A stretch of DNA of 64,000 nt, taken from contig JAVHOW010000016.1 of the NCBI GenBank assembly GCA_036170235.1, positions 5,511 through 69,510 of the forward strand, written 5' to 3'. Within the stretch, counting starts at the first letter, position 1. Each line of letters opens with the position of its first letter. The notes under the pieces are model-generated. The model did no database searches. It worked only from the letters and a program-made list of their open reading frames with translations, and was not told the origin of the DNA. The stretch is from Minisyncoccota bacterium (GTDB lineage Bacteria; Patescibacteriota; Minisyncoccia; Phycocordibacterales; PALSA-1337). The position numbers were made by a program, and so were the translations under genes. Of this stretch, positions 1 through 64,000 are shown in pieces.

Positions 1-2
1 TT

Positions 3-1142
3 CTTGGCCATTCTTCAAAAGCTGGGGCTGGAATAATAAATGTTTCCAATGGTATAGAAGAGGCCGATGCCTCTGCCGCATGGACAGTTGCTGGAATAGC
101 TCAAGGTGTTGCATGGACTAATCTAAATAATCAATATCTTAACAGCTGTACGGATATCAGCAGCCTTACACCAGCCGCTTTAGAGGGAGTTGTTATCAAT
201 GGAGGTGCACCAGGAACGTTCCCGCCAGGCTGTTATTGGAGTTCTGGTCCGATGGGCATAACCGCTAGCGGTATTGTGACTTTAAGTGGCGCTGGGACCC
301 ACCTCTTCAGGCCAGGTGGAGCGCTTACTACTGGTGCCAACTCACAGGTTAATTTAACTGGTGCAGGGGCATCAGCTTGTGACGTGTTCTGGATTCCAAT
401 AGCGGCGACAACTCTCGGTGCCAACTCTATATTCACAGGAACTGACATTGATGCTTCGGGTATTACTATCGGTGATACCGTAGCTTGGTCTGGTAGAGCC
501 TTGGCCTACGGTGGAACCATCACTTCCAATGGAGGAATTGCTACCGTAAATACCATCACCGTGCCGACATGTACTAATCCCGCATCGCTCACTGTTACCA
601 AGACGGTTATTAATGATGGCGGTGGAACCAAAGTTGTCGCTGACTTCCCGCTGTCAGTCGACGCGACATTGGTCACTTCCGGCGTGCTCAATAACTTTCA
701 AGCTGGTACGTATGTGATAACCGAAACCACAAATTCCAACTATAACCAAACATTCTCTGGTAGTTGCATCGGCGGTAACATCACTATTGTCTCCGGTCAA
801 GACTATGCCTGCACCATCACCAACACTTATGTGCCACCGCCAGTCTCATCTAGTAGTTCGGGTGGGGGCACGCACTATGGCTGTAAAGATCCAAACGCTT
901 CAAATTATGAGTATTTTGCATCAAGTAATCCTGCATTGTGTGTATATACCAATGCGGTAATCTCTCCTATTGTTGTCGCTACTACTACAATTAACACTAC
1001 AGTCTTCGTTCCAAAACTTCCAAACACAGGATTTCCTCCTGAAAGGAAAAGTATTCTGTGGGATGATATAGCCATCTTGGCTGGTACTTTAATGTTGGTT
1101 TCAATCTCGCTTGTTATGTTTTTTAAAAAAATCAAGATATAG
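3..1142 (+). CDS. Surface protein, 5'-partial. It has an ice-binding-like (DUF3494) beta-helix region, a DUF11-like repeat domain and a C-terminal LPNTG sorting signal followed by a TM segment and KKIKI tail.
   Basis: The frame is open from the window start with no stop before 1142. The track ORF 252..1142 lacks a signal peptide, so the start is upstream of the window. LPNTGFPPERKS is followed by a hydrophobic stretch and a basic tail. Confidence 0.7.
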   Translation, partial: LGHSSKAGAGIINVSNGIEEADASAAWTVAGIAQGVAWTNLNNQYLNSCTDISSLTPAALEGVVINGGAPGTFPPGCYWSSGPMGITASGIVTLSGAGTHLFRPGGALTTGANSQVNLTGAGASACDVFWIPIAATTLGANSIFTGTDIDASGITIGDTVAWSGRALAYGGTITSNGGIATVNTITVPTCTNPASLTVTKTVINDGGGTKVVADFPLSVDATLVTSGVLNNFQAGTYVITETTNSNYNQTFSGSCIGGNITIVSGQDYACTITNTYVPPPVSSSSSGGGTHYGCKDPNASNYEYFASSNPALCVYTNAVISPIVVATTTINTTVFVPKLPNTGFPPERKSILWDDIAILAGTLMLVSISLVMFFKKIKI

Positions 1143-1161
1143 TCTAATATGCTCTGCTATT

Positions 1162-1971
1162 ATGAAAAACTATAAACACTCCACAACGATTCTTCCTAAC
1201 ATATTCTTTATTTTGTTGTCATTCGTTTTGGGTGCAACTCCAGTATTCGCGCACAGAAGTCCAGATACTTGTACCGGTAGTGGTTTACAAATCAGTCTTT
1301 ATACGAACCTTACAGAGGTTCATATCGGAGATCTTATTTCTTATAGTGTAGATGTGTATAATGGTCTTAAAATTGGACCCGTTGTTTGTGATGCTACCGA
1401 TATTACAGCTTCTATCGTCACACCTGATGGTCAAAATCATCCTATTACACTCCTACGGACGACACTTTTAAATGGACAAGTCGATTCGTACACAAATGTT
1501 GTAACCTATACCGCACGAACTCAAGATGTTAAAACTGATGGCACGCTGACGGCGACTGCAGTTGATACAGGTAAGATTCATCAAAATGATACTGATAGTG
1601 ATGGAGGTGCTAATCAAGGTGTAAATACCACAGTATTAACTAACACTCCTCCAGTGGTTGTTTCTCCACCAGTAATCCCTACAAGTCCTTCAGGTGGTGG
1701 TGGCTGTGCATATGGTTATAACTTTCAGTTAAATAGATGTAATTACACCCCAGTTATACCACCTCCTGTTACACCACCTCCTGTAATCATCACACAAAAT
1801 ATTCTACCAAATACTCCTATGGTTCTTGGAGCTTCAGATACGAAATTTCCAAATGCTGGCTTTGGTCCGGATGAAAGGTCATTTCCATTTGGAATAGTTC
1901 TCTTTGTTGGAGTTTTGACGTTATTTGCGGCAACTAGCAAGACATATATGTATGTCATCAACAAAAAATAG
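1162..1971 (+). CDS. Secreted surface protein with signal peptide, DUF11-like repeat domain, a Pro-rich PPV linker and a C-terminal sorting-signal-like motif FPNAG followed by a TM segment and a short Lys tail.
   Basis: N-terminus MKNYKHSTTILPNIFFILLSFVLGATPVFA is a signal peptide. The C-terminus FPNAGFGPDERS...FVGVLTLFAA...INKK has the same architecture as the upstream LPNTG protein. Confidence 0.7.
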   Translation: MKNYKHSTTILPNIFFILLSFVLGATPVFAHRSPDTCTGSGLQISLYTNLTEVHIGDLISYSVDVYNGLKIGPVVCDATDITASIVTPDGQNHPITLLRTTLLNGQVDSYTNVVTYTARTQDVKTDGTLTATAVDTGKIHQNDTDSDGGANQGVNTTVLTNTPPVVVSPPVIPTSPSGGGGCAYGYNFQLNRCNYTPVIPPPVTPPPVIITQNILPNTPMVLGASDTKFPNAGFGPDERSFPFGIVLFVGVLTLFAATSKTYMYVINKK

Positions 1972-2557
1972 TTGGTTATTATCAGCATTTATGGTAGGTA
2001 TATTTATATTCCTGTATCTTTTGCTTACCAACGCCAATAGTACTACACAAACTATCCAAGTTGCTGTGCAAACTACCGCATTAGCACAAAAATATACACA
2101 GATCAAAAAAGAGATTGTGACAACATTTCCAGTTCGTCTCATAATTCCTACAATCAGTGTTGATGCGGAGGTTGAGAGTGTGGGACTTACAATCGAAGGA
2201 GCTATGGACGCTCCAAAAGGTCCTCAACATGTGGGGTGGTTAAATATCAGTCCTAATCCTGGAGATAATGGAAATTCCGTCATTGATGGACATCGTGGTT
2301 GGAAAAATAATATCTCGGCAGTTTTTGATCGTCTGCATGAATTACGTATAGGAGATCAAATATATGTAAAAGATAATAATGAAGTTTCTACTTTATTTAT
2401 AGTTCGGAAAATTAGAACCTATGCCCAAGGAGAGGATGCTGAAGAAGTTTTTAGAGCAAGCACCGGGGTGCATCTCAATCTGATTACTTGTGATGGTAAT
2501 TGGGATGTTAGTAAAAAAAGTTATACCAAACGGCTGGTTGTGTTTGCTGATAGATAA
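1952..2557 (+). CDS. Sortase family transpeptidase.
   Basis: N-terminal TM helix, catalytic His in IDGHRGW, and the TLXTC motif as LNLITCDG. It lies immediately downstream of two sorting-signal proteins. The start is ambiguous among 1925, 1952 and 1991. Confidence 0.8.
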   Translation: MSSTKNSWLLSAFMVGIFIFLYLLLTNANSTTQTIQVAVQTTALAQKYTQIKKEIVTTFPVRLIIPTISVDAEVESVGLTIEGAMDAPKGPQHVGWLNISPNPGDNGNSVIDGHRGWKNNISAVFDRLHELRIGDQIYVKDNNEVSTLFIVRKIRTYAQGEDAEEVFRASTGVHLNLITCDGNWDVSKKSYTKRLVVFADR

Positions 2558-2736
2558 ATTAGCATGTCAAAAAAATAAGAGTAAGCGAATTATGCTAGTT
2601 GGTTATATAAGTTCACATTACTAATAAATACGCTGTAATATCTTTGTCCTTGGAACGGCAGATATTATGAGGGTAGTAAATGGCAGGTCGAGCGTTTATA
2701 TTTTACCAACTACATTAATTATAATTATAAAATACT

Positions 2737-3402
2737 ATGACTAATAACATAAGTTTTTCGAAAGTTTCTTCTAGTGTGCTTCTTGGGGTGGGTTTACTAA
2801 TTATGACCGTGCTAGTTATGGCGGCACCTTCATCCGCTAAGGCAGATACATTGTATCGCCAACTTCAAGTTGGTATGTCAGGATCAGACGTAGGTTCACT
2901 TCAAACATTTCTCGCGCAAGATAGGACTTTATATCCACAAGGATTGGTGACAAATTACTTCGGTTTTCTTACAAAGTCAGCCGTTGCAAACTTCCAATCA
3001 CGTAATGGTATTCCTGCAGTCGGTCGCGTTGGACCAGCTACGCTTCCAGTTCTGAATGCTCAGATGGCAGGCGGGATTAGTAGTGGTGGAGATATCTATG
3101 CTCCAGAAATCTACAGTGTCAATACTGGCGTAAGCAATAATTCAGCCACGGTTTCTTGGGCAACGAATGAGCCTGCTCGTGGTGTTATGTATTACAGTAA
3201 TACTCCGCTCATGGCTTCTGAAACTCTAACGGCTGTTACTATTAGTGGTTCTACTGCTTTATCTGACTCAACGCTTCGTTCTTCACAAAGCATTGGTATC
3301 TCTGGATTGCAGTCGAATACGACATACTACTACATGGCCTATTCTACGGACGCTACAGGCAATGTTAGTGTGACATGGCCAGCAACATTCCATACTAACT
3401 AG
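2737..3402 (+). CDS. Secreted protein with a peptidoglycan-binding (PG_binding_1-like) domain followed by a fibronectin type III-like domain.
   Basis: Signal peptide present. LQTFLAQ...YFGFLTKSAVANFQSRNGIPAVGRVGPAT is PG-binding-like. SATVSWATNEPARGVMYY...NTTYYYMAYSTDATGN is FN3-like. Confidence 0.65.
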   Translation: MTNNISFSKVSSSVLLGVGLLIMTVLVMAAPSSAKADTLYRQLQVGMSGSDVGSLQTFLAQDRTLYPQGLVTNYFGFLTKSAVANFQSRNGIPAVGRVGPATLPVLNAQMAGGISSGGDIYAPEIYSVNTGVSNNSATVSWATNEPARGVMYYSNTPLMASETLTAVTISGSTALSDSTLRSSQSIGISGLQSNTTYYYMAYSTDATGNVSVTWPATFHTN

Positions 3403-3430
3403 TCGCTAGTAGTGTGAAAATGAGTGAACA

Positions 3431-3463
3431 AAAAAATCACCGTTTATGACGGTGATTTTTTTG
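3431..3463. terminator. Rho-independent terminator hairpin.
   Basis: aaaaaatcaccgtttatgacggtgattttttt. GC-containing stem followed by a T-run, between convergent genes. Confidence 0.6.
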
Positions 3464-3530
3464 TTGTGCCGGCTGGGACAATGTTTGGAACTTTTTTAGC
3501 TTGTAATATGGCTAAATAAGAAATACCTAG

Positions 3531-4073
3531 TCAAAAACTCATCTCGTACCAGTTTAGTTTATATATATCTTGAATCAATATTCTTTCACCCGTTGCCCAT
3601 GTCCTGTTCTTTTCCAGTCCAAGAAGCCCAATAGCTTTTCTAACACTCATTTCGCTTGAACCTTCAATTTCAAGAAACGCCGGCATCCCGGGGTATTGAT
3701 CTATGTCAAACGTCCAATCCTTTAATGAGAATGTTGTACGAATTTTTTCTTGATGTGCATACTTCTCGAGCCCAATTTCTTGGAATAAATCTGATAACTG
3801 TTCTGGTGTAGCAATGTTAAAGTTGATTTCTTTATGTTTTCTAACACCACCTGTAATGTTTGATTTCGCTTTCCATGTGACCTCATGCTTTCCTTCAGAA
3901 TTTGATCTTATCCGTAGAAACCAAAGATCCTCGCCTTCCTTCGTACCAATTGGTCTATACCAATCAACTATTAAGGTAGTTTTCTGTATCTTTTTTGCCT
4001 TCAATAAAATAAGTGACTTAATAATTTTTTTCTCATCAATATCCAGCACTTTTGTTTCGATTTCGAATGCCAT
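3531..4073 (-). CDS. CYTH domain protein (class IV adenylate cyclase / triphosphatase-like).
   Basis: N-terminal EIETK (ExExK) motif and the size are typical of CYTH/CyaB. Confidence 0.65.
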   Translation of the reverse strand: MAFEIETKVLDIDEKKIIKSLILLKAKKIQKTTLIVDWYRPIGTKEGEDLWFLRIRSNSEGKHEVTWKAKSNITGGVRKHKEINFNIATPEQLSDLFQEIGLEKYAHQEKIRTTFSLKDWTFDIDQYPGMPAFLEIEGSSEMSVRKAIGLLGLEKNRTWATGERILIQDIYKLNWYEMSF

Positions 4074-4095
4074 AAAAGTTTAGTTGATTAAAGAA

Positions 4096-4494
4096 TTATT
4101 TTCTTGCTGTCAATTCAATCTCTTCTTTTAGGAGGTCGAATTTTACTATGAATTTATCGAAGAAACCTTTTTGTCCTGCTAGTCCATAAGGTACAATATT
4201 TCCTCCAACTGAAGGCATAAATCCACCCTTAATATCGTATGATATATTACCGACTTTCAACGTAACTGGATGGACATAATACAAAGAAACTTTTCCTCCT
4301 ACACCAAACGCTTCTTTAATTTCACTGTTACTTCTATTTATACCAATATCTTCCCCAATTTCTGAGTCAAAAAAGCAGTGATCAGCACCGGAATCAACCA
4401 ATACTTCATAATCGGTAAACTTACCTTTATTTATTAGTTGCACTGATATAACAGGACGCAAAGCGTCCCCATATGCTTTATACTTGAACTTCAT
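4096..4494 (-). CDS. Retropepsin-like (clan AA) aspartic protease.
   Basis: VLVDSGADHCFFD contains the D-S/T-G-A active-site signature at ~130 aa. The start overlaps the upstream gene stop by ATGA. Confidence 0.7.
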   Translation of the reverse strand: MKFKYKAYGDALRPVISVQLINKGKFTDYEVLVDSGADHCFFDSEIGEDIGINRSNSEIKEAFGVGGKVSLYYVHPVTLKVGNISYDIKGGFMPSVGGNIVPYGLAGQKGFFDKFIVKFDLLKEEIELTARK

Positions 4495-4694
4495 AATAAG
4501 GCACCGCCAATAAAAGCTGATAAATTTGAAGGCATACGTGTAAAAATAGGGTGAGGATGACCATTCTTCAAGGCGCGGGCACGTGCTTCTTTCAATGTTT
4601 TACCGTATCCTACCACAGTTATTTCGTCTTTGAGTAAAGCTACCCAAAGTCCTTTATATTTTTTGTAGATTTGAGTCCAGTTGATTGCTGACAT
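4491..4694 (-). CDS. Small protein (DUF5678-like) cotranscribed with the aspartic protease.
   Basis: A 67-aa ORF with a 4-nt overlap with the protease gene. The KGLWVAL...VVGYGKTLKEARARA pattern is present. Confidence 0.5.
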   Translation of the reverse strand: MSAINWTQIYKKYKGLWVALLKDEITVVGYGKTLKEARARALKNGHPHPIFTRMPSNLSAFIGGALL

Positions 4695-4718
4695 ATCATA
4701 ATTTTAGCAACAAAAAGT

Positions 4719-4740
4719 ACTTCGTCAATATTGACGAAGT
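4719..4740. promoter_or_regulatory. Perfect 22-bp palindrome ACTTCGTCAATATTGACGAAGT upstream of the minus-strand three-gene operon. Candidate operator/promoter.
   Basis: Seen directly in the sequence, 25 nt upstream of the first gene start at 4694 on the minus strand. It contains TTGACG. Confidence 0.4.
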
Positions 4741-4935
4741 TATTCTCCAGTACTCTAATAAAGTTTTTGGTGCCCGGGGTGCCTAGTAGGTCAATCTGCT
4801 GATTGAGGAATCTTTCCTTACAGGAACTGTACAGGCTTCACATTTTTTCGAATTCGACAAGCTCATTCTCAAAAATATGTTCAGCCTTTTCGATTCCCAC
4901 ACGTGAGTCGCGCAGGCGACTCACTCCCGAGCCAC

Positions 4936-4966
4936 AAAAAAATCCGCAAAGAAGCGGATTTTTTTC
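4936..4966. terminator. Hairpin plus T-run terminator downstream of tRNA-Leu (minus strand).
   Basis: aaaaaaatccgcaaagaagcggattttttt. Confidence 0.55.
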
Positions 4967-4968
4967 TG

Positions 4969-5052
4969 TGCCCGGGGTGGGAATCGAACCCACACAGCCT
5001 TTCGGCTACAAAATTTTAAGTCTTGCGTGTATACCAATTTCACCACCCGGGC
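4969..5052 (-). tRNA. tRNA-Leu (anticodon UAA), type II with long variable arm.
   Basis: Cloverleaf folded by eye. Acceptor GCCCGGG/CCCGGGC, anticodon loop CUUAAAA, long variable arm GCCGAAAGGCU, T-loop GGTTCGATTCC. CCA is not encoded. Confidence 0.8.
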
Positions 5053-5154
5053 GGGTTAGTTATAAGTTTACAATTATCAGTCATTAATTACTATTCAAAG
5101 CGCACGGTGTTTTGACTTTTGACTAATAACTAATAATTGCAAACTAATAACTTG

Positions 5155-5227
5155 AGGCCACGGCGAGAATCGAACTCGCGTATAGCTCTTTTGCAGAGAG
5201 CCGAATTACCACTTTTCTACGTGGCCA
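5155..5227 (-). tRNA. tRNA-Cys (anticodon GCA).
   Basis: Acceptor GGCCACG/CGTGGCC, anticodon stem-loop GCTCT-CTGCAAA-AGAGC, T-arm GCGAGTTCGATTCTCGC. Confidence 0.8.
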
Positions 5228-5276
5228 CCTCACTATACTAGCACGTTACTTTACAGACTTTAAGGACTTTATGACT

Positions 5277-5603
5277 TTACAGACTCTTCTCGATTTCGTC
5301 TATCTTTTGCCTGTTTTTCTCACCGATATCGATTGCGACTTCAAAGAATGGAATGCGTCCAATACGAGATTTTTCCATGACATACTGACGAAAATCGGTA
5401 AGCTGACGATGGGCGAATTCGAGTGCGGATGCTTCAGCGTTTTCAGGTAGAACTGTCATCAGAATGCGCGCCTTGCCACCTCTACTGAATATTTCAACAC
5501 CTGTAATCGTGATCAATGATTGCCTGTTTGACTCGCGTGAAAAATACTCGGCAGCGAGCTCGCGAATCATTTCTTTTAGTTTGTCGTCTTTTTGAGCGGT
5601 CAT
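5277..5603 (-). CDS. rbfA: Ribosome-binding factor A.
   Basis: 108 aa, adjacent to infB as in the canonical nusA-infB-rbfA context. RbfA-like sequence. Confidence 0.8.
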   Translation of the reverse strand: MTAQKDDKLKEMIRELAAEYFSRESNRQSLITITGVEIFSRGGKARILMTVLPENAEASALEFAHRQLTDFRQYVMEKSRIGRIPFFEVAIDIGEKNRQKIDEIEKSL

Positions 5604-5616
5604 AAAATATATAATA

Positions 5617-7170
5617 TTAAACCTTCTCCACCGTCCTTATCGCTTCTATTCTATCTCCTGGCGCGACTTCAACTTTGGCATCTAATAACATACCAAACTC
5701 GAATCCTTCACGGACTTCATCCGTAGTTTTCTTTGCCTGCTGGAGTCCGCGTATTTTACCACGACCAATCTCGGCCTCACGACGCATGATACGTACTTCA
5801 TTTCCAGTAAAAATAGAGCCAGTTTCAACTTTGCCACCAACTACTTGCTTATCTTTTTCTTTTGAGAATAAAGCCATGATTTTGGCGCGGCCGGTCATTT
5901 CCTCGACATATTCTTTTGGAACTTTTGCCATGAGCGCGTCTTTGACATATTGCGTGAGTTCGTAAATTATACTGAAGTTTTTGACCGAAAGAGGAATCGC
6001 CGAACGTTCAATCATACTTTCAGCGCCTTTTTCCGGTGCGGCGTTGAAACCAATCAGAAGAATAGTTGGATCGCCGAGCGCTGTCTTCACATCATTTTCA
6101 TTTATGTCACCAATTCCTTCAGAGACAATTTTTAACTGGACTTTGTCATGTGTAACTTTTGCCAATTCATGCTTGACGCCATCGAGACTACCTATGACGT
6201 CGGCTTTAATAATGATTGGGACAATAACAATTGCCGGCTCTTCTTTTCCTGTCTTAGTTTTTTCGGTGATAGTAGAAACAGTTCTCATTTCATGTTCGTA
6301 TGCTTCTACCATTTTCTCCGCCCCTTTTTTGCTTGTTGTAGTCACAAAATCAATTCCACATGCCGGCATAGTATTCCAACCGAGAATTTTGATCGGCATT
6401 GCGGCAGTAGCAATCTCCACTTTTTCTCCTTTGAAATTTTCAATGAAACGAACTGGCGTGAATGCGTTGCCGGCAACCACAAATTCTCCTAGTTTTAGCG
6501 AACCATTTTTCAGAAGTAATGTCGCGGAAATACCTTTGCGCGTATCAAGTGTTGACTCAATGACACTGCCGGTTGCATTCAAACCTAAGTCAGCTTTTAG
6601 GTCAGCCAATTCTGTTACAAGCAGGAGCATGTCGAGTAGTTCAGGAACACCTTTGCCAGTCACTGCCGAAACTTCAACGCAAGGAACATCGCCACCCCAA
6701 CCTTCGACGTATATTTCATTTTCACCGAGACTTTGTTTGGCGCGTTCAATGTTCGCGTTCGGTTTGTCGATCTTGGTGATAGCAACGATGTAAGGGATTT
6801 TGGAATTTTTAATAATTTTGTAAGCTTCAACGGTCTGTGGTTTTACTCCATCTTCGGCAGATACGGCAAGAATTGCGACATCAGCAACCTGCGCGCCACG
6901 TTCGCGGATACCGCAGAAGGCTTCGTGACCAGGCGTGTCCAAGAAAGTCAGCATAGTTTTTTTGCCTTCAGGTGAAGTGTGTTCAACTTGGTACGCTCCC
7001 ATGTGCTGGGTTATACCGCCAGCCTCGCCAGCAACAATGTTGGTTTTGCGGATATAGTCGAGCAAAGTCGATTTGCCATGGTCAATATGCCCCATGACTA
7101 CAATCACAGGAGGACGCTCTGTATGCGAGGCCGTGACGATCAGGTTTTTATGATGTTTGGTAGGCATGGT
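5617..7170 (-). CDS. infB: Translation initiation factor IF-2, short form lacking the long N-terminal region.
   Basis: G domain GHIDHGKST, DTPGHEAF, NKID. Likely start is MPTKHH. The track ORF extends to 7242. Confidence 0.9.
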   Translation of the reverse strand, partial: TMPTKHHKNLIVTASHTERPPVIVVMGHIDHGKSTLLDYIRKTNIVAGEAGGITQHMGAYQVEHTSPEGKKTMLTFLDTPGHEAFCGIRERGAQVADVAILAVSAEDGVKPQTVEAYKIIKNSKIPYIVAITKIDKPNANIERAKQSLGENEIYVEGWGGDVPCVEVSAVTGKGVPELLDMLLLVTELADLKADLGLNATGSVIESTLDTRKGISATLLLKNGSLKLGEFVVAGNAFTPVRFIENFKGEKVEIATAAMPIKILGWNTMPACGIDFVTTTSKKGAEKMVEAYEHEMRTVSTITEKTKTGKEEPAIVIVPIIIKADVIGSLDGVKHELAKVTHDKVQLKIVSEGIGDINENDVKTALGDPTILLIGFNAAPEKGAESMIERSAIPLSVKNFSIIYELTQYVKDALMAKVPKEYVEEMTGRAKIMALFSKEKDKQVVGGKVETGSIFTGNEVRIMRREAEIGRGKIRGLQQAKKTTDEVREGFEFGMLLDAKVEVAPGDRIEAIRTVEKV

Positions 7171-7351
7171 AGTAGTAAATCGGCGCGATGCGCGCTTGCA
7201 CATTAGAGAATAGAGTGTAGCAGAAATGATGAAGTTTGACAATCACTATTTCTATATGGTGATGTCATGAGTCATTATGTATTTTATTTCTATCTACAAG
7301 GATTTATTGTCTAAAAATGTTCCGCGCGCTATAGTAAACAAATCTAACTTT

Positions 7352-9604
7352 ATGCCTAAAACACCATTCACCCTCGCAACGCCATTCGAGCCTGCTGGCG
7401 ACCAGCCGAAGGCAATTTCCGCATTGACGGATGGTCTCGCTAAAGGTTTTGACCGCCAGACATTGCTTGGGGTGACTGGGTCCGGTAAAACCTTCACCGC
7501 TGCAAATGTCATAGCTCAATATGGCAAACCTACGCTCATAATTGCTCACAACAAAACATTGGCTGCCCAACTCGCGCAAGAGTATCGAGAATTTTTTCCA
7601 AATAACGCCGTGCATTATTTTGTTTCTTATTATGACTACTATCAGCCAGAAGCATATATTCCGTCGAGTGATACTTATATCGAAAAAGAGGCGATGATAA
7701 ATGAAGAGATCGAACGTCTGCGCCACGCTTCGACGCAAGCACTTTTGACGCGCAAGGATGTCATCATTGTGGCGTCAGTTTCCTGTATTTATGGTTTGGG
7801 CAGTCCAGAAGAATATGAAAAAGTTAATTTGAAATTGAAAGTCGGCATGGAACTTTCGCGCGCGGAACTTATTCGCAAATTGATTGACATCCATTTCGAG
7901 CGCACGACTGCTGATCTTACGTCTGGTCAATTTCGCGCTATTGGAAACACTGTGGAAATCATGCCAGTGAACGAGAAGACTATTTATCGGTTGGAATACG
8001 GAGGTGACACCTCCGGAGGTAGCACCTCGATTGCCACTATTACTGAACTGGATCCTGTTTCAAGATCGGTTCGTAATGGTAGCTTAGGGACTTCCTCGCC
8101 AGCATTACTTGAACCACGGACTATTTTCATTTTTCCAGCAAAGCATTTCATTTCTAGTGATGAACAAAGTGCGCGTGCTTACAAAACTATTCAAGCAGAA
8201 TTGACAGATCGACTCAAGGTTCTGGAGAAATCAGGAAAATTGTTGGAAGCAGAGCGTTTGAAGCGTCGGGTCAAATACGATCTTTCTATGATTAAAGAAA
8301 TTGGTTACACAAACGGTATCGAAAATTACTCTCGTCATTTTTCTGGAAAAATGCCAGGCGAGCCACCGGATTCTCTGCTTTCATATTTTCCATCGACTAC
8401 GCTCGGGACAGGTCCGAATGCCAAGAAAGTTCCTGATTTTCTGACTATTATTGATGAGTCTCACGTTACAATTCCACAATTGAATGGAATGTATGCTGGA
8501 GATTTTTCGCGTAAGGACACATTAGTCGAACACGGTTTCAGATTACCATCTGCAAAAGATAATAGGCCGTTAAAGTTTGCTGAATTTCTGGAGCGCGTTG
8601 GTCCGATAATTTATACTTCGGCAACGCCGGGAAAATATGAGGCAGAGACAAACAGCCAGGTTGTTGAGCAAGTCATCCGTCCGACGGGTCTCGTCGACCC
8701 GGTCGTGGAGATACGACCTATAAGGGAGTCGTCACATGTTCGTACGGAGCGACTTTCGGAGCGAGCGAAGGCGAGTGAGAAGGAGGTGTCGGCTGAGCAC
8801 AGCCGAACACCGTTCGCGGAGGGCGAACATGTGACGACTCCCTACATGGGTCAAATCTTTGACTTCATCGCCGAAGCTGAAAAAACTATTGCAAAAGGCG
8901 ACCGCGTGCTCGCTACCACATTAACCAAAAAAATGGCCGAAGACCTGTCCGAATTCCTTAAGGAAAAAAATATCAAAGCCTCCTATTTGCACAGTGACGT
9001 CAAGACTATCGAGCGCATAAATATTCTGACTGATTTTCGCAAAGGGAAGTACGATATTCTGGTTGGCGTTAACTTGCTTCGTGAAGGTCTGGATCTGCCA
9101 GAAGTTTCTCTCATAGGCATTCTCGACGCTGACAAAGAAGGTTTCCTCCGTTCCGAAACCGCGCTAATTCAAACTATCGGTCGCGCCGCTCGTAACGCCG
9201 CTGGTAAAGTGATTCTCTACGCCGACAATCTCACTGGTTCAATGGATCGCGCTATCAAGGAGACTAACCGTCGTCGCGCTATCCAGGTGGCATATAATAC
9301 CAAACATGGCATTACCCCGCAGACTATTATCAAAGCCATCCACGACATCACTGATCAGTTGCGCACCAAACATGACAAAGCCGTCAACGAGCTCGTCAAG
9401 ATTGATGAAGAACTGGCTCGCACCAATCCGAAGTTGTTGATGAAACAAAAGCAAGCGGCCATGGAGGAGGCGGTCAAGATGTTGGATTTCGAGACCGCGG
9501 CGTTGGTGAGGGATGAACTTATTGCGATTGAAGAGAAGTGGGGGAGGGAGAAAAAAGCGGTGGCGAAGAAGTTGAAGGAGGAGGGGAGGAAAACTAAAAT
9601 CTAG
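7352..9604 (+). CDS. uvrB: Excinuclease ABC subunit B, with two in-frame inserted palindromic elements.
   Basis: PAGDQP, Walker A GSGKT, the helicase motifs and a C-terminal UvrB/UvrC interaction coiled coil. Likely start is MPKTPF. Confidence 0.9.
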   Translation: MPKTPFTLATPFEPAGDQPKAISALTDGLAKGFDRQTLLGVTGSGKTFTAANVIAQYGKPTLIIAHNKTLAAQLAQEYREFFPNNAVHYFVSYYDYYQPEAYIPSSDTYIEKEAMINEEIERLRHASTQALLTRKDVIIVASVSCIYGLGSPEEYEKVNLKLKVGMELSRAELIRKLIDIHFERTTADLTSGQFRAIGNTVEIMPVNEKTIYRLEYGGDTSGGSTSIATITELDPVSRSVRNGSLGTSSPALLEPRTIFIFPAKHFISSDEQSARAYKTIQAELTDRLKVLEKSGKLLEAERLKRRVKYDLSMIKEIGYTNGIENYSRHFSGKMPGEPPDSLLSYFPSTTLGTGPNAKKVPDFLTIIDESHVTIPQLNGMYAGDFSRKDTLVEHGFRLPSAKDNRPLKFAEFLERVGPIIYTSATPGKYEAETNSQVVEQVIRPTGLVDPVVEIRPIRESSHVRTERLSERAKASEKEVSAEHSRTPFAEGEHVTTPYMGQIFDFIAEAEKTIAKGDRVLATTLTKKMAEDLSEFLKEKNIKASYLHSDVKTIERINILTDFRKGKYDILVGVNLLREGLDLPEVSLIGILDADKEGFLRSETALIQTIGRAARNAAGKVILYADNLTGSMDRAIKETNRRRAIQVAYNTKHGITPQTIIKAIHDITDQLRTKHDKAVNELVKIDEELARTNPKLLMKQKQAAMEEAVKMLDFETAALVRDELIAIEEKWGREKKAVAKKLKEEGRKTKI
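8000..8029 (+). repeat. Double mini-hairpin GGAGGTGACACCTCC GGAGGTAGCACCTCG, in-frame inside uvrB, encoding GGDTSGGSTS.
   Basis: Perfect 15-nt palindrome followed by a near-copy. It lies in a 17-aa region that is extra relative to E. coli UvrB, recalled from memory. Confidence 0.55.
8723..8843 (+). repeat. ~121-nt GC-rich palindromic element with 19-20-nt terminal inverted repeats, inserted in-frame in uvrB.
   Basis: TIRs gggagtcgtcacatgttcg / cgaacatgtgacgactccc. The core gactttcggagcgagcgaaggcgagtgagaaggagg... is ~85% identical to a copy in uvrA. It accounts for a ~40-aa insertion between the EVRP and RVLxTTLTK regions of UvrB. Confidence 0.75.
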
Positions 9605-9668
9605 TTGTAATCAACAGATTGTTCACATTTAGGGAGATGTTGTATTGTCAATTACAGCGTGATAGTAT

Positions 9669-9908
9669 TTGGATATGTCTGAAATCTTCAAAAATTCACC
9701 CACTTTTCGATTGTTTAAAAGAGAACCTTCATTTGCTGGGGGTGTTTCTAGTGTGCTTGATTTGGGTGCAACATTACAACAATATAATAATTCTGCTACT
9801 GGAAATGAGGCTGATTGTGATGCACTCAAAAGTGATTGGCAAGCTGTTGGAAATGATCTAAATAATTCTATAAAAATGTATGAACAGGAACTTACAAAAT
9901 CAATATAA
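9669..9908 (+). CDS. Hypothetical small protein.
   Basis: ORF only. Weak support. Confidence 0.25.
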   Translation: MDMSEIFKNSPTFRLFKREPSFAGGVSSVLDLGATLQQYNNSATGNEADCDALKSDWQAVGNDLNNSIKMYEQELTKSI

Positions 9909-10272
9909 TCGTAATCCTGTAGTTATACAACAACAGTCGGTAGAGTCATTTTCTGGCCCTCTCCCTCATCCTGATGTTTTGAGGAAATTTAATGAAGTGG
10001 TTCCTGGTTCAGCAGAAAGAATCATTAAGATGGCGGAAGAACAATCAGCGCATAGAAAAGAACTTGAACAAAAAGTTATTACTTCTGATATTTCTAGATC
10101 AAAATGGGGTCAAATACTTGGTTTCATTATTGCCATTGCAGGATTGATCGTTTCGGCTTTAGTGGCTATATATGGTAGCGCAATTGCGGGCGGTATAATT
10201 GGAGTCGGTACACTCGCGTCTCTAGTTAGTGTGTTTATGTCTGGATCGAAGGCAAGAAAGGATAACAAGTAA
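9880..10272 (+). CDS. DUF2335-like membrane protein.
   Basis: PLPHPDVLRKFNEVVPGSAERIIKMAEEQSAHRKELE motif plus a C-terminal Gly/Ala-rich TM region. Confidence 0.5.
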   Translation: MNRNLQNQYNRNPVVIQQQSVESFSGPLPHPDVLRKFNEVVPGSAERIIKMAEEQSAHRKELEQKVITSDISRSKWGQILGFIIAIAGLIVSALVAIYGSAIAGGIIGVGTLASLVSVFMSGSKARKDNK

Positions 10273-10570
10273 TGTGTAGATTTACAAAGATGTACAATGA
10301 TTTTTTGAAAAAGAATTAGTTTAATATCAGAGATATATGATTTAACTCATAATAAATCTGTTGCATTTCATCCTGTTTTCAATAATGGTGATGATATAAA
10401 CATTTATTAGAATTATATAAAGAGATATCAAAATGCCCTTGAAGCAAATTTTAAATAATATGAAATAAAACCATTCTTACTCAATTTTTGTAACTAATAT
10501 CAAACATCATCCTATATTAAATTTGTCGCGACACCACTTAGCAGAACAAAAAATATGCTAATATTCACCC

Positions 10571-11131
10571 ATGTCCATCAACATCATCTATCTCGCCGAA
10601 GAATTTGCTCGCAAGGCTCACCTGTCTGATCATGTGGGTAAAACAATCAATGGAATAAAAAGAATGCGAGTTGTGCATTTGCAGGAAGTGGCTGATCTGG
10701 TTTGGGCCTCTGGAGGAAGCGATAATGAAATAGCGGCGGCTTGGCTTCACGATTCGGTCGAAGACACGTCGGTTACTTTGGATGACATCAGAAAAAATTT
10801 TGGTGAAGAAATTGCGAGGATAGTTGAAGGATTGACTGACTTGGAAGAATTTAACGATTTACCTTTACAAGAGCGCAAGAGGAAACAAGCAGAACGAGTA
10901 AAATCAGAAAGTTTGAGTGTTCGTAGGGTCAAAATGGCTGACCAGACTTCTAATGTTAGGCTTGTGTCAACTGAACCGTTTCTTGATTGGCCAGCTGAAA
11001 ATAATCCTACATACATTGCTGGTGCGAAGCTCATAGCGGATGCATGCAAAGGTGTGAGTCCGATACTTGATGATTTGTTTGCGAAAGAATATAGAAAAGG
11101 AGCGGAGCGGTATGGTTTGAAGATGAGGTAA
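10571..11131 (+). CDS. HD-domain phosphohydrolase, (p)ppGpp hydrolase-like (SpoT/Mesh1-type HD).
   Basis: HLQEVA...AAWLHDSVEDT is the His...HD signature. ~186 aa. Confidence 0.6.
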   Translation: MSINIIYLAEEFARKAHLSDHVGKTINGIKRMRVVHLQEVADLVWASGGSDNEIAAAWLHDSVEDTSVTLDDIRKNFGEEIARIVEGLTDLEEFNDLPLQERKRKQAERVKSESLSVRRVKMADQTSNVRLVSTEPFLDWPAENNPTYIAGAKLIADACKGVSPILDDLFAKEYRKGAERYGLKMR

Positions 11132-11319
11132 TCAACAAATTATACTTACAACACAAAAAAACACACTTGAGAACTTGTGCGATAAGATTTTTTTGCTATA
11201 CTTACAGCATTCAGAATGTAAGTTTTTCTCGGTTCACAAGACTTAAATACAAAAATAGATAGTTTCTACAATTCAATAATCCAGTGACGCATAAGTCACT
11301 GTACTAGTTCGCTGATTGA

Positions 11320-11645
11320 TTCAGGAAGTGGCTGAAATATTTCCCGTGAACAAGGAAGTAAGGCATGTCTCGAAAGGCGAAAGGGCCGAGTAGGGCATTC
11401 TTGAGGCAAAATATCTACAGAGGTATTGTTCACAAGCGGGTGCAGATAAACTGAGTCACCCCGTATCTGTAAAAACGTACAGAAACAACTCCGCGGTCTG
11501 CTTCTGTACGTGGATATGTCGGACAAGTGGCGTCGGTTGGTCGCCAGTCCATGAGATCTAAGGTAGGCCTTGGAGATCATCAAAAATAAAAGCTGAAGCA
11601 ACCCCTCAAGTGCGAGTGAACCCAAAATCTCGCCTTCCTGAATCA
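11320..11645 (+). ncRNA. rnpB: Probable RNase P RNA (rnpB), reduced bacterial type.
   Basis: GC-rich island in AT-rich DNA. Terminal helix UUCAGGAAG...CUUCCUGAA. GAAAGGGCCGAGUAGGGCA resembles the GGAAAGUCCGGGCUCCAUAGGGCA P4/J5 region. ACAGAAACAACUCCGC resembles ACAGARARCAAACCGCC. A 3' GAACCC is present. The 109-aa antisense ORF has a Cys/Arg/Ser-rich, non-protein-like composition. Confidence 0.45.
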
Positions 11646-11696
11646 GTTAGGGAACATTTGATCTTATTAGGATTGTTAATTTATATACTTACCATG

Positions 11697-12215
11697 AATA
11701 CAGAAAATAAAAACAATATTGTGATTTATGAATCAGAGGATGGTAAAGTAGAGTTACAAGCGGATATAAAGAAAGATACGATTTGGGCGACTCAATTACA
11801 GATTGCTCAATTGTTTGAGACTACTTTACAAAACATTAATGCACACCTTATTAAAATATATAACGATGGTGAATTAGATAAAAATCCAACTATCAAGAAA
11901 TCCTTGATAGTTCGAAAAGAAGGTGGTAGAGCCGTGAAAAGGGAAATTGAGCTGTACAATCTCGATGCTATTATCGCCGTAGGCTACCGCGTCAATTCCA
12001 AAAAAGCCACCCAATTTCGCATCTGGGCGACCAGTGTCTTACATAAGTATTTAGTCGAAGGTTTTAGCTTAAATAAAAATCGTCTAGAAAAGTCACCAGA
12101 AAAACTGGTCGGTCTTTATAAAACCATCGCATTTCTTGAGTCAAAAAGTCTTAATGGAAAGCTCAAAGGAAAAATTACTCTTAAATTAACTGAAGAAATG
12201 GAACCAAATGAATAG
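11697..12215 (+). CDS. RhuM family protein.
   Basis: YNLDAIIAVGYRVNSKKATQFRIWAT signature. Likely start is MNTENK. Confidence 0.7.
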   Translation, partial: NTENKNNIVIYESEDGKVELQADIKKDTIWATQLQIAQLFETTLQNINAHLIKIYNDGELDKNPTIKKSLIVRKEGGRAVKREIELYNLDAIIAVGYRVNSKKATQFRIWATSVLHKYLVEGFSLNKNRLEKSPEKLVGLYKTIAFLESKSLNGKLKGKITLKLTEEMEPNE

Positions 12216-12355
12216 TGATATGGCAAATTAAGTTGTAAAGAATTTCTTTACAACTCCTACAGAAAATCCCCAACTAACAAGTAATCCTTGCAAGTTCAAC
12301 TAGTAAAGATTCCTTACTAGTTCAAAATCAGTCCAAATCGCGCTATACTACCATT

Positions 12356-13114
12356 ATGTTACAAACCATTATCATAATCGTCGTCATTCTCCTTGCATTA
12401 TCACTAAAAGTCGTTAAGGAATATGATCGCGGTGTTATTTTCTTTCTAGGAAAGTGTACGGGGGTTCGAGGGCCGGGACTTATTATTCTGATCCCTATTT
12501 TGGAGCGCATGACCAAGGTTACTTTGCGCACCATCACTATGAATATTCCGTCGCAGAAGATTATTACCAAAGATAACGTTTCCATCGATATTGCCGCTGT
12601 GGCTTATTATCACATCGTTGATCCGCAGAAGTCAGTGGTTGCTATTGAAAATGTTTATGATGCAGTCAATCAGATTAGTCAGACAACTGTCAGAAATGTT
12701 GTTGGAAGATTTTCACTTGACCAACTCTTGTCACAGACGAGTGATATCAATGTGCAAATAAAAGATGTTATCGATAATCATACTGAGCCATGGGGTGCGC
12801 AAGTAACTGCTGTTGAAATTAAAGATATTGTTCTCCCAGATAATATGCAACGTGCTATGGCCAAAGAAGCTGAAGCAGAACGTGAACGTCGTGCAAAAAT
12901 CGTCGCAGCAGAAGGTGAATTCCAGGCGGCAGTAAAACTTGGTGAAGCAGCCGATATTATTTCTGCTCATCCCGTAGCATTGCAACTTCGCACACTCCAA
13001 ACTATGGCAGAAATTTCAGTTGAGAAAAATTCAACTATTATTTTCCCAGCGCAGTTCATGACGACAGTGCAGGAGGCGATCGCGACGATAAGGGGGGATT
13101 CGAAAAATAAATAG
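12356..13114 (+). CDS. SPFH/band-7 (stomatin/prohibitin-like) membrane protein.
   Basis: N-terminal TM helix then an SPFH domain and a coiled-coil [20 protein letters not shown]. Confidence 0.8.
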
Positions 13115-13165
13115 TAGGAAGAACAGATTTGTATTTGCATATAAATTTCATGGTACAATACACCA

Positions 13166-13948
13166 ATGCCTATAGCTCCAAAAAAAGAAAAAATACTCGT
13201 TATTGAAGGTGATGCGGCATTTGGTCAGCGTATTGTTGACGCCTTGAAAAATGAAGGATACATTGCCACGCTAGTCACTGATGGCACTGCAGGATTGAAA
13301 GCCATATATGACACATTGCCACACCTTATTCTTGTTGACGTTGTTCTTAGTAGAACTGATGGTTATGATGTTATAGCAAAGAAACACACTGAACCGCTTC
13401 TGACAAAAATTCCAGTGTTCTTGATTTCTACTCGAGGAGTGCCTATCAATATGGCTCGCGTGCCACAGGGCGCTGTTAAAGAATACATTCTCGATCTTCA
13501 TGCGGATACCGCGGAGATCATCAAACGCATAAATAATTTATTCAATTATTCTAACAGTTCAGAAACTTCCGAACCAAAAAATAAAAAGAAAGTCGTTTGG
13601 GTAGAGGACGATAAACTCATTGGTACGATTCTAGCCAAAAAGCTAACATCTTCCGGGTTTGAACTTTTTCACGCGAAAAATGGCGATGAAGCTCTGAAAT
13701 ATTTAGCCAATAATGTTCCAGACGCTATCGTCTTGGATCTCATTATGCCCGGCATTGGAGGTCTTGATATTCTACAAAAAATAAAATCTGATCCTCGTCT
13801 CAAAGATGTTCCAGCCATGATTCTTTCTAATATCAATAAACAAGAAGATGTTGATCGTGCGAAAATACTTGGTGCAAAGAAATTTTTGGTCAAAGCGGCC
13901 GCTTCGCTTGATCAGATTGTTGCGGAGGTTTGTGATTTGTGCAAATAG
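13166..13948 (+). CDS. Response regulator with two tandem receiver (REC) domains and no output domain.
   Basis: Two copies of the D...D...T...K receiver pattern, ILVIEGD...LILVDVVL and VVWVEDD...AIVLDLIMPG. Confidence 0.7.
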   Translation: MPIAPKKEKILVIEGDAAFGQRIVDALKNEGYIATLVTDGTAGLKAIYDTLPHLILVDVVLSRTDGYDVIAKKHTEPLLTKIPVFLISTRGVPINMARVPQGAVKEYILDLHADTAEIIKRINNLFNYSNSSETSEPKNKKKVVWVEDDKLIGTILAKKLTSSGFELFHAKNGDEALKYLANNVPDAIVLDLIMPGIGGLDILQKIKSDPRLKDVPAMILSNINKQEDVDRAKILGAKKFLVKAAASLDQIVAEVCDLCK

Positions 13949-14011
13949 GTAACCCTTCACATGCGCAAAGCCCTTGCTTTTAGGGGTTTTTTGTGATACG
14001 ATCGCCAAATT

Positions 14012-16756
14012 ATGTCAGCTATGCGTAAACATAGTCCGGGAACTGGCGAAGAAAAGATCGTTGTGAAGGGCGCGCGGACGCACAACCTCAAGAATATTAC
14101 CGTCGAGATGCCGCGCAACACGATGATCGCCATTACAGGACTGTCTGGTTCTGGAAAATCTTCGTTGGCATTCGATACTATATTTGCCGAAGGGCAACGC
14201 AGGTACGTTGAATCTCTTTCCGCGTATGCACGTCAATTTTTGCACAAAATGCAGAAGCCTGATGTTGATGAGATTTCTGGGCTTTCGCCAGCTATTTCGA
14301 TTGATCAAAAATCACGCTCTAATAATCCACGTTCAACAGTCGCGACAATAACGGAAATTTATGACTATCTACGTATTCTTTTTGCGCGTGTTGGAAAACC
14401 ACATTGTCTGACTTGTGGACGCATCATTCATCGTATTTCTCAAGAAGAAATCTTAAATACTATTTTGCAGACAGTTACTACTCGCGCTACTCAAGCTAAA
14501 AAAGTTTATGGCGTGAATATCAGTGATGCCAAAATTCGTGTTTACGCGCCAGTCGTGGTTGGTCGTAAAGGTGAATACTATCAGATGCTTTATGATTTGC
14601 TTGGTAAAGGTTATGACCGTGTCAGAATTGATGGAAAAATTCAACGCTTGCGTGATCAGATTATTTTAGAGAAAAATAAAAAGCACGATATTGACGTGCT
14701 AGTTGATGAGATTTTCGTTTCTGAATTCAAAGATGCCAAGCAGTCTGGTAATGCGCGTGAGCGTCTGTCGGAGTCCATTGAACGAGCTGTGCATGAGGCG
14801 GAGGGACTGATAAGGATTGAGTATCCGTGGGCGACGGCGACTGGAGTGGGGGGAGGACATGCTCTCGAGACGACTTTCGGACCGAGCGAAGGCGAGGGAG
14901 AAGGAGGCGCCGGCCGAGCACGGACGGACGCCGTTCGTCGAGGGAGCAAGTCCTCCCCCCACTCTGAAGTTGCCAACGTCAACGAAACCCTAATGTCCGT
15001 AAAATTCATGTGTCCATACGACGGTTTTTCATATCCAGAAATTGAGCCACGATTATTTTCATTCAATTCTCCATATGGCGCTTGTGCCGCTTGCAACGGT
15101 CTTGGTACTGAAGGATTATTCGCCGAAACAGTTTGCAAGGTCTGTAACGGTGTTCGTCTGCGTGATGAAGCTTTGCACGTGAAGATTGATGGCAAAAATA
15201 TCGTTAATACCACCTCATTATCTATTGAAAAAGCCATTAAATATTTTAATGAAATAAAATTAACCGACGCTGAAAAAGAAATTTCCAAAGTTGTATTAAA
15301 GGAAATTCAAGCGCGCCTCTCGTTTATGGTAAATGTCGGTATTGAATATCTGACTCTAGACCGCCGTGCCAACACGCTTTCTGGTGGTGAAGCACAGCGC
15401 ATTCGTCTAGCTTCGCAATTGGGATCTGGACTTGTTGGCGCGCTCTATGTGCTCGATGAACCAACTATCGGTTTACATCAACATGACAATGATCGCTTGA
15501 TTCAGACACTTCTTCGTCTACGCGATCTCGGCAACACTATTATCGTTGTTGAACATGATGAAGATACGATGTTCGCTTCTGATTACATTATTGATATTGG
15601 TCCTGGCGCTGGCGTGCATGGTGGAGAAGTAGTTGTATCTGGATATTTGGATGATTTACTTATGGCAAAAAAGAATACCTCAGGTTCACTCACTCTCGCG
15701 TATTTGCGTGGTGAGGAAAAAATTGAGATACCAAAAACTCGTCGTGAACCAAAAGGTAAAATCATGGTTCGAGGTGGAAATGTATTCAATATTAAAAATA
15801 TGGATGTTGACATACCTTTGGGTTGTTTGAATGTTATCACCGGTGTTTCTGGTTCAGGAAAGTCATCATTGATGTATGAAATTTTGCATAGAAATTTAGC
15901 GGCTCGTTTCGAAATGCGCCATCGCAGTAATGAAACAATCAATTGCAAAGAATTCAAAGGCTCTGAATATGTTGGTCGCGTGATTTTGATAGACCAATCT
16001 CCGATCGGTCGGACGCCACGATCCAATCCCGCTACTTACACGGGAGCATGGACTCACGTTCGCGACCTGTTCGCCTCAGAACCAGAATCACGTGCCCGCG
16101 GTTGGGGAGCGGGCAGATTTTCATTCAATCGCCCCGGCGGTCGCTGTGAGGCATGCGAAGGTAATGGTGAGATTGCCGTGGAGATGCACTTTTTGCCAAC
16201 AGTTTATGTTCTTTGTGATGTTTGTAATGGCAAGCGTTTTACCAAAGAAACTCTCGAGATAAAATTTCGCAAGAAAAATATTCATGAAGTGCTGGAACTG
16301 ACGATTGAAGAGGCGATTGAATTTTTCAAAGATATTCCAGCGGTTGAAGATCGTCTGCAAAGTATGATGGATGTTGGTTTGGGTTATGTAAAATTGGGAC
16401 AATCTGCAACAACTTTATCTGGTGGTGAAGCGCAACGCGTGAAGATTTCCTCGGAGTTATATCGCGCGCATTTGCAGAAAACGATTTATTTGCTTGATGA
16501 GCCGACAGTTGGTCTTCACTATGAAGATGTAAAAAAATTGATTGATATTTTGCAAAAATTGGTGGATAAAGGGAATACGGTCGTGGTTATTGAACACAAC
16601 TTGGATCTCGTAAAAAATGCTGACTACGTTATCGATATTGGTCCAGATGGCGGTGAACGTGGTGGTAAAATCGTGGCGAAGGGGACTCCAGAGGATGTTG
16701 CCATGAGCAAGACGAGTTATACTGGAAAATATTTGAAGAAGATGTTGAGGAAGTAG
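14012..16756 (+). CDS. uvrA: Excinuclease ABC subunit A, with an in-frame inserted palindromic element.
   Basis: Two ABC ATPase modules, [14 protein letters not shown] and [10 protein letters not shown]. Zinc fingers CxxC. LSGGEAQR signature twice. Confidence 0.92.
14844..14964 (+). repeat. ~121-nt GC-rich palindromic element with 15-nt terminal inverted repeats, inserted in-frame in uvrA.
   Basis: TIRs gagtggggggaggac / gtcctccccccactc. The core gactttcggaccgagcgaaggcgagggagaaggagg... is homologous to the uvrB copy. It encodes the Gly/Glu/Arg-rich segment [42 protein letters not shown]. Confidence 0.75.
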
Positions 16757-16816
16757 GTTTTTGGTGGAAATAAAAAACCGGACGAAATTCGCCCAGTGTA
16801 AAAATTTCTCATTTAG

Positions 16817-17236
16817 TTAAATCACAACCGTCATCATGTTTGTTAAAGCAGAAAACAGGATTCGGATTAGTGAAATAATTAAAAGAAAGAACGAGATGAA
16901 TCCTGCCATGATGACAATGATTGTGCTGATAGTTTTTACTGGGAGCCAAATCTTCCATTTCTGATTTGGGCAACCAAGTTCTTCTTCGTAGTGGTTTATG
17001 AACCACACGATGCCTTTCAGTAAATTTCTTCCAACCAGAAATCCAAAGATCACAAGAACGATTTGCGCGGCAAGTGATTGGGCGATGCTGTAGGTCAAGA
17101 TGACCAAGAATGTGATGCTGAGGACCCACATACACAATCCTTTAAGTTGATCAGTCCGTCGGATAACTGGCGGGAATACGTGTTGATCTGGAGATTGACT
17201 TAGAATCTCACTGTTCCGGCTGAATAATTTTGCCAT
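16817..17236 (-). CDS. Hypothetical membrane protein.
   Basis: Two to three predicted TM helices. No recognised domain. Confidence 0.4.
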   Translation of the reverse strand: MAKLFSRNSEILSQSPDQHVFPPVIRRTDQLKGLCMWVLSITFLVILTYSIAQSLAAQIVLVIFGFLVGRNLLKGIVWFINHYEEELGCPNQKWKIWLPVKTISTIIVIMAGFISFFLLIISLIRILFSALTNMMTVVI

Positions 17237-17302
17237 AATTCACCTCATAGTTATTGGTTTTTGTTGTGCGAATTCGTAAGATACTGTACTCTTCATCTTA
17301 TG

Positions 17303-18562
17303 ATCAGTCAAGACCTAGCTAAAAATAAATTACCTGACAAACCTGGCGTTTATTTATTCCGCGACTATCGGGGTAGGCCGATCTATATTGGTCGGGCAAC
17401 TTCACTCAAAGATCGTGTAAAGAGTTATTTCTCCAATGACCTTATAGAAACTCGTGGTCCACGAATTGTGGATATGGTTACGAAATCGAAGAAGATAACA
17501 TGGAAAGAAACTGATTCTGTACTCGAAGCTATTATTCTTGAAAGCGTGCTCATCAAGCGTTATCAGCCACATTACAATGTCGATGAACGCGATGATAAAA
17601 GTTCGCAATATGTGGTTATAACCGATGAATTATGGCCGCGAGTATTTCTTGTTAGAGCTCGTGATTTTGACTTGGCTCACCGAAGCGGAGCGGAGGTGGC
17701 TCTTGGCTATAAAGTAAAAAAGTATTTTGGTCCATATCCGCACGGTGGATTGATCAAAGAAGCGCTTAAAATTCTTCGCAAATTATTTCCATTTAAAGAT
17801 AAGAAATCGTTTGACCAACGCCATGACGCGTTTTATCGTGCCATCGGTCGTTCACCGAAAGAAGATGATACCAATGCTCATAGACGCTATGTAAGGACGA
17901 TTGAAAACCTGATTTTATTTTTTGAAGGAAAGAAAGATCAGGTGCGAATGCGTATTGAAAAAGAGATGAGTGCATTTGCTCGCGCGTTAAAATTCGAATC
18001 AGCTGGACAATCAAAAAGACTTTTGTACGCGCTTGATCATATAAATGACATGGCGCTTATTAAACGAGAAAGTGAACGAAATGTTAGATCTGGTGGCTCA
18101 TTGAAGTCAGATTTTCGAATTGAAGCATATGATGTCGCGCATTTATCAGGAACTAATGTTGTTGGTGCCATGACGGTTTCAGTTAACAAAGAATTTGCGC
18201 TAGCTGAATATCGCAAGTTCAAAATTTCTCGACAAGTCAATGATGACCTTTCTGGACTCAAGGAAATCCTCAACCGTCGCCTCAATCATACAGAATGGGT
18301 ATATCCGGATTTTATTATTGTTGATGGAAACGAAACACACCTTTCGCATGCTGAATCAGTTCTTAAGGTTCGTCGAATTTCAATACCTATTATTGCGGTT
18401 ACAAAAGATGAACGGCATAAAGCGGCGCGATTTATTGGAAATCCAGATATTATTAAAAAATACAAAAAAGAAATAATTGCTTTGAATGCTGAAGCGCATC
18501 GTTTTGCTATAAAGTATCATCGGCAGAAAAGGGTTCGGTCATTCAGGGGCGGATTGGACTAA
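17303..18562 (+). CDS. uvrC: Excinuclease ABC subunit C, short form with GIY-YIG and endonuclease V-like domains and no C-terminal HhH.
   Basis: GVYLFRD...IYIGRATSLKDRVKSYF is GIY-YIG. DFIIVDGNETHLS...IPIIAVTKDERHK matches the UvrC RNase H-like region. Confidence 0.8.
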   Translation: MSQDLAKNKLPDKPGVYLFRDYRGRPIYIGRATSLKDRVKSYFSNDLIETRGPRIVDMVTKSKKITWKETDSVLEAIILESVLIKRYQPHYNVDERDDKSSQYVVITDELWPRVFLVRARDFDLAHRSGAEVALGYKVKKYFGPYPHGGLIKEALKILRKLFPFKDKKSFDQRHDAFYRAIGRSPKEDDTNAHRRYVRTIENLILFFEGKKDQVRMRIEKEMSAFARALKFESAGQSKRLLYALDHINDMALIKRESERNVRSGGSLKSDFRIEAYDVAHLSGTNVVGAMTVSVNKEFALAEYRKFKISRQVNDDLSGLKEILNRRLNHTEWVYPDFIIVDGNETHLSHAESVLKVRRISIPIIAVTKDERHKAARFIGNPDIIKKYKKEIIALNAEAHRFAIKYHRQKRVRSFRGGLD

Positions 18563-18590
18563 AGGTTTTTATAGCATTATACTTGTATGA

Positions 18591-19574
18591 ATGAAACACC
18601 TTACTCGCGTTGGCGTGCTCCGTGGCGGTCCAAGTAATGAATATGAAATTTCGCTCAATTCTGGGGCGACGGTACTTTCGGCATTGCGTACGCATTTCGA
18701 GCCGCAATACGAGCCCCGAGATATTTTTATTGATCGACAAGGAACATGGCATATTGATGGCGTGGCTGTAAATCCAGAAAGTATGTCTTCGAAGATTGAC
18801 GTGGCTTTCAACGCACTGCATGGTTCGTATGGCGAAGATGGAAAGATTCAGGCATTTCTTGAGGCACACTGCATTCCATTTACTGGTTCTGGATCGCTCG
18901 GTTCGGCAGTTGGCATGAATAAAATCCTCGCAAAAAAAATCTGCGCTGACCACGGTATCAAGAGTCCATATTGGAAAGAAGTTTCATCAGATTCGGTTCG
19001 TGCTGATGTGGAAGCGGTTGCGCAGGAATTATTCACTACTTTTATTTTGCCAGCGGTTGTCAAACCGAATTCTAGCGGTTCGTCTGTTGGCGTTTCGATA
19101 GTTCACAATTTTGCAGAATTGGTCACAGCTTTAATGAGTGCCGCTCTTCATGACGAAACTATTCTTATAGAAGAATTTATTCCCGGCATTGAGACTACTT
19201 GTGGCGTAATCGAGGGATTTCGTGGTCATGAATTATACGCCTTGCCACCAGTTGAGATCCGTCCCCATAGCGGTTTTTTTGATTATTCAGCAAAGTATCA
19301 GGGAAAATCAGAGGAAATAGTTCCAGCGACATTTTCAGAATCAATAAAAAAGTCTTTAGAAGATTTGGCTGGGAAAATTCATCTCGCTCTCGGTTTGCGA
19401 CATTATTCGCGTTCGGATTTTATCATTCACCCACGCAGGGGAATATACATGCTTGAAGTTAATACTCTGCCAGGACTTACTTCGGAATCATTAGTTCCAA
19501 AATCATTACGCGCAGTTGGAAGCGATGTTCATGAGTTGGTCGGTCATTTGATCGGTTTGGCGATGAAGAAATGA
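18591..19574 (+). CDS. ddl: D-alanine--D-alanine ligase.
   Basis: VGVLRGGPSNEYEISLNSG, HGSYGEDGKIQAFLE, and ATP-grasp motifs. Confidence 0.88.
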   Translation: MKHLTRVGVLRGGPSNEYEISLNSGATVLSALRTHFEPQYEPRDIFIDRQGTWHIDGVAVNPESMSSKIDVAFNALHGSYGEDGKIQAFLEAHCIPFTGSGSLGSAVGMNKILAKKICADHGIKSPYWKEVSSDSVRADVEAVAQELFTTFILPAVVKPNSSGSSVGVSIVHNFAELVTALMSAALHDETILIEEFIPGIETTCGVIEGFRGHELYALPPVEIRPHSGFFDYSAKYQGKSEEIVPATFSESIKKSLEDLAGKIHLALGLRHYSRSDFIIHPRRGIYMLEVNTLPGLTSESLVPKSLRAVGSDVHELVGHLIGLAMKK

Positions 19575-19703
19575 TAGGGAATTGAATAATCGGCGGTAAT
19601 CGTGTATGCTGTTTCGGTACCTTTAATAGGGAAATTAATAGGCCTGTAGCTGTCTCGGTAGTAATGCAGCAAGGTGGTTTAACTTATTGAAAATTTAATA
19701 CAC

Positions 19704-19776
19704 GGGCCCGTAGCTCAGTTGGTAGAGCAGTGCTTTTGCAAAGCAAAGGTCGGAGGTTCGATTCCTCTCGGGTCCA
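19704..19776 (+). tRNA. tRNA-Ala (anticodon UGC) with a G3-U70 pair.
   Basis: GGGCCCGTAGCTCAGTTGGTAGAGC...anticodon loop TTTGCAA...GGTTCGATTCC. Acceptor has G3:U70. CCA is not encoded. Confidence 0.85.
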
Positions 19777-19826
19777 CTGTTGATCTGTACCCCATAAAGT
19801 GGACACAAGGTCCATGGTCGGTATTT

Positions 19827-19867
19827 TTGACAGTGAAAATTGACAAGTTATGGGTATTTGATATTAT
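19827..19867 (+). promoter_or_regulatory. Sigma-70-like promoter, TTGACA (two overlapping copies) - 16 nt - TATTAT.
   Basis: TTGACA at 19840-19845, 16-nt spacer, TATTAT at 19862-19867. It precedes a GC-rich structured region. Confidence 0.5.
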
Positions 19868-19875
19868 GTAGAAAC

Positions 19876-20150
19876 AGTTGGCTTCGGCCTTACCCCCGTA
19901 AGAGGGAGAATGTTGGAAAAGTCGTCAGAGCAAGTTTCTGGCGGCTTTTCTTATAGTTGTAAAAATGTCCTGTTCCAAAAATCCTATTTTTTCGACGAGA
20001 CGGCGTGTATCAACAACTCGCAGTTGGGACAGGTTGGCTCTTGCTGGACTGCCGTCGATAATGCCGACGGCAAGGCGGAGCGGGTGTTCGCGGACCGACT
20101 AACGAGGTCCACCAAAATGAGCGTAGCGAATATGTTCTAGTTATCACGTA
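19876..20150 (+). ncRNA. Candidate structured non-coding RNA of unknown class, promoter-driven and ended by a bidirectional terminator.
   Basis: GC-rich island with multiple strong local hairpins: GGCUUCGGCC with a UUCG tetraloop, GCCGUCGAUAAUGCCGACGGC, and GGACCGACUAACGAGGUCC. The 76-aa ORF inside has no SD spacing and a non-protein-like composition. Confidence 0.3.
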
Positions 20151-20301
20151 ATAATTACTAACCTCTCACGGCTTCAATATGGTCGCTTTATCAGCCCTAA
20201 TCAAGTATACAATTATGGCAGATGCACCAATATGTCCATCATGTTCACACCCAGCTCATTCGGGTAAAAAGTGCGAAACGTGTGAATGTGTCAAGTAAAT
20301 C

Positions 20302-20340
20302 AAAAAACCACCCTGAGTTTTTATCGAAGGGTGGTTTTTT
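20302..20340. terminator. Bidirectional rho-independent terminator. Copy 1 of an identical 39-nt hairpin repeat.
   Basis: aaaaaaccaccctgagtttttatcgaagggtggtttttt between convergent units. Its reverse complement is identical to 60616..60656. Confidence 0.7.
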
Positions 20341-20360
20341 GATAGTGAGAGCAACAAATA

Positions 20361-20582
20361 TTACATTGTTGAACCAGCGGACGAAGAAACACTGCAATTT
20401 TTGCAGGTACTCTTGTGGGTGAAGATGAGGTACAGAGCTGAAAGACCTACGAGGATGTATACGATCCTTGCAATAGTTGCACCAAGATACATAACTACAT
20501 CACCAACTCCAATACCGACTAGGAGCCAGTTCAAGCCTCCGATAACTAATAAAATAAACGCGACAGAGTGTAATGCTTTCAT
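20361..20582 (-). CDS. DUF378 family small membrane protein.
   Basis: 73 aa with two TM helices and the LNWLLVGI motif. Confidence 0.6.
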   Translation of the reverse strand: MKALHSVAFILLVIGGLNWLLVGIGVGDVVMYLGATIARIVYILVGLSALYLIFTHKSTCKNCSVSSSAGSTM

Positions 20583-20756
20583 AATAGTACTTTAATATTA
20601 TTAATAATAAACTGTTACCTTGTACACTAGAAGTAATTATAGCAGATAGGGTATATGTTGTTTTGCCTAGTTATACACACCCTCGTTTAGCACTTACAGG
20701 GCTTAATTATTAAAAAATTTGCATCAAGCTCTCTTCTAAGCTACTATACTTCCTCT

Positions 20757-20951
20757 ATGGGAGAAACATTTGGTGGATTATTTGGAACACTGTGGGAAGT
20801 GTGGAAAGAAATGGCTTCCGCTGTTTTTGGCGTTATTCCAACGGTATTACATTTTATATTTTGGGCGCTTGCCGGTATCATTATCTTGCCGTGCGTTTTT
20901 ATTGCGGGTAATTTATATCCAAAATGGATAGAGTGGGGAGAAGATTTCTAA
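20757..20951 (+). CDS. Hypothetical small membrane protein.
   Basis: 64 aa with two hydrophobic helices. Confidence 0.3.
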   Translation: MGETFGGLFGTLWEVWKEMASAVFGVIPTVLHFIFWALAGIIILPCVFIAGNLYPKWIEWGEDF

Positions 20952-21013
20952 TAAACAATTTCTAATTTTTTATAACATTTGCGGGGGTAAGCTTTTCACT
21001 GTAAACTTGTCAT

Positions 21014-22480
21014 ATGTCGCAACTTTCCGATTCCAATAATCCCCCAGCTTTGCACCCGACCATTTTTATTATTTTTGGTATCACTGGCGATCTAGCCTCA
21101 CGCAAACTTATTCCCGCTCTTTTGAGCCTCTATACCAAAAAATTATTACCATCTCGTTTTGCTATTATCGGATTTTCTCGTCGAATATTCAGTAGAGAAG
21201 AATTCCGCGAATTTATCCGTAGCCGCATGAATGTTAGACTTGGTCAATTCAAAGAAGAAGATATCAAGCATTTTCTAGATCACATGTCATACGAGCAAGG
21301 CATGTTCGATGACGCTGGCGCATACACGCGCTTGGCATTGAAAATGAAAAACATCGATGATCGTTGGGGTCAATGTTCCAACAAACTGTTTCATCTTTCT
21401 GTTCCACCAACATTGTACGAAAAGATTCTGGTTAATGTCGCTCATTCAGGACTTGCCTCAGCATGCGATGATGGTCTCGGTTGGACTCGTGTGCTCATCG
21501 AAAAGCCATTTGGCAGTGATAGTGCGACTGCGCATCATCTCGACAAGTTGCTCGGTTCATTATTCAAAGAAGAACAAATATTTCGCATTGATCATTATCT
21601 TGCCAAAGAAGTTTTGCAAAATATCATCGCTTTTCGTTTTTCAAATTCGATGTTTGAGCCATTATGGAATAAGAAATTCATTGACAAAGTCCACATCAAA
21701 CTGTTTGAACGCGCGACCATGGAGGGTCGTGGTGCTTTCTATGATCCGATCGGAGCTCTAAAGGATGTCGGTCAAAATCACATGTTGATGATGTTGGCGA
21801 TTATCGCTATGGAGCCGCCAAAATCATTTACCGCGCGTGATATTCGTAGTGGACGCGCCAAAGTTATATCAAAATTGAAGCAGATGTCTGGACGTTCTAT
21901 ATCCAAACAAGTGGTACGTGGTCAGTACATGGGATACATGCAAGAGTCTGGCATCTCTCCACAATCGCAGACCGAAACATATTTTCGAATCAAGTCGTAC
22001 ATTGGTTCGGCGCGCTGGAAAGGCGTACCTTTTTATCTGGAAAGTGGCAAGGCGCTTGCAGAATCAAAGGCGGAGATAGACGTGTATTTCAAAGAAGCAA
22101 AAATCAAGAAGCAAAAAAATAAATATTTATCCGGTGATTCAGACGGAGGCGAAAGTGTTCCTGATAATCGGCAAAATATTTTAACGTTTCGCATTCAGCC
22201 GGATGAAGGCATTCGCATTCGTTTTTTTGTAAAAGTTCCTGGACATGAATACAAAACCGAATCCAAGCCGTTAAAGTTCAAGTACGCGGACGTGGCAGGT
22301 TTCGAAATGATCCCGAATGATTATGAACGACTTATCAACGATGCTTTTGTTGGTGATCAAACTCTCTTCGCTTCAACAGACGAGATCATGGCTTCATGGA
22401 AATTCATGATGTCTATTCTAGATAATTTGAAAAACATCCCGCTGACCTTGTATGAAAAAGGCGCGGAGTATGTGGAGTAG
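21014..22480 (+). CDS. zwf: Glucose-6-phosphate 1-dehydrogenase.
   Basis: N-terminal NADP-binding FGITGDLASRKL, the RIDHYLAKE active-site motif, and ~488 aa. Confidence 0.9.
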   Translation: MSQLSDSNNPPALHPTIFIIFGITGDLASRKLIPALLSLYTKKLLPSRFAIIGFSRRIFSREEFREFIRSRMNVRLGQFKEEDIKHFLDHMSYEQGMFDDAGAYTRLALKMKNIDDRWGQCSNKLFHLSVPPTLYEKILVNVAHSGLASACDDGLGWTRVLIEKPFGSDSATAHHLDKLLGSLFKEEQIFRIDHYLAKEVLQNIIAFRFSNSMFEPLWNKKFIDKVHIKLFERATMEGRGAFYDPIGALKDVGQNHMLMMLAIIAMEPPKSFTARDIRSGRAKVISKLKQMSGRSISKQVVRGQYMGYMQESGISPQSQTETYFRIKSYIGSARWKGVPFYLESGKALAESKAEIDVYFKEAKIKKQKNKYLSGDSDGGESVPDNRQNILTFRIQPDEGIRIRFFVKVPGHEYKTESKPLKFKYADVAGFEMIPNDYERLINDAFVGDQTLFASTDEIMASWKFMMSILDNLKNIPLTLYEKGAEYVE

Positions 22481-22581
22481 GTTTATGACAAGCAAATTCC
22501 TGCGGATTCGTTAGTTTTAATACTTCGCACATCGGTGGTGGAGCTCTTTTTATTTTTCATTTCTTATGTTAAATTATCACT

Positions 22582-23214
22582 ATGATAATCAATTACCTTG
22601 GCGGACAATTCGTGAAAGTTCAATTTGGCGACACTATCCTCGCTTTCAACCCTATTTCCAAGGATTCCAAGCTCAAAGTTTCAAAGTTCGGCGCGGACGT
22701 TGTTTTGACCAGTGTCAATCATCCCGACATGAACGGTTTTGATCAAGTTATGTTTGGCGACAAGAAACCATTCGCCATTTCCGGTCCAGGTGAATATGAA
22801 GTCAAAGGCGTGTTCATCAAAGGCTTTGGATCCGAATCTGGCTATGATGGCGAAAAGAGAATCAATACTATATATACGGTTGCGCTTGAAGGCATGAACA
22901 TTTGTTTTCTTGGTGCGTTGAATACAACCGAATTGCCCAAGGAAGCTGATGAGGCCATAGATGAAGTGGACATTCTTTTTGTGCCAATCAGTGGCGATGG
23001 TGTGCTCGATCCAGCCAAAGCGTACAAGTTGGCAGTTTCTATTGGTCCCAAAATAATTATTCCGGTGAACTATGGTGATGGGGGTGATAAAGACGCTTTG
23101 AAAAAATTCCTGAAGGAAGCAGGGGAGAATCCAAAGCCAGAACCGAAACTTACGCTCAAGAAGAAGGATTTGGAAGGTAAGGAGGCGTATGTTGTGGTGT
23201 TGGAGAGGGAGTAA
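22582..23214 (+). CDS. MBL-fold metal-dependent hydrolase (COG2220-like).
   Basis: ~210 aa with beta-lactamase-fold-like motifs. Weak assignment. Confidence 0.45.
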   Translation: MIINYLGGQFVKVQFGDTILAFNPISKDSKLKVSKFGADVVLTSVNHPDMNGFDQVMFGDKKPFAISGPGEYEVKGVFIKGFGSESGYDGEKRINTIYTVALEGMNICFLGALNTTELPKEADEAIDEVDILFVPISGDGVLDPAKAYKLAVSIGPKIIIPVNYGDGGDKDALKKFLKEAGENPKPEPKLTLKKKDLEGKEAYVVVLERE

Positions 23215-23262
23215 AATTGTACCTTGCGCTTCGATATAGCAGTGCTAGAATTATTACATAAT

Positions 23263-23562
23263 ATGAAACTCCAAACACATCTCGAAAACCTACGCGCAAA
23301 ACCAGAACATATCCGCAAAAGGATAGCTTTTTGGTCATCATTCGGAATTACTGCAATTATCTTTGCATTTTGGCTGGGTTCATTTTCTATTACTGGAAGT
23401 ACGGCAAGTGGTGCCGTGGCTTCTGCGGTCTCAAAAGCTGGTAGTCCTGGAAGCTCGCTGATTGCAGGCGTCGGAAACTTTTTTGTTGATATAAAGGAGA
23501 TGCTTTTTGGTGCGAAGAAGATCAAATATAGTGAGGTTGTGGTGACGCCGGGGAGTAAATAG
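23263..23562 (+). CDS. Hypothetical small membrane protein.
   Basis: One TM helix. The stop is immediately followed by a REP palindrome. Confidence 0.35.
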   Translation: MKLQTHLENLRAKPEHIRKRIAFWSSFGITAIIFAFWLGSFSITGSTASGAVASAVSKAGSPGSSLIAGVGNFFVDIKEMLFGAKKIKYSEVVVTPGSK

Positions 23563-24121
23563 TCCAAGGTCCGACCTTGGATAGGATGTTATTTTGTGGT
23601 CTCTTTTCACCCAAGTAATCTTTGAAACTTGAGAACTCATAGACCTTCGAATATTCGACTGCTCTATCATAGTGCTCATATCTTACTTCTCTCAACATAT
23701 CTGGTTCTTCAATACCAAAAGGGTTTAAATGTATATATTCAATAATACGAGCTAAATATTGATCGGTATCAATAGTTTTTGCTTTATATTTTCCTTGAAA
23801 TATTGTGCCCGAGTGATTATATTTTTTATTGAAATACATTACATACGCGGTACAGAGTTTTCTAACAAATTGTTCAACTTGCTGATCAGTTTCGACCATA
23901 AGTCCCAAATGAAAATGATTTGGCATAAGACAATACGAGAATATATCCACGAGATTTTGTTGTCGGTCTATAGAAAAAATATCAGATTTATTCAATTTGA
24001 AAACTAGAGGCTTTGAATCATTCGCTATATACAACAAACAGACAAAGCGTTGATAATCGCTCTTATCATTGAATATAGGCGCTTTATGAGCACCGCGATT
24101 GTAGATATGGTAGTAAGGCAT
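23522..24121 (-). mobile_element. IS200/IS605-like Y1 (HUH) transposase of the REP-associated tyrosine transposase (RAYT) type, flanked by two REP-like palindromes.
   Basis: YHIYNRGAHKAPIF and LMPNHFHLGL give the HUH motif as HFH plus a catalytic Tyr region. REP copies lie at 23563 and 24126 in inverted arrangement around it. The likely start MPYY is just inside the upstream REP. The track ORF extends to 24178 with GTG. Confidence 0.7.
23563..23581. repeat. REP-like 19-bp perfect palindrome TCCAAGGTCCGACCTTGGA, copy 1, at the 3' side of the RAYT gene.
   Basis: Exact palindrome seen in the sequence. Confidence 0.9.
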
Positions 24122-24125
24122 TTGT

Positions 24126-24144
24126 TCCAAGGTCAGACCTTGGA
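24126..24144. repeat. REP-like palindrome TCCAAGGTCAGACCTTGGA, copy 2, at the 5' side of the RAYT gene.
   Basis: Exact palindrome with a variable centre base. Confidence 0.9.
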
Positions 24145-24153
24145 CAACATATT

Positions 24154-24208
24154 CTATCAAACCGGAATGAAGAAACACTGAAGAAACGATAAAGAAGTAA
24201 TGAAGAAA
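24154..24208. repeat. ~45-bp repeat tatcaaaccRgaatgaagaaacactgaagaaacgataaRgaagtaatgaaga, copy A.
   Basis: Near-identical to 28475..28525 and 44725..44765. It lies at the 5' end of the minus-strand RAYT unit. Confidence 0.7.
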
Positions 24209-24268
24209 TTAAAAAACCGCGGGCGACTGGGTGTCGCGACGCGGATGAAAACGGCCTTCCATGTAATC

Positions 24269-24496
24269 TTAGTTGTAATCGTCGAGCAACTTATCAATTC
24301 TGTGATAGAGATGCCAGCCAGCATTCCTCCATATGTGTATTGTCCAAAGAAGGACTATTGGAAACAAAAGCGCGCTTGCGACCATGATTAAGTGTGGAAA
24401 ATTTTTCGGAGTTGGAAGTATTCCAATCCAAATGACAATGCTCAAGATACTTCCAATTGATGCGAGACTCCAGTAGAAAATCAAAAGAATGAGCAT
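24269..24496 (-). CDS. Small membrane protein, PLDc_N-like.
   Basis: Two TM helices, 75 aa. Confidence 0.35.
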   Translation of the reverse strand: MLILLIFYWSLASIGSILSIVIWIGILPTPKNFPHLIMVASALLFPIVLLWTIHIWRNAGWHLYHRIDKLLDDYN

Positions 24497-24699
24497 TAAG
24501 GCATTCTTATGGAATCGTGCGGTGATAGAATCGGTTCTGTTGTCAATGGTTTTTGTTGATCTTAATTAGACGTGCCGGTAGTTTCATAGTTGACCTTTAA
24601 TTTTTTCTTATTTCTACTATGTATATTCTCATCTAATACACACAATGTCAAGCTGACACCACACCTTATTTTTGCTACAATTAAGTGGTAAAATAATTT

Positions 24700-24718
24700 T
24701 CCAAGGTCGGACCTTGGA
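24700..24718. repeat. REP-like palindrome TCCAAGGTCGGACCTTGGA, copy 3, 8 nt upstream of the gyrA start codon.
   Basis: Exact palindrome overlapping the expected RBS region of gyrA. Confidence 0.9.
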
Positions 24719-24725
24719 GTGATTC

Positions 24726-27200
24726 ATGGCAAAGAAAACCAACCAAATTGAAGCCGAACCAGTAGCACGACCAGCGGGAGCTGGCGTTGTGGCACGCAAT
24801 ATCACCACCGAGATGCGTGAGTCTTTTCTAGACTACGCAATGTCAGTTATTACTGACCGCGCGCTTCCGGATGTTCGTGATGGCTTGAAGCCTGTGCACC
24901 GCCGCATTCTCTATGCTATGCACGAAAAAGGTCTGACATTTTCCTCAAAATTTCGTAAGTCCGCAGTGCCAGTCGCTGACGCGATGGGTAATTATCACCC
25001 GCATGGTGACGTAGCTATTTATGATTCGCTTGTCAAAATGGCGCAAGATTTCACTATGCGATATCCGCTGGTTCAGGGTCAAGGAAACTTTGGAACCATT
25101 GATGGAGATCCAGCCGCCGCTATGCGTTATACCGAAGCCAAGATGTCACGCGTTGCCGCTGAACTTCTCCGTGATATCGACAAGAACACCGTTGATTTTC
25201 GTCCAAACTACGATGGCACTCGCAAAGAGCCGACCGTTCTTCCAACTGCGGTTCCGAATCTTCTTTTGAATGGCACGCTCGGTATTGCCGTTGGTATGGC
25301 GACCAACATCGCTCCGCACAATCTCCGGGAAGTCGTTGATGCGACCATGCATTTGGTTGATAACAAGGATGCGACCATTGACGATATTTTCCAATTTATC
25401 AAAGGTCCAGATTTTCCAACGGGCGCGGTTTTGTATGGTGAAAAAGATATTCATCATGCATACGCAACTGGTCGTGGTGGTATGACTGTGCGTGGTGAAG
25501 CGGAGATTGTTGAAGACAAAAAAGGCCAGTATCAGATCGTCATTAGTTCCATCCCATATCGTGTCAACAAATCAGAGCTCATCATTCGCATGGCAGATCT
25601 CGTTCGTGAAAAAATCGTTGAAGGAGTCCGTGGTTTGCGCGATGAATCAGACAAAGAAATGCGCATTGTTCTTGATTTAAAAAATGGCGCGTATCCAGAA
25701 AAGATTCTCAATTTACTCTACAAACATACCCAGCTCGAAGAAACATTTCACATGAATACAGTGGCGCTCGTTCACGGTGTGCCACAGACGTTGTCGCTCA
25801 AGTCTATTTTGGAAGAATTCGTTGAGCACCGTATTGAAGTCATTCGCCGTCGAACAGCTTTTGATCTCGCCAAAGCCGAGGATCGTGAGCATATTCTGCT
25901 TGGTTTAAAGAAAGCACTAGATCATATTGATGAAATCATTACTTTGATTCGCGCGTCAGCTGATGTTACCGCGGCTCATGCAGGATTGATGAAGAAGTTC
26001 AAGTTCAGTGACAAGCAAACAACGGCTATTTTGGAAATGCGTTTGCAAAAACTCGCTGGCCTAGAGCGCAAGAAAGTTTTGGATGAATTGAAAGAAGTTC
26101 AAGCCTTGATCGAAGAATTAAAAGGCATTCTCGGTAGTGAAAAGAAAGTTCGTGGCATCATCAAAACCGAACTTACTGAAATCAAAAATAAATATGGCGA
26201 CGATCGTCGCACCAAGATTGTGAAACATGGCGTCAAGGAATTCAATCCAGAAGATTTGATTGCTGATGAAGAATCAGTATTGGTTTTGACCAAAGGCGGT
26301 TACATCAAGCGAACCAATCCTGATGAATATCGCAAACAGAAGCGTGGTGGCGTTGGTGTAGTTGATCTAGATACCAAAGAAGAGGATTTTATTTCACATC
26401 TTGTTTTTGCTTCAACACACAATGATTTGCTATTTTTTTCTGACAAAGGCAAAGCGTATCAAATCAAGATGTATGATATTCCCGAAGGCAAGCGTGCTAC
26501 TAAAGGTAAATCCATGATGAATTTCTTGTCTCTGGCAGAAGGCGAGCGCGTAACTTCTATTTTACCAATGCCGAAAAATAAGAAAGAAGCAGAAGATTTG
26601 TCATTGATGATGGTAACCAAAGATGGTACCGGTAAAAAATGTTCGGCAGCTCATTTCAAGGATGTGCGTCGCTCTGGTTTGATCGCAATCACACTCGATG
26701 CTGGTGATGAACTCATTTCTGCTTCGTTTGTTTCAAAAAATGATACGGTGACGATTGCCACCAAAGAAGGTCAGTCAATCCGTTTTGATCAAGATGATGT
26801 TCGCGAAATGGGTCGCAATGCCGCAGGTGTTCGTGTTATCAAACTTGATAAAGGTGATGCCGTCATTTCCGCTGATATTGTTTCCAAAGATGCCAAAAAT
26901 CCAGCTTTGTTCGTCATGGGTGCCAATGGTTATGGAAAAAAGACCGATCTTTCTGAATACAAAGTTCAAAACCGCGGTGGTTCCGGAATTCTGACTATGA
27001 ATATTACGGCGAAAACTGGTCCCTTGATGGCGGCTAAAGTCGTGACTGACGACGAAGAAGAGATTGTGGCTATGTCAAAGAAGTCGCAAGTTATCCGCGT
27101 TGACCTCAAAGAAATTCCGATGCTGAGTCGTGCTACGCAAGGTGTCAGAGTGATGAAGTTACGAGATGGTGATCAGTTGGCGAGTTTGATTTGTTTGTAA
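24726..27200 (+). CDS. gyrA: DNA gyrase subunit A.
   Basis: Active-site region [10 protein letters not shown], a GyrA-box-like QKRGGVGV, and 824 aa with a C-terminal beta-pinwheel. Confidence 0.88.
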
Positions 27201-27302
27201 ATAAAAAGCCACCATATTTCAGGAGGCTTGCTCAATCGTTTTTGGTAAACAGGAGAAAGAGATCATCGAGAAGATTAAATAATTGGAAGGATTTTTTCCT
27301 AC

Positions 27303-28373
27303 TTATTTTTCTTTCGAACGTGGAATCTTCACCACAAACTTCGCGCCTTTTCCTTCTTCACTCACAACTTCAATAGTTCCACCCAAATCCTGTTTAACAA
27401 TAGTCTTGACTGTCATCATCCCAATACCGCTACCACTTTTCTTGGTGGTGAACCGGTCTATGAAAAGTCGCGTCTGATTTTCCGCAGAAATACCACAGCC
27501 GGTGTCTGATACGGATAATTCAATGATCGACTTCTTTTTTATTATTGAAATTGTTACGACATGCTCTAAAGGCTCCTGTTTTTCAGTCCTAACGCACTCG
27601 CGTTTTTTCGTTGAATCAAGTGCTTGAGTATTATTTTGAATAGAAGTTTGCATAGACGCCTGAATACATGCGTCAATCGCATTCGAAATCAGATTTACTA
27701 ACAACTGATGTAGACGAACAGGATTAACATCCAAATACACTGGTTCTTTTTGATTAACTTTGATTTGCACTCCAGCCATGCGCGCCTTATAACCAATAAT
27801 ATCCAAGACAATATTAATTTCTTTGTCCACATTTGCAAGCATCATTTTTTGATTTTCTGGGTTTAATTCATTATTCGAATCCACTGTTTCATTACCTAAT
27901 GACCTCTGCACGCTTTCCATAAATGAATTCATTCGTCGCGATGACTCAATAACAGTCTGGACCATTTCTTTTTCTTCTATTTTATTTGAATCGTTCATAT
28001 GATAATCAAGTTGTTGGACGTATAGAGACACTGAAGAAAGTGGACTTATTAGATCATGAAAAAGTCCTTGTGATAATTTTCCAAATTCCGCGTTTCTTTC
28101 TAATTCGATCATTCGCTGTTCTTCTGCGTGGACAAATTCGGTAGTGCGCTCCGCGATGTGTCGAGTCAAAGAATTTTTCTTATCTTCCAACATTTTTTCC
28201 GAAGCCATAATTCGAACGCGTGAAATTTTTATCTCGCGATCTGAGAGCCAGACAATCGCGCAGACCAGGGTGAATATTGTGGTATAGATAATACCATCTG
28301 CCACGGTGAACGCGCCTGCGTCCGTGACAGATGGTTCCCCCTCATCCACCTGCGAGAATGTAAAGGGTTTCAT
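27303..28373 (-). CDS. Sensor histidine kinase (HisKA + HATPase_c) with an N-terminal TM anchor.
   Basis: H-box LSQGLFHDLISPL. N, G1 and G2 boxes (DTGCGI, GSGIG). Confidence 0.85.
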   Translation of the reverse strand: MKPFTFSQVDEGEPSVTDAGAFTVADGIIYTTIFTLVCAIVWLSDREIKISRVRIMASEKMLEDKKNSLTRHIAERTTEFVHAEEQRMIELERNAEFGKLSQGLFHDLISPLSSVSLYVQQLDYHMNDSNKIEEKEMVQTVIESSRRMNSFMESVQRSLGNETVDSNNELNPENQKMMLANVDKEINIVLDIIGYKARMAGVQIKVNQKEPVYLDVNPVRLHQLLVNLISNAIDACIQASMQTSIQNNTQALDSTKKRECVRTEKQEPLEHVVTISIIKKKSIIELSVSDTGCGISAENQTRLFIDRFTTKKSGSGIGMMTVKTIVKQDLGGTIEVVSEEGKGAKFVVKIPRSKEK

Positions 28374-28474
28374 AGTATTATCTGTTCACAAAAATGGAAG
28401 AATTGTGCTTCATGACATGTCACCATACTGATATTAATAAATGGATATGTCGACACATAACCTTATATACCGTA

Positions 28475-28525
28475 TCAAATCGAAATGAAGAAACACTGAA
28501 GAAACGATAAAGAAGTAATGAAGAT
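28475..28525. repeat. ~45-bp repeat, copy B, between the RR stop and the HK start.
   Basis: tatcaaatcgaaatgaagaaacactgaagaaacgataaagaagtaatgaaga. Confidence 0.7.
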
Positions 28526-28539
28526 TTTTTCCTATGGCT

Positions 28540-29211
28540 CTATTCAGCGCTCATAATGTACCCTCGACCAGGGACATTTTGGATATAATCAGGTTTATTT
28601 GAGGCATTGAGCTTCCTTCGGATATTGCGAAGATGCGTTTCTACAGTATTTGAGAGTATGTCTGCATCCGCGGTCCATACGTGTTCCAGAATAAGGATGC
28701 GTGATACCAAAGTTCCTTGGTGTTGAATTAGATATTCGAGCACGGCGAATTCTTTGCGAGTTAGAGATATATTGCGACCTTCGCGAGTGACAATGTGGGT
28801 ATCTTGATTGAGTATGATATCACCGACTACTAGGATTGGCTTCTTGGTTATATTTGGACGGCGATGAATAGCGCGCAAACGAGCCTGTAATTCCTCAAAT
28901 GAAAATGGCTTGACGAGATAATCGTCAGCGCCATGATCGAGTGCGGCTATTTTTGTTTCGACGGTATCAGTGACTGAAAGAAAAATAATCGGCGTGGTTT
29001 TTCCTGCCATCCGAATTTCTTTGCAAATCGTTAAGCCATCTTTTTTCGGTAGGGAATAATCTAGTAGGATCGCGTCATAGTCATAACTTTTTCCCATGAA
29101 TGATCCATCACCACCAGTGGATGCAATATCTACGGAGTAAGCTTTAGCTTTGAGGCTGTTCTCAAGCATATCTGCTAAACTCTTGTCATCTTCAACGATG
29201 AGGATTTTCAT
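28540..29211 (-). CDS. OmpR-family response regulator (REC + winged helix).
   Basis: MKILIVEDD...D...LPKKDG plus a C-terminal wHTH. Confidence 0.88.
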   Translation of the reverse strand: MKILIVEDDKSLADMLENSLKAKAYSVDIASTGGDGSFMGKSYDYDAILLDYSLPKKDGLTICKEIRMAGKTTPIIFLSVTDTVETKIAALDHGADDYLVKPFSFEELQARLRAIHRRPNITKKPILVVGDIILNQDTHIVTREGRNISLTRKEFAVLEYLIQHQGTLVSRILILEHVWTADADILSNTVETHLRNIRRKLNASNKPDYIQNVPGRGYIMSAE

Positions 29212-29312
29212 GAGCGTATGTTATTATTTAGTACGCTAAATATAACATAGTTGTGTAAGATGTCGAGGTTGTCTTACGTCATATATAGGTATAAGCTGTT
29301 GACATCTATTTG

Positions 29313-29331
29313 TCCAAGGTCCGACCTTGGA
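29313..29331. repeat. REP-like palindrome TCCAAGGTCCGACCTTGGA, copy 4, upstream of the 29360 gene.
   Basis: Exact palindrome 28 nt upstream of the ATG. TTGACA lies 9 nt further upstream. Confidence 0.9.
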
Positions 29332-29359
29332 TATGAATTAACTTCTAATTACTATTATC

Positions 29360-30595
29360 ATGAAAAAATATATTATTGCATCAAGTATAGCTCTGTTCGC
29401 TCTCGCTTCAGTAGTTGGGGCGCAGAATTTTACATTTTTAAATAATTTGTCAGTTGGGGCTAGTAGCTCTGATGTGGTCAACCTACAAACTTGGCTTATT
29501 TCAAATGGGTATGATATTCCCGCATTGAGTTCGGGGGTGGCTTTTCATGGATATTTTGGTTCGCAAACAAAAACTGCATTAATGAAATATCAATTTTCTA
29601 ACGGAATTCCAAATACCGGCTATTTTGGTCCAATGACTAGGGGGAGGATGAATGGTGGAGATTCCCGTGGGGCAAGTCCACTCAATGTCATTTCACCAAA
29701 TGGTGGGGAAGTTTGGCAGAAAGGAACAACACAAACTATAAGATGGAATGCACCGTATTATTTCAGAGCGACGTATGCAGATATTAAACTCGTTCCGTAT
29801 TATCAGCCATGTACTGGTCAGGTATGTCCGATGGGTGCTGTGCAATCGTCAGGTGCTCAAACATCGATGATGTATCCATATCGTGCGCCGTATACAATTT
29901 CTACAAATATAAGTATCAATCAGAATTCGTATAGTTGGAAAGTTGGGAATGTATTGACTGATGGAAATCTTGATACACCGGTTGGTCAAATAGTTGCTCC
30001 AGACGGCCAATACACCATCCAAGTCTGCGAAACAGGTACCAATAATTGTGACTCAAGTAATTCACCTTTCACTATTACTTCTTCAGCCCCACTTTCAGTT
30101 TTGAAAGTAACTTCCCCAAATGGTGGGGAAGTTTGGCAGGCGAATTCAACACATCGAATCGCTTGGTCTGTAACAGATCTATCTAATGTCGATGCGCCAT
30201 TTGATATCTATCTCGATCAGGCAAATATTTACTGCATTACAACACCATGTGGGAGTACTTATGTTCTTGATAGAAACATCATGACCTCAACTATCTATAA
30301 TTGGATAGTGGCAACTGACATCAATAATGTCCAGATTCCTGCGGCAGATTATAGGGTTCGTGTTTGTATAGCCGGTTCAACGACAAACTGTGATTCGAGT
30401 GACTCATCCTTCACTATTAGCTCAACACTTCTCCGAATTTGCCCAAGTCAAAAAATAGTAAATCAGATGCCCGTTGTTACTGGTCAAGATTATCCTGCGT
30501 ACTATATATTGAACGGTCAACGTCGCGAATTGACAGAATTTGATCAAACTTGGGTACAATCAAATTGTACAGTGCCACAGCAGATAGTTTATTAG
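29360..30595 (+). CDS. Secreted protein with an N-terminal peptidoglycan-binding domain and two ~130-aa internal repeats beginning SPNGGEVWQ.
   Basis: Signal peptide. PG_binding_1-like LQTWLISNGY...YFGSQTKTALMKYQFSNGI. Repeat units at ~aa 112 and ~aa 254. Confidence 0.6.
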   Translation: MKKYIIASSIALFALASVVGAQNFTFLNNLSVGASSSDVVNLQTWLISNGYDIPALSSGVAFHGYFGSQTKTALMKYQFSNGIPNTGYFGPMTRGRMNGGDSRGASPLNVISPNGGEVWQKGTTQTIRWNAPYYFRATYADIKLVPYYQPCTGQVCPMGAVQSSGAQTSMMYPYRAPYTISTNISINQNSYSWKVGNVLTDGNLDTPVGQIVAPDGQYTIQVCETGTNNCDSSNSPFTITSSAPLSVLKVTSPNGGEVWQANSTHRIAWSVTDLSNVDAPFDIYLDQANIYCITTPCGSTYVLDRNIMTSTIYNWIVATDINNVQIPAADYRVRVCIAGSTTNCDSSDSSFTISSTLLRICPSQKIVNQMPVVTGQDYPAYYILNGQRRELTEFDQTWVQSNCTVPQQIVY

Positions 30596-30625
30596 ATCTT
30601 TGCAAGAATGTGGCAAAATAAAGCA

Positions 30626-30653
30626 AAAATCCGTCACCAAAGACGGATTTTTG
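30626..30653. terminator. Rho-independent terminator.
   Basis: aaaaatccgtcaccaaagacggattttt. Confidence 0.6.
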
Positions 30654-30924
30654 TAGAGTCTAGTATAAGGTCTCTGACCTCTCACGCCTCATCAACCGTA
30701 CAATTATAGCAAAATAATAATTACTGTCAATACTTTGTGGTTCTTTAAAGAACCTTTTAAATTTGACACCCTTATTGTCTCTATGCTAAGCTAGCTGGGT
30801 TCGTATTTTATAAAAACTAATAACAATTTATCCTGGCACTTGGTTTCGTTAATGGGTATTGAAGAAATGGTATAAACTTCAGCATCTGTTCACTGATCCA
30901 AGTGACAGGCACTAAAATAATATT

Positions 30925-32112
30925 ATGGCAGCAGAATTCAATCGCACAAAGCCACACGTTAACGTTGGTACCATCGGACACGTTGACCACGGCAAAACTA
31001 CGCTCACCGCTTCTATCCTTGCAGTTCAGGCCAAGAAAGGTCTTGCAAAGGACAAGTCTTATTCAGATATCGCCAAGGGTGGTACTGTTCGTGACGCGTC
31101 AAAGATCGTTACTATTTCTCTAGCTCACGTTGAGTATGAGACACCTGTTCGTCACTACGCTCACATCGACGCTCCAGGTCACGCTGACTATATCAAGAAC
31201 ATGATTACCGGTGCCGCTCAAATGGACGGTGCTATTCTCGTCGTTTCCGCTCTTGATGGTGTGATGCCACAGACTCGCGAACATATCCTTCTTGCAAAGC
31301 AAGTTGGTGTTCCAAAAGTTTTGGTTTTTCTTAACAAGTGTGACATGGTTGCCGAAGCAGATTTGCTCGACCTAGTTGAAGAAGAGGTTCGTGAACTCCT
31401 CACTAAGAACGGCTTTGATGGCAAGGAGGCTCCAGTTATCCGTGGTTCAGCATTGAAGGCTCTCGAAGGTGATCCAGTATGGACAGTCAAGATTGACGAG
31501 CTCATGAATGCTCTCGATACCTTCATCCCTATGCCAGTTCGTGATATCGACAAGCCATTCCTCATGCCGATCGAAGACATTTTCTCTATCGAAGGACGTG
31601 GAACTGTGGTTACTGGTCGTATCGAACGCGGTCAAGTCAAGGTTGGTGACGAAGTTGAGATTATCGGCTTCCGTGATACCGTAAAGACTACTATTACTGG
31701 TATCGAAATGTTCAACAAGCAGCTCAAGGAAGGTATTGCCGGAGACAACGCTGGACTCCTTCTCCGAGGTACTGCAAAGGATGACGTTTCTCGCGGTCAG
31801 GTTTTGGCCAAGACCGGTTCCGTCAAGCCTCATACCGAATTTGAGTCAGAAGTATACGTTTTGAAGAAAGAAGAAGGTGGTCGCCACACTCCATTCTTCA
31901 CTGGATATAAGCCTCAATTCTATATTCGTACTACAGACGTTACTGGTGAAGTAACCCTCCCTGAAAAGGTTGAAATGGTTATGCCAGGTGACACGATCAC
32001 TTTCAAAGTCAAACTCGTTGCTCCAGTTGCTCTCGAAGCTCAAATGCGTTTCGCCGTCCGTGAAGGAGGCAAGACCGTTGGTGCTGGAGTTATAACGAAG
32101 GTGGTAGCGTAA
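30925..32112 (+). CDS. tuf: Elongation factor Tu.
   Basis: [22 protein letters not shown]. 395 aa. Confidence 0.97.
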
Positions 32113-32120
32113 TAGATCCC

Positions 32121-32516
32121 ATGGTTACAGAACATAAAACAATTAAAAAAGAGACTCACGCCAAGGTTCCTCGCGCACCTCGTGCCAAGAAGGTCAAGGC
32201 TGTAGGTGAGGCACCACATCTCCGTATCCGTGTTCGTGCTTATGAGCACAAGATTCTCGATGCATCATTGAAACAGATTATGGATACAGCCGCTCGTTAT
32301 GACGCGGAGATCCACGGTCCAGTTCCATTGCCGACCGAGATCAAGAAGTACACGGTCAACCGCTCTTCCTTTATTGACAAGAATAGCCGTGAACAATTCG
32401 AAATGCGCGTTCACAAGAGACTAATAGATATTATTAATCCCAATCCGAAGGTCATCGAAGCTTTGACGAATCTAAGTCTACCATCAGGGGTGAACATAGA
32501 TGTGAAGATGATGTAG
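32121..32516 (+). CDS. rpsJ: 30S ribosomal protein S10 with a ~30-aa basic N-terminal extension.
   Basis: The core RIRVRAYEHKILD...GPVPLPT is S10. The N-terminal extension is KKETHAKVPRAPRAKKVKAV. Confidence 0.9.
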   Translation: MVTEHKTIKKETHAKVPRAPRAKKVKAVGEAPHLRIRVRAYEHKILDASLKQIMDTAARYDAEIHGPVPLPTEIKKYTVNRSSFIDKNSREQFEMRVHKRLIDIINPNPKVIEALTNLSLPSGVNIDVKMM

Positions 32517-32690
32517 TGTGATGGTGATGGCGCAGTGAACTTTGATTTTATGAGCCGAGAACTTGTCTGAGCGGAGTAACGCTCCAAACAAAATGGGAAT
32601 CGCCACTAATCCCTGTAACATTTTGTTTGGAGCGTACGTCGCGAGTCTCGCAGGCGAAATAAAATTAAAGTTCACTGCGCCATCACACAC
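32517..32690. repeat. MITE-like ~170-bp element in the rpsJ-rplC spacer with ~30-bp terminal inverted repeats and nested internal hairpins.
   Basis: 5' arm tgatggcgcagtgaactttgattttat (32525-32551) versus 3' arm ataaaattaaagttcactgcgccatca (32659-32685), with 1 mismatch. Internal stem gctccaaacaaaatg...cattttgtttggagcg. gcgagtctcgc hairpin. Confidence 0.7.
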
Positions 32691-32705
32691 CAATTCGTAA
32701 ATAAC

Positions 32706-33326
32706 ATGAAATTCATTCTTGGAAGAAAACTGAATATGACCCAAATCTTTGATGCCAAAGGTGCAGCATTACCTGTGACTGCTGTTTCTGTGCGTTCAAA
32801 TATTGTCACTCAAGTCCGTACCAAAGACACTGATGGTTATGAAGCTCTCCAAGTTGGAGAAGGTTCAAGGAACCCCGCTCGCATTGCCAAGCCCCAAAAA
32901 GGTCATTTCAAGGAGCTCGGTTCATTCGCTGCAGTATCTGAATTCCGAGATTATACTCCTGGAGCTGGTATGCCAACACTCAAAGTTGGTGACAAAGTTG
33001 AACTTTCACAGTTTGCCGCAGGTGACATGATTACAGTCAGTGCTATTTCCAAAGGTAAAGGTTTTCAAGGTGTGGTCAAGCGTCACGGTTTCGGTGGAGG
33101 TCCTCGCAGTCACGGTCAGAAACACTCCGAACGTGAGCCAGGTTCCATCGGTGGAGGCTTACGCACCCGCGTTCCAGTCGGTATGCGCATGGCCGGACGC
33201 ATGGGTTCTGATCGTATTACTGTGAAGAATTTGAAGGTCATTCACATTGACCCAGAGGAAAGTATCATGTATGTTTCTGGAGCTATTCCAGGCAAGAGAG
33301 GGACGTTGGTGGAGATTGTTGCATAA
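32706..33326 (+). CDS. rplC: 50S ribosomal protein L3.
   Basis: MKFILGRKLNMTQIFD start and L3 core. Confidence 0.95.
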   Translation: MKFILGRKLNMTQIFDAKGAALPVTAVSVRSNIVTQVRTKDTDGYEALQVGEGSRNPARIAKPQKGHFKELGSFAAVSEFRDYTPGAGMPTLKVGDKVELSQFAAGDMITVSAISKGKGFQGVVKRHGFGGGPRSHGQKHSEREPGSIGGGLRTRVPVGMRMAGRMGSDRITVKNLKVIHIDPEESIMYVSGAIPGKRGTLVEIVA

Positions 33327-33337
33327 TGAAATAAAAT

Positions 33338-34006
33338 ATGGAATCAACTATATACAATCAAGACGGTAAATCAACAGGGAAGATCACTCTTTCCAAGGAC
33401 GTATTCGGCGTACCATGGAATGCAGACTTGGTTCATGAGATCGTTCGTTTGATGAATTCAAATTCACGCAACGCAATCGCAAACACAAAGACCCGCGGTG
33501 AAGTCCGTGGTGGCGGTAAGAAGCCATGGAAACAGAAAGGTACAGGTCGCGCTCGTCACGGTTCCAGTCGTTCTCCGATCTGGGTTGGTGGTGGTGTTAC
33601 GCATGGTCCGCGCGCAGATAAGAACTTTGACCGCAAGATCAACAAGAAAGCTAAAGTTCGAGCTCTCTACACTATTCTTTCTCGTAAATTCAAAGACGGA
33701 GAGATTTTATTTGTTGATTCATTGAATATCAAAGCTCCAAAAGCGCAGGATGCCAAGAAAATCATTTCATCTCTTGCAACCATCAAGGGTTATGAGAAGC
33801 TCGCTACCAAGTCTACGAACGCCGCCATGATTGCGCTAGACAAGAAGACCGACGCTCTAACCAAGAGTTTTCGTAATTTCGGCAATGTTTCAGTAGAGGA
33901 ATTCCGCAATATCAATCCAGTTTCTATCCTCAATCATACATATTTGATCGTTACCAATCCGGTTGAGTCGTTAAAACTTTTAACGAGTAAGACCAAAAGC
34001 GAGTAA
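33338..34006 (+). CDS. rplD: 50S ribosomal protein L4.
   Basis: Operon position and L4-like sequence. Confidence 0.9.
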   Translation: MESTIYNQDGKSTGKITLSKDVFGVPWNADLVHEIVRLMNSNSRNAIANTKTRGEVRGGGKKPWKQKGTGRARHGSSRSPIWVGGGVTHGPRADKNFDRKINKKAKVRALYTILSRKFKDGEILFVDSLNIKAPKAQDAKKIISSLATIKGYEKLATKSTNAAMIALDKKTDALTKSFRNFGNVSVEEFRNINPVSILNHTYLIVTNPVESLKLLTSKTKSE

Positions 34007-34015
34007 ATTTAAATG

Positions 34016-34034
34016 TCCAAGGTCTGACCTTGGA
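34016..34034. repeat. REP-like palindrome TCCAAGGTCTGACCTTGGA, copy 5, in the rplD-rplW spacer.
   Basis: Exact palindrome between L4 and L23 inside the operon. Confidence 0.9.
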
Positions 34035-34048
34035 CAAACTAAACCACC

Positions 34049-34510
34049 ATGTCATTATTTGGATCAAAAAAGAAAACAGAAGCGGTAATTAAAACTCCGA
34101 AAGAGGCGAAGGCGGTAAAAGCTGTGTCAACAAAATCTGCAAAACCAGCAAAAGCTCCAAAGATTGAAAAGGCAAAACCTGTTTCAAAAGCTGTTACTGT
34201 TGTCGGTGATAAATTAAATACATCAGATGGAACTTTCAACACTGCATCTGTTATTCTTCGTCCTCGTATTACAGAGAAGTCAGGTATTTTGAGTCAAGGT
34301 GGTGTATACACATTCGAAGTAACCAAGGGTGCAAATAAAAATTCAGTTGCGTCTGCTGTGAAAGCGCTCTACAAAGTTATTCCAGTCAAAGTTGCAATCC
34401 TTAACAATCCTGCCAGAAACGTTTTTATCCGTGGTCGCCGAGGAGTTGTGCCAGGTGTTCGCAAGGCATTAGTTACGCTAAAGAAAGGAGATAAGATCGA
34501 CTTTGTTTAA
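34049..34510 (+). CDS. rplW: 50S ribosomal protein L23 with a ~60-aa Lys/Ala-rich histone-H1-like N-terminal extension.
   Basis: C-terminal L23 core ILRPRITEKS.... N-terminal KKKTEAVIKTPKEAKAVKAVSTKSAKPAKAPKIEKAKP. Confidence 0.85.
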   Translation: MSLFGSKKKTEAVIKTPKEAKAVKAVSTKSAKPAKAPKIEKAKPVSKAVTVVGDKLNTSDGTFNTASVILRPRITEKSGILSQGGVYTFEVTKGANKNSVASAVKALYKVIPVKVAILNNPARNVFIRGRRGVVPGVRKALVTLKKGDKIDFV

Positions 34511-34526
34511 TCTTTAATTTATTATC

Positions 34527-35384
34527 ATGAAATCATTCCGCCCAACATCAAAATCACGCCGACACATGACAGTCTTGCCATTCAAGGAATACTTGACTGC
34601 TTCAGAGCCGTACAAGCCGCTCACAATAGGTTTCAAGCGTGACATGGGGCGCAATGCTTTTGGTCGAATCACGGTTCGTCACAAGGGTGGAGGTCACAAA
34701 AAGCTTTACCGTATCATTGATTTCATGTACGACAAAAAAGACATGATTGCCACAGTTAAAACAGTTGAGTATGATCCATTCCGCACTGGTTATATTGGTT
34801 TGGTCAACTACAAGGATGGTACCAAGCGTTACGTTTTGCTTCCAAAGACTATGAAAGTCGGCAATTCATTTATCGTATCAGAGAATGCTCCTATTCAAGT
34901 CGGCAATCGTCTTCCAATCAAAAATATTCCAGTTGGTACGTTTATTTATAATATTGAAATCAAACCTGGCAGTGGTTCCAAACTCGTCCGTTCTGCTGGT
35001 TCATTTGCTCAAGTATCCGCAAACGATGCCGGTTATACCAATATCAAGCTACCATCAACTGAAGTTCGTAAGGTTCATGAAAATGCATGGGCATCGATCG
35101 GCGCGGTTTCCAATGAAGAAAATCGTCTGGTTAATATCGGCAAAGCTGGTCGCAGTCGCTGGATGGGTATTCGCCCAACAGTCCGTGGTACCGCCCAGAA
35201 CCCAGTTGACCACCCATATGGTGGAGGTGAACAACGCCAAGGTCGCGGTCTCCGTCGTTTGAAGACTCGTTGGGGCAAGCCAGCAGGTAAGGGTCAGAAG
35301 ACGCGTACCCCAAAGAAATATTCAAATGTCTTTATCGTTTCTCGAAGACAAGTTGGTAAAAAGAAGAGTGTGGCGAACCAGTAG
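34527..35384 (+). CDS. rplB: 50S ribosomal protein L2.
   Basis: GGGHKKLYRIIDF, GRNxxGRIT, and the C-terminal His region. Confidence 0.95.
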   Translation: MKSFRPTSKSRRHMTVLPFKEYLTASEPYKPLTIGFKRDMGRNAFGRITVRHKGGGHKKLYRIIDFMYDKKDMIATVKTVEYDPFRTGYIGLVNYKDGTKRYVLLPKTMKVGNSFIVSENAPIQVGNRLPIKNIPVGTFIYNIEIKPGSGSKLVRSAGSFAQVSANDAGYTNIKLPSTEVRKVHENAWASIGAVSNEENRLVNIGKAGRSRWMGIRPTVRGTAQNPVDHPYGGGEQRQGRGLRRLKTRWGKPAGKGQKTRTPKKYSNVFIVSRRQVGKKKSVANQ

Positions 35385-35401
35385 GAAAAACACTTATACA
35401 C

Positions 35402-35429
35402 AAAAAATCGGTACATTACCGATTTTTTT
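35402..35429. terminator. Bidirectional terminator between rplB and the antisense HK.
   Basis: aaaaaatcggtacattaccgattttttt. Confidence 0.65.
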
Positions 35430-35539
35430 GTTATACTATCCTCCATGTTCAAATTTATAGTCAAAACAACCAAGAAAATATTCGATACGATCGCGCTTAT
35501 GATTGTTGACAAGAAGATAATTGGTTAAATTTTCAAAGT

Positions 35540-36424
35540 CTATCTAACTGCTTTCAATCTAATAGTGAATGTAGCACCGGTACCAATGCCAGCTGAATCT
35601 ACGCTTATATTTCCTTTGTGTCTCCGCGTAATAGCTTGTGCCAAGTATAGTCCAACACCAAACCCTTCAGTGTCTACAGCTTGAGCATTTTGAGCGCGGA
35701 AGAATTTGGTAAATACATGAGGTAAATCTTTTTTGTCTATGCCAATGCCATGATCTGTTATTGATATTATTGCTTCATGTCTAATTTTTTGCACAGTCAC
35801 GTCTACATTTTGACCAGGCGGGGTATACGCTAACGCATTCCCCAGTAAAGTTTGCAAGACGAACTCCATGCGTTGCGGATCTATCTTCACTTGAATGTCA
35901 GTCGAAGGGCATTGCACGGAAAAGAAAATATTTTTTTCATGAAATGCATCTTTTAAGATATTACTGACTGTACGTACAAATTCACAAAGATTTACTTTTT
36001 CAAAAGCATATGCGGAAACCGAGTTGTTGTCAGAATCCGTGAGCTCAATGAGTGTATTGGTAAGTTTGATGAGCTTTTCATTTGATTGTTGTATGTCCTG
36101 GATGCTTTGGTGTTTGTAGGAATCTTGTTCAGATTTTAACAGTTCTTCCGATACCCACTTTACTTGAGTGAGTGGCGTGCGAAACTTGTGAGCAATGATG
36201 GTGATGAATTCGTATTTGAGAGTTTCATTTGTCCGAAGTTTCTTAACTATAGTCCAGATAATAATACTCAAGAACAAAAGTATTGAAATTACAAATAGTG
36301 TCGCGATGAAGCCATTTTGAATAGAAATTGAGAAGATAAGACCAAATAATGATTTTTGATTTTCCATGGTGATAAGATGACTTACTATAAGTATATCATA
36401 TGCCTGCTGAAGTGAGCGCGTCAT
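35540..36424 (-). CDS. Orphan membrane-anchored sensor histidine kinase, antisense within the ribosomal protein cluster.
   Basis: H-box HKFRTPLTQVKW, HATPase_c motifs (DHGIGI, GFGVGL), N-terminal TM. Confidence 0.8.
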   Translation of the reverse strand: MTRSLQQAYDILIVSHLITMENQKSLFGLIFSISIQNGFIATLFVISILLFLSIIIWTIVKKLRTNETLKYEFITIIAHKFRTPLTQVKWVSEELLKSEQDSYKHQSIQDIQQSNEKLIKLTNTLIELTDSDNNSVSAYAFEKVNLCEFVRTVSNILKDAFHEKNIFFSVQCPSTDIQVKIDPQRMEFVLQTLLGNALAYTPPGQNVDVTVQKIRHEAIISITDHGIGIDKKDLPHVFTKFFRAQNAQAVDTEGFGVGLYLAQAITRRHKGNISVDSAGIGTGATFTIRLKAVR

Positions 36425-36602
36425 ATATTGCGGTGCTAAGTATTCTAGCTATAACGAGGGAGTCGAAGAATTTTTATAATAGGAAAAGGAATTTGAGGAG
36501 GTAGGGTATTTGATTCTCCTTTTTCAATCGATATAGCTCATATTAAACTGTTACCGTAGATCATTCTGAACTTTTCTGGTTGCCGAATCGTTTTTCATCA
36601 AT

Positions 36603-36631
36603 TTGACTTCAAACCGCCGCTCTGTTAAGAT
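36603..36631 (+). promoter_or_regulatory. Sigma-70-like promoter TTGACT-17-TAAGAT for the rpsS and downstream operon segment, followed by a leader hairpin.
   Basis: TTGACT at 36603-36608, 17-nt spacer, TAAGAT at 36626-36631. Leader hairpin gatgcatgcgcgttcgcatc downstream. Confidence 0.45.
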
Positions 36632-36740
36632 GCTTGGCAAGCTCTGTGGAGCCTATTTTATTCGGTTTCTTGTTGAAAGATGCATGCGCGTTCGCATCTC
36701 AATCTTTCAATTATTTAATTTTCAAATTGTAATTTAAATC

Positions 36741-37088
36741 ATGGCACGATCACTTAAGAAAGGACCCTATATCGAAGAGCGACTCTTGAAGAAGATCGCA
36801 GGGAAAAAGCCGGCAACAACTGGGGTTATTAAGACTTGGTCACGCCGCTCCCAGATTTCACCGGAGATGGTGGGTTTCGTTTTTGGTGTCCACAATGGGA
36901 AGATACATATAGAAGTTTTGGTAACCGAGGATATGGTTGGACACCGCCTCGGTGAATTTTCGCCTACACGCAAGTTCGTGCGTCATGGAGGTAAGATGCA
37001 GAAGGAGATTGAAATGAAGGCTAAGGAAGCAGAAGTTTCAGCCGCAAAATCTGCAAAGGAAGCCGCTACAACCGCTACCAAAAAATAA
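36741..37088 (+). CDS. rpsS: 30S ribosomal protein S19 with a Lys/Ala-rich C-terminal extension.
   Basis: [10 protein letters not shown]...HNGK is S19. The extension is [30 protein letters not shown]. Confidence 0.92.
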
Positions 37089-37097
37089 TATACTGAC

Positions 37098-37475
37098 ATG
37101 ATTACCGCATCACTCCAAAATCATCGCATCTCTCCTCGCAAAGTCCGTCTGGTCGCAGATATGATTCGCGGTAAAAACGTCATTTTGGCAAAAACTATTT
37201 TGACCAATGCCTCCAAGAAGGCCAAGCATCCTATACATGACCTTTTGGATTCCGCTATTGCCAACGCTCTGCACAATCACAAAATTGATTCAGAGAACCT
37301 TTTTGTACAAGAGATTCGCGTTGATCAAGGTTTTGTTATGAAGCGTTCCATGCCAGTTTCGCGTGGTTCAGCGCATCCGATCAAAAAGAGGACCAGTCAT
37401 ATTAGTATTATTTTGGCACCACGCGTAAAAGCAGTTAAGCCAGTTGCTAAAACAGCTGTCAAATCAAAAAAATAA
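37098..37475 (+). CDS. rplV: 50S ribosomal protein L22.
   Basis: Position and sequence. Confidence 0.9.
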   Translation: MITASLQNHRISPRKVRLVADMIRGKNVILAKTILTNASKKAKHPIHDLLDSAIANALHNHKIDSENLFVQEIRVDQGFVMKRSMPVSRGSAHPIKKRTSHISIILAPRVKAVKPVAKTAVKSKK

Positions 37476-37476
37476 C

Positions 37477-38151
37477 ATGTCCCACACCGTACATCCATAT
37501 TCACATAGACTTGGTATCATTCGCGATTGGAAGAGTCGCTGGTTTGGCATGGATAAAGGATATCGCACAGCTTTGAAGGCTGATTTGTCGGTTCGTGAAT
37601 TCCTCCAAAAAGAACTTCGCGCCAACTATATTGGTGGTATTGATATTGAGCGCAATCAGAAAGTTCTTCGCGTGATCATCAAAACATCTCGCCCAGGTAT
37701 GCTCATTGGCAAAGCTGGTGACGGTGTTGTCAAACTTCGTGAAAAGATAGCCAAGATTATTCGCAATGCAAAAGCCGAAGTCCCAGGACAAGAGCTCAAG
37801 GTTGATATCGAAGAGATTCGTAATCCAGAGTCAAACGCAATGATCGCTGGCATGATGATCGCTGAATCACTAGAAAAGCGTTTGCCATTCCGTCGTGTGA
37901 TGAAACAAACTATTGAAAAAGTCATGGCGAACAAGAGTGTTCTCGGTATCCGTATTCGTCTAGGTGGTCGTCTCGGTGGCGCGGAGATCGCTCGCAGTGA
38001 GGAACTCAAGAAAGGCCGTATTCCACTTCAGACACTCCGCGCGGATATTGATTTCGCTCGCGAAAAGGCCCATATGACCTACGGCGATATTGGTATCAAA
38101 GTTTGGATTTATAAGGGTGAGATTTTCAAAAAAGACCAAAAGAACGCATAA
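37477..38151 (+). CDS. rpsC: 30S ribosomal protein S3.
   Basis: MSHTVHPYSHRLGIIRDWKSRWF start and KH domain. The track ORF starts earlier at 37444. Confidence 0.93.
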   Translation: MSHTVHPYSHRLGIIRDWKSRWFGMDKGYRTALKADLSVREFLQKELRANYIGGIDIERNQKVLRVIIKTSRPGMLIGKAGDGVVKLREKIAKIIRNAKAEVPGQELKVDIEEIRNPESNAMIAGMMIAESLEKRLPFRRVMKQTIEKVMANKSVLGIRIRLGGRLGGAEIARSEELKKGRIPLQTLRADIDFAREKAHMTYGDIGIKVWIYKGEIFKKDQKNA

Positions 38152-38171
38152 TTTTTCATTAATTTACTACC

Positions 38172-38597
38172 ATGTTATTCCCAAAGAAAGTAAAACATCG
38201 CAAACACTTCACCAAGCGCAAAAATCGCGCCAAGGAAGCTGGTAAACACGAGACGCGTGGCGTCACGGTTGCTTTTGGATCATTTGGTCTCAAAGCTATG
38301 GCATATTCTCGCGTCACTTCAAATCAAATTGAAGCCGCTCGTAAGGTTATGACACGATATGCCACAAAATCTGGTAAGGTTTGGATTCGAATTTTTCCTG
38401 ATATGCCATTCACTCAGAAGCCAGCCGAAGTAAAAATGGGAAAAGGAAAAGGTGATCCAGTCGGTTTCGTAGCCGAAGTTCGTCCAGGTCGTATCATGTT
38501 CGAGATCGATGGTGTTGATAACAAGACCGCGGCAGAGGCACTTCGCAAAGCTGGCACCAAGTTGCCAGTGAAGACCAAGGTTGTAGCGCGCCTTTAG
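38172..38597 (+). CDS. rplP: 50S ribosomal protein L16.
   Basis: MLFPKKVKHRK... Confidence 0.93.
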   Translation: MLFPKKVKHRKHFTKRKNRAKEAGKHETRGVTVAFGSFGLKAMAYSRVTSNQIEAARKVMTRYATKSGKVWIRIFPDMPFTQKPAEVKMGKGKGDPVGFVAEVRPGRIMFEIDGVDNKTAAEALRKAGTKLPVKTKVVARL

Positions 38598-38645
38598 GAT
38601 ACGAATAACGAATAACGAAGAAAGATTCACGATTCACGAATAAAA
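38598..38645. repeat. Heptamer-periodic repeat array ACGAATA ACGAATA ACGAAG...GATTCAC GATTCAC GAAT in the rplP-rpmC spacer.
   Basis: Seen directly. Related arrays lie at 46207, 46614 and 61715. Confidence 0.6.
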
Positions 38646-38653
38646 ACAAAACT

Positions 38654-38851
38654 ATGAAAAACAAAGACATTTCAAATAAAACACCTTCTGACCTAACCAA
38701 GCTTATTACAGAAAAGCGTGAAGCTCTTCGTGTATTCAGATTTGGATCCGCTGGCGCAAAGGCTAAAAACGTCAAAGAAGGAAGGGCTATCAGAAAAGAT
38801 ATCGCTCGAATATTGACTGCTTTGAATGTATCAAAACATGTCGCGAAATAA
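38654..38851 (+). CDS. rpmC: 50S ribosomal protein L29.
   Basis: Size, position and sequence. Confidence 0.88.
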   Translation: MKNKDISNKTPSDLTKLITEKREALRVFRFGSAGAKAKNVKEGRAIRKDIARILTALNVSKHVAK

Positions 38852-38925
38852 AAACCAGCAGATGATTTTGCCAAATCAAGCGATAAACTAGACAAATCAC
38901 CAAATTTCAAGTAAACTCCAAACTC

Positions 38926-39183
38926 ATGACTACTCCAGCAACAACCGAAAAGAAGCTCAAACGCCAGACATTCACTGGTGTGGTGACTTCTGATAAGATG
39001 AAAGATACCTGTGTGGTAGTCATTGAGCGCTACGTCAAGCATGCCAAGTACCACAAGTATATGACCAAGAAGACCAAGCTTATGGCGCACGATGTTGGTA
39101 ATACCAAGAAGATTGGCGATAAGGCGACTATCGAAGCTTGCAGACCACTTTCCAAGAACAAGTCATTCAAAGTCATTGCATAA
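38926..39183 (+). CDS. rpsQ: 30S ribosomal protein S17.
   Basis: Sequence and position. Confidence 0.9.
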   Translation: MTTPATTEKKLKRQTFTGVVTSDKMKDTCVVVIERYVKHAKYHKYMTKKTKLMAHDVGNTKKIGDKATIEACRPLSKNKSFKVIA

Positions 39184-39203
39184 TATTCTAGAACTAAACT
39201 ACT

Positions 39204-39575
39204 ATGATTCAACCACGTTCAATTGTTAATATCGCTGATAACTCCGGAGCCAAGATCGGACGTATTTTCAAGGTACTTGGATCTTCAAAAAAGCGTTACG
39301 CTGAGCTTGGTGAGATCGTGGTGCTTTCAGTTCAAAAGGCAGAGCCACGTAAGGCTATCAAGAAGAAAGACGTTCTTCATGCCGTGGTTGTTCGTCAGGT
39401 AAAGCCGACTCGTCGCAAAGATGGTTCATACATTCGTTTTGATGAGAACGCAGTGGTCATTATCGAAAAAGGCAAAAAGGAGCCGGTCGCTGGTCGTATC
39501 TTCGGACCGATCCCTCGCGAGATTGGTGAAGCTGGATTCAAGACTATTGCTTCAAAGGCGCCAGAAATTGTTTAA
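39204..39575 (+). CDS. rplN: 50S ribosomal protein L14.
   Basis: MIQPRSIVNIADNSGAK... Confidence 0.95.
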   Translation: MIQPRSIVNIADNSGAKIGRIFKVLGSSKKRYAELGEIVVLSVQKAEPRKAIKKKDVLHAVVVRQVKPTRRKDGSYIRFDENAVVIIEKGKKEPVAGRIFGPIPREIGEAGFKTIASKAPEIV

Positions 39576-39584
39576 ATTAATATC

Positions 39585-39803
39585 ATGCATATCAAGAAAG
39601 GAGATACAGTACTAATATTGTCAGGTGACGACAAAGGCAAGACCGGCAAGGTTGTCAAGGCTTTTCCTGCAGAAGGTAAAGTAGTCGTCGAAGGTATGAA
39701 TACGGTCCGCAAGCATCAGCGTCCAACTAAGCAAGGTCAGAAGGGTCAGGTCGTTGATCTCGCTATGCCAATGCATGCATCGAAGGTCGCTAAAAAAGAA
39801 TAA
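39585..39803 (+). CDS. rplX: 50S ribosomal protein L24.
   Basis: KKGDTVLILSGDDKGKTGKV KOW motif. Confidence 0.9.
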   Translation: MHIKKGDTVLILSGDDKGKTGKVVKAFPAEGKVVVEGMNTVRKHQRPTKQGQKGQVVDLAMPMHASKVAKKE

Positions 39804-39806
39804 CGA

Positions 39807-40403
39807 TTGAATTTCAATATCATGTCATATAAAACAGTATCAGAATTAAATAAAGAATCTTACTCAACACTCAAGGAAAAGTTGGGACTTAAGAATCCGA
39901 TGCAAGCACCACGCCTGGTCAAAGTCGTGGTATCCAATGGTTTCGGTTCAGTAAAGGATAAGAAAAAGATTGAGCTCATCGCTGATCGTCTCGCCAAGAT
40001 CACTGGTCAGAAACCAGCTGTTCGTGCGACTAAGAAAGCTATCGCTACATTCAAGACTCGCCAAGGTGACGCTGTCGGCTATCAGATCACTCTTCGTGGT
40101 CCTCGCATGACAGAATTCCTCGATCGTCTCATCCACGTCGCTCTACCTCGCACCAAAGACTTCCGTGGTCTCGCTCGTACATCAGTTGACGCTATGGGAA
40201 ATTACACTATGGGTATAAAGGAGCACACTATTTTCCCCGAAACTTCCGATGAAGATTTGAAAGATGTCTTTGGTTTCGCTATTACGATTGTTACAACTTC
40301 CAGTGATAAAAAAGCGACGTTGGCGTTTCTAGAACATATTGGTATGCCATTGAAGAGGGAGCCCACCTCCGCTGAAGCTACGGAGGGCAAGGAGGTGAAG
40401 TAG
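39807..40403 (+). CDS. rplE: 50S ribosomal protein L5 with a C-terminal extension encoded by a palindromic repeat module.
   Basis: L5 core. Alternative start MSYKT at 39822. The C-terminus ...KREPTSAEATEGKEVK is extra. Confidence 0.9.
   Translation: MNFNIMSYKTVSELNKESYSTLKEKLGLKNPMQAPRLVKVVVSNGFGSVKDKKKIELIADRLAKITGQKPAVRATKKAIATFKTRQGDAVGYQITLRGPRMTEFLDRLIHVALPRTKDFRGLARTSVDAMGNYTMGIKEHTIFPETSDEDLKDVFGFAITIVTTSSDKKATLAFLEHIGMPLKREPTSAEATEGKEVK
40364..40397 (+). repeat. Hairpin repeat module cacctccgctgaagctacggagggcaaggaggtg, in-frame at the rplE 3' end.
   Basis: Nested inverted repeats cctccg/cggagg and cacctcc/ggaggtg. 28 nt are identical to a copy inside gyrB at 56609. Confidence 0.8.
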
Positions 40404-40454
40404 GTTGTCTTAAATAAGTGGAAAATAGCCTTACAAAATAAGGTTATTTTTGTA

Positions 40455-40483
40455 AAAACACCCGTTCGGAAGGGTGTTTTTTT
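40455..40483. terminator. Bidirectional terminator after rplE.
   Basis: aaaaacacccgttcggaagggtgttttttt. Confidence 0.65.
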
Positions 40484-40511
40484 CTTTACTTAACTGATAA
40501 TTTTCTAACTA

Positions 40512-41588
40512 TTAAATCCCACTCGTCGTAGTACTCATAACCTGCCCTGAAGTCACAGTATTCCCACTAGCATCCACGGACTGGACCTTGAAATAGTAAG
40601 CTGTACTTGTAGCCAATCCCATGACTGAAATGGAGTGGTTCAGTGTTAGTGCACTATTGGTGATGAATGAAGTCGTACTTGCATTCACATCCAAAGGATT
40701 TGTACTCGAGTAGAACACCTTTGAAGTTGCGAGCTCATCAGTTGTCCAAACAATAGTTGTGGTTGAAGCGCCTGGAGTTGCAGTTAGAGCACTAATAACT
40801 GGAGGTGTGACATCAGCTGGAACAATTACACTGCCAGTATGAGCAGAGAATGTCGATGAAGTGGTCACGTTGCCAGATGTATCAGTTGATTCAATGACAA
40901 GGTAATAAGTCGTATTTGGTGTAAGTCCTGACAACGTAAGCAAGTGAGTCTTGGTAGTACTTGCATTGGAAACATACGAAGTCGTGCTTGCATTCAACAC
41001 AACAGGAAGAATTGTTGAATAATAGACGCGATCGGTTGTATTTTCATTTGTTTTCCAACCGACTTTGATGGTTGAAGTTCCGAGAACAGTCACAACGTTA
41101 CTGATGACTGGAACTTTGGTATCAGCCGATGGCGAGGAATTATTGCCATGGAACTTCTTATTGATACCGAATGGTAACCAGCAATTTAAAACATTGGTGT
41201 CAGAAGTACCATTATTCTTTATCCAACCAGGTGCGACCAGATGACCGTATGCCTTGAAACATTTGCCGAATGCAGAGTTTTTATTTGAATTTGAAGACGA
41301 ATCTTTTTCTGATTTTGATTCAGATTCATGTGAATTTGACCTTGTAGAAGTTGAAATATGAGAATTTAAATTGTTGGACTTTTTATCATGCTCAACTTCA
41401 CTATCTATATGATTCGAATTGGAATTTGAAGTAGAAACTGTTACCGAACGCTCGACACGGTTTTTGCCGTGGTCATTATTATTTTCTTTTTCATTCTTAT
41501 TATTTTCTTTAGCAAAACTAACTAGGGGACTCATGACAAGAGCGAGTGCGAGTGTGCCAATGGCGAAAGAGGTAATGTAATTTTTCAT
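40512..41588 (-). CDS. Secreted protein with a signal peptide, a His/Ser/Asn-rich low-complexity region and two FN3-like domains.
   Basis: Signal peptide. Repeated ...TVTSSTFSAHTG / TTYYLVIESTDTSGN and AYYFKVQSVDASGN motifs. Confidence 0.6.
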   Translation of the reverse strand: MKNYITSFAIGTLALALVMSPLVSFAKENNKNEKENNNDHGKNRVERSVTVSTSNSNSNHIDSEVEHDKKSNNLNSHISTSTRSNSHESESKSEKDSSSNSNKNSAFGKCFKAYGHLVAPGWIKNNGTSDTNVLNCWLPFGINKKFHGNNSSPSADTKVPVISNVVTVLGTSTIKVGWKTNENTTDRVYYSTILPVVLNASTTSYVSNASTTKTHLLTLSGLTPNTTYYLVIESTDTSGNVTTSSTFSAHTGSVIVPADVTPPVISALTATPGASTTTIVWTTDELATSKVFYSSTNPLDVNASTTSFITNSALTLNHSISVMGLATSTAYYFKVQSVDASGNTVTSGQVMSTTTSGI

Positions 41589-41807
41589 AAAAATTGTTAT
41601 GTGTAATTAATTTATAATCTACTTATAGTACTTTGTAATATTTGTCAGCTTAATAAAAGCCAACAGATTATATAAACGGACTAGAAACATAAACCTTACA
41701 TCGACACAACTGCACATTTATTGTATATTCTATTAGCACTCAACCTATCAGGAATTGCTGAAATTCGCAGAAAACGTAAGAATAGCGCCATTCATTCGTT
41801 ACACATC

Positions 41808-42413
41808 ATGAATACCGATAATCATATAAACAAGCTCAGAAGCACCTTTACTGACATATACAACACAGAGGCAGATTCTTTGTTTCGTTTTTGTCTTATT
41901 CGAGTCAGCGATCGAGAACAAGCGCTTGATTTGGTTCAAGAAATATTCACTCGCTTTTGGCAGACAATGAATCAAGAAGGTCGGCACATAGACTATCCGC
42001 GAGCTTTTCTTTTCACAGTCGCACGGAATGCTATCATTGATTGGTATCGCAAAAAGAAAAGTATTTCTTTGGAAAGCATGGCTGATCCTGAAACAGATGA
42101 ACCGTATGAAGCAATTCAAGATTCAGATCTAATGGATAGTAAATTGGAAGGCGAGGGGCGATTCCTGATTTCTGCCATAAGTAAATTGAGTTCTGGTCAC
42201 CGCGACGCTATCTATCTCCGATTTGTTGAAGGATTGTCACCTCCAGAAATTGCCAAGATCTTGGGGATATCAACCAACGCAACATCAGTTAGAATTACCA
42301 GAGGAATTGAAGAATTACGGAAATTGACAGGATATGACATTGAGATCGATGGTGGAGATAATTTTTCTAAAGAAGGAGGTGCGGATACAGCAGATAAATT
42401 AGAGTCAAAATAA
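41808..42413 (+). CDS. ECF (sigma-70 family group 4) RNA polymerase sigma factor.
   Basis: Region 2 DLVQEIFTRFW and region 4 HTH ...EIAKILGISTNATSVRITRG. Likely start is MNTDN. The track ORF starts at 41721. Confidence 0.8.
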   Translation: MNTDNHINKLRSTFTDIYNTEADSLFRFCLIRVSDREQALDLVQEIFTRFWQTMNQEGRHIDYPRAFLFTVARNAIIDWYRKKKSISLESMADPETDEPYEAIQDSDLMDSKLEGEGRFLISAISKLSSGHRDAIYLRFVEGLSPPEIAKILGISTNATSVRITRGIEELRKLTGYDIEIDGGDNFSKEGGADTADKLESK

Positions 42414-42417
42414 AAAC

Positions 42418-43509
42418 ATGAAAGACACACGATTCAACAAAGCAATAAAAGATATAAAGAATATATCCATGACATCTGCGGAAAAGCGAATGGTCTTTGA
42501 ATGTGTGATGAAGACTACGCCAATTAAAAGTACTTGGACTGTGTATTCTTTTGGTAAGTGGATACAGACGCATCGCTCAATTTCAGCTTTAGTGTTTATT
42601 GTAATTGTTATTTCGGCGGGAAATTCTGCCGTATTAGCCTCACGTAACACACTTCCTGGTGACACGCTTTATCCGATCAAAGTTAATATGGTTGAACCGA
42701 TTCGCGTTGCCTTTGCTCCAACTCCAAGGATTAAGGCGGAGATTCAGACTGAATTGGTACAGAGTCGTTTGCAAGAAGCAGAAACCTTGGCGGCGCGAGG
42801 TCAGCTCAATGATGGAAAAGAGCAAAGTTTAAATCAGCGTATTGATCAACAAGTTTCCGATTTGACTGCAAATATTAATGAAGTAAAAAAAACGTCACCT
42901 GAAAAAGCTGATGATATTAGTACGACGTTAGAAGCAAGCATCAATGCTCACACACGAATACTCGATGTTATTGCCGTCAATCGTGGTGAATCTCATAGTA
43001 ATAGCAAAGAAAATGGCGCCATTAACGTAGATGGAGCCGTTACGTCTGCTATGGTGGCATCGTCATCAATGTCAGAATCGACACAAACTTCAAGAACTTC
43101 TTTGAAACTTAATAAAAAGTCAGAATCAAAAGATGAGTCAAAGAACAATAAAAAGTATTCAAAAAGAAAAGAATCGGTGGAATCATTAATCCAATCAACA
43201 ACCGCTGATGTTGCAGGTGCGACTACAACAGCTACATCTTCATTACTTCAGGAAACTATAGTTAATGATGCGCGTATCAACCTTGATCATGCCCAAGAGA
43301 AACTACAAGAAGCTCAAAATCATAATAGTAATGGTAATTCTAGTGAAGCCTATTCGGCACTGATTGATTCTGAACGCGCCACAAAAGAGGCGGCGTTGTT
43401 TATAAAGGCTACATCACGACTGGAGAAGGAGGTAAAAAATGAGGAGATAAATGCTTCTTCACATGGGAACAATAATGTCCAAGGTGGTCAATCGGGTAAA
43501 GTGGAATAA
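42418..43509 (+). CDS. Putative membrane anti-sigma factor (DUF5667-like) cotranscribed with the ECF sigma.
   Basis: Immediately downstream of sigma, with a 4-nt gap. Single TM helix and a coiled, low-complexity extracytoplasmic region. Confidence 0.5.
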   Translation: MKDTRFNKAIKDIKNISMTSAEKRMVFECVMKTTPIKSTWTVYSFGKWIQTHRSISALVFIVIVISAGNSAVLASRNTLPGDTLYPIKVNMVEPIRVAFAPTPRIKAEIQTELVQSRLQEAETLAARGQLNDGKEQSLNQRIDQQVSDLTANINEVKKTSPEKADDISTTLEASINAHTRILDVIAVNRGESHSNSKENGAINVDGAVTSAMVASSSMSESTQTSRTSLKLNKKSESKDESKNNKKYSKRKESVESLIQSTTADVAGATTTATSSLLQETIVNDARINLDHAQEKLQEAQNHNSNGNSSEAYSALIDSERATKEAALFIKATSRLEKEVKNEEINASSHGNNNVQGGQSGKVE

Positions 43510-43672
43510 GGCGGACTGACTAACCTCACATACATACTGCACTCATTAATCAAATGGGCGCAAAATGAAAATACACTCAAAATATCGAGGGATTAAGGGG
43601 TTTGTGGCGTAGATTGTTTTTGGGAACATTGAAATAAACCAACGAAAAAACCAATAAACGAAAGAGAAACTT

Positions 43673-44187
43673 ATGGCCCATGTTATCGAATGTAGATTTT
43701 GTGATGGTACATCATTAAACCATGACCACGATGAATGTGCTCAAGAGTTTGGTTTGAGCGTGGAGCGGAGAATTTTAGAACACACAACTAGATATCTTGA
43801 AACTCCTTTACCGCAAACGATTATTAACGAGCTCAAAAGTGATTGTTGGAAATGGTACCTGGAATATCTCGATCTTATATATTTCCACAAGTTAATTATT
43901 CCCATCTTATTCAAAATAGAACAGGATCACATTATGAAGATAGGAGATATAGAAGCCACATTGAACGCAAATCTGCTGATTTCGTTGTTTGTGATAAAAA
44001 GACATGTGTACCATGTTTAGTTATTGATATTGATGGAAGTGTACATAATAGATTAGATATACATGAAAAAGATGCAGAGATAAATCAAATACTTAATGCT
44101 ATTGGGTTACCAATATTACGTTTAACCAATGAAGATTCAAGGGATAGAGAACTTGTTAAAAACAAAGTCTTTGGAATGATTAAGTAG
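43673..44187 (+). pseudogene. Frameshifted DUF2726 (NERD/nuclease-related) gene with an N-terminal Cys/His cluster.
   Basis: Two overlapping ORFs, 43673..44020 and 43843..44187, in different frames. The second carries the DUF2726-like pattern SADFVVCDKKTCVPCLVIDIDGSVHNRLDIHEKDAEINQILNAIGLPILRL. Confidence 0.5.
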
Positions 44188-44304
44188 TCAACCAATAATG
44201 GGTAGTTATAAATTTGACTTTCGAAATATTTTTTGCTAATATAATTCAAGTTACTAGTCGCCAATAATTGGCAATTGAACCCGCCCACAAGGCGGGTTCC
44301 GACA

Positions 44305-44718
44305 TTACACCAAATCTTTCATGTACCTCCTTATTACCTGAAAATCTTCGTAAGAAATAGTGTCAATGTAGCGATCTAATCTTTTAGTGCTGACTAAGCG
44401 TAATTGATGGATCTTTGCCACACGAGTAATACCACCGCAAATAAAAGTGTAATGAATTCTGCTTTCTTTTGGCCACTTTTTTGTTGTGAGAGGAATAATC
44501 CATAAAGTCTCATCAGTAAATATACGAAATATAATCACTGGTCTGATAAAATTATCACCTTTACCATCCTCTTCACTACCGATATTGCAACCAAGAAAAC
44601 ACCACCAGATATCCCTTTCCTTGAATATGAGTCTTTCTTTTTTATCATGAACAATTTTTTTCTTTATGTTCCATGAATCAAAGTTCTTTATATGTTGTTT
44701 TGCTATTCTTGTATCCAT
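44305..44718 (-). CDS. PemK/MazF-family toxin (mRNA interferase-like).
   Basis: IRPVIIFRIFTDETLWIIPLTTKKW resembles the RPxlVls...vaPiTs core of MazF/PemK. No antitoxin is evident. Confidence 0.5.
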   Translation of the reverse strand: MDTRIAKQHIKNFDSWNIKKKIVHDKKERLIFKERDIWWCFLGCNIGSEEDGKGDNFIRPVIIFRIFTDETLWIIPLTTKKWPKESRIHYTFICGGITRVAKIHQLRLVSTKRLDRYIDTISYEDFQVIRRYMKDLV

Positions 44719-44724
44719 CTTCCA

Positions 44725-44765
44725 ACTCTATCAAACCAGAATGAAGAAACACTGAAGAAACGATA
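44725..44765. repeat. ~45-bp repeat, copy C, directly upstream of the PemK-like gene start.
   Basis: tatcaaaccagaatgaagaaacactgaagaaacgataagga. Confidence 0.7.
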
Positions 44766-45040
44766 AGGATGACCTTCTTTCAGCTTCGACTCGGATGTTG
44801 TGCCTGCGAGCAGTCACACATCCTCGCTTGCTGAAATAAAGAAACAGTGAAGATTTTCAAATTTGACTTCCTCACACCCATTTGTTAGTATATCCACACC
44901 TTCATAAACCAAGGTTTTTCATACAAAACAGTGATTGGAAGCACACCCTTAACGGGATAGCTAACCAGTCCTCATTTTTTTGAGAAAAATTGCAAGCAAG
45001 TCACTTGAAAGAGTGCGTCGCCAACCCAAAATATCACCTT

Positions 45041-45226
45041 ATGGCAAAAACATCAGTCATCGTACGATCCCAAAAGAAGCCGAAATTCAAGTCGCGCGTC
45101 GTTCGACGTTGTTTCCGATGTGGACGTAAGCGCGGATATATGAGAGATTTCGATCTCTGCCGTATTTGTTTCCGAGAATTCGCAAACGAAGGTGTGATTC
45201 CTGGCATCAAGAAGTCTTCATGGTAA
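45041..45226 (+). CDS. rpsZ: 30S ribosomal protein S14 type Z (zinc-binding).
   Basis: 61 aa, [16 protein letters not shown]...[20 protein letters not shown], with four Cys. Confidence 0.9.
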
Positions 45227-45264
45227 TAACTAATTTTTTCATTTTCCACTTTTAATTAACTATT

Positions 45265-45651
45265 ATGGTAACCGATTCTGTATCAAACCTCATAATTCGC
45301 ATCAAGAATGCCAGCGACGCAAAGAAAGCTTTGGTTGCTGTTCCAAATACAAAGTTGGTTGAAAATATCGCGCACGCACTGAAAAAGACGGGCTACATTT
45401 CTAGTGTCCAAAAAAATAAAGACACTCGCGAGCTTGAGATTGGAATCGTTTATTTCGATGGAGCCCCTCGTATCAACGGTGTTGAGCGTATTTCCAAATC
45501 ATCTCGCCGCGTATACATGAAAGCCAACGACATTCGCGTTTTTCGCAGTGGTTTCGGTAACACATTTCTTTCAACTCCAAAAGGCATAATGGTTGACATG
45601 GATGCCAAGAAACTAAAGGTCGGTGGGGAAGTCTTATTCAAGATTTGGTAA
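45265..45651 (+). CDS. rpsH: 30S ribosomal protein S8.
   Basis: Sequence and position. Confidence 0.92.
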   Translation: MVTDSVSNLIIRIKNASDAKKALVAVPNTKLVENIAHALKKTGYISSVQKNKDTRELEIGIVYFDGAPRINGVERISKSSRRVYMKANDIRVFRSGFGNTFLSTPKGIMVDMDAKKLKVGGEVLFKIW

Positions 45652-45673
45652 TATTTAATTTTCATTAACTAAT

Positions 45674-46207
45674 ATGTCACGCATTGCCAAAAAACCAATA
45701 ACTATTCCACCAAAGACCGAAGCTTCTTTTTCAGGCGGTGTCATGACCGTTAAAGGTCCTTTGGGCACCTTGACCAAAACATTCCGTCCATATATCAACG
45801 TTGTTGTTGAAAATGGCGCTATCACACTTACACCAAACGTCAAATCATTGCAGTCACGCGCTCTTTGGGGCACTTATGCTTCTCATATAAAAAATATGCT
45901 TACAGGTGTTAATAAGGCATATGAAAAGAAGCTTGTCGTCGAAGGCATTGGTTTCAAAGCTGACGTCAAGGGCACCAATCTTGTCATGGCTCTTGGTTTT
46001 TCACATCCTGTTTCAGTTCCTATTCCAGCTGATCTCAAAGTTACTACCGAAAAGAACAATGTTATTGTATCTGGTATGGATTGTGAGAAAGTCGGACAGT
46101 TTGCCGCAGTTGTTCGCGCCTCAAAGAAGCCAGAACCATATCTCGGAAAGGGTATTCGATACTCTGATGAGGTTATCAGACGTAAGCAAGGCAAGAAGGC
46201 GGCATAA
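45674..46207 (+). CDS. rplF: 50S ribosomal protein L6.
   Basis: MSRIAKKPITIPP... Confidence 0.92.
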   Translation: MSRIAKKPITIPPKTEASFSGGVMTVKGPLGTLTKTFRPYINVVVENGAITLTPNVKSLQSRALWGTYASHIKNMLTGVNKAYEKKLVVEGIGFKADVKGTNLVMALGFSHPVSVPIPADLKVTTEKNNVIVSGMDCEKVGQFAAVVRASKKPEPYLGKGIRYSDEVIRRKQGKKAA

Positions 46208-46254
46208 AACGAATTACGAATAACGATTCAAGATTCAAGAATACAAACAAAAAC

Positions 46255-46605
46255 ATGAACACACTTCAAACAAAACAGAAAATATTCGCACGCAGAAAGA
46301 CACGTATTCGTGCCAAGATTTCTGGTACCTCGGAACGTCCTCGTTTGGCTATTTTCAAATCACACAAGTATATATACGCTCAAGTTATTGATGATAACAA
46401 AGGACATACGCTTGCCGCTTTCAATTCACGCATGTCAAAGGCCAAGACTCCGGTTGAGCGCGCGAAAGACGTTGGTATCGAGATTGCCAAGAAGGCAAAA
46501 GCCGCTAAAGTCACCAAAGTCGTCTTTGATCGTGGTGGATATATTTATACCGGCAAAATCAAAATGGTCGCTGATGCCGCTCGTGAAGGAGGACTTCAAT
46601 TTTAG
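46255..46605 (+). CDS. rplR: 50S ribosomal protein L18.
   Basis: RPRLAIFKSHKYIYAQVIDD... Confidence 0.9.
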   Translation: MNTLQTKQKIFARRKTRIRAKISGTSERPRLAIFKSHKYIYAQVIDDNKGHTLAAFNSRMSKAKTPVERAKDVGIEIAKKAKAAKVTKVVFDRGGYIYTGKIKMVADAAREGGLQF

Positions 46606-46657
46606 AACATAATACGAATCCACGAATTATACGAATGCCACAAATAACACAACTACT

Positions 46658-47428
46658 ATGACAGCAAAAGAAATCAAAACAAATAACGATTCATCTCAAG
46701 TAAAAATTCCAGCGACTGGTATTGATGTTGCTGAAGTCGTTTCTTCTACTACTGACAGTTCTTTAGATGTGGCAACTGAAGCCAAAGATGTTGCTTCGGA
46801 AGTTGCCCCAGTTGCCAACAAAATCACTCCAGGTCGCAAAATGCGTGGTGATCCAGCTCGCCGTGGAGGTTCTAGTGGTCCACAAAATCGTGGAGGTCAA
46901 CGTGGTGGAGGTGGTCGTGGCGGGGAAACACGTGAGCGCATCAAACCAGAGTTTGATTCTAAAATTATCGACATTCGTCGTGTGACTCGTGTGACATCCG
47001 GTGGTCGTCGCATGAATTTCAGTGTTGCCGTTGTTGCTGGTGACCGCAAGGGTCGCGTTGGTGTCGGTCTTGGTAAGAGTATCGATACTGCATCTGCAGT
47101 TGAAAAGGCTACTCGTGAAGCCAAGAAAAACCTCATTAAAGTTCCATTGTCGGCCCAGATGACTATTCCTCACGCTGTTGAAGCCAAGTTTGCCAGTGCT
47201 CGAATCATGATTTTCCCAGCTCGTGGACGTGGTGTGGTTGCAGGTAGCTCGGCTCGCGCAGTTATCGAGTTGGCTGGTATTCGCGATGTTTGTGCCAAGT
47301 TCATTTCTGGAAGTAAGAATCGTTTGAATAATGCCAAGGTTGCAATTGAAGCCTTAAAAAAGTTGAGTAAGGTTAGTCGCGCATCGCTTACAACAAAGCC
47401 AGAAAATAAAAAGGGCGCATCAGTATAA
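46658..47428 (+). CDS. rpsE: 30S ribosomal protein S5 with a ~90-aa N-terminal extension containing a Gly/Arg-rich stretch.
   Basis: S5 core VTRVTSGGRRMNFSVAVVAGD.... N-terminal RRGGSSGPQNRGGQRGGGGRGGETRE. Confidence 0.9.
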   Translation: MTAKEIKTNNDSSQVKIPATGIDVAEVVSSTTDSSLDVATEAKDVASEVAPVANKITPGRKMRGDPARRGGSSGPQNRGGQRGGGGRGGETRERIKPEFDSKIIDIRRVTRVTSGGRRMNFSVAVVAGDRKGRVGVGLGKSIDTASAVEKATREAKKNLIKVPLSAQMTIPHAVEAKFASARIMIFPARGRGVVAGSSARAVIELAGIRDVCAKFISGSKNRLNNAKVAIEALKKLSKVSRASLTTKPENKKGASV

Positions 47429-47443
47429 TTTTAATTAAACATC

Positions 47444-47995
47444 ATGCAATTCCATCAACTAAAACGAAATAATCCAAACATGAAGCGCATCACCGTTGCG
47501 CGTGGTGGTAAGCGTGGCAAGACTTCAGGTCGTGGAGGTAAGGGTCAGTCAGCTCGTGCCGGTAACAAGCGTCGTCCAGAATGGCGTGACATCATCAAGA
47601 AGCTACCGAAGTTGCGTGGTCGTGGCGTCAATCAAAACAAGCCAGTCTCTTCTGCTTTGATCATAGTTAATATTGCCGCTTTGGAAAAAGTATTCTCCGC
47701 TAATGACGCGATTACTCCAACCATTCTTGTTGAAAAAGGTCTTGTAGCAAAATTATCTGGAGTTATGCCTATGGTCAAAATTTTAGGTGATGGGGAAGTT
47801 ACCAAGGCCTTCAAAATTTCTGGCTGTACTATTTCCGTATCAGCAAAGGAGAAGATTGAGAAAGCTGGCGGTTCAGTGGTAGCGCTTCCTTCACGTGTAG
47901 TTCCAAAGCAGAAGGGTCCAACCCATGAAAATGACAAGAATACTGCTCCAGTCAAGGTTGAGAAAAAAGAAGTAAAAAAAGAGAAGAAGTTATAA
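47444..47995 (+). CDS. rplO: 50S ribosomal protein L15 with a Lys-rich C-terminal tail.
   Basis: GGKRGKTSGRGGKGQ. It directly follows rpsE with no L30 gene between. Confidence 0.9.
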   Translation: MQFHQLKRNNPNMKRITVARGGKRGKTSGRGGKGQSARAGNKRRPEWRDIIKKLPKLRGRGVNQNKPVSSALIIVNIAALEKVFSANDAITPTILVEKGLVAKLSGVMPMVKILGDGEVTKAFKISGCTISVSAKEKIEKAGGSVVALPSRVVPKQKGPTHENDKNTAPVKVEKKEVKKEKKL

Positions 47996-48048
47996 TTCAC
48001 AGTCTCCATTTGAATGATATAATAAAGAGTAATTGAAACTACAACAAT

Positions 48049-49320
48049 ATGAAAAACTTTTGGGATAAAATTTCAATAGCACTCAAAGACGCAGTCTTAC
48101 GAAAAAGAGTTGGTTTTACTATTCTTGCTCTTGTGCTGTTTCGTCTTTTAGCAACAATTCCAATTCCCGGTGTTAATGCTCAAAATCTTTCAACATTGCT
48201 CAATTCAAGCCAATTTTTTGGTTTCTTGAACATTTTTTCAGGTGGCGGACTTTCCAATCTTTCTATTGTCATGCTTGGTGTAGGACCATTCATCACCGCG
48301 ACTATCGTTATTCAGCTTTTGACTATGATGTTTCCAAAATGGAAAGCACTAATGCACGATGAAGGTGAGGCTGGTCGCATGAAACTTTCCAATTATTCAC
48401 GTTGGGGTTCGATTCCTCTAGCAGTTCTGTCAGCTGTCGGATTTCTTACATTACTGCAATCACAGAATGTATTGCCAGCCCTTGGAACATTTTCTTTTAT
48501 AATAAATGTTGTCGTTATTACCGCTGGATCAACGCTACTTATGTGGATTGGTGAACTTATTTCCGAATTTGGTATTGGTAATGGCGTCTCGCTCATTATT
48601 TTTGCTGGTATCGTTTCAGTATTGCCGAGTAAAATTACTCAATTCTTCGCGAGTTATGATTCAGCCAACATACCGGTTTATGCCGCGGCTTTAGTCATCG
48701 GACTAGTCGTTATTGCAGGTGTAGTTTTTATTACCGAAGCAGAACGATCTGTGCCAGTGACTTATGCCAAGCAAGTCCGTGGAAATAAAGTCTACGGTGG
48801 TGCTTCAACATATCTTCCATTGCGTCTGAACCAAGCAGGTGTTATTCCGATAATTTTTGCTCTTTCTATTCTTCTTTTTCCTCAAATTATTTCAAACTTC
48901 TTATCTCATGTTTCGAACACAACGATTGCAGATTATGCGGTCGCATTTACAACATTCTTCAATAATCCATGGGTATATGGCGGCTTCTACTTCATTCTAG
49001 TTGTGGCCTTCACTTACTTCTATACCGCCGTTACATTCGATCCAAAACTAATTTCAGAGAACCTCCAGCGTTCAGGAGCATTCATCCCTGGCGTCCGTCC
49101 AGGAGAGCACACTCGTGACTATTTGGCGGCTATTGTGACCCGCATAACACTGGTTGGAGCATTGTTCCTTGGTATTATCGCTATCTTGCCTCTGATCATG
49201 CAAGCATTCACCGCCAACAAATCTCTAGCGATCGGCGGTACAGCGCTCCTCATCGTGGTTTCAGTTGTGCTCGATTTGCTCAAGAAGATTGATGCGCAAG
49301 TAAGTATGAGGGAGTATTAG
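48049..49320 (+). CDS. secY: Preprotein translocase subunit SecY.
   Basis: Ten TM segments, GVNAQNLSTL..., 423 aa. Confidence 0.93.
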   Translation: MKNFWDKISIALKDAVLRKRVGFTILALVLFRLLATIPIPGVNAQNLSTLLNSSQFFGFLNIFSGGGLSNLSIVMLGVGPFITATIVIQLLTMMFPKWKALMHDEGEAGRMKLSNYSRWGSIPLAVLSAVGFLTLLQSQNVLPALGTFSFIINVVVITAGSTLLMWIGELISEFGIGNGVSLIIFAGIVSVLPSKITQFFASYDSANIPVYAAALVIGLVVIAGVVFITEAERSVPVTYAKQVRGNKVYGGASTYLPLRLNQAGVIPIIFALSILLFPQIISNFLSHVSNTTIADYAVAFTTFFNNPWVYGGFYFILVVAFTYFYTAVTFDPKLISENLQRSGAFIPGVRPGEHTRDYLAAIVTRITLVGALFLGIIAILPLIMQAFTANKSLAIGGTALLIVVSVVLDLLKKIDAQVSMREY

Positions 49321-49357
49321 GAAGATTGTTATTTGTAAAAATGAAATATAAGCAAAA

Positions 49358-49384
49358 CAAAATCCCGTTCAAAAACGGGATTTT
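49358..49384. terminator. Rho-independent terminator after secY.
   Basis: aaaatcccgttcaaaaacgggatttt. Confidence 0.6.
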
Positions 49385-49502
49385 GCGAGGTTTACCTTCA
49401 TAATTTGGATTCCTCCCCTTGTCAGTTTTATAAGTATAGGCTATTTAAATAAAAAATCAAATTTGACTCCCACCCCCAATTCTGATAGTCTATATTCTAC
49501 CT

Positions 49503-50204
49503 ATGGAAATCAAAACCCCAGACAAAAAGAGCATAGAAGCAATGTTCACAGCAGGAGCTCACTTCGGACTTGGACGTTCACGACGTCATCCTACAGTGAC
49601 CCCATTCATTTTTGGTACAAAGAATACCACGGACATTTTCGACCTCGAAAAGACTGCCGATACACTCGAAAACGTCAAAACTATGATTTCTGCGCTAGCA
49701 AAGGAGGGCAAGACTATCCTCTTTGTCGGTGGCAAGAAGGAAGCCTCTGTAGCCGTCAAAAACGCCGCTATGTCGATAAATATGCCGTATGTAGATGGTC
49801 GCTGGATTGGTGGCTCTTTGAGCAATTTTGGCCAGATCAGGAAGCGCATCGATCGCTATGAGAAACTTATTTCTGATCGCGAAAAAGGCGAACTTTTAAA
49901 GTACACCAAGCGTGAGCGCATGTTGATCGACAAAGAGATCGCATCTCTTGAGAAGATGTTCTATGGCATTGTTTCTTTGAAGAAGATGCCAGATGTTATT
50001 TTCATGATTGATCCTCGTCGTGAGAAAAATGCCGTTAAAGAAGCAACTGATATGAATATTCCAGTTATTGCTCTTTCTGGTTCTGATTGCAACATTACCG
50101 AAGTCAAATATCCTATTGTTGGCAACGATGCATCAAAAGCAAGTATTGGTTTTTTCCTAGATGAGATTGTGAAAGCCTATCAGACTGGAAAAAAGGTTAG
50201 TTAA
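49503..50204 (+). CDS. rpsB: 30S ribosomal protein S2.
   Basis: MFTAGAHFGLGRSRRHP... Confidence 0.92.
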   Translation: MEIKTPDKKSIEAMFTAGAHFGLGRSRRHPTVTPFIFGTKNTTDIFDLEKTADTLENVKTMISALAKEGKTILFVGGKKEASVAVKNAAMSINMPYVDGRWIGGSLSNFGQIRKRIDRYEKLISDREKGELLKYTKRERMLIDKEIASLEKMFYGIVSLKKMPDVIFMIDPRREKNAVKEATDMNIPVIALSGSDCNITEVKYPIVGNDASKASIGFFLDEIVKAYQTGKKVS

Positions 50205-50237
50205 GCATACGCTCCGAGGCTACAAGCCTTTATTCCC

Positions 50238-51050
50238 ATGATCAGCCCATTCCTGTTATGGAAATCGAATAAGAATACCGACAAAGAGAAACCGCCCAGT
50301 TCTGATGTTTCTTCTTTGAAAAATCTCAAAGAAAAACAGGCCTTATTATCAAAGAAATTCTCCATTCCATCCGATCAGATTCCAAAAATTCCAATAACTG
50401 ACCAATCAACACCAAATAATTCATCAAAATCATCAACTAATCAATCAACTATTATGTCATCAACAATCACTACCGAACAAGTCAAAGCTCTTCGTGACCA
50501 AACTGGCATTTCTGTTATGCAGTGCAAGAAAGCTCTCGAAGAAGCTGGAGGTGATACAGAGAAAGCTATAGTCATCTTGCGCAAGAAAAGTGGTGAATTA
50601 TCAGCCAAGAAGGGCGATCGTACTTTCGGTGCAGGTACAATTCAGGCATATATTCATGCCACTGGAACAGTTGGAACTATTGTCGAGCTCAATTGTGAGA
50701 CTGATTTCGTTGCCAACAATGACGGATTTAAAACCTTGGCACGCGATATTGCCATGCACATTACAGCTACAAACCCAAAGTTTTTGAACAAAGATGATAT
50801 AAAAGAATCAGACATGACTGCTGCACGTTCTGTTTTCGAAGAAGAAGTAAAGGGCAAGCCAGCCGCAATGAAAGACAAGATTCTTGCTGGCAAGCTCGAT
50901 ACTTATTTTGCTGAAATGGTGCTTGCAAATCAGCCATTCATCAAGAATCCAGAAACGACTATCCAAGGACTAGTTGACGCCGCTGTCCAGAAATTCGGCG
51001 AAAAGATCGCTGTTGCGCGTTTCAAGAGGTTCAAGGTGTTGGAGAATTAG
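50238..51050 (+). CDS. tsf: Elongation factor Ts. It is either a short form with a Ser-rich N-terminal extension, or the start is at 50452.
   Basis: UBA-like TTEQVKALRDQTGISVMQCKKALEEAGGD and the dimerisation core. 199 aa from 50452. Confidence 0.85.
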   Translation: MISPFLLWKSNKNTDKEKPPSSDVSSLKNLKEKQALLSKKFSIPSDQIPKIPITDQSTPNNSSKSSTNQSTIMSSTITTEQVKALRDQTGISVMQCKKALEEAGGDTEKAIVILRKKSGELSAKKGDRTFGAGTIQAYIHATGTVGTIVELNCETDFVANNDGFKTLARDIAMHITATNPKFLNKDDIKESDMTAARSVFEEEVKGKPAAMKDKILAGKLDTYFAEMVLANQPFIKNPETTIQGLVDAAVQKFGEKIAVARFKRFKVLEN

Positions 51051-51117
51051 CTTGTTGAAATTCAAGGAGTAAGGTTAAGGTGCGATTATTCGAATCTCTA
51101 ATTACTAATCTCCAATT

Positions 51118-51492
51118 ATGTACACCACTATCATCACATTCTACATAGCATTTCTCATCGTTATAGCGATGATCCTTTTGAAACGCCACGAAGTGAAGAG
51201 TGGACATCCAACTATTATTTCTCGCCTTGGCCGTGGCAGTGACCATATCTTCCATGCTATTTTTGGTACTGTTGGAAACGCTTGGTCTTATGTTAACAAA
51301 CATACGTTTGTGGCTTTGGCGCACTGGATAGCGTTCCATATTCTGCTTCGTATCCGCAAAGTCTATGTTGAGGTCAAGTCGCGCGCTATTGCCAATCCAC
51401 AAGGCAAAAAAATGCTCGATGCTGTCCGTGGTCGTGGTGAGGTCAAGAATCACGGAGCTTCGTTTTATTTGAGGAGGATTTCGGAGAAGTAG
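51118..51492 (+). CDS. Hypothetical membrane protein.
   Basis: N-terminal TM helix. No recognisable domain. Confidence 0.35.
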   Translation: MYTTIITFYIAFLIVIAMILLKRHEVKSGHPTIISRLGRGSDHIFHAIFGTVGNAWSYVNKHTFVALAHWIAFHILLRIRKVYVEVKSRAIANPQGKKMLDAVRGRGEVKNHGASFYLRRISEK

Positions 51493-51643
51493 GAAGTGTG
51501 ATTCGTGTAAGGTGTGTGGAATTTTTTTTGTTGCAAAAATGTGAAAAAATTGGTAGTCTGTTTATCATCGCCGACATAGCTGTCTTGGTAGGTATCGACA
51601 CAAGGTGATAGTGTAGATTAAAAATGTAATGTTCGTATGGTTT

Positions 51644-51719
51644 GCCGACATAGCTCAGTTGGTAGAGCGCCACTTTTGTAAAGTGGATGTCCGGGGTTCG
51701 ATCCCTCGTGTCGGCTCCA
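51644..51719 (+). tRNA. tRNA-Thr (anticodon UGU) with encoded CCA.
   Basis: GCCGACATAGCTCAGTTGGTAGAGC, anticodon stem CCACT/AGTGG with loop TTTGTAA, T-arm CGGGGTTCGATCCCTCG, acceptor 3' TGTCGGC-T-CCA. Confidence 0.85.
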
Positions 51720-51791
51720 GAATTAGTTCTAATATATTTGGATCGTATTCATAAGGTGAAATATTCCCGTTTTTTTGCTACAGTAGTATGC

Positions 51792-52511
51792 ATGAATCCC
51801 AAAGAGCTGAGTATCCAAAAAGGTCACTTACACCCAATGACGCAAATGATTCGCGAGATTCAAACGATCTTCGAGGAGATTGGTTTTGAGGTGGCACAAG
51901 GACCGGAGTTGGAGACGGAATTCTACAATTTTGACGCGCTTAATATTCCTGCGAATCATCCAGCTAGAGCGATGCAAGATACGTTTTGGGTGAATACATT
52001 AAAAGGGTCAAAAGATCGTCTTGTTTTGCGTACGCACACGTCACCAGTGCAGATCCGCTATATGCAGACACATAAGCCACCATTCAAAATTATTGTACCA
52101 GGCAAGGTCTATCGCAATGAGGCGACGGATGCCACGCATGAGGCGCAATTTTATCAGGTTGAGGGACTTTATGTTGCCGAAAAAGTTTCAATGGCGGAAC
52201 TCAAGGGCACCATGGAATACTTTTTCAAAAAATTATTTGGTGATGATGTCCAGCTTCGTTTTCGTCCAAGCTTCTTTCCATTCGTTGAACCTGGTGCGGA
52301 AGCGGACATATTCTTCAAAGGGAAGTGGTTGGAGGTAATGGGTGCTGGTCCAGTCCATGAAAACGTCTTGCGCACAGCTGGCATTGATCCAGAAAAATAT
52401 TCGGGGTTTGCGTTTGGCGGAGGTATTGATAGATTGTTGATGATTAAATATGGTTTGGATGATATTCGTCAGGTGTATTCGGGGGATTTGAGGTTTGTTA
52501 ATCAGTTTTAA
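51792..52511 (+). CDS. pheS: Phenylalanine--tRNA ligase alpha subunit, core-only short form.
   Basis: Class II motifs. Start is MNPKEL. The track ORF start at 51687 overlaps the tRNA and is rejected. Confidence 0.88.
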   Translation: MNPKELSIQKGHLHPMTQMIREIQTIFEEIGFEVAQGPELETEFYNFDALNIPANHPARAMQDTFWVNTLKGSKDRLVLRTHTSPVQIRYMQTHKPPFKIIVPGKVYRNEATDATHEAQFYQVEGLYVAEKVSMAELKGTMEYFFKKLFGDDVQLRFRPSFFPFVEPGAEADIFFKGKWLEVMGAGPVHENVLRTAGIDPEKYSGFAFGGGIDRLLMIKYGLDDIRQVYSGDLRFVNQF

Positions 52512-52513
52512 TA

Positions 52514-53878
52514 ATGAAAATTTCCTACACACAACTGCAAACATACCTTGAAGACAAACTTCCAACACCAGAAAAGTTGGCTGACGCTTTCACTTTTCAT
52601 GCATTCGAAATCGAGAGTATGGAGAAGGAGGGTGACGATACCATTTTAGACATAAAAGTTTTGCCAGATCGCGCTTGTTACGCAAAATCTTATGAAGGTA
52701 TTGCGCGAGAAGTGTCGGCGATTCTTGGTTTGAAAAAGAAAGCAGAAAAAGTGAAAATTCCCGATTCGAAGCACACGATTACTGTTTCAATTTCTCAAAT
52801 AAATGAAGTGCTTGGTTCGGATATTTCACAAAAAGAAGCGGTTTCGATTTTGACTAGAATGGACATTAAAGTTACAGAAAAAGGGGATATTCTCGAGCTC
52901 TCAGTACCCTGCGATAGGCTTGATTTGCAGTCATGGCGCGATATTCCCGAGGAAGTTGGACGTATTTATGGTTATGACAAAATTAAGTCGATTTTGCCAA
53001 AAAATACTACATTTAAGCCTATTGTTGAGAAAGCATTTTATTACACTGAAAAGATCAAGAATATTCTAGTTTCTGCGGGTTTTTCCGAAGTTTACACCTA
53101 CAGTTTAGTTGCAAAAGGCGTGTATGAAATCGAGAAACCTTTGGCGGCTGATAAGAATCATTTGCGAACAAATCTGACTGATGGAATAGTGAAGTCGCTT
53201 GAGTTCAACGCACGAAATGCTGATTTGCTTGGCTTGGATGAGATTAAAATCTTTGAGATTGGTAAAGTGTTTACAAAAGATGGCGAGCACACTTCGTTGT
53301 GTGTTGGGATAAAAAATATCAAGAAAGCAAAAGGTGCTGAGTTGGCAAAAGAAAAAATTAAAAAAGTTCGCGACGAGGTGCTTAAAGTTCTTGAAGTAAA
53401 TGCGACTATTCTCTGCACGGTTGATGATTCTGGCGGAATTATTTCTTTGAATGTGGAAGCGGTTGGTATGACCAATAATTCAGACGGGATTTTCGAAATT
53501 AATCTTGATAAAGTGGTGGCGACGTTATCGGAGCCTAATTCGTATGCGGATCTCAATTTTAGTAAGGCTACAACGATAGAATACAAGAAGTTTTCTGTAT
53601 ATCCGTTCATTGTGCGCGATATAGCTGTTTTTGTCCAAGGTCCGACCTTGGACACTGAAGTTTGGTCTGTAATAGAAAAAGTTCTGAATGAGGTTGGTGC
53701 CGCGAATTTATTGGCTCATCATTCATTGTTCGATACATTCAAAAAAGATGGCAAAGTTTCGTACGCTTATAGGATGATATTCCAATCTATGGAAAAAACT
53801 CTAACAGATGACGAGGTTAATTCTATTATGGAAAAAATTTATGCTGAAATAAAAGGTAAGGGTTGGGAGGTGAGGTAA
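52514..53878 (+). CDS. pheT: Phenylalanine--tRNA ligase beta subunit, short form (454 aa).
   Basis: B1 N-terminus MKISYTQLQTYL. B3/4, B5 and the FDX-ACB C-terminus (FPFIVRDIAVFV). It contains a REP palindrome in-frame. Confidence 0.85.
   Translation: MKISYTQLQTYLEDKLPTPEKLADAFTFHAFEIESMEKEGDDTILDIKVLPDRACYAKSYEGIAREVSAILGLKKKAEKVKIPDSKHTITVSISQINEVLGSDISQKEAVSILTRMDIKVTEKGDILELSVPCDRLDLQSWRDIPEEVGRIYGYDKIKSILPKNTTFKPIVEKAFYYTEKIKNILVSAGFSEVYTYSLVAKGVYEIEKPLAADKNHLRTNLTDGIVKSLEFNARNADLLGLDEIKIFEIGKVFTKDGEHTSLCVGIKNIKKAKGAELAKEKIKKVRDEVLKVLEVNATILCTVDDSGGIISLNVEAVGMTNNSDGIFEINLDKVVATLSEPNSYADLNFSKATTIEYKKFSVYPFIVRDIAVFVQGPTLDTEVWSVIEKVLNEVGAANLLAHHSLFDTFKKDGKVSYAYRMIFQSMEKTLTDDEVNSIMEKIYAEIKGKGWEVR
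53634..53652. repeat. REP-like palindrome TCCAAGGTCCGACCTTGGA, copy 6, inside the pheT coding sequence (encodes VQGPTLD).
   Basis: Exact 19-mer within the ORF. The ORF length is unchanged relative to the expected PheT spacing. Confidence 0.9.
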
Positions 53879-54044
53879 AATCCGAGGGCGGCTCCGCTCG
53901 CAGGCTCGCCGGGTTGCTTGCGTAAATTTTTTTTGGCGTTATAATTGTCACATATATTTTTCTCAAGGAAGCTACACGAAATTAGATTGAACTTGTAGGT
54001 GTAGCGATGGGTCCGATTATAAACAAAATAAGCAATACCTATAT

Positions 54045-54497
54045 ATGACTAATATGACTATTTCACCTATACAACCAATTCGAGGGGATTACGTTACAAA
54101 AGGAGAGTTCGGAGAATTCAAAGCTGAAATGCGCAATTTTCACTTCGGGTTCAATGATTTTAGAGAGGAGATGTATATTTTCAAAGATGATGTCTCAAAA
54201 CGCTTTGATGCCGTAGATGCACGCTTTGGTGCTGTAGATTCACACTTTGATGCTGTTGATGCACGCTTTGATGCTGTTGATTCACGGTTTGATGCTGTTG
54301 ATGCTCGATTTGATTCAATAGATGCTCGATTAGGTTCACATGATACACGTTTAGCTGGTATTGATAAACGGATCGATGTATTAACCAAGAGTCTGTTTGA
54401 ATTTCGTGAGGAAGTTCCACGATATATGAAAACGTTACAAGAAGGATTTCGTGAGGATCTTAGAATAGCGCTCGAAATACATAGCACTCAAAAATAA
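54045..54497 (+). CDS. Heptad-repeat protein with 8 tandem xFDAVDxR units, probably coiled-coil.
   Basis: RFDAVDARFGAVDSHFDAVDARFDAVDSRFDAVDARFDSIDARL is encoded by 21-bp tandem DNA repeats. Confidence 0.55.
   Translation: MTNMTISPIQPIRGDYVTKGEFGEFKAEMRNFHFGFNDFREEMYIFKDDVSKRFDAVDARFGAVDSHFDAVDARFDAVDSRFDAVDARFDSIDARLGSHDTRLAGIDKRIDVLTKSLFEFREEVPRYMKTLQEGFREDLRIALEIHSTQK
54205..54372 (+). repeat. Tandem 21-bp repeats (8 units, degenerate) inside the 54045 CDS.
   Basis: tttgatgccgtagatgcacgc / tttggtgctgtagattcacac / tttgatgctgttgatgcacgc ... Confidence 0.8.
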
Positions 54498-54697
54498 GAG
54501 GTATTTTTATCCACAATTAACCCCTTTTTCGCCTTGAAAAGCGCTTTCTTTGTGCACCAGAATCTGCTATAATTAGAGGCATAAAAGCAACAAAATAAAG
54601 GAGCAAAATAAGCCCATATTAAGCCATATTCTGACCCTTTTAGTAGTATCATTTTTTATTTATATTTTATTTACATTTCATTTAATAATAATTCCAC

Positions 54698-56869
54698 ATG
54701 GCAACCGAAAAAGAGACCAAAAAAAATAAGAAAAATCCTGAAAAAGGCACCGGTAAAGGTGGTTATGATTCCTCATCAATCACCGTACTAGAAGGTCTAG
54801 AACCAGTGCGCAAGCGTCCTGGAATGTATATTGGCACAACTGGACCAGATGGTCTTCACCACCTCATCACAGAAATTTTCGACAACTCTCGTGACGAGGC
54901 TATGGGTGGTTTTGCCAATGATATTGAGATCGTACTTTTGCCAAACAATCGTGTTCGCGTAGTTGATAATGGTCGCGGTATTCCAGTAGATGTACACAAG
55001 CAGACCAAAATTTCCGCATTGGAAATGGTTATGACAGTTCTTCATGCTGGAGGCAAATTTGGCGGTGAAGATAGTGGGTATAAAGGTGCTACAGGAGGTC
55101 TTCATGGTGTCGGTGCGTCGGTGGTCAATGCTTTGTCAGTGTACGCGCAGGTTTTGGTGCACAAGGACGGTGGTATTTATATGCAGGAATATTCGATCGG
55201 CAAACGCAAAGCCGCGGTGAAAAAGATTGGTTCAAGTAAACTTCATGGAACTATCGTGACTTTCCAACCAGATTCAGAAATTTTCAAAGAAGGTGTTGTT
55301 TTCGATTTCAATCGTGTAGTCAATCATATGCGCCAACAAGCGTATCTAGTTCGTGGACTTCGGATCAGTGTTATTGATGCGCGTGGTCAGGTTGCTGGTT
55401 TTGGTTCAGATAATGAACTATTTTATATTCGCGATACTGGTGTTGACGCGCCATCCTACACTTTCTTTTTCGAAGGAGGTTTGGTTTCATTGATCAAATT
55501 TACCAATCAACTCTACAAACCGATCCACAAAAATATTTTCTATGTTGAGAAAAAGGTAGAAGGTGTGGAGTCAGTCGAAGTTGCTTTGCAGTATTCCGAT
55601 GATGTTTCATCGCGTGTTATGGCTTTTGCGAACAATATTAGCAACCCAGAAGGAGGCACACACATAACTGGTTTCAAGACGTCACTCACTCGTACTTTGA
55701 ATACTTATGCAAAAAATAACAATTTGTCGAAAAATGGCGAAGATAGCTTCACTGGTGATGATGCTTTGGAAGGACTGACATCTGTTGTTTCAGTCAAACT
55801 TCGTGAAGTCCAGTTTGAAGGTCAAACCAAGGCCAAACTCGGCTCTATGGAGGCTCAGGGCGCCGTAGCGACTGTTTTTGGTGATGCGTTCGCAGCATTT
55901 TTAGAGGAAAATCCTGACGATGCGCGTGGTATCATTAACAAAGTTATTTTGGCTATGAAGGCCCGTAAGGCCGCCAAAGCCGCCAAAGATTCAGTTTTGC
56001 GCAAAGGTGCTTTGGAAGGTATGACTTTGCCTGGCAAGCTCGCTGATTGCCAGTCGAGTGATCCTGCGGAATCCGAAATCTTCATCGTAGAAGGAGACTC
56101 TGCTGGTGGTACTGCCAAACAAGGTCGTGATCGTCGCATCCAAGCTATTCTGCCACTTCGCGGAAAAATTTTGAACATTGAACGCGCGCGGTTAGATCGT
56201 ATGCTCGGTTCAGAACAGATCAAGAATCTGGTCTTGGCATTCGGTACAGCGATCGGTGATACATTCGATATTTCCAAACTTCGTTATCACAAAATTATTT
56301 TAGCAACAGATGCTGACGTTGACGGTGCGCATATTCGCACACTTATTTTGACGCTTTTGTATCGTTATTTCCGTCCACTCATCGATGGTGGCCACGTTTA
56401 CATTGCTCAACCACCCTTGTACAAGGTGAAAAAAGGCAAAGAAATTCTTTATTTCTATAGTGATGAAGAAAAGATCAGGGCGCTCGGCAAGGAGGCTGAA
56501 ACTATTGAACAAGCGGAAGCTGACCTTGATATGCAAGATGCAAATAATATCCAATCACGAGCCGAACTTCTGGAGCGTGCTGAAGCAGAATCGGACGCAG
56601 AATTGGCACCCTCCTCCGCTGAAGCTACGGAGGGCAAGGAAGGGAAGACACCAAAAATTTCAATCCAGCGCTATAAGGGTCTTGGTGAAATGAACCATTA
56701 TGAACTTTGGGAGACCACTATGGATCCAGCTCGTCGCATTCTTCGCCAAGTGACTGTTGATGATGCACAAGATGCGGATAAGGTGTTCGATATGCTGATG
56801 GGTGATGATGTTCCTGCTAGAAAATCATTTATTCAAAGCAATGCGAAGTTGGCGACGTTGGATATTTAG
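54698..56869 (+). CDS. gyrB: DNA gyrase subunit B, with a C-terminal-region insertion that includes a palindromic repeat module.
   Basis: GHKL ATPase (EIFDNSRDEAMGG, GLHGVGAS), Toprim (EGDSAGG), and C-terminal QRYKGLGEMN. Confidence 0.93.
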   Translation: MATEKETKKNKKNPEKGTGKGGYDSSSITVLEGLEPVRKRPGMYIGTTGPDGLHHLITEIFDNSRDEAMGGFANDIEIVLLPNNRVRVVDNGRGIPVDVHKQTKISALEMVMTVLHAGGKFGGEDSGYKGATGGLHGVGASVVNALSVYAQVLVHKDGGIYMQEYSIGKRKAAVKKIGSSKLHGTIVTFQPDSEIFKEGVVFDFNRVVNHMRQQAYLVRGLRISVIDARGQVAGFGSDNELFYIRDTGVDAPSYTFFFEGGLVSLIKFTNQLYKPIHKNIFYVEKKVEGVESVEVALQYSDDVSSRVMAFANNISNPEGGTHITGFKTSLTRTLNTYAKNNNLSKNGEDSFTGDDALEGLTSVVSVKLREVQFEGQTKAKLGSMEAQGAVATVFGDAFAAFLEENPDDARGIINKVILAMKARKAAKAAKDSVLRKGALEGMTLPGKLADCQSSDPAESEIFIVEGDSAGGTAKQGRDRRIQAILPLRGKILNIERARLDRMLGSEQIKNLVLAFGTAIGDTFDISKLRYHKIILATDADVDGAHIRTLILTLLYRYFRPLIDGGHVYIAQPPLYKVKKGKEILYFYSDEEKIRALGKEAETIEQAEADLDMQDANNIQSRAELLERAEAESDAELAPSSAEATEGKEGKTPKISIQRYKGLGEMNHYELWETTMDPARRILRQVTVDDAQDADKVFDMLMGDDVPARKSFIQSNAKLATLDI
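56607..56647 (+). repeat. Hairpin repeat module caccctcctccgctgaagctacggagggcaaggaaggg, in-frame in gyrB (encodes PSSAEATEGKEGK).
   Basis: A 28-nt stretch cctccgctgaagctacggagggcaagga is identical to the rplE copy. Confidence 0.8.
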
Positions 56870-56875
56870 TAAATT

Positions 56876-56904
56876 AAAAATACCCTTGAGCAAGGGTATT
56901 TTTA
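56876..56904. terminator. Bidirectional terminator between gyrB and hsp20.
   Basis: aaaaatacccttgagcaagggtattttta. Confidence 0.65.
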
Positions 56905-56908
56905 ATTC

Positions 56909-57373
56909 TTACACCGTCTTGACCTTCAACTTTGACTGTCTCTTCTTGTCTAATTTGGGTAATTTCAAGATGAGTAAACCATGCTTTTCAACCGCCTCTG
57001 CTTCATCTACGTCAATCTCTTCGGGAAGCTGAACGGTACGCGAGAATGAACCCCAAAATAGTTCACGAGTAAAATAATCTTCATCACGGGCTATACGTTC
57101 TTCTTCGCGGGTACCACGAATAGTGACCATATCACGAGTAATAGAAACATCTAGATCTTCTGGACGTACACCAGCAATCATGGCTTTGACTACGATCATT
57201 TCAGGCGTCTGATAGACGTCAATTGTGAGCTCGGCGTCTTTGTCGGACTCTTCTTCGATCCAAGTCGCGACTTCTCCACTACCTTTTTTTGCAACTTTAG
57301 TTTCTGCTGATTCATCGTCCATACGGACGGTGCCAGTGAGACGCTCGAAGAATGATCTTTTGTCTTTTGCCAT
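56909..57373 (-). CDS. Hsp20/alpha-crystallin small heat-shock protein.
   Basis: ACD core ...TIDVYQTPEMIVVKAMIAGVRPEDLDVSI...GLLILKLPK. Confidence 0.85.
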   Translation of the reverse strand: MAKDKRSFFERLTGTVRMDDESAETKVAKKGSGEVATWIEEESDKDAELTIDVYQTPEMIVVKAMIAGVRPEDLDVSITRDMVTIRGTREEERIARDEDYFTRELFWGSFSRTVQLPEEIDVDEAEAVEKHGLLILKLPKLDKKRQSKLKVKTV

Positions 57374-57523
57374 AGTAATATTTAGTAAGATGTATTAAGA
57401 ATTTCCTTGTAATTATAGAGCAAATAAGAAATTAAAGGAAGATTGATAAAGGTTGATAGTGTGTACAACCCTGAATCTTGTACAAAGTAACAAATTCAGG
57501 ATCCGTAGTCGCATGACTATAAG

Positions 57524-58213
57524 TCACCACAACTTCGGACGGACGACTTTTATTTCTTCAAATAGAATAATCATGATAACAACTGCTCCCCAAATCCAAG
57601 AAAATGTTTTGAGCGTGTCCATGGGATTTGATTCGAGGATAGAAAGATTGAACGCGGTGTGTATTGCGATTGCTCCGCATAGTCCGACTATAATAGCAAT
57701 AATTTTTGTGAATTTACCGTGGTAAAAAACATATCCTAGCGTAAATCCAACACTTGCCGAACTGACGACGTGAAGAAGAGTCGCGCCCATAAAGCGCATA
57801 TTTCCAGTAACAATACTTCTGGCAATTTCTCCGCCAGAGAGCGGACCCATAATAAAAAGCGCATTTTCTAAAGCGGCGAAACCAAGAGCAGTAACAATGC
57901 AGTAAATCATCGCATCGATAGGTTCATCGTTTTCTTTTGAATGTAGAGCAATGACGGCAACAGCTATGAATTTGGATATTTCTTCAACTGCCGCCCAAAG
58001 AGTATAACGAATGGTTTCATCATTATATATGCTAGCGACATATTTTTCCGCGAACACAGCCGCGATAACTGCTGCCATGCCGCCTAGAAAACATGCAACA
58101 AGCAATGAGCGTGGTTCAGGATGCTGACGATCTTCGCGGAGCCAAAACCAGAGCCAAATAAAAGAGGGAAGTAGTCCAGATAATATTGCGTATGTAAGAG
58201 CGGTGGCTGACAT
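57524..58213 (-). CDS. PrsW-family intramembrane metalloprotease.
   Basis: Multi-TM protein with the EExxK motif (EEISKF) and FxxxH (FMGATLLH). Confidence 0.65.
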   Translation of the reverse strand: MSATALTYAILSGLLPSFIWLWFWLREDRQHPEPRSLLVACFLGGMAAVIAAVFAEKYVASIYNDETIRYTLWAAVEEISKFIAVAVIALHSKENDEPIDAMIYCIVTALGFAALENALFIMGPLSGGEIARSIVTGNMRFMGATLLHVVSSASVGFTLGYVFYHGKFTKIIAIIVGLCGAIAIHTAFNLSILESNPMDTLKTFSWIWGAVVIMIILFEEIKVVRPKLW

Positions 58214-58435
58214 AGACTTATAATACTAGTATATCAAAGTTTATTTGCGCGCGCCTGTTTACAATAAAAATTTATACTATACTATTGACAAATATGCAAT
58301 TATTTGCTAGAAAGTGTACAGAATCTACATTGTCTATTAGTTGAAGGCAGGACTCACTATTGAGATAATGAATGTTCCTAGTGGACGTTCTTCTGTATTG
58401 TTGATTGATAGACTAAATAGAAAGAAAATTGAAAC

Positions 58436-59554
58436 ATGAAAATGAAACTACTGTTCGTTCTGGCGCTTACTTGCGCTTGCACGATGTCGGCCGTCACTTT
58501 GACGGTCGTGAATGGTGATGACGATAACGTCGTCAACTTCAAAAACACTCAACCAGGATACGTGCCAGCAATTAAGGCCGCTATGCTTGGTTTGCAAAAT
58601 TCGCGTCCCGCGATCGGCGAGAACGGAGTGTATATCTCTTCGGAGCCTGCACTTACATCGCCAAACCTCGGTCAAAGCCGTATTTACGTGATGGCGGGTC
58701 TGGCCGGTGCTGATGTGCCAACGGATCGAACACTCAATCCAGCTGCTTGGAATCGTATTCCAACAACATGGGGAACCAACTTTGGTTTTCAGTGGTTTGA
58801 TATGACGACAACCACTTCATTGAGTTTCATGGGTGCTCCAGCACCTGTGAGTGGTTTGGCTACCAACGAACATGGTCACAGGATAGTTATCTCGTTGAGT
58901 GGTCGAGGAAACCCAAGTGGGTATTACGTCAGAGTTTCCACCTCGTTGACAAATATTGCCTCGGCGTATTTTCCGATCAGCACTAATTCGGTTGGTGACA
59001 CTCCTTTACAGTTCAGCTACACCTTTGTTGGAATCGATTATGGTGAAGATGGTGTTCTGAACAGTGCTTGGAGCGCACAGCTTGGAAAATGGGTCGCAGG
59101 CGGTGACGATACGGTGTATGACGGTAGCCAAGTTTCGCCGGTGTATCCGTATCAAGTCCACATAGATTATTGGCAACGGTTTGGATCAAGCGTGATTCTC
59201 ACTGGAGCAGGACCGTCGAATTTTTCCGATGTAATGGATCAGTTTGCGACTATGCCGATTCCGTGGTTAAAGGCGGAGTTGATTACAGGTGACACTACCG
59301 TAGCGTCTGAAACAGTGACTGCGGCTGTTCCGTCATTGAACATCATGAAATATACGCCAACGATGTACCGATTATTGATTGTGGGGGGTCAATACAATTT
59401 CCCTTATGATCTTGAGTCGGCGACTGACCTAAGTGGCGCTCCTTGGGTGAAAATGCTCGGACAGACGCTGTTTCTTGGCAGTCAAGGACAGTTTGATGTC
59501 ACCAATGCTCTACCCCAAGACTACTTTCGGCTCAAAACACGCCGTACATGGTAG
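58436..59554 (+). CDS. Secreted hypothetical protein, compositionally GC-rich relative to its neighbours.
   Basis: Signal peptide MKMKLLFVLALTCACTMSA. No recognised domain. Confidence 0.5.
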   Translation: MKMKLLFVLALTCACTMSAVTLTVVNGDDDNVVNFKNTQPGYVPAIKAAMLGLQNSRPAIGENGVYISSEPALTSPNLGQSRIYVMAGLAGADVPTDRTLNPAAWNRIPTTWGTNFGFQWFDMTTTTSLSFMGAPAPVSGLATNEHGHRIVISLSGRGNPSGYYVRVSTSLTNIASAYFPISTNSVGDTPLQFSYTFVGIDYGEDGVLNSAWSAQLGKWVAGGDDTVYDGSQVSPVYPYQVHIDYWQRFGSSVILTGAGPSNFSDVMDQFATMPIPWLKAELITGDTTVASETVTAAVPSLNIMKYTPTMYRLLIVGGQYNFPYDLESATDLSGAPWVKMLGQTLFLGSQGQFDVTNALPQDYFRLKTRRTW

Positions 59555-59593
59555 ACACCTTCTCTGATCCTTGAGGGTTCTGGAAAAAATGTT

Positions 59594-59627
59594 AAACGGC
59601 TTGCCATTCGTGGTGAGCCGTTTTTTT
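59594..59627. terminator. Rho-independent terminator.
   Basis: aaacggcttgccattcgtggtgagccgttttttt. Confidence 0.55.
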
Positions 59628-59686
59628 GTTGACAAATATTCATATGTATGATAGCTTTTTGCTATTATAAAAATTCGTAAGAATAT

Positions 59687-60598
59687 TTGAACACACATAT
59701 GAAAAATAGTTTTAATTCAATAACTTTCTTGGCATTTGTCGCTCTAATGCTCGCTTTTGTGACGCCTGCTATGGCGGCTACAATCAATGGCGCCGATGAC
59801 ACTATTGCTCCCCCAACTGTAGTCACACCTTCAGGACAAAACACATCAACTCCAGCAACAACTAACGGTGCTGATGATACTGTCGCTCCTCCAGCTAATG
59901 CCCCAACAACAGGTTCTTCAGGTTCAGTTGCTCAAACAACCAATGGTGCCGATGATGCACCAACCACACCAACAACCCCAGCAACACCTCCAGTTACTTC
60001 TTCAGGTGGCTCTTACTATTCAGGCGGTTCATCGGGTGGTGGTCGTTCATTTCTTGCTTCTGCTGTTTCTACGGTAACTCCTACAGTTACACTTGTTTCA
60101 ACTACATCATGCCCACTTATCACTGACTATCTCAAACTCGGTGGCAATAACAATCCAGCACAAGTCACCAATCTTCAAATCTTCCTCAAGAATTCTGAAA
60201 AGCTCGGTGTTGACGTTAACGGTACATTTGATCAAAAGACCGAAGATGCAGTGAAATCATTCCAGCTAAAGTACCTTCCATCAATTCTCGGTCCTTGGGA
60301 TGCTACACGCGCAACTGGTTTCGTATACATCACAACTACCAAGAAGATCAATGAGCTCGCTTGTGCATCACCGATTGTTCTCTATGCTGAAGAGCAAGCT
60401 ATTATCGCCGCATACAAAGCGCGTGGCGTTGTTGTAGAACAACCTTCAGAAACTGTTGCTCCTGCAAATAGCAATGCAACTGGAACTCTCGAAGTTGGTA
60501 CAAATGATAATGGTCAAGCCGCAGATAATACAGCGGCAGTTGGCGGTGCATCAATACTATCTCGTTTCTGGGATTTTATCGTGAATCTATTCAGGTAA
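59687..60598 (+). CDS. Secreted protein with three TNGADDT-APP repeats, a Pro/Thr-rich linker and a C-terminal PG-binding-like domain.
   Basis: Signal peptide. Repeats ATINGADDTIAPP / TTNGADDTVAPP / TTNGADDAPTTP. LKLGGNNNPAQVTNLQIFLKN...FDQKTEDAVKSFQ. Confidence 0.55.
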   Translation: MNTHMKNSFNSITFLAFVALMLAFVTPAMAATINGADDTIAPPTVVTPSGQNTSTPATTNGADDTVAPPANAPTTGSSGSVAQTTNGADDAPTTPTTPATPPVTSSGGSYYSGGSSGGGRSFLASAVSTVTPTVTLVSTTSCPLITDYLKLGGNNNPAQVTNLQIFLKNSEKLGVDVNGTFDQKTEDAVKSFQLKYLPSILGPWDATRATGFVYITTTKKINELACASPIVLYAEEQAIIAAYKARGVVVEQPSETVAPANSNATGTLEVGTNDNGQAADNTAAVGGASILSRFWDFIVNLFR

Positions 60599-60615
60599 TT
60601 ATTTAACATCTAAAT

Positions 60616-60656
60616 CAAAAAACCACCCTTCGATAAAAACTCAGGGTGGTTTTTTT
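60616..60656. terminator. Bidirectional terminator. Copy 2 of the identical 39-nt hairpin repeat, in inverted orientation relative to 20302.
   Basis: aaaaaaccacccttcgataaaaactcagggtggttttttt. Confidence 0.7.
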
Positions 60657-60696
60657 GTTGGACGAATAGATGAGGTGTCAACTTATTTATTAATTC

Positions 60697-61989
60697 CTAA
60701 TTTCCTAATCTCTTTGTACCGTGGGCACGAATTTCTTTTGATGTGTTGGGTCCACTTAGTGCGCCAGCCAGCGCAATCATCAAAGCATTGTCACCTGAAA
60801 TGTGTTGAGAAGGTAAGTATAATCCAATCCCATATTCCGTAGCAGTTTTTTGAAATTGCGCGCGAAGCATGGAATTGGCACTGACACCACCGCCGATAAT
60901 CACTGATTGAGCGCCAGTTTCTTCAATAGCTTTTCGAAGCTTTGCGTCAAGAGTTTCCGTGACAGAATCTTCAAATTCACGCGCTAATCCTTTTTTGAAT
61001 TCATCGCTCAAAAAATTATCTTTTGAGTTTGTTGATTTTTCCTCATCTTTCACTGCGTAAAGAACCGCGGTTTTTAGTCCTGAAAATGAAAAATTTAAAT
61101 CCCCACTATTTATCATTGGTCTAGGTAATTTTAAAATAGATTTAATTCCTTGCTCACGCGCTGATTGTGCCAGTTTTGAAATATGCGGACCGCCAGGATA
61201 TGGTAATCCAAGCAAGCGCGCGACTTTATCGAATGCCTCACCAACCGCGTCATCTTTGGTCTGACCGATGATGGTGTAGTGAAATTTTTGGGCAACCAGT
61301 TTATTTGATGATGTTTCAACTTTAACCAACTCCGTATGCCCGCCACTAATGAGTAATGCTAATGCTGGCATTGGTAACGTTTTTAACTTTTGCCATTCGC
61401 AATTTGCAACATCTGATTCTAGTAATGATCCGACGACATGACCTTCCATATGATTTACGGGAATAACAGGTATATTCCAAAGTCGCGATAACATTTTGGC
61501 AAATACGATTCCTGTCCATAAAGCTGGTTCAAGTCCAGGACCTTCGGTGACCGCTATAGCGTCAATGTTTGGTTTATAAGCGAGAAACTGTGCATTCACT
61601 ACGGATGCCACCAAATCGGAATTTTGTTCTGCGAATTCAGTTTTGAACGATGCTGTGATTTCATTGAAGTTACCAATTTTTTCAGTCGTAGGAGTATTCG
61701 TTCGGGTGTCTTCTTCTTGAATCTTGAATCGTGAATCTTGAATCGTTACACTTATTTTTTTGTCTACTTTTAATTTTTCCAAAATTTTTTCCAATAATGG
61801 CACCAAATTTTTTTCATGTTCACGTTTTGCCAAAGTAGGGAAGACGCCGCCATACGCACTATGAAGCTCCGCTTGAGAATGAATCAACGATGAAATAACC
61901 CGACATTCGAATATGCCGTTATTGTCGCATGTCTCTATGATTGCGAGCGCTGTTTCGTCGCAAGATGTTTCGATTCCGAGGATGATCAT
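60697..61989 (-). CDS. tsaD: tRNA N6-adenosine threonylcarbamoyltransferase TsaD (Kae1/Gcp family) with a ~60-80-aa internal insertion.
   Basis: MIILGIETSCDETALAI and the HxxGH metal site (HMEGHV). 430 aa, versus ~340 typical from memory. The insertion contains heptamer DNA repeats. Confidence 0.85.
   Translation of the reverse strand: MIILGIETSCDETALAIIETCDNNGIFECRVISSLIHSQAELHSAYGGVFPTLAKREHEKNLVPLLEKILEKLKVDKKISVTIQDSRFKIQEEDTRTNTPTTEKIGNFNEITASFKTEFAEQNSDLVASVVNAQFLAYKPNIDAIAVTEGPGLEPALWTGIVFAKMLSRLWNIPVIPVNHMEGHVVGSLLESDVANCEWQKLKTLPMPALALLISGGHTELVKVETSSNKLVAQKFHYTIIGQTKDDAVGEAFDKVARLLGLPYPGGPHISKLAQSAREQGIKSILKLPRPMINSGDLNFSFSGLKTAVLYAVKDEEKSTNSKDNFLSDEFKKGLAREFEDSVTETLDAKLRKAIEETGAQSVIIGGGVSANSMLRAQFQKTATEYGIGLYLPSQHISGDNALMIALAGALSGPNTSKEIRAHGTKRLGN
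61715..61747. repeat. Heptamer array cttgaat cttgaat cgtgaat cttgaat cgtt inside the tsaD insertion (encodes TIQDSRFKIQE on the minus strand).
   Basis: Seen directly. Same periodicity and core (GAAT/ATTC) as the r-protein spacer arrays. Confidence 0.6.
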
Positions 61990-62059
61990 GGGTGTTTGGA
62001 GGTGCGCTCATTGTACCAAGTCCGAACATTTTTTCAAAACAAAAGAACGTGTTAATATA

Positions 62060-64000
62060 TATGTATAAAATGACCTCGACAAAAATAGAAACTTCTCATA
62101 TTTTCGCATTATTCTTTACGCTTATTCTTGGTTTTTTTACATTTATAAATTGGACCAATCAGCAATATGATTTAATATCAAACATTTCTCCGTCTTCACA
62201 GTTGGCTCAAGCCTTTATCACTCCTGATCCAGCCCAAAATCTACTAATTATTTATAATAGTAATTCTCTTGTTCCAGAAAGTGCAGAATTGAAAGATTTT
62301 TATTTAGTAAATCGTCCCGGTATTACAAATGCTAATGTTTTGGGAATTGATATTAATAAAACTTCTACGCAATATGATAATATCAGTCCATTTGATTATA
62401 TTAGTGAAGTTGATTTTAATACTATTATTCGTGATGCCGTTTCCGCTTGGTTTCAAAGTCATACTGATAAATCTATTAAATATATAGTTGTTATGTATGG
62501 TGTTCCTACTCGTGTGATCAATAATACTACTTATGCCGGTAGTGTAGATAATAGATTAAATCAAATTAATGGTGCATTAGTTACTCGTATGGATATGGGA
62601 ACTGTTATAGCAACAAAAGCTTATATTGCAAAATTGGCGGCAGCTTATACTGGTAATCTAATAATATATTCAAATAATGTAGGTAATACATATTATTTTG
62701 ATGATGCTCAAGGATATACTCAAGCAAATAATGGTCAATTTGCACAGAACGCAGTATTAGGTGTTAATCCATCAGCAAATATAGTATATTCTGCGACAGG
62801 AGATCCACGAACTGATGGTGTACACATACGCAATGCTAGTGATGTAAAAGGGTTTATGACATGGGGGGCTAATGGTTATCTTGGCCCAGATTATGCTAAT
62901 AATGGCTACTTTAAATTCTCTGGAAATTCTGGATGGTATATTTTACAAACAATAGAGTCGTGGAATGGTCAGCGTTACACTGTAAATTCTGGTCAGTCTA
63001 CTTTTCTTAAGTGGTTTTCTTCTGATGCTTTTGGAGGTACTAATTATGAGAATACTCCAATTGGTGCTGTAGTACATGTGGAAGAACCAGGTTTAGGTGG
63101 TGTTAATTCTCCACAATATTTCTCATTATGGGAACAGGGATATCCTTTTGCAGATACTGCTTGGGGAAGTAGAGTTACTCCATTTTTTATGGCAATAGGA
63201 GATCCTCTTGTTGCTAGTTCAAAATTTACACCAGTAATAGTAGATATACCAGTAGCCACAATTAATATCTCTTCACCATCAATAATTTCTGGTCAATCAG
63301 TGACTATTACATGGTCATCAAATAATGCAAATTCATGTCTAGGTTTTGGTGGAACATTTGGTGGAATAAAATCTATATCTGGAACAGAAATAGTGACTCC
63401 AATAACTAATACAATATATAGTATCACTTGTGCTGGTCCTGGTGGTATTTCTAGTATAAATAGCGTATCTCTTTCTATTACAATTCCAGATACTATAAAA
63501 CCAGTTATTTCTAATATTAGATCCTCTCCCATTATAAATAGTGTAAGTATATCCTGGTCAGTAAATGAACCTGTGGAATCACAAGTATTATATGGACTTA
63601 CTACAAATTATGAATCTAATACATCTATATCAAATTTAAAAACCCAAATTATTTCTGGTTTAGCACCAAATACTCTGTATCATTATCAAATAAAATCTAT
63701 TGATACTGCTGGTAATATTGCTACTTCTTCAGATAATACATTTACTACACAAGTACAGCCAATAAATTCTACTATTACAATAGCATCTAGATTAAATGGA
63801 AAGATTCTTACTGTAAGTCAGGTTGGTAATTCCTGTGTTTCAAATCTGAATTCTCCTACTGGTAGTAATACAGCAACATGTTCACGAAATATAGATGTTA
63901 CAAGTCCAGGTATGTATTCAGTACAGTGGTATCGTGGGTATCCTATTGGAGCAGATATAAAAAAAATACCGACAATAACACCGGCACAAAATCTTATTAA
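62060..64000 (+). CDS. Large surface/secreted protein, 3'-partial and open to the window end. It has an N-terminal TM anchor and FN3-like domains, is very AT-rich, and is absent from the supplied ORF track.
   Basis: Manually translated from ATG 62060 (MYKMTSTKIETSHIFALFFTLILGFFTF...) with no stop through 64000. ...SISWSVNEPVESQVLYGLTTNYES...LAPNTLYHYQIKSIDTAGN is an FN3-like motif. Confidence 0.6.

Follow-up and report, generated by a model that had tools for sequence, protein, structure and literature searches.

GC-rich palindromic mobile insertions occur in protein-coding genes of AT-rich, compact genomes, where they are represented by the GC clusters, double-hairpin elements and 'byp' elements of fungal mitochondria. 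All of these are organellar; byp elements are skipped by the ribosome and do not need to preserve the reading frame. Among bacterial repeats, REPINs have conserved arms around a variable loop, are extragenic and are linked to RAYT; the REP head is GTAG or CGTC. Template-switch mutagenesis at quasi-palindromes, known from work in E. coli, turns imperfect inverted repeats into perfect ones and can make them grow, and some integrative elements target the 3' end or the T-loop of tRNA genes. Features of REP sequences are also given in PMC3733652. RPEs are short palindromic repeats of Rickettsia that lie in frame in genes, and each RPE family encodes a conserved peptide (PMC10969869).

We analysed a 64-kb stretch of DNA (the window) in which a preliminary description had noted two RPE-like palindromes, one in uvrB and one in uvrA. 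We consider it fairly probable that these segments are two copies of a GC-rich hairpin repeat family of Patescibacteria, and that they are non-autonomous selfish DNA insertions, similar to RPEs, which are translated as a surface loop. They share with RPEs (PMC10969869) a palindromic repeat of ~100-150 bp with a long hairpin, multiple copies per lineage, and an in-frame position in unrelated housekeeping genes of a reduced genome. RPEs have no associated transposase (PMC10969869), and none was found to recur within 4 kb of the intergenic copies here. They differ in host phylum (Patescibacteria, not Rickettsia) and in having a conserved centre with a site-specific outer stem. Moreover, the RPE peptide is conserved (PMC10969869), whereas here no fewer than three frames and either orientation serve to read one core, and the resulting peptides are unrelated. 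The earlier comparison stands as an analogy, a hairpin repeat in frame in essential genes, but membership of the RPE families does not. The inserted peptides had no match in Pfam or in NCBIfam (E <= 10 or E <= 1), the NCBIfam release being one that is not certain to hold RPE models.

The first copy lies at 8723..8843 on the + strand in uvrB (7277..9604, + strand; NCBIfam UvrB, 916 bits, with two matched stretches flanking the insert) and the second at 14844..14964 on the + strand in uvrA (14012..16756, + strand; NCBIfam UvrA, 1241 bits). Both are in sense orientation, occupy the positions originally proposed and are recognizable by inverted repeat, fold and covariance-model match. Their lengths come to 121 and 121-125 nt. 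The window has exactly two occurrences of a 36-nt core pattern that none of 100 shuffles contains. The copies are clearly homologous: 61/72 positions are identical in a 72-nt core (85%, matching the first estimate of ~85% over ~80 nt) and 90/121 in the whole elements. Their GC contents of 0.61 (copy 1) and 0.69 (copy 2) exceed the 0.413 of the window, as had been pointed out.

In copy 1, the closing stem P1 is formed by a left arm at 8723..8742, delimited by orthologue alignment and by nucleotide comparison with the empty site in L129, and a right arm at 8824..8843; the arms are 20 nt long and 100% complementary. The arms of copy 2 (14844-14873 and 14935-14964) are 30 nt long and 87% complementary, and their outer 15 bp are perfect. 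These values agree with the perfect, copy-specific terminal repeats of 15-20 nt in the preliminary description, and the left arms of the two copies are identical at only 11/20 positions. HP1, the first of the two enclosed hairpins (8753..8783 in copy 1; 14874..14904 in copy 2, placed by core pattern, fold and consensus pairing; both + strand), is purine-rich and near-invariant, with the sequence CUUUC-GGA-GCGAGC-GAAG-GCGAGU-GA-GAAGG and two possible tandem G.A motifs in copy 1. HP2 (8785..8811 and 14906..14932, + strand) has a variable stem and a conserved AGCA-type loop; in copy 2 it is placed by the fold and by compensated differences from the orthologous copies in loci L127 and L128. The computed folds reach -77.7 kcal/mol for copy 1 (z = -9.3 vs shuffles) and -86.8 kcal/mol for copy 2 (z = -8.4). 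A covariance model built from 16 family members found only these two copies in the window (8732-8834, 101.9 bits; 14853-14955, 110.2 bits), the next match being a terminator hairpin with 19.6 bits.

Rfam 15, applied at the gathering threshold to the window and 20 loci, returned tRNAs only. A miRNA hairpin suggested for copy 1 by a permissive Rfam scan was spurious (23 bits vs a 49-bit cutoff). For HP1 we compared K-turn, sarcin-ricin, hammerhead, twister and SRP motifs by eye and none fitted, in agreement with Rfam.

Family members were retrieved by an exact 20-21-base HP1 pattern, which biases the sample toward conserved HP1. Copies are contained in metagenome-assembled genomes of Patescibacteria, and a metagenome scan yielded at least 120 stretches from many unrelated metagenomes; viral contigs scanned with the HP1 pattern gave 0 matches. 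The nearest UvrA and UvrB proteins are labelled Patescibacteria, Paceibacterota or Taylorbacteria by their sources. The consensus is Y-shaped, with a ~85-nt core (HP1 and HP2) closed by a long stem, and the HP2 loop is conserved as AGCA or CAGCAG. In the 16-copy alignment, 34 of the 38 consensus pairs have compensated changes, 91.9% of consensus cells are paired (66.9% in shuffles), and the covariation score is 0.682, compared with 0.221 for shuffled alignments (0/500 shuffles reach 0.682) and 0.10-0.15 with slid partners. All 11 pairs of the HP2 helix have changes on both sides across copies and none of these is a G-U pair; changes in the variable stems are almost exclusively from one Watson-Crick pair to another. 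The 25 invariant columns are mostly in HP1, where 7/16 copies have a G-U pair. A near-invariant HP1 with a G-U pair hints at a strand-specific role as RNA or single-stranded DNA, and a purely junk reading leaves these features unexplained.

Among the matches listed, 15 of 18 long-stem copies lie in identified housekeeping genes (the two window copies and 13 others) and two are intergenic. The host genes, identified by eye, encode DnaE (two sites), SecA (two sites), UvrA, UvrB, RecG, MetRS and MnmA. In all 15 identified-gene copies the host ORF remains open, with the frame kept and no stop codon. Nine are in sense and six in antisense orientation; GC skew, positive at eight and negative at ten long-stem copies, likewise shows no orientation bias. 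When the element was flipped in silico, the ORF stayed open in 10/16 copies, among them the two of the window, a result that points one way without deciding the matter. The peptides of the 15 copies fall into a 12-residue peptide (six copies), LSERAKASEKE (three) and the antisense SHSPSLAPK (six), indicating at least three frames; a fourth frame, LARLRSFRES, was seen solely in L036, in a long ORF that looks spurious. In the window itself, a point absent from the preliminary description is that the core nucleotides are read in different frames, as RLSERAKASEKE in uvrB and as a 12-residue peptide in uvrA. Such varied use of frames and orientations leaves no conserved peptide, and we conclude that the constraint on the sequence is at the level of the nucleic acid and not of the peptide. 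The insert peptides are too short and of too low complexity for in-frame copies to be counted by protein search: a protein-database search with concatenated insert peptides returned nothing that scored, and when the UvrA insert was searched exhaustively the one match was weak and to a repetitive protein.

As in REP and REPIN sequences, repeated hairpins that are thought to act as single-stranded DNA, REPINs measuring ~100 nt, the unit is a small hairpin; here, however, the centre is conserved, the arms are variable and most long-stem copies are within genes. With the GC clusters, double-hairpin and byp elements the family shares GC-rich palindromic insertion into protein-coding genes, but unlike in byp elements, the identified-gene copies are in frame and stop-free, which argues for ordinary translation. 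Ribosomal bypassing was considered and rejected, since the sequence on either side of the hairpins offers no matching take-off and landing codons. Palindrome-associated elements derived from IS200/IS605 have strand-specific hairpins and insert in an orientation that follows the direction of replication; here the G-T pair of HP1 marks one strand, but the skew of the long-stem copies is the balanced one given above, and no TnpA was found nearby.

Both window copies lie within long + strand ORFs and keep the host frame, as first described; the addition, put at ~40 residues, proved slightly smaller: relative to empty-site relatives, uvrB is longer by a net 105 nt, or 35 codons, and uvrA by 108 nt, or 36 codons. 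The uvrB insertion site is the linker immediately before helicase domain 3, where the alignment with PDB 6o8g breaks at residues 426-428. The uvrA site is in a turn at the end of the UvrB-binding domain, where the alignment with PDB 2r6f breaks between residues 253 and 256. One copy would have landed in each of these positions. The loop positions speak for our reading; they were judged by alignment breaks against solved structures and not by an AlphaFold model: the model of the window UvrB, computed from 20 close homologues, was poor throughout (mean pLDDT 47) and its low score at the insert (residues 484-523) is therefore unspecific. Judging from sequence, the insert is probably translated with the gene as a surface loop of 35-36 residues rich in Gly, Glu, Ser, Arg and Ala. 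The persistence of the copies would be due to a net length divisible by three, the lack of stop codons in the host frame and a site that tolerates extra residues.

The element is absent from the solved Geobacillus and Bacillus UvrA and UvrB structures, from a UvrA that is 93% identical (P0121, the orthologue in L125) and from the close UvrB orthologues P0008, P0011 and P0042; the covariance model had no match on the empty-site loci L125, L126 and L129. The preliminary description had asked whether orthologues carry the same segment, and these do not. An intein does not account for the inserts, which have no Pfam or NCBIfam match and at 35-36 residues are too short. Separately, a true intein was observed in the UvrB of a related contig.

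The arms differ in 18/18 long-stem copies. In uvrB, the outer AGGGAG of the left arm corresponds to the R-E codons of the host's conserved PIRE motif, and the right arm is the reverse complement of the left, including the complement of these codons. We conclude that the outer closing stem belongs to the insertion site, since it overlaps host codons and differs site by site, and that it is not a transposon end. Both window copies have ACATG.TC in the inner arm, so the element may carry some of the arm along with it. At a single UvrB site, homologous arms enclose a sense core in the window and antisense cores in L132 and L017. The recurrent arm boundary in these three copies could reflect one old insertion with later inversion or replacement of the core, instead of construction of the arms from target sequence.

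The orthologous uvrA copies in L127 and L128 come from independent assemblies of other samples. The stem of the window uvrA copy exceeds theirs by 9 bp, having grown by 3 nt at its left and by 6 nt at its right, where the new bases complement the left flank. Pairing among the three copies is preserved via double changes, which upholds the earlier suggestion that copy-specific terminal repeats imply hairpin maintenance; selection for function would give the same pattern as templated repair. We infer that intrastrand, hairpin-templated DNA synthesis, akin to template switching at quasi-palindromes, keeps the outer stem perfect and makes it longer. The 9-bp extension and the Watson-Crick-only covariation are the points of likeness; template switching, however, is a mutational process and not an element, and it leaves the arrival of the core at new sites unexplained.

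Like MITEs, the elements are small, non-coding and multi-copy, with inverted termini and both intergenic and genic positions. In contrast to MITEs, their terminal inverted repeats are not conserved between copies, and comparison of filled and empty uvrA and uvrB sites revealed no direct repeat (target-site duplication). Clustering of the genes within 4 kb of intergenic copies showed no recurrent transposase, integrase/recombinase or reverse transcriptase, and no parent insertion sequence was found there. With no target-site duplication and no conserved terminal repeat, we infer mobility solely from the distribution of copies and the empty sites. The family is neither an RPE nor a classical MITE, because its outer stem is a property of the insertion site, shares bases with host codons and has apparently grown by hairpin-templated copying. 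Literature searches gave no earlier description of these elements.

The HP1 and HP2 module is common to ORF copies and intergenic copies, the latter including relatives with short stems. Among the matches listed, 32 of the 62 intergenic copies with enough upstream sequence lie <300 nt downstream of a same-strand tRNA. In 24 of these 32, the 3' end of the tRNA (T-loop position 56 to CCA) is repeated directly after the core and its reverse complement stands before the core. The tRNA-linked copies point the same way as the tRNA, with GC skew positive in 53 and negative in 23 copies of kinds B and C and positive in 12 and negative in 0 of kind D, again among the matches listed. A possible truncated relative is present in the window at 4885..4968 on the - strand, based on its inverted repeat, 17.3 bits in the covariance model and comparison by eye with tRNA-linked copies. 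There, tRNA-Leu(taa) is followed first by a terminator, next by its own 3' end in reverse complement and then by GGGAATCGAAAAGGC, with no core after it. The short-stem relatives can form tandem arrays and, as in tRNA-targeting integrative elements, a direct repeat of the tRNA 3' end, starting in the T-loop, lies behind them. They differ from such elements in that the unit is only ~100-160 nt, no integrase is nearby, and the core is preceded by a reverse complement of the tRNA end, a copy that integrase att sites do not have.

These observations permit a tentative extension of our proposal. The mobile unit might be the structured core alone, and the inverted repeats would be gained at each site by snap-back, hairpin-templated copying of the neighbouring target; the tRNA-bracketed copies would then mark either the place where the element naturally resides or a novel kind of small RNA linked to tRNAs, and would be the source of the ORF copies. 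If true, this would be an insertion mode that leaves an inverted and not a direct target duplication.

A SINE-like origin is one that we consider unlikely: the real gene would be a small structured RNA, represented by the tRNA-linked short-stem copies, and the long-stem copies in ORFs would be dead copies that arose via an RNA or single-stranded DNA intermediate. The shared module, the tRNA linkage and bracketing, and the orientation with the tRNA are all in its favour, as is the G-U pair of HP1, which marks one functional strand; ORF copies without orientation preference are what dead copies should look like. The arms would arise when the structured 3' end folds back on itself and serves as a primer from which the adjoining sequence is copied, for instance through target-primed reverse transcription or the action of a repair polymerase; this would account for perfect Watson-Crick arms that differ per site. 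Reverse transcriptases of diversity-generating retroelements exist in the Patescibacteria radiation. No reverse transcriptase is recurrent near the copies, however, and lengthening of the arms after insertion requires no RNA intermediate. Moreover, group II introns, one obvious source of the enzyme, are reported absent from complete Patescibacteria genomes (PMC13011429).

It is somewhat less likely still that the copies are retained for function, either as a cis signal in mRNA or DNA (a ribosome pause, an RNase III entry point or a protein-binding site) or as a beneficial protein loop. The double changes among the orthologous uvrA copies and the nearly invariant HP1 would fit, stems of at least 20 bp suffice as double-stranded RNA substrates, and the hosts are mostly genes of DNA replication and repair or other core machinery. 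This host bias, however, is expected anyway, as small genomes consist mostly of long housekeeping genes, and very close relatives (the 93% identical P0121; P0008) do without the element. A peptide that varies with frame and orientation has no conserved protein-level role, and with 6/15 identified-gene copies antisense and two copies intergenic, no consistent role in mRNA is possible.

Removal of the segment from the mRNA, as a very small intron or by excision at the double-stranded stem followed by ligation, is improbable. The stem does juxtapose both junctions, its perfect Watson-Crick pairing would fold in transcripts of either orientation, and Patescibacteria are unusually rich in group I introns (PMC13011429). 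Yet every identified-gene copy keeps the frame and is stop-free, which only translation through the element demands. [quoted passage not shown] Chance similarity, or an assembly or binning artefact of a metagenome-assembled contig, is already refuted by the shuffles, the covariance-model scores of 102-110 bits, the orthologous copies in independent assemblies and the many unrelated metagenomes with copies.

Records of in-frame palindromic repeats in essential genes come mainly from Rickettsia. If Patescibacteria have a second system of this kind, unrelated and far more widespread, then tolerance of such insertions has come about repeatedly in reduced genomes, where they lengthen core proteins, among them DnaE, SecA, UvrA, UvrB, RecG and MetRS. 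The elements inflate and diversify housekeeping proteins that are used as phylogenetic markers, can break assemblies and could pass for protein domains peculiar to one lineage. Its conserved core and its site-specific, apparently self-templating stem make the family a natural system in which to study the origin and expansion of palindromes, and its tRNA-linked relatives may reveal a new small RNA or a new mode of targeting tRNA genes.

At 8723–8843 in uvrB and 14844–14964 in uvrA we verified the two hairpin segments of the preliminary description, with their inverted repeats and coordinates, and the two-copy element is real. The terminal inverted repeat of copy 1 (uvrB) is perfect over 20 bp, and copy 2 (uvrA) has 30-nt arms that are 87% complementary, with the outer 15 bp perfect; the repeats are thus perfect over 15–20 nt and copy-specific as claimed, the left arms being identical at just 11 of 20 positions. 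The shared core, put at ~85%, was 85% identical over 72 nt, and a 36-nt core pattern occurred exactly twice in the window and not once in 100 shuffles. A covariance model also matched exactly these two copies in the window. The reported high local GC was reproduced (0.61 in copy 1 and 0.69 in copy 2 versus 0.413 for the window). Fold energies were −77.7 kcal/mol (z=−9.3) for copy 1 and −86.8 kcal/mol (z=−8.4) for copy 2 compared with shuffles, and the + strand of both was the better folder. The enclosing long ORFs (7277–9604 and 14012–16756, both +) scored as UvrB and UvrA, in agreement with the described placement, and each family match was broken into stretches flanking the insert. Identical core nucleotides fall in differing frames in the two genes, and therefore the conservation is one of nucleotide sequence, not of peptide.

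The claim of insertion was supported by orthologues lacking the element: UvrA P0121, which is 93% identical, and UvrB P0008, P0011 and P0042, in which the stretch from PIRE to YxGQIFDFI, the UvrB hotspot, is empty. An orthologous element copy is present in UvrA P0122 and P0123, and further UvrA orthologues carry an other-frame version in the same loop. The UvrB hotspot holds sense copies in the window, P0024 and P0106 and antisense copies in P0004 and locus L017, all verified as family members by the covariance model; in other orthologues it holds unrelated repeat-derived peptides. Compared with structure 6o8g, the UvrB insert falls at residues 426–428, the linker before domain 3, and 2r6f places the UvrA insert between residues 253 and 256, where the UvrB-binding domain ends. 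These alignments indicate that the copies are insertions at tolerant loops. The window UvrB (7277–9604) also has ~13 extra residues at ~320–333, SLGTSSPALLEP, shared only with a few orthologues (P0005, P0013), and a 25-residue N-terminal extension that may arise because the start codon was assigned too far upstream.

Among the matches listed were 18 distinct long-stem copies, 16 in long ORFs and two intergenic. One of the 16 host ORFs (L036) appears spurious, leaving 15 copies in identified genes (nine sense, six antisense), with the ORF open in all 15. Three element reading frames are used in these genes, a fourth only in the doubtful L036 ORF. The hosts, read by eye from translations, are DnaE and SecA (two sites each), UvrB, UvrA, RecG, MetRS and MnmA; the orientation of the long-stem copies was not biased with respect to GC skew.

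An alignment of 16 long-stem copies gave a Y-shaped consensus fold with a 19-bp closing stem (P1) and two core hairpins. HP1 is near-invariant (CUUUC-GGA-SCGAGC-GAAG-GCGAGN-GA-GAAGG), with two possible tandem G.A motifs, and a single pair in it covaries, occurring as G-U, C-G, G-C or A-U; in HP2 the stem varies and the loop (AGCA or CAGCAG) is conserved. Compensated changes occurred at 34 of 38 pairs, 91.9% of alignment cells were paired versus 66.9% in shuffles, and the covariation score was 0.682 versus 0.221 shuffled (reached in 0/500 shuffles; slid partners 0.10–0.15). Because changes in the variable stems nearly all replace one Watson-Crick pair by another, and HP2 has no G-U pairs, the pattern fits DNA-level templating better than selection on RNA.

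In the uvrB copy, the outermost bases of the left arm, AGGGAG, are the R-E codons of the host, and their complement terminates the right arm. Homologous arms are common to three UvrB-site copies that differ in core orientation and core variant. The host genes gain a net 105 nt (uvrB) and 108 nt (uvrA), both less than the 121-nt hairpin. Relative to the orthologous copies at loci L127 and L128, the stem in the window uvrA is extended by 9 bp (+3 nt left, +6 nt right), its new right-hand bases being complementary to the left flank, and P1 and HP2 of these three copies differ by double, compensated changes. The closing stem thus appears to be a property of the insertion site. From the host codons in the arm, the homologous arms, the arm growth and the compensated changes we infer that intrastrand, hairpin-templated synthesis keeps the arms perfect and extends them into the flank. 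Since ACATG.TC in the inner arm is common to both window copies, the inner 8–10 bp may travel with the element.

The metagenome matches listed were mostly short-stem intergenic forms. With sufficient upstream sequence, 32 of 62 short-stem copies among these matches lay <300 nt after a same-strand tRNA, 11 tRNA species being represented, and for 24 of these a repeat of the tRNA 3' end immediately followed the core. Base-by-base reading of some copies placed this repeat from T-loop position 56 to CCA; the left arm is the reverse complement of the tRNA 3' end over 8–19 nt. Tandem arrays with a period of ~160 nt also occur downstream of a tRNA gene (L087 560–1040 on the − strand; also L106, L053 and L089). 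Their units each combine the tRNA 3' end with a hairpin resembling a terminator, 8 nt that are reverse-complementary to the T-loop region, and the conserved core. The tRNA-linked arrangement is partly consistent with each of three readings, namely site-specific T-loop integration, a small RNA gene linked to the tRNA, and self-templating that occurred repeatedly; no recurring integrase or transposase was found near the intergenic copies. At 4885–5052 (−) of the window, tRNA-Leu(taa) and a terminator are followed by the reverse complement of the tRNA 3' end, which a small hairpin interrupts; GGGAATCGAAAAGGC comes next, and the whole looks like a truncated tRNA-linked copy.

The analogy to Rickettsia palindromic elements (RPEs) was sound in that hairpin elements lie in frame within uvrB and uvrA with the host ORFs open. 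Identity with an RPE or a classical MITE was rejected, because the encoded peptide, unlike that of RPEs, is not conserved, the 16-copy long-stem alignment has no conserved terminal repeat and the uvrA empty/filled comparison gave no target-site duplication. We rather favour, with moderate confidence, a selfish hairpin repeat, putatively translated as a surface loop, whose arms are self-templated; an AlphaFold model was too poor to inform on the element.

The element is a member of a large Patescibacteria family. A 21-base core pattern scanned across 185,579 species representatives gave three true copies, distributed over two genomes of Patescibacteria; a 20-base pattern matched at least 120 metagenome stretches, and the closest UvrA/UvrB proteins have source names Patescibacteria, Paceibacterota or Taylorbacteria. 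No Rfam family, viral-collection match or literature description was found. Weaker members (27–45 bits, covariance model) lie at L090 542–641 (+), L104 6762–6851 (−) and L099 12163–12274 (+), on contigs that also carry strong copies, and diverged copies overlooked by exact-pattern scans are therefore likely common.

Other palindromic structures were also seen. A four-hairpin variant flanks cargo genes as two inverted copies in L034 (both contig ends; MazG-like, NUDIX and MBL-fold genes) and L071 (116–137 and 3588–3609; a LexA-methyltransferase fusion and a putative restriction enzyme), with no transposase in either unit. Between rpsJ (S10) and rplC (L3), window 32524–32686 is a 163-nt near-perfect hairpin (28-nt outer arms, nested 17-bp stem; −91 kcal/mol, z=−12.8) with no Rfam match and absent from all fetched loci; it represents either another kind of palindromic element or a leader structure.

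The UvrB of L125 (2195–5899; 1234 aa), a close-relative contig without the uvrA element, contains a LAGLIDADG intein, and sister lineages therefore carry different selfish insertions in one housekeeping gene. Unrelated repeat-derived peptides (such as PAKAGIQ...RGND and FAKGEKG...EKGGARR) occupy the same UvrA and UvrB loops and a second UvrB loop in P0013, P0071, P0106, P0136 and P0158, which suggests that several palindromic repeat families insert in frame in Patescibacteria.

Follow-up and report, generated by a model that had tools for sequence, protein, structure and literature searches.

The question raised by this locus is what the long nested hairpin between the genes for ribosomal proteins S10 (rpsJ) and L3 (rplC) represents, a mobile element or a regulatory RNA. 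The window analyzed here (the whole stretch of DNA, 64,000 nt) comes from a lineage of the Paceibacteria/Parcubacteria (CPR, Patescibacteria), and the named best relatives of its L3 protein are Candidatus Pacebacteria, Candidatus Taylorbacteria, Paceibacterota and "Patescibacteria group". The TAG stop codon of rpsJ ends at 32516 and rplC starts at 32706, so that the spacer measures 189 nt, as an earlier reading made from the letters alone (the sequence-only reading) had reported. [quoted passage not shown]

Anatomy of the element

The element consists of nested inverted repeats (Table 1). The outer repeat arms (32524-32551 / 32659-32686) are 28 nt long, 96% complementary and extendable to about 35 nt, and their sole mismatch is G-T (32544 vs 32666), which becomes G-U in the + strand RNA; the earlier description of ~30-bp inverted repeats with one mismatch is thus correct, and no longer pair at this level of complementarity was found in the window. 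An additional outer pairing of 9 bp (32516-32524 with 32680-32688) lies in a register shifted by a 6-nt tandem duplication, TGATGG (32519-24 and 32525-30). The inner stem is a perfect 17 bp (32579-32595 / 32619-32635) with a loop of 23 nt (32596-32618) that contains a 4-bp apical mini-stem. The first paired base of the hairpin is the final G of the S10 TAG stop codon, and the hairpin ends 17 nt ahead of the L3 start. Folding of 32505-32710 as + strand RNA yields -93.7 kcal/mol, compared with -48.2 ± 4.1 for shuffled sequences (z = -11.0; 0 of 200 shuffles equally good); the - strand yields -86.7 kcal/mol (z = -10.1).

Table 1. Features of the window at and around the rpsJ-rplC junction, with coordinates, strand and basis of assignment
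Feature	Position	Strand	Basis
IS200/RAYT-like Y1 tyrosine transposase gene	23522..24121	-	Pfam PF01797, E = 2.4e-10
REP-like palindromes flanking the Y1 gene	24125-24145 and 23562-23582		
tuf	30925-32112		
rpsJ (ribosomal protein S10, 131 aa)	32121..32516	+	ORF/translation; Pfam Ribosomal_S10 on identical product
Whole nested palindromic hairpin element, 173 nt	32516..32688	+	Repeat pairs, fold, identity in L001 and L002
Left outer arm, 36 nt, including the TGATGG tandem duplication	32516..32551	+	Inverted-repeat pairs; sequence reading
Left linker, partly complementary to right linker (imperfect middle of the rod)	32552..32578	+	MFE structure
Inner hairpin	32579..32635	+	Inverted-repeat pair; fold
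Right linker	32636..32658	+	
Right outer arm, 30 nt, complements left arm	32659..32688	+	
A-rich unpaired leader, 17 nt, ACCAATTCGTAAATAAC, before the rplC start codon	32689..32705	+	
rplC (ribosomal protein L3, 206 aa)	32706..33326	+	
rplD, rplW and rplB, downstream of rplC	rplB ends at 35384		
REP-like palindrome copy in the rplD-rplW spacer	34015..34035		
T-run terminator hairpin after rplB	35395-35435		

The same sequence is found, base for base, in two independent Logan assemblies from different SRA runs (L001 and L002), and the element is therefore not an assembly artefact. It is small (173 nt) and contains no transposase ORF; the only ORFs that cross it, of 58 and 86 aa, lie on the reverse strand and were taken as spurious. 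The element is probably composite, with the 57-nt perfect hairpin nested within an older, longer one, and the leader that follows it is the probable homologue of the short ancestral spacer (...CGAATACTGAC). A likeness of the left arm to the 3'-terminal part of the rpsJ reading frame (19 nt, 74%) was considered and rejected, as ~2-3 chance matches are estimated for the region.

Search for further copies and known families

No second copy of the element is present in the window or, apart from L001 and L002, in 1.19 Mb of fetched loci (mostly relatives; blastn word size 8-9), and among these loci the same element was found at no other site in any relative. An exact 18-mer of the outer arm gave 15 single matches, none of them paired, in 185,579 species-representative genomes (a collection that does not include the window's own genome), where a random 18-mer is estimated to match ~17 times by chance; no second copy was thus detected there. 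In viral contigs the outer-arm 18-mer gave 0 matches and the inner stem 9 single chance matches, with no copy of the element. Sequences by which further copies could be sought are GATGGCGCAGTGAACTTT and ACGCTCCAAACAAAATG.

No direct target-site duplication (TSD) is evident: the flanks (...GATGTA, ahead of the first G of the element, and ACCAAT...) have no direct repeat in common, and comparison with the empty site of a close relative (L104; TAG aaacgatagaaatactgac ATG) shows none either. Among the window ORFs checked there was no parental insertion sequence with matching ends; the one transposase detected is of the Y1 type. Y1 transposases have no terminal inverted repeats (TIRs), and their transposition leaves no TSD.

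Searching Rfam with the whole window at gathering threshold returned no family for the element. With the spacer at E up to 10, a spurious match to the plant miRNA-precursor family MIR2630 appeared (27 bits vs a gathering threshold of 144), and C/D snoRNA matches in the permissive search were at chance level (E = 5.5 and 5.8). A TIGR-Tas guide array consists of tandem stem-loop units with box C/D motifs beside a Tas (Nop-domain) gene (PMC12045711); this identity was rejected for the element, which is a single unit without tandem copies or box C/D above chance, and a Pfam scan of 36 window ORFs shows no Nop-domain protein. An integron attC site was likewise rejected by inspection of the sequence alone, GTTCACT being a mismatch to the GTTRRRY core.

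Turnover of the junction in close relatives

Close relatives are defined here as lineages whose L3 is 91-97% identical to that of the window, and their rpsJ-rplC junctions exist in at least seven states, the empty state included. The spacer is empty in L104/105 (19 nt) and a deletion remnant in L123/124 (28 nt). The others carry hairpin A (80 nt; L100-103, 106 and 108, and also L107, with an additional 18-nt tandem duplication), hairpin A' (92 nt; L118), hairpin E (67 nt; L125), a hairpin of 79 nt (L119), a nested hairpin of 156 nt (L120-122), hairpin B (84 nt; L098, the closest relative, at 97%) or hairpin C (98 nt; L099). The element under study is hairpin D, found in the 189-nt spacer of the window. 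Hairpins at this site are therefore gained, lost and replaced between close lineages.

Local alignment evaluated against dinucleotide shuffles joins A, A', E, B, the L119 and L120 hairpins and the L123 remnant in one evolving family (z = 3.9-11), and its hairpin-bearing members all begin with TTGAAA, 1-8 nt past the stop codon. Hairpin C has no match to the hairpins of this family by local alignment, and alignments of D with each of the close-lineage spacers are at shuffle level; D thus has no homologue at the orthologous site, so that no covariation analysis of D is possible. The proposal of a conserved cis-regulatory or autoregulatory RNA fails on these comparisons, as lineages with L3 91-97% identical have unrelated sequence or nothing at the site, and Rfam gives no match. 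What was seen is neither of the two outcomes foreseen by the sequence-only reading: no other copies were found, and relatives have no conserved structure.

Within the family, the L100 hairpin (A) and the L118 hairpin (A') are orthologues with 91% identity; one compensatory replacement of G-C by A-T, one register shift involving G-U and differences in the loop set them apart, and none of the stem changes is disruptive. A, E, B, L119 and L120 show significant similarity in their 5' arms, yet each has its own matching 3' arm. RNAalifold applied to five related hairpins of the clade gave no usable consensus (-3.7 kcal/mol), the low-complexity arms being misaligned. In L120 the 33-nt 3' arm repeats a 5' segment in inverted form (88%), and L119 carries this 5' segment too (25 nt, 96% identical) but has no arm to pair with it; an arm must therefore have been acquired or shed at the site itself. 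The persistence of this hairpin lineage with co-varying arms hints that the hairpin may be selected and not merely tolerated.

Sequences 78-82% identical to hairpin C occupy the tuf-S10 and L3-L4 spacers of L120, and the C family thus occurs at three different r-protein junctions over two close relatives, without TSD. These copies show that palindromic elements move between r-protein junctions in this lineage.

Palindromic DNA in gene junctions of Paceibacteria

The orthologous junction was surveyed in 60 distinct relatives. The S10-L3 spacer is 30 nt or shorter in 27 loci, 31-59 nt in 6 and 60-500 nt in 22, and exceeds 500 nt, with genes inserted, in 5. The earlier statement that the S10 and L3 genes are normally adjacent is therefore only half true in this clade, 27 of the 60 relatives having at most 30 nt between them and 27 having at least 60 nt. 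Expansion to at least 60 nt is found at 45% of S10-L3, 37% of tuf-S10 and 37% of L3-L4 junctions, and is rarer at L4-L23 (9%), L23-L2 (17%) and S3-L16 (16%). About half of the expanded spacers contain exact stems of at least 12 bp (up to 23 bp), compared with 8-11 bp in shuffled controls. Rfam gave no family for the long spacers of L056, L080, L027, L067, L077 and L034.

Many of these hairpins are repeated. The L063 palindrome stands after rpsJ and again after rplN, its copies differing symmetrically (compensatory changes); the element of L048 recurs in L066 (four copies) and L061 (two), and in all three lineages it is a REP doublet, each arm of which is itself a palindrome. On their own contigs, multicopy hairpins number five copies in L022, four or more in L027 and two in L019. 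The dispersed copies lie mostly in gaps between called ORFs, and several begin 1-3 nt past a stop codon.

Expansion at tuf-S10 and S10-L3 occurs at both junctions in 16 loci, at tuf-S10 only in 7, at S10-L3 only in 9 and at neither in 14. A locus expanded at one junction tends to be expanded at others as well (a positive association), and in 9 of the 46 loci every junction is unexpanded. The idea that one boundary hairpin is needed was rejected, because expansions co-occur and are not substitutes for each other. Specificity for the r-protein operon was also rejected, since stems of at least 12 bp are present in 22% of non-ribosomal co-directional gaps, a frequency similar to the 26% found in the r-protein cluster. 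The positive association and the frequency of stems in non-ribosomal gaps point to a genome-wide load of palindromic DNA and not to a junction-specific device. The folding advantage of the + strand is not significant over 24 spacers (16 vs 8, Wilcoxon p = 0.08), and perfect palindromes show none.

A Y1 transposase and REP-like palindromes in the window

The Y1 gene of the window (Table 1) has as its best NCBIfam model NF047646, "REP-associated tyrosine transposase" (E = 1e-10), with a score of 41.7 bits that is under the curated 80-bit cutoff. The REP-like palindrome that flanks it is 21 nt long (GTCCAAGGTCNGACCTTGGAC) and is present in six copies in the window, where 0 are expected by chance; L098 holds an orthologous copy in its rplD-rplW spacer (12730-12756). 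A Y1 gene flanked by REPs is the classical REP/RAYT arrangement (PMC2817692, PMC3116915). The Y1 transposase is thus a possible mobilizing enzyme for the palindromic repeats of this genome. Its link to the element is circumstantial because the arms of the element lack the flanking REP motif: GTCCAAGGTCNGACCTTGGAC is absent from 32516-32688 with 3 mismatches allowed, and by blastn the element is not similar to the REP. The lack of a TSD around D and in the C family fits Y1 transposition, which leaves none. In the library searched, no paper was found that describes REP/RAYT systems, or palindromic elements lying in frame within genes, for Patescibacteria.

A second nested-hairpin family in uvrA and uvrB

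A second family of nested hairpins has two copies in the window, at 8723-8843 inside uvrB and at 14844-14964 inside uvrA. The copies have a 78-nt core in common (85% identity), and each core is bordered by its own complementary arms of 20-30 nt. Both fold into a Y shape (z about -8 to -9), with the sense strand better by 13-15 kcal/mol, and both are in frame, yet they are read in different frames. Compared with solved structures they are insertions of 35-50 aa, corresponding to UvrB residues 484-521 and UvrA residues 268-318, and the insert is missing from the closest UvrB homologues. Hairpin elements have thus recently been inserted and tolerated in this genome. Rickettsia palindromic elements (RPE) are palindromic repeats found in frame within protein-coding genes, and the uvrA/uvrB element resembles them in being palindromic and in frame in coding genes, with the difference in reading frame between its two copies. 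The S10-L3 element, in contrast, is intergenic and has no sequence relation to RPEs.

Transcription and translation context

A consensus scan found neither a terminator nor a promoter in the rpsJ-rplC spacer, and no T-run follows the stem (the 17 nt at 32689-32705 are the leader). The recognizable terminators of the window (3427-3465, 20302-20343, 35395-35435 and 56872-56907) consist of stems of 8-12 bp with T-runs, and beyond that at 35395-35435 lies a convergent histidine-kinase gene. As no terminator lies between tuf and rplB, D is probably transcribed in the operon mRNA, within a tuf-rpsJ-rplC-rplD-rplW-rplB unit.

An SD-like tetramer is found upstream in only 2 of 38 genes, and the leaders are 73% A+T; judged by its leader sequences, the organism does not use Shine-Dalgarno sequences, so that initiation should depend on unstructured A/U-rich leaders. 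D leaves 17 nt free before the L3 AUG, and the hairpins of relatives mostly leave about 9-15 nt, as could be expected if selection kept the start of L3 open. Translational coupling of S10 to L3 is known from E. coli (PMC12548453), and a gap of 189 nt would remove it here.

Discussion

The hairpin between rpsJ and rplC is most likely another fast-turnover palindromic "junk" insertion at gene junctions and not a conserved regulatory RNA. The more specific reading, that palindromic non-coding DNA of the REPIN/MITE kind, specific to this lineage, inserted into the short ancestral rpsJ-rplC spacer or took its place, has in our judgment an even chance of being right. For the class of element the MITE proposal stands, since sister hairpins are multicopy and move between junctions and the genome has a RAYT-like Y1 transposase with REPs. 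For this particular element it stands in part: inverted repeats, small size and lack of coding capacity agree with it, a TSD is lacking, and no second copy was found in anything searched, so that its membership of a MITE family is unproven and its mobility is something that we infer. The source would most likely be a pool of palindromic repeats that colonize intergenic junctions in Paceibacteria, and a Y1 (IS200/RAYT-type) transposase would probably move these repeats in single-stranded form, leaving no TSD.

Once landed in the short ancestral spacer, or having replaced it, the element would form in the mRNA a rod of roughly 70 bp that reaches from the last base of the S10 stop codon to 17 nt before the L3 AUG. 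With S10-to-L3 coupling abolished, L3 would then initiate alone from the unpaired A-rich leader. REP sequences provide the analogy for a role as barrier to 3' exonucleases. By this analogy and that with Correia elements (PMC2649163), on which the proposed RNA-level effects are modeled, the ~70-bp rod would probably act as an RNase III substrate or as a 3'-exonuclease barrier, and it may thereby shift the ratio of tuf/rpsJ to rplC. The element would be tolerated and not required.

Of the alternatives, we consider it rather improbable that a stable stem-loop after rpsJ, or elsewhere in the tuf-rpsJ-rplC-rplD stretch, is selected for its fold only, with sequence free to drift or be replaced and the element of the window as the present occupant of a slot that would serve as an mRNA processing or stability site splitting tuf/rpsJ from downstream gene expression. 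The differences between A and A' (one compensatory pair, one shift by wobble pairing and altered loops, the stem staying intact) argue for such selection, as do the similar 5' arms and TTGAAA start of A, E, B, L119 and L120, each with a self-matched 3' arm, the concentration of expansions at tuf-S10, S10-L3 and L3-L4 (37-45%, vs 9-17% further downstream), and the sparing by most hairpins of about 9-15 nt before the AUG. However, close relatives (L104/105 and L123/124) have no hairpin, none of the junctions is expanded in 9 of 46 loci, expansion at one junction goes with expansion at others and does not compensate for its absence, long stems are about equally common in non-ribosomal gaps, the + strand advantage is not significant (p = 0.08) and is nil for perfect palindromes, and the automatic alignment of five variants gave no usable consensus fold (-3.7 kcal/mol). 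A mixed form, in which the slot, comprising the first junctions of the tuf-S10 operon and rpsJ-rplC in particular, would be kept by compensatory or template-switch change in the A/A'/E/B/L119/L120 hairpins and elsewhere be refilled by unrelated mobile palindromes (C and D), seems to us likewise doubtful. We also regard as unlikely a local origin de novo, in which template-switch errors of replication (fold-back copying of neighboring sequence) made the arms in situ and the product then persisted neutrally. That the element is an orphan without TSD would be explained by this mechanism, which is documented for RNA hairpins (PMC8794818), and gain or loss of an arm in place (L119/L120) and short tandem duplications in the spacers of the window (6 nt) and L107 (18 nt) agree with it; however, two separate perfect palindromes of 28-35 and 17 bp together with 107 nt of novel sequence would take several large events, no related precursor with a single arm was found, and sister hairpins of the clade can be shown to be dispersed repeats.

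Two conventional regulatory roles have much lower probability. EF-Tu is required in excess over ribosomal proteins, and a very stable hairpin immediately past the stop codon could in principle be an intrinsic terminator or attenuator that closes the tuf-rpsJ transcript; this is very improbable given that no T-run stands behind the stem, that the consensus scan finds no terminator, that the recognizable terminators of this genome have 8-12 bp stems with T-runs, and that no promoter-like site lies ahead of rplC. Least credible of all is an r-protein autoregulatory site, a mimic of rRNA for binding S10, L3 or L4, for which only the position within an r-protein operon speaks: the sequence is not conserved even at 97% L3 identity, no Rfam leader matches, and near-perfect long palindromes are unlike protein-binding rRNA mimics, whereas known r-protein leaders are conserved over at least family-level clades (PMC3616713).

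The reading of the element as a palindromic insertion can be compared with several known systems. With REPINs and REP-RAYT systems (Bertels & Rainey 2011, PMC3116915; Nunvar et al. 2010, PMC2817692) it has in common that it is a non-coding, extragenic hairpin of ~100-200 nt, probably co-transcribed in an operon and without TSD. True REP doublets with palindromic half-sites occur at this very junction in L048, L066 and L061. However, the RAYT-like Y1 transposase with flanking REPs is a feature of the genome and not of the element, whose arms are not palindromic REP units and are unmatched to the REP beside the transposase; moreover, the element is known in one copy only, and the RAYT model score is below the curated cutoff. 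The best functional analogy is that with the Correia elements (CREE/NEMIS) of Neisseria, which are about 100-160 bp long, with TIRs of roughly 26 bp and a core, lie between operon genes, and are transcribed into mRNA hairpins that RNase III binds or cleaves with changed expression of neighbors (PMC2649163); the TA target duplication, the IHF site and the hundreds of near-identical copies are not seen for the element, which has no sequence similarity to them. MITEs derived from insertion sequences (PMC3184786) resemble it in their TIRs, small size, lack of coding capacity and intergenic place, but for the element no TSD, further copies or parental insertion sequence with matching TIRs were found. 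Template-switch hairpins (PMC8794818) resemble it as perfect stems that arise by single events and are unrelated between lineages, but the events described are short, and the element would require several large ones.

Taken alone, the element matters little, as one more palindromic insertion tolerated in a spacer. If the selected slot proposed above were real, it would be a structure-only, sequence-free regulatory element, repeatedly recruited from selfish DNA, which would uncouple and differentially stabilize tuf/rpsJ and downstream r-protein mRNA without Shine-Dalgarno-based control. For annotation, such hairpins should not be labeled riboswitches or r-protein leaders without evidence of conservation. 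More notable than the element itself are two by-products of the analysis, the in-frame element of uvrA/uvrB and the pattern of turnover at r-protein junctions: hairpin-forming DNA turns over even in the most conserved operon of the reduced CPR genomes, where one repeat family hops between r-protein junctions and, in other lineages, whole genes are inserted at the same junctions.

The ribosomal-protein cluster and its spacers

Besides the palindromic hairpin in the S10–L3 (rpsJ–rplC) spacer, the ribosomal-protein cluster is broken up by unrelated genes, both in the window and in L098, the closest relative (coordinates are collected in the table). A reverse-strand histidine kinase gene, conserved throughout the close clade (lineages with L3 at least 91% identical), separates rplB from rpsS, and farther along the cluster there are genes for an Fn3-like protein, a sigma-70 factor, a DUF5667 protein and a MazF toxin. 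The rplC–rplD junction of L098 holds a DUF695 gene together with an HTH/Gp49 toxin-antitoxin pair, and in several other lineages insertions of 0.6–3.9 kb occupy the rpsJ–rplC position. Directly upstream of tuf, 95%-identity relatives carry a diversity-generating retroelement (bAvd plus reverse transcriptase), which is absent from that position in the window.

The long S10–L3 spacers of two distant lineages (L056 and L080) have in common a 67-nt segment, 94% identical, that includes a hairpin in which one change is compensated by another (CTACCGGAG...CTCCGGTAG versus CTATCGGAG...CTCCGATAG); the segment has no match in Rfam and is a candidate structured RNA. Small tandem duplications, one of 18 nt adjoining the rplC start in the spacer of another relative (L107) and one of 6 nt (TGATGG) in the left (5' outer) arm of the window hairpin, point to replication slippage at hairpins.

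Y1 transposase, palindromes and repeats

An IS200/RAYT-like Y1 transposase gene is present in the window with the palindrome GTCCAAGGTCNGACCTTGGAC on either side, a REP/RAYT-type arrangement (REP palindromes with their Y1 tyrosine transposase) in a Patescibacteria genome. The 21-nt REP-like palindrome occurs six times in the window, and a related core, AGGTCNGACCT, is present in repeat families of two relatives (L061 and L066); the six-copy palindrome could equally be the operator site of a protein. A direct repeat of 40–52 nt, ATCAAACCGGAATGAAGAAACACTGAAGAAACGATAAAGAAGTAATGAAGA (plus strand), is found just upstream of three minus-strand genes, those for the Y1 transposase, a histidine kinase and a MazF toxin, and is kept in relatives. 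These genes may have a leader or promoter in common here, or the repeat may be a mobile module.

Two terminator-type hairpins (AAAAAACCACCC...GGGTGGTTTTTT), 100% identical over 42 nt, stand in opposite orientation 40 kb apart. The window's genes make essentially no use of Shine-Dalgarno sequences: GGAG, GAGG or AGGA is found at -20 to -4 in only two of 38. Leaders are 73% A+T and 10% G.

Coordinates of features (window positions unless a relative's contig is named)
Feature	Coordinates	Remarks
Nested-hairpin element, uvrB	8723-8843	within ORF 7277-9604
Nested-hairpin element, uvrA	14844-14964	within ORF 14012-16756
Y1 transposase with flanking palindrome	23522-24145	minus strand; ~199 aa
REP-like palindrome	starts 23562, 24125, 29312	
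REP-like palindrome	24699-24719	7 nt upstream of gyrA start
REP-like palindrome	start 34015	21 nt; rplD-rplW spacer
REP-like palindrome	53633-53653	within pheT reading frame
ATCAAACCGGAATGAAGAAACACTGAAGAAACGATAAAGAAGTAATGAAGA repeat	24155-24206; 28473-28524; 44727-44766	three window copies
ATCAAACCGGAATGAAGAAACACTGAAGAAACGATAAAGAAGTAATGAAGA repeat, relatives	L098 7279-7318, 11896-11947; L101 1566-1593	
Terminator-type hairpins	20302-20343; 60614-60655	
Unrelated genes in cluster	35540-36424; 40512-44718; L098 10566-11885	
Diversity-generating retroelement	L100 2381-3931; L101 4977-6526	also L102, L103
67-nt spacer segment	L056 1188-1254; L080 5509-5575	L080 copy same as L081 3460-3526
Tandem duplications	32519-32530; L107 689-706	
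TsaD	60697-61989	430 aa

In-frame insertions in protein-coding genes

TsaD matches its Pfam family in two separate stretches, which suggests another insertion in a housekeeping protein. Two DNA-repair genes, uvrA and uvrB, each contain an in-frame copy of a nested-hairpin element, which had no match in an Rfam search. The copies have in common a 78-nt core (85% identical), flanked in each by its own set of complementary arms of 20–30 nt, and both fold into a Y shape, with the sense strand favoured over the antisense strand by 13–15 kcal/mol. Compared with solved structures, the element adds ~38 aa to UvrB (484–521) and ~50 aa to UvrA (268–318), each translated in a different frame; the insert is missing from the closest UvrB homologues. 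The element of this CPR genome behaves like the Rickettsia palindromic elements (RPE).

Follow-up and report, generated by a model that had tools for sequence, protein, structure and literature searches.

Two in-frame copies of a 30-nt GC-rich, imperfectly palindromic unit in rplE and gyrB of a Paceibacteria genome, probably members of a REP/RPE-like repeat family

The genes rplE and gyrB in the 64,000-nt stretch of DNA analysed here, referred to as the window, share an identical sequence of 28 nt that is read in the same frame in both. The host genome belongs to the Patescibacteria (Paceibacteria) and is similar to Taylorbacteria. These two sites are best explained as copies of a discrete, GC-rich and imperfectly palindromic DNA repeat of 30 nt, similar to REPs and RPEs, which was added at the DNA level in this Paceibacteria lineage and tolerated in frame, a reading to which we give a probability of about 0.6. 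The unit is discrete, absent from the orthologues, present in many unrelated genes and genomes, and found in more than one frame as well as in non-coding DNA. A sequence-only reading of the window had already proposed a family of short, coding-tolerant palindromic elements, and this interpretation is largely right and partly supported: the unit is partly palindromic and its core occurs at 66 loci in several phyla, so that the family is wider than this genome. It is apparently undescribed; literature searched by sequence, peptide and topic gave no description of the unit, nor of such elements in Patescibacteria. The features of the two genes are as follows.

39822 to 40403, forward strand: rplE, ribosomal protein uL5 (Pfam Ribosomal_L5 and Ribosomal_L5_C), with a C-terminal tail lengthened by the unit
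40362 to 40391, forward strand: 30-nt unit, rplE copy, CCC ACC TCC GCT GAA GCT ACG GAG GGC AAG = PTSAEATEGK, four codons before the stop; bounds from the profile of 70 flanks and from empty-site orthologues
40366 to 40386, forward strand: 21-nt core in rplE (CCTCCG / CTGAAGCTA / CGGAGG), the conserved heart of the family; covariance model R1, 35.2 bits
54698 to 56869, forward strand: gyrB, host gene
56474 to 56641, forward strand: acidic, lineage-specific GyrB linker that exceeds the one of S. aureus by about 49 aa, with the unit at its C-terminal end
56609 to 56638, forward strand: 30-nt unit, gyrB copy, CCC TCC TCC GCT GAA GCT ACG GAG GGC AAG = PSSAEATEGK; 5' arm and loop missing in the closest orthologue (L074)
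56613 to 56633, forward strand: 21-nt core in gyrB; covariance model R1, 35.2 bits

Within the window there are exactly two occurrences of the 28-mer CCTCCGCTGAAGCTACGGAGGGCAAGGA, one at 40366-40393 and the other at 56613-56640. Both are on the forward strand, and no occurrence is expected by chance even with up to three mismatches allowed (100 dinucleotide-preserving shuffles). The second copy had been placed at 56609, which is the start of the longer similarity around the 28-mer, a match of 39 nt with 92% identity that begins at 40362 and 56609 (repeat family D7). As had been noticed, SAEATEGKE is encoded in both genes, each time in the frame of the host gene, and the full readings are P-T-SAEATEGK-EVK-stop in rplE and P-S-SAEATEGK-EGK in gyrB. 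Mismatch scans and covariance model R1 found no further copies of the unit in the 64-kb window, weaker relatives included. A 19-bit match of R1 at 6663-6683 on the reverse strand was taken as chance, the segment looking, in our own reading of the sequence, like a conserved GTPase-type region. Cumulative GC skew rises along the strand that carries the two copies, so that an orientation by replication and one by transcription are inseparable here.

The 3' end of rplE can be compared with a large set of sequences without the unit. The 119 closest L5 orthologues (76-91% identity) have in common a C-terminus of ...PLKRE plus a few E/x/K residues, SAEATE occurs in none of them, and DNA alignments against L5 orthologues show 21-30 extra nt in the rplE gene of the window. 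Three orthologues served as proxies of the empty site and are set below the end of rplE in the window, in which the unit is given in brackets.

Window: AAG AGG GAG (CCC ACC TCC GCT GAA GCT ACG GAG GGC AAG) GAG GTG AAG TAG
L082: AAG AGG GAG / GAG GGG AAG AAG TAA
L080: GAG GAA GGA AAG AAA TAA
L069: GAG GAG GAG AGT AAA AAG AAA TAA

The last rplE codons (E-V-K-stop) look like the ancestral tail, and the earlier proposal that the module creates the last approximately 13 codons and the stop context has to be given up in favour of a unit of ten codons. At the same L5 site, a more distant member of the Taylorbacteria (L083) reads CTC GCC TCT GTT GAA TCC ACG GCA AGC AAG, which is identical to the unit at 21 of 30 positions, with the stem lost, and would be a copy that has decayed or else an old hit on this site. 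The L5 protein with the exact tail is also encoded on two contigs (L067 and L068) from independent assemblies of SRR25490533 and SRR25490530, a two-assembly confirmation that covers L5 only, no record of the exact GyrB protein of the window having been found elsewhere.

In gyrB the unit lies just before QRYKGLGEMN and inside a lineage-specific insertion of the linker, as the sequence-only reading had it. This linker is hypervariable among Paceibacteria, with lengths of 31-94 aa. The closest GyrB orthologue (L074, 84% identity) reads ...AEAEPDAEEIVIEGGKTKAPKISI, and its DNA is without the 5' arm and the loop of the unit, while related words occur in other GyrB linkers (DAEATEAGK, VSAKATVGK, PASHKATQDK, DSAEATTGK) and a GyrB of Moraniibacteriota (L034) carries the exact 21-mer at the same place as gyrB of the window. 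An ancestral peptide in both proteins, which had been named as an argument against the proposal, is contradicted by its absence from the 119 L5 orthologues and from the closest GyrB orthologue.

Beyond the window, the limits of the unit are sharp. In 70 non-redundant flanks, the information profile falls to background at -4 and +5 of the core, in low-GC and high-GC genomes alike, which defines a discrete 30-nt unit with the consensus NCC-YCC-TCC-GCT-GAA-GCT-ACG-GAG-GRC-ARG, or ten codons. A clean 30-nt presence/absence pair from other Patescibacteria is found in ribosomal protein S12, in which L077 and L031 have CCCTCCTCCGCTGAAGCTACGGAGGGCAAG between ...CCA ACA GAA and GAA GAG GCG CCA AAA..., and an orthologue with 86% identity (L084) has the same flanks and no unit. 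Besides the L5 site of L083, a decayed copy at an orthologous site is present in S12 of L085, with three synonymous changes and one non-synonymous change and a stem that is kept via G.U pairs. Protein variants at orthologous sites are PSSAEAMEGK, PSSAEAKESK and PSSAEALKGK.

The 21-nt core was found at 66 loci in species-representative genomes as opposed to about 0.3 expected, in a scan of one genome per species for 185,579 species with the expectation calculated as 2 x 5.96e11 / 4^21. Grouped by record title, 21 loci belong to Patescibacteria, 16 to the PVC group (Verrucomicrobiota, Kiritimatiellae, Lentisphaerae, Planctomycetes), 11 to Bacteroidota, seven to records labelled Proteobacteria and 11 to others; the Proteobacteria labels need caution, several low-GC "Gammaproteobacteria" contigs having Patescibacteria-style genes. 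According to their titles, 65 of the 66 loci are from metagenome-assembled genomes, the sole isolate being Inquilinus sp. (L030). The exact 28-mer is present on five further metagenome contigs, in uL3, uS12, bL12 and TatA tails, and variants with up to five mismatches are enriched inside the fetched loci (27 versus 2 in shuffles). No carrier was detected: IMG/VR viral contigs gave no match to the unit, and blastn against the PLSDB plasmids gave chance-level matches only.

In the low-GC loci of Patescibacteria type, every copy lies within a long open reading frame and in the SAEATE frame, and Pfam, which confirms the host proteins, places all copies outside the domains or within an expanded loop. 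The hosts are bL12 with an N-terminal extension (five loci), the C-terminal tails of uS12, uL3, bL19, bL17 and bS16, NusA with an insertion in the N-terminal domain or a C-terminal tail, the GyrB linker, the C-terminal region of RecA, TopA between the zinc ribbon and the C-terminal repeats, SMC, an FtsK linker, the lipoyl linker of an E2 acyltransferase, the tail of TatA, the end of GatC, and MiaA. By our tally, the approximately 35 independent coding copies in these loci are all in sense orientation and in frame. One antisense frame of the unit (LPSVASAEEG) should be tolerable as well, judging from its sequence. The expectation that copies always use the frame yielding Ser/Ala/Glu/Gly/Lys is a rule in Patescibacteria, but other arrangements occur elsewhere. 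The TopA reading frame of L057 contains two units 7 nt apart in different frames, the second of which is read in the +1 frame as LLRQGFEGQ, and in L065 (Verrucomicrobiota) a prepilin-like gene has 2.5 tandem units antisense in its leader peptide (...GGPVLRSFSGGG/FTLIEILIV). In two Bacteroidales (L032, L050) the unit stands just upstream of tRNA genes, positions that we take as 5' leaders of the tRNAs, and in other GC-rich genomes it lies within larger non-coding repeats.

The main rival to the repeat-element reading is a selected RNA or DNA hairpin. The unit would then have a function as nucleic acid and be kept by selection, most likely as a hairpin formed by the sense RNA, with the peptide as a tolerated by-product; it might serve as a barrier to 3'-exonucleases, mask or present a Shine-Dalgarno-like GGAGG/AAGGA at gene junctions, or be the binding site of a conserved protein. 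The core can form a stem of 6 bp (CCTCCG/CGGAGG) and a loop of 9 nt, and the 21-mer folds as RNA with -8.2 kcal/mol (z = -2.7) and on the opposite strand with -10.5 kcal/mol. However, the 46-nt contexts fold no better than shuffled sequence on either strand (z = -0.9 to +0.2), and the hairpin named in the sequence-only reading is therefore real but weak. The further inverted complementarity described around it exists in rplE, in which CACCTCC at 40364-40370 can pair with GGAGGTG at 40391-40397 at the expense of the inner stem, both needing the same 5' arm, and is imperfect in gyrB (CCCTCC versus GGAAGGG). Covariation of the stem is modest: 84.6% of cells are paired, four pairs are changed on both sides, a count that 4 of 500 shuffles also reach, and 1 of 500 shuffles reaches the covariation score. 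These values lie above those of shuffles and argue for a hairpin under selection, whereas the 15% of stem cells that are unpaired and the several variants without any outer stem argue against it. A strand-specific count by hand gave 11 U.G/G.U pairs as opposed to approximately six C.A pairs, an indecisive margin. The most conserved part of the unit is its centre, CGCT-R-AAGCT-W-CGG.

Selection on a hairpin would also fit the position of two units that end 2 nt before the ATG of rplD (L075) and 6 nt before the next ATG (L076), with GGAGG/AAGGA at ribosome-binding distance. A general role as ribosome-binding site was rejected, since the internal and N-terminal copies do not fit it. The perfect identity of 21-30-mers across phyla with no carrier detected is hard to reconcile with neutral selfish DNA, and together with the all-sense coding copies of Patescibacteria and the G.U-kept stem of L085, which works only in the sense RNA, it leaves room for a function. 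Against this stand the closest L5, GyrB and S12 orthologues, which do without the unit, the decay and stem loss at the L5 site of L083, and a position that varies between N-terminal, internal, C-terminal and non-coding, and is antisense in L065. Nor does the unit belong to an Rfam family: for the whole window, Rfam 15 at the gathering threshold returned four tRNAs only, and a local search by E-value chance-level matches only. Taken together, we regard a selected hairpin as unlikely.

The substitutions bear on a second alternative, according to which the decapeptide PSSAEATEGK itself is a selected short linear motif or a preferred linker and the identity of the DNA is secondary. In 26 variants, the substitutions are distributed as 31/31/26 over codon positions 1/2/3, with no excess at the third position, and the changed codons comprise 61 non-synonymous versus 16 synonymous ones. 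There is no peptide-level constraint in the substitutions, and the unit acts as a DNA-level repeat. The frame is constant in hosts of Patescibacteria type, the copies always lie in acidic, disordered tails and linkers, and the S12 copy of L085, with its three synonymous changes to one non-synonymous change, would suit a peptide motif. However, the codon choice is identical across unrelated genes and phyla, the peptide is absent from close orthologues, and some members use another frame (L057), run antisense (L065) or are non-coding, so that we consider selection on the peptide to be quite improbable. Further properties of the family concern the DNA. Head-to-tail arrays with an exact 30-nt register are present in L005, L039, L045, L054, L059 and L065, 25 of the 27 nearby variants lie on the strand of the exact copy (own tally), half-units stand beside full units in L037 and L056, and a composite of two units is common to NusA of one genome and bL17 of another with 51 of 60 nt identical.

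Very improbable is an event private to this genome, without a wider family: two low-complexity stretches rich in Glu/Gly/Lys could be similar by chance, or rplE and gyrB could have undergone one ectopic gene conversion. The presence of only two copies in 64 kb, which speaks against a repeat element, would agree with such an event, as would the 3' part (GAGGG.GGCAAG), which resembles orthologue sequence at both sites, but no match is expected by chance, the same 28-mer stands in other genes of other genomes, the 21-mer at 66 genome loci, and variants are enriched over shuffles. An artefact of assembly or sequencing, for instance a chimera or an inserted adapter-like sequence, has next to no chance of being the explanation: almost all record titles denote metagenome-assembled genomes, and neither viral contigs nor plasmids from cultured bacteria yielded the unit, but the identical L5 protein comes from two independent read sets, which speaks against the chimera considered in the sequence-only reading, the insertions are in frame with contiguous gene sequence on either side, the copies at orthologous sites have diverged naturally (L083, L085 and the three protein variants), and the matches come from many different assemblers and studies, with one isolate among them.

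The nearest described systems to such a repeat are the intragenic REPs and the RPEs of Rickettsia. By definition, REPs are repetitive extragenic palindromes that carry an unpaired GTAG or CGTC tag at one of their ends (Di Nocera et al., 2013, PMC3733652). Inside genes, each unit adds 7-8 aa in frame, at either terminus of the protein or in a linker, and such intragenic REPs are frequent in replication and repair genes such as uvrA, uvrB, polA and recBCD, also in the verrucomicrobium Opitutus terrae; Planctomycetes have REPs as well, and G.T pairs in their stems suggest a role as RNA (PMC3733652). The unit described here resembles them as a GC-rich stem-loop repeat in the range of 20-40 nt, being 30 nt long with a 6-bp stem and a 9-nt loop. 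However, its consensus NCCYCCTCCGCTGAAGCTACGGAGGRCARG has no terminal tag, GTAG occurring only on the complementary strand within the loop and CGTC not at all, its clustered units are all arranged head to tail in a 30-nt register instead of forming inverted head-head or tail-tail dimers, and one unit sequence is common to several phyla, whereas REP families are mostly specific to a species or genus. Membership of the GTAG/CGTC REPs was rejected on the tag and the dimer orientation, and the supplementary lists of PMC3733652 contain neither the sequence nor the peptide of the unit.

RPEs are palindromic repeats in frame in unrelated housekeeping genes of Rickettsia, with a peptide that is compatible with the function of the protein (PMC10969869), and RPE-4 and RPE-6 have been equated with CGTC REPs (PMC3733652). 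Like them, the unit is in frame in unrelated conserved genes of a reduced genome and adds a peptide. Classical RPEs are about 100-150 bp long and confined to Rickettsia, in contrast to a unit of 30 nt that is present in Patescibacteria, the PVC group, Bacteroidota and others. MITEs, which are about 50 bp or longer and thus far larger than the unit, have inverted repeats at their termini and duplicate their target sites, and the unit shows neither feature. These non-autonomous repeats can also lie inside open reading frames and contribute coding sequence (PMC10969869). PARCELs are coding repeats with dyad symmetry and a punctate distribution across phyla that was attributed to horizontal transfer; they consist of amphipathic units of 25 residues in long tandem arrays, in proteins of unknown function (2010, PMC2996958). 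The unit is likewise a coding repeat with dyad symmetry and punctate across phyla, but it is hydrophilic, with 10 residues, occurs singly or in small numbers in conserved housekeeping proteins, and is single in both genes of the window. The GC-rich palindromic clusters and double-hairpin elements of fungal mitochondria are likewise short and invade AT-rich genomes, in which they also enter coding regions without loss of frame. They are organellar and lineage-specific, and have no known sequence relation to the unit.

If the two sites are copies of a REP/RPE-like repeat, rplE would have gained the unit at its 3' end and gyrB in its acidic, hypervariable linker. The persistence of the unit in essential genes would be due to its length of exactly ten codons, a sense frame without a stop, and a hydrophilic decapeptide, P-[ST]-S-A-E-A-T-E-G-K, which is probably disordered and would be accepted only in tails and linkers, where added residues do little harm. 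We infer that the unit spreads by a strand-specific copy-and-paste process, and a benefit for the host would not be required. Our preferred guess, which is tentative, is templated insertion or short-patch conversion, guided by the microhomology that runs of Glu/Gly/Lys codons have to the unit's purine-rich 3' end (GGAGGRCAAGGAA; GAG GRC AAG GAA). This route is tentatively favoured because at three of the four empty sites the insertion point coincides with, or is directly followed by, GGAGG or GAGGG.GGCAAG and the unit itself ends in a Glu/Gly/Lys codon run; the idea is based on three or four filled/empty pairs, and in L086 the empty site has no GGAGG. Microhomology-guided insertion would explain why the copies in Patescibacteria are always sense and in frame. 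Alternatively, a strand-specific hairpin enzyme could act in trans. It counts against a DNA element that no transposase was seen and that the unit has neither terminal inverted repeats nor a target-site duplication: the filled/empty comparisons for GyrB, L5 and S12 showed no duplicated flank, and the sole inverted repeat was the internal 6-bp stem.

A more far-reaching proposal, which we hold to be rather doubtful, is that the unit belongs to an undescribed class of ultra-small (30-nt, 10-codon), strand-specific and coding-compatible modules, which are a general source of tails and linkers in Patescibacteria and are spread within and between phyla by a mechanism new for bacterial repeats. Templated insertion guided by homology to GA-rich codon runs would be one such mechanism, a new hairpin-specific enzyme another. 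Such a class, if it exists, would decorate ribosomal and DNA-handling proteins of these bacteria with tails and linkers.

Should the repeat-element reading be right, essential and conserved proteins of bacteria with reduced genomes, among them uL5, uS12, uL3, bL12, bS16, NusA, GyrB, RecA and TopA, would have been lengthened by a 30-nt DNA repeat and not by ordinary point and indel evolution, which would bear on the origin of the unusual ribosomal protein extensions of Patescibacteria. It would also affect the alignment and phylogeny of marker genes, as homoplastic inserts of 10 aa could arise at the same site in lineages that are not sisters, and it would bear on gene calling and annotation in metagenome-assembled genomes. 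For an intragenic repeat of the REP/RPE type, the combination of a size of 30 nt with strict coding compatibility is unusual, as is the identity across phyla with no visible vehicle.

Several likenesses that were noticed from the sequence were dropped as over-interpretation, namely those of the reverse complement to a tRNA D-arm (GTAGCTCAG), and those to 16S helix 45, to the hammerhead motif CUGANGA, to CRISPR repeats and to the Eco57I site CTGAAG. A further palindrome of the window had been put forward as a relative of the 28-mer.

8000 to 8029, forward strand: near-palindrome GGAGGTGACACCTCCGGAGGTAGCACCTCG in frame in uvrB; it spans TSGGST, an insertion of 6 aa when compared with solved UvrB structures

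This double hairpin exists and folds well as DNA (z = -5.3), but its kinship with the 28-mer is not supported: the two have only arms of the CCTCC/GGAGG type in common, the conserved centre of the family is missing, and covariance model R1 of the family has no match at the uvrB site. Moreover, GGAGGTG/CACCTCC is enriched window-wide, with 19 sites of GGAGGTG against 3.7 expected, a five-fold excess that, in our reading, would be expected if this word is a ribosome-binding motif.

In Patescibacteria, other words recur in the same S12 tails and GyrB linkers that are occupied by the SAEATE-type 30-nt unit, namely EGGEPRPE(D/E)SGRE, PSTGSGQAS, SSATRRGGGK and ESRKLKVESEEG. The proteins carrying them were P0272, P0292 and P0263 for the S12 tails and P0183, P0167 and P0138 for the GyrB linkers. 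Because of this recurrence, it is suggested that the small inserted units in Patescibacteria proteins belong to several families and not to a single one. The 30-nt unit itself forms arrays in other genomes, at the following loci:

L005 1264-1323 and L059 1366-1425, two-unit composite of the 30-nt repeat
L065 (Verrucomicrobiota) 2077-2151, antisense, 2.5 tandem 30-nt units

In the composite, the standard unit is preceded by an 'A-type' unit (GCCRAGGCTTCGGAGGAT), and the two occurrences of the composite are identical at 51 of 60 nt. It is shared by NusA of one genome and bL17 of another, which implies that copying of dimers of the unit as one block is possible. The antisense units of L065 lie within the leader at the N-terminus of a prepilin-type protein and are directly followed by the G|FTLIE cleavage motif.

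Short inserts seem to be scattered generally through the conserved proteins of the window genome. Compared with Bacillus UvrB (2fdc), UvrB of the window contains four insertions, TSGGST, RNGSLGTSSPA, STTLGTGPNAKKV and a 38-aa segment that is missing from solved UvrB structures and within which a GC-rich repeat is located:

7277-9604, uvrB
8750-8823, 74-nt GC-rich repeat, copy in uvrB
14871-14944, 74-nt GC-rich repeat, copy in uvrA

The two copies are 85% identical to each other, lie inside excision-repair genes and are read in different frames, yielding the peptide RLSERAKASEKEVSAEHSRTPFAEG in uvrB and 25 residues in uvrA. The DNA of the uvrB copy folds strongly (z = -4.7). This repeat is probably the 'first family' of palindromic elements implied by the sequence-only reading.

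Further repeats of the window include the families D1 to D3 and a pair of hairpins:

23562-23586, 24125-24149, 24699-24723, 29312-29336, 34015-34039 and 53633-53657, D2 palindrome
24155-24206, 28473-28524 and 44729-44780, D3 repeat
54179-54367, D1 tandem repeat, inside the ORF 54045-54497
20296-20340 and 60611-60655, terminator-like hairpins

D2 is a perfect palindrome of about 20 nt, (G/T)TCCAAGGTC-N-GACCTTGGA, whose six copies appear intergenic judging from the ORF list and which would therefore represent a separate dispersed hairpin family. As one of the three copies of D3, an AG-rich 52-nt repeat (TATCAAACCGGAATGAAGAAACACTGAAGAAACGATAAAGAAGTAATGAAGA), starts 6 nt past a D2 palindrome, the two may form a composite intergenic element. 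D1 comprises about nine 21-nt units with a 7-aa period, and its host ORF is immediately upstream of gyrB. The terminator-like hairpins have the stem AAAAAACCACCCT/AGGGTGGTTTTTT in common, and their 13-nt loops are mutually reverse-complementary (GAGTTTTTATCGA vs. TCGATAAAAACTC).

In the ribosomal-protein operon of the window, rplE and rpsH are separated by about 4.9 kb (40404-45264) containing Pur_ac_phosph_N-like, sigma-70-like and DUF5667 genes. The interruption is also present, and longer, in the 91%-identical relative L069; rplE-rpsN-rpsH is uninterrupted in the Taylorbacteria locus L083.

Follow-up and report, generated by a model that had tools for sequence, protein, structure and literature searches.

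Genes between rplE and rpsN in a Taylorbacteria-like Paceibacterium: a probable operon boundary with layers of different age

Introduction

In a Taylorbacteria-like Paceibacterium, the host of the DNA studied here, the ribosomal-protein genes rplE and zinc-type rpsN stand 4637 bp apart. How did this DNA come to lie within a ribosomal-protein cluster, and did it arrive as one piece? We analysed a stretch of 64,000 nt (GCA_036170235.1 JAVHOW010000016.1:5511-69510), hereafter called the window. A sequence-only reading had described the interval as a single mobile or defence island in decay. Pfam bore out the gene placement and, together with NCBIfam, the inventory, i.e. a secreted FN3/Pur_ac_phosph_N-like protein, an ECF sigma factor, a DUF5667 membrane protein, a DUF2726 fragment and a PemK/MazF-like protein (Table 1); the single-island interpretation did not stand. 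We consider it likely that the interval is an operon boundary of a Patescibacteria lineage holding three layers of different age, rather than one decaying mobile island, and, with similar assurance, that it contains an old self-regulating stress sigma module, a younger swappable slot, a MazF-like RNase that stands alone and an rpsN leader that is conserved yet uncatalogued.

Table 1. Features of the rplE–rpsN interval and its flanks; positions are those of the window.
Feature	Position	Strand	Evidence
rplE (L5), last gene of upstream ribosomal-protein transcription unit	39807..40403	+	Pfam Ribosomal_L5 and L5_C
Terminator hairpin between convergent rplE and FN3 genes	40454..40481	.	10-bp stem, then T-run
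Secreted protein: signal peptide, Ser/Asn-rich linker, two FN3/Pur_ac_phosph_N-like domains	40512..41588	-	Pfam PF16656, E 2e-8
Predicted ECF-type promoter facing FN3 gene, GTAAGGTT-N13-CGTTTATA, ~80 nt before ATG	41671..41699	-	motif conservation
Predicted sigma-70-type promoter of sigma operon, TCGACA-N17-TATATT with TG extension	41701..41729	+	best promoter-scan match, 10/12
Predicted ECF-type autoregulatory promoter, GTAAGAAT-N13-CGTTACA	41776..41804	+	motif directly before sigma ORF
ECF (group 4) sigma factor, 201 aa	41808..42413	+	Pfam Sigma70_r2, r4_2, r4; NCBIfam TIGR02937
Single-pass membrane protein: cytoplasmic N-terminus, TM helix, extracytoplasmic DUF5667	42418..43509	+	Pfam DUF5667, E 5e-11
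Conserved 5' flank of slot, probably promoter and 5'UTR	43597..43668	+	89% identity to L094 3519-3590
ORF A	43673..44020	+	first ~55 codons Cys/His-rich; rest out of frame through DUF2726 DNA
5'-truncated DUF2726 (Vsr/DUF559-like nuclease fold) remnant, possible ATG 43852	43843..44187	+	Pfam DUF2726, E 2e-19, profile positions 23-123
GC-rich 9-bp hairpin between convergent DUF2726 remnant and PemK-like gene	44277..44299	.	read from sequence; conserved in L094
MazF/PemK-fold endoribonuclease-like protein, 137 aa, extra N-terminal helix	44305..44718	-	Pfam PemK_toxin, 38 bits vs cutoff 23
Predicted PemK-like promoter cassette: extended -10 TTTGATAGAGT 6 nt before ATG and 11-bp phased GTTTCTTCA units (repeat D3)	44719..44769	-	repeat copies, homologue loci
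66-nt hairpin insertion specific to this genome	44770..44835	.	absent from L094, which reads straight through
Predicted rpsN operon promoter, TTGACT-N17-TAGTAT with TG extension	44863..44891	+	promoter scan
Conserved rpsN leader motif GAUUGG-A-AGC-(variable hairpin)-GCU-AA-CCAGUC, then CUCA and U7	44933..44981	+	comparison with relatives
rpsN (zinc-type S14, 61 aa), first gene of rpsN-rpsH-rplF-rplR-rpsE-rplO-secY unit	45041..45226	+	Pfam Ribosomal_S14

Results and Discussion

The rplE–rpsN junction

The rplE gene shares 59-91% identity with 80 Patescibacteria loci, and across 62 relatives the distance from rplE to rpsN ranges from 26 to 9484 bp, with a median of 1503. The gap of only 26 bp in two of them (L075 and L077) shows that the DNA between the two genes is accessory and supports the view that rplE and rpsN were contiguous ancestrally; in four close relatives (L004, L010, L014 and L072) it amounts to only ~200-350 bp. 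What fills the gap is mostly unrelated from one genome to another: 127 of the 181 gap ORFs in relatives are singletons, and the 102 with a Pfam match are spread over 91 families.

A terminator had been placed near 40455, and a sequence scan located it there. Terminator-like hairpins lie 3' of rplE in 38 of 63 loci scanned by a script that mis-scored the window, whose own terminator is taken from the separate scan. On the other side, the variable DNA ends at about 44856, and 44857-45040 comprises the conserved rpsN promoter and leader. This promoter type is kept in 56 of 63 loci (window included) whatever the gap size, gaps of 147-250 bp among them, and the leader motif is found in 50 of 62 relatives. 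A gap that varies while promoter and leader are kept indicates that the junction is an operon boundary tolerating gene gain. In the mechanism that we propose, the ribosomal-protein cluster would have been split into separate transcription units in this lineage, with rplE and its terminator closing one unit and rpsN opening the next from its own promoter and structured leader; the space between them would be neutral ground, filled with different genes in different genomes.

In gene-gain hotspots of bacterial chromosomes, one pair of core genes flanks variable, mostly unrelated cargo, and the rplE–rpsN gap resembles them in this respect. Unlike those hotspots, it sits inside the normally invariant S10-spc ribosomal cluster and is tied to a lineage-specific operon split, and its cargo consists largely of ordinary genes (PIF1 helicase, ABC transporter, MFS, thioredoxin) and not of prophages or integrative elements.

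A chimeric MAG contig that joined unrelated DNA within the ribosomal cluster could also produce such an arrangement, and one Logan contig (L081) does depart from the window beyond 44856. However, L082 spans the PemK-like gene to rpsN at 100% identity, L094, L095 and L096, which come from other samples and assemblers, keep the same order from FN3 through rpsB, and dozens of relatives have the same layout. The junctions of the interval, reproduced in the independent assemblies L081 and L082 (100% identical) and in L094-L096, are not assembly artefacts, and we give such an origin next to no credence.

The FN3, sigma factor and DUF5667 genes

The first layer is built around an ECF sigma factor, which scores 86.3 bits with NCBIfam TIGR02937 (cutoff 42.9). 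It consists of regions 2 and 4 (Sigma70_r2 at residues 47-113, r4_2 at 150-199), regions 3 and 1 not being found with Pfam, and every NCBIfam subfamily or equivalog model scores far below its cutoff, so that no defined ECF group could be given. Although the frame stays open as far as TTG 41721, the start is most likely ATG 41808 and not this TTG, as called in L094 (201 aa, within the range of about 170-220 aa typical of ECF factors). Two promoters are predicted ahead of it. The sigma-70-type promoter is kept in relatives, and the motif G[TA]AAGAAW-N13-CGTC[TA] stands directly 5' of the sigma ORF at all 13 loci, so that a predicted autoregulatory promoter with a conserved -35 and a CGT-type -10 precedes the sigma factor's own operon. 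Its -35 element, AAGAA, departs from the canonical ECF AAC. As this promoter stops 3 nt short of the sigma ATG, the mRNA would have no leader or next to none.

The DUF5667 gene begins 4 nt after the sigma stop codon. Ten orthologous loci keep this order, and in two unrelated genomic contexts a DUF5667 gene again lies directly 3' of an ECF sigma gene, there with overlapping stop and start. The N-terminal motif MKDTRFNKAI..ISMT..EK is conserved; however, Pfam returned DUF5667 alone, without ASD, zf-HC2 or any similar anti-sigma domain of the cytoplasmic side, the PDB had no match to a profile built on the N-terminus, and a literature search found no paper on DUF5667. As the N-terminus is unlike known anti-sigma domains, we infer a candidate anti-sigma role from gene order and topology. 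Of the sigma/anti-sigma pair put forward earlier, the sigma factor is thus supported by Pfam and NCBIfam, while its downstream membrane partner makes a plausible signalling pair with it.

For the secreted protein, weaker FN3 matches accompany PF16656 in Pfam, and the N-terminal signal-like stretch was read from the sequence. Orthologues occupy the same site in nine relatives, and the ECF-type motif is found on the same strand in eight of the nine loci with the FN3 gene, which is a predicted target of the ECF sigma factor.

The arrangement recalls SigW-RsiW of Bacillus subtilis, where a two-domain sigma factor (regions 2 and 4) is followed immediately by the gene of a single-pass membrane partner, is preceded by its own ECF promoter with a CGT -10 and, as predicted here, serves a small local regulon with an envelope or secreted protein. 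SigW-RsiW also has the site-1 protease PrsW, and the PrsW-type gene reported earlier at 57524 is indeed a PrsW-family gene (57524..58213); any link between it and the sigma module is pure conjecture. Unlike in SigW-RsiW, the partner's cytoplasmic domain has no known anti-sigma match and its outer domain is DUF5667, the -35 is AAGAA instead of AAC, a leaderless sigma mRNA is predicted, and the module lies inside a ribosomal-protein cluster.

Genes of this layer are found at the same site in 12 relatives (L001, L002, L007, L008, L011, L015, L017, L041, L048, L049, L050 and L055), down to ~73% rplE identity. The carriers are spread over the ribosomal-protein tree and the divergence of the genes follows that tree, which argues for old synteny with losses. 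Shared gene order among relatives, which had been named as telling against an insertion, is what the synteny comparison returned for FN3, sigma and DUF5667, three genes out of five. Vertical inheritance of so patchy a module requires several independent losses. Repeated, independent insertion of a mobile cassette at the rplE|rpsN boundary would account for the presence and absence of the module among near neighbours (it is absent from the interspersed L004, L019, L010 and L014) and for its partial versions in L002, L049, L050 and L055. However, the more distant the ribosomal proteins, the lower the identity of the sigma factors (55-74% within the near clade and 54-58% for the far one), all loci have the same promoter architecture and orientation, the module has no mobility gene, and losses by deletion are the simpler route in reduced genomes; we regard the cassette as quite unlikely.

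The module would then be an old, vertically inherited and self-contained ECF regulon. The membrane DUF5667 protein may bind the sigma factor and hold it inactive until an envelope signal releases it, whereupon transcription would start from two divergent ECF promoters, one belonging to the sigma factor's own leaderless operon, giving positive feedback, and the other driving the secreted FN3-domain surface protein.

A probably swappable slot with a DUF2726 remnant

The second layer is a slot (43669–44208) that holds the start of an unrelated ORF and a 5'-truncated DUF2726 remnant. The coding DNA that follows its conserved 5' flank is unrelated to L094, the closest relative, which has a different gene in the slot between conserved flanks. 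No relatives were detected for the first ~55 codons of ORF A, and ORF A had no Pfam or PADLOC match and did not match a DUF2726 family HMM built from 90 full-length relatives. In tblastn, DUF2726 homology begins abruptly at 43843, equivalent to position 61 of 165 in this HMM. Full-length relatives have 165-190 aa and an N-terminal TM helix, and no trace of the missing N-terminal part (conserved helix FLFDTxSEFxFF) was found in any frame. The gene had been described as frameshifted: it is indeed degraded, yet a mere frameshift does not explain it, as it is truncated at the 5' end, the ORF at 43673..44020 is unrelated and joining the two frames adds no score. The present cargo, an orphan ORF start and a nuclease remnant, is probably non-functional, and we picture the second layer as a short stretch, conserved at its flanks, in which close relatives would exchange one cargo for another. 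The hairpin between the remnant and the PemK-like gene was missed by the terminator scan because it has no T-run.

A solitary MazF-like gene

The third layer is the PemK-like gene, 95% identical in nucleotides to that of L094. Its family profile aligns with B. subtilis MazF (4mdx, E 1e-5), R58 and T77 falling on catalytic R25 and T48. The AF2 model (pLDDT 82.8) has MazF structures as its best Foldseek matches (probability 1.0, TM about 0.75-0.8 normalised to target). The subfamily comprises 409 cluster representatives at E<1e-30.

The ~45-bp repeat near 44725, previously taken as the island boundary, turned out to be a promoter-proximal element of this gene, the true edge lying at ~44856. The same -10 and spacing occur in six of eight homologue loci. 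Besides the copy at about 44729, the window has the D3 repeat at 24155 and 28473, and L094 has an extra copy; a histidine kinase gene and a Y1-transposase gene likewise have this repeat in front of them. Upstream of the copy at 44729, the fold over 44767-44840, which takes in the 66-nt insertion, reaches -23.8 kcal/mol, and a search for further copies of the insertion gave none.

Homologues are solitary in all seven other chromosomal (metagenomic) contexts read, in L094, in a prophage and on an H. suis plasmid, and one on a Nitratiruptor plasmid has a single, unconserved 62-aa neighbour. No conserved neighbour that could be an adjacent antitoxin gene appeared in the window, L094, the seven contexts, two plasmids and one prophage. 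Being partnerless in every context read, the family lacks an antitoxin as a trait and not through decay, contrary to what had been concluded from the missing partner. In its fold, and in the motifs GSE..G..RP and P-x-T-T that align to catalytic Arg25/Thr48 of B. subtilis MazF, the protein is like the type II toxins MazF, PemK and EndoA; it differs in having no MazE-like or other conserved neighbour, a monocistronic and probably leaderless predicted transcript, a large subfamily of its own and an extra conserved N-terminal helix (F-D-x-W-N-x-K-K).

It could still belong to a conventional toxin-antitoxin pair, as a toxin whose partner escaped notice, be it a tiny ORF, a phased-repeat RNA (type III-like) or a convergent gene in the slot: the protein still has the catalytic Arg and Thr, phased repeats of 11 bp precede its gene and a 62-aa ORF follows the Nitratiruptor homologue. 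However, in L094 the gene and the rpsN promoter are only ~50 nt apart, too close for an ORF to fit between them, and the small ORFs that the upstream search proposed earlier does yield fall within the 66-nt insertion, which is missing from L094. The neighbours change from one context to the next, the D3 repeat is shared with the kinase and transposase genes, and known type III antitoxin repeats are far longer than 11-nt units. We hold a missed partner to be unlikely and picture the third layer as a monocistronic, leaderless MazF-fold RNase gene that would never have had a partner gene and was probably gained before this genome and its nearest relative diverged.

The earlier proposal of a single mobile island

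Several observations would suit one 4.6-kb mobile or defence island that integrated in the spc operon and is now decaying, with an orphaned toxin and a broken nuclease left behind. The content is accessory, GC falls to 31-36% at 43.7-44.7 kb against 42-46%, DUF2726 is truncated, relatives of the MazF-like protein are found on Campylobacterota plasmids and prophages, and four close relatives have short gaps. However, no integrase, recombinase or transposase was found among the six ORFs of the interval (Pfam, NCBIfam, PADLOC), no tRNA lies near it and no att-like repeats flank it, the only repeat being one of 14 nt with a 12/14 match, at chance level (D15). PADLOC gave no convincing defence match, the one marginal match being the DUF2726 remnant (E 0.0039); the mobile or defence nature put forward earlier is thus not supported. 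The parts also differ in distribution and are not absent from close relatives as one block: the three genes of the first layer are common to 12 relatives, the natively solitary PemK-like gene is shared with L094 and the slot cargo is not. These results leave the single mobile island already largely refuted, and very unlikely in our estimate. The low GC fits a foreign origin of the second and third layers, and is silent on the route by which they arrived.

The rpsN leader

The 50 leaders that carry the motif are the only sites matched by a covariance model in 1.3 Mb. All 50 fold into one architecture with an inner hairpin of 9 to 47 nt. The covariation score is 0.160, compared with 0.080 for shuffles, none of 500 shuffles reaching 0.160; 93.6% of cells are paired, against 88.3% in shuffles. 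All three modelled pairs of the inner stem change on both sides; the outer helix is almost invariant, so the covariation support comes chiefly from the inner hairpin. A conserved 5'UTR structure with compensatory changes therefore precedes this ribosomal-protein operon. It has no match in Rfam 15 and is absent from the 20 leaders of PMC7247131.

In E. coli, the S8 site contains A595·(A596-U644) and G597-C643 (PMC4176348), overlaps the rplE start and is confined to Gammaproteobacteria (PMC3616713). As in S8 regulation of the E. coli spc operon, a structured RNA lies in the 5'UTR, and the second gene of the rpsN operon encodes S8. The two also have in common an internal loop that is asymmetric and has an A left unpaired beside A-U and G-C pairs. 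This likeness to the S8 core is partial and comes from a comparison by eye with PMC4176348, the window itself holding no rRNA. Unlike the S8 site, it precedes rpsN and has no obvious equivalent of U641/A642. The U-run that follows suggests attenuation rather than translational repression.

As a tentative joint reading, the leader GAUUGG-A-AGC…GCU-AA-CCAAUC with its U-run may be a new ribosomal-protein-sensing attenuator, S8 being the likeliest ligand, whose origin split the spc operon in Paceibacteria and turned the resulting gap into a lineage-wide landing pad for genes; in parallel, the partner-less MazF-like family may hold its own cis inhibitor (the N-terminal helix) or be a regulated housekeeping RNase and not an addiction toxin. 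If this is true, new genes gain a landing pad inside an otherwise frozen ribosomal cluster. Within the window, the promoter type of rpsN is also found 5' of rpsS and rpsB (repeats D8/D13).

The rplE–rpsN junction is a variable site at an operon boundary

ORF listing together with Pfam and NCBIfam scans upheld the gene list that the sequence-only reading had drawn up for the region between rplE and rpsN, NCBIfam adding nothing for the region's proteins beyond the sigma factor. The GC content is 31-36% across 43.7-44.7 kb, compared with 42-46% in the ribosomal genes, and tRNA and Rfam scans of the window found no tRNAs or Rfam families near the region.

Features of the rplE–rpsN region, related promoters and copies of the 52-nt repeat (window coordinates unless a relative is named)
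Feature	Position	Strand	Basis or remark
rpsS promoter	36600-36627		same type as that of rpsN
rplE	39807..40403		ORF listing, Pfam/NCBIfam
Terminator	40454-40481		terminator scan
Signal-peptide protein, two FN3/Pur_ac_phosph_N-like domains	40512..41588	-	ORF listing, Pfam
Sigma-70-type promoter	41701-41729		promoter scan; conserved
ECF-type motif before sigma	41776-41804	+	sigma start ATG 41808
ECF sigma	start ATG 41808 (likely)		regions 2 and 4 only; TIGR02937 86 bits
DUF5667 membrane protein	42418..43509		begins 4 nt past sigma stop
DUF2726 fragment	match from 43843		between DUF5667 and PemK/MazF-like genes
PemK/MazF-like gene	44305..44718	-	Pfam
rpsN, zinc-type	45041..45226		ORF listing, Pfam
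rpsB promoter	49460-49487		same type as that of rpsN
52-nt repeat	24155-24206; 28473-28524; 44729-44780		window
52-nt repeat	9436-9487		L094
Sequence related to 52-nt repeat	3963-3990		L083

A search with the rplE protein recovered 80 loci in Patescibacteria MAGs (59-91% identity; labelled Taylorbacteria, Paceibacterota or Parcubacteria, variously), and gap statistics were taken from 62 loci holding both rplE and rpsN. The two genes are 26 bp apart at the least and 9484 bp at the most (median 1503), and 127 of the 181 ORFs in these gaps are singletons. Of the larger gap ORFs, 102 match 91 different Pfam families, including PIF1 helicase (7 loci), ABC and MFS transporters, thioredoxin and reverse transcriptase; neither integrase nor transposase is among the 25 commonest families listed. 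As this content is mostly unrelated and singleton over the 62 loci, the junction is a lineage-wide variable site and not the product of a one-off insertion: it is a hotspot for variable genes inside the ribosomal cluster. What the sequence-only reading had observed largely stands, as does its view that rplE and rpsN were ancestrally contiguous and the intervening DNA is accessory, given gaps down to 26 bp; other parts of its interpretation do not. The S10-spc cluster is a standard marker for placing uncultured bacteria, and its synteny is assumed. Across a large clade of Patescibacteria the cluster has breaks at fixed positions, where up to 9.5 kb of variable genes collect; this bears on marker-gene extraction and contig binning, and it makes the rplE–rpsN gap a natural neutral site in this group.

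The junction is an operon boundary. A TTGAC-N14-17-TGnTAnnnT promoter lies at most 260 nt from the rpsN ATG in 56 of 63 loci; it is present even where the total gap is 147-250 bp, and missing from both 26-bp gaps. A terminator-like hairpin follows rplE in 38 of the 63 scanned loci, the window's own terminator resting on a separate terminator scan. When window positions 43510-45040 were compared with the relatives by blastn, the sole matching stretch was 44859-44990, which contains the promoter, a small hairpin (ACCUU…AAGGU) and an almost invariant leader motif. Since rpsS, rpsN and rpsB share one promoter type, AATTTGACT…TGTTAGTAT, and a histidine kinase gene (35540..36424, minus strand), kept there in about 30 relatives, is interposed between rplB and rpsS, the ribosomal cluster is segmented at several points. 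3' of secY the cluster goes on with rpsB-tsf in place of adk/map/infA. The Logan contig L081 equals the window over 43538-44856 and passes into unrelated GC-rich sequence (L081 nt 1-109) exactly at the start of the rpsN promoter (44857); either the assembly is chimeric here or the population contains a structural variant.

An ECF sigma/DUF5667 module is old lineage-specific synteny

The FN3, sigma and DUF5667 genes occur in the same position and orientation in eight related loci (L001, L007, L008, L011, L015, L017, L041 and L048). Two others (L002 and L049) hold sigma and DUF5667 without FN3, L050 holds only the sigma gene of the module, and L055 also has a truncated DUF5667-like ORF, detected by clustering only. 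A single insertion, as first proposed, is contradicted by this shared place and orientation, the very outcome which that proposal had set against itself: most of the region is old lineage-specific synteny, and the whole is a composite that grew at an operon boundary already in place. In a neighbour-joining tree built from nine concatenated ribosomal proteins, the module-bearing loci are dispersed through a broad clade among genomes without the module (neighbours such as L004, with a 209 bp gap, and L019, with other genes), and sigma identity drops as ribosomal distance grows. The history of the module is best read as ancient acquisition and repeated loss.

In 13 of 13 loci the likely sigma start stands 0-4 nt downstream of a G[TA]AAGAAW-N13-CGTC[TA]TA motif (the orthologue in L094, the closest relative, is called at 201 aa). 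A second copy is on the opposite strand, about 80 nt ahead of the FN3 gene, in eight of nine loci (window 41699→41671); chance would give about 0.04 matches per locus. The two copies in the window have CGTT at the position where nearly all relatives have CGTC. The window holds just one further match, at 20580(-), overlapping the beginning of a small membrane ORF and apparently due to chance. Given the paired motifs before the sigma and FN3 genes, the module has the look of a closed circuit made up of sigma, its partner and a single secreted target. The DUF5667 protein has a conserved cytoplasmic N-terminus (MKDTRFNKAI..ISMT..EK), in which neither Pfam nor a profile comparison with solved structures matched a known anti-sigma domain. 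DUF5667 genes lie directly 3' of ECF sigma genes in two unrelated genomic contexts, which independently supports a predicted role as ECF sigma partners; a literature search on DUF5667 gave no publication. The predicted partner, with a defined promoter motif and target gene, is a testable annotation, and few regulatory circuits besides this putative one can be read from these reduced genomes.

The slot 3' of DUF5667 has exchanged its cargo

L094 was found by a homologue search with the DUF5667 protein (81% identical protein), and its contig is 87-95% identical to the window at the nucleotide level. In L094, FN3, sigma and DUF5667 are followed by a 149-aa ORF without a Pfam match, by the PemK-like gene in minus orientation, and by rpsN with the remaining genes. 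Identity is 95% over the PemK-like gene and the DNA around it (window 44209-44769) and 89% over the 72 nt upstream of the slot (43597-43668); the slot DNA itself is unrelated (window 43669-44208 versus L094 3595-4116). With flanks conserved and slot DNA unrelated, the cargo has been exchanged since the two diverged. In L008 and L002 the DUF5667 gene reaches almost to the rpsN promoter, so that slot and PemK-like gene are later additions. Positions 43643-44832 lie between copies of a direct repeat, TGAAATAAA; we weighed a target duplication as its origin and dropped the idea because the match is at chance level. Pfam, tRNA, repeat and PADLOC searches gave no mobility or defence signatures (PADLOC found no convincing defence match among the region's proteins), and the label of a mobile or defence island is not sustained.

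The DUF2726 gene in the slot is damaged, as had been noticed, but not by a one-base frameshift. Its relatives (n=90) are proteins of 150-190 aa with an N-terminal TM helix and a conserved FLFDTxSEFxFF segment, whereas the window piece matches the family HMM only from position 61 of 165 onward. The tblastn match begins abruptly, right behind an in-frame stop; the missing N-terminal part is in no upstream frame of the window, and ORF 43673..44020 is unrelated to DUF2726. These findings indicate a 5'-truncated remnant behind a foreign ORF start. Fusing two frames, as a simple frameshift would demand, gave no longer or better Pfam or family-HMM match. Two independent Logan assemblies carry identical sequence here. 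Of the supposed decay of an integrated element, only this remnant shows decay.

The PemK/MazF-like gene belongs to a family without a conserved neighbour

The PemK-like protein matches Pfam PemK_toxin at 38 bits; phmmer against the PDB gave chance-level matches only, while its family profile matches B. subtilis MazF (4mdx, E 1e-5), aligning the invariant R58-P59 and T77 with Arg25 and Thr48, the catalytic residues of that enzyme. The AlphaFold model (pLDDT 82.8) matches MazF structures and has an additional N-terminal helix, residues 12-23. The subfamily including this helix comprises 409 50%-identity representatives at E<1e-30 and 1976 at E<1e-10.

Apart from the window's own locus, which two Logan contigs represent, L094 and six more contexts from metagenomes or MAGs were read; none shows a conserved neighbour, the flanking genes being smpB, groEL/secG, recG, a uvrD-like gene and others. 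Relatives in the Campylobacter CJIE4 prophage and on an H. suis plasmid have no partner gene beside them, and the 62-aa ORF that follows the Nitratiruptor plasmid copy is unconserved. In the window, small ORFs upstream of 44718, where an antitoxin might have been sought, lie solely within a 66-nt hairpin insertion (44770-44835) that L094 lacks. The absence of an obvious antitoxin is thus real, but no sign of decay: with no conserved neighbour across contexts, it is a property of the family, and a large MazF subfamily breaks the rule that a toxin needs an antitoxin. An extended -10 element, TTTG[AC]TAGNNT, stands 6 nt before the ATG in six of eight PemK-homologue loci, so the mRNA is probably leaderless and monocistronic. 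Restraint of the predicted RNase may come from expression control, from the N-terminal helix or from its having little intrinsic toxicity.

The 52-nt repeat behaves as a portable promoter-like element

The repeat near 44729 had been taken to bound the island; copies elsewhere in the window and in L094 speak against this. Each of the three window copies precedes an unrelated minus-strand gene (that at 24155 a Y1-transposase/RAYT-like gene, that at 28473 a histidine kinase gene), a related sequence precedes the PemK homologue of L083, and copy number differs between close relatives. On the minus strand the repeat is a series of 11-bp phased GTTTCTTCA units closed by an extended -10 element, TTTGATAG, and its behaviour, on these features, is that of a portable promoter-like element. 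Neither a type III antitoxin-like array nor an OmpR-type box, both of which were considered, found support; the repeat precedes unrelated genes, and in L094 it also occurs with no gene downstream. The additional L094 copy is inside a ~190-nt insertion (L094 9296-9486) before the rpsB promoter, together with a GC-rich sequence that on inspection seems structured; an ARAGORN scan of the insertion gave no tRNA.

A structured leader RNA precedes rpsN

The leader motif, GAUUGG-A-AGC-[hairpin]-GCU-AA-CCAAUC followed by 3-4 nt and a U-run, was found in 50 of 62 relatives, and a covariance model search of 1.3 Mb on both strands returned exactly those 50 sites and no others. All 50 fold into one P1/P1b/P2 architecture, with an inner hairpin of 9 to 47 nt and variable sequence. 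In the model-based alignment 93.6% of cells are paired versus 88.3% in shuffles, and the covariation score is 0.160 versus 0.080, none of 500 shuffles reaching the observed score. All three modelled inner-stem pairs vary on both sides; the outer helices are nearly invariant, a state that fits a protein-recognition surface and leaves little covariation.

Rfam 15 gave no match to the leader (window, island, leader and seven relatives scanned), a 2020 survey of ribosomal leaders has none for rpsN (PMC7247131), and our literature search on an rpsN leader gave no publication. The leader is uncatalogued and new with respect to Rfam, and its description yields a testable annotation. In E. coli, S8 represses the spc operon via a site overlapping the rplE start, a regulatory RNA confined to Gammaproteobacteria (PMC3616713). 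The leader resembles the S8 site in having an unpaired A followed by A-U and G-C pairs, as in A595·(A596-U644) and G597-C643 (PMC4176348), but has no clear equivalent of U641/A642; from this partial likeness S8 is no more than the leading candidate among predicted ligands.

Eight outgroup loci (L067, L068, L070, L071, L073, L074, L076 and L080) are without the GAUUGG leader. Their promoter is of the same type, and directly behind it, about 30 nt before rpsN, comes a short hairpin with a U-run (GAGCUU…AAGCUC-UAUUUU), which may be a simpler or ancestral attenuator.

Other repeats in the window

A REP-like palindrome, GTCCAAGGTCCGACCTTGGA, has six copies (23562, 24125, 24699, 29312, 34015 and 53633), two of which flank an IS200-like Y1 transposase gene (23522..24178, minus strand), an arrangement typical of REP-associated tyrosine transposases. 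Two copies of a 74-nt GC-rich repeat (8750-8823 and 14871-14944; 85% identical, the rest of the genome being ~42% GC) lie inside two large ORFs, 7277..9604 and 14012..16756, the second within a 30-nt inverted repeat (14844-14873 / 14935-14964); this may be an in-frame structured insertion element. A 39-nt repeat containing the hairpin CCTCCG…CGGAGG (40362-40400 and 56609-56647; 92% identical) forms an extra C-terminal tail of rplE, its second copy lying in the 3' portion of the gyrB gene. A 42-nt terminator hairpin occurs in identical form at 20302-20343 and 60614-60655, in opposite orientations and 40 kb apart. In ORF 54045..54497, which has weak DUF16 and DUF7310 matches, at least seven tandem 21-nt repeats (54179-54367) encode a heptad-like coiled coil.
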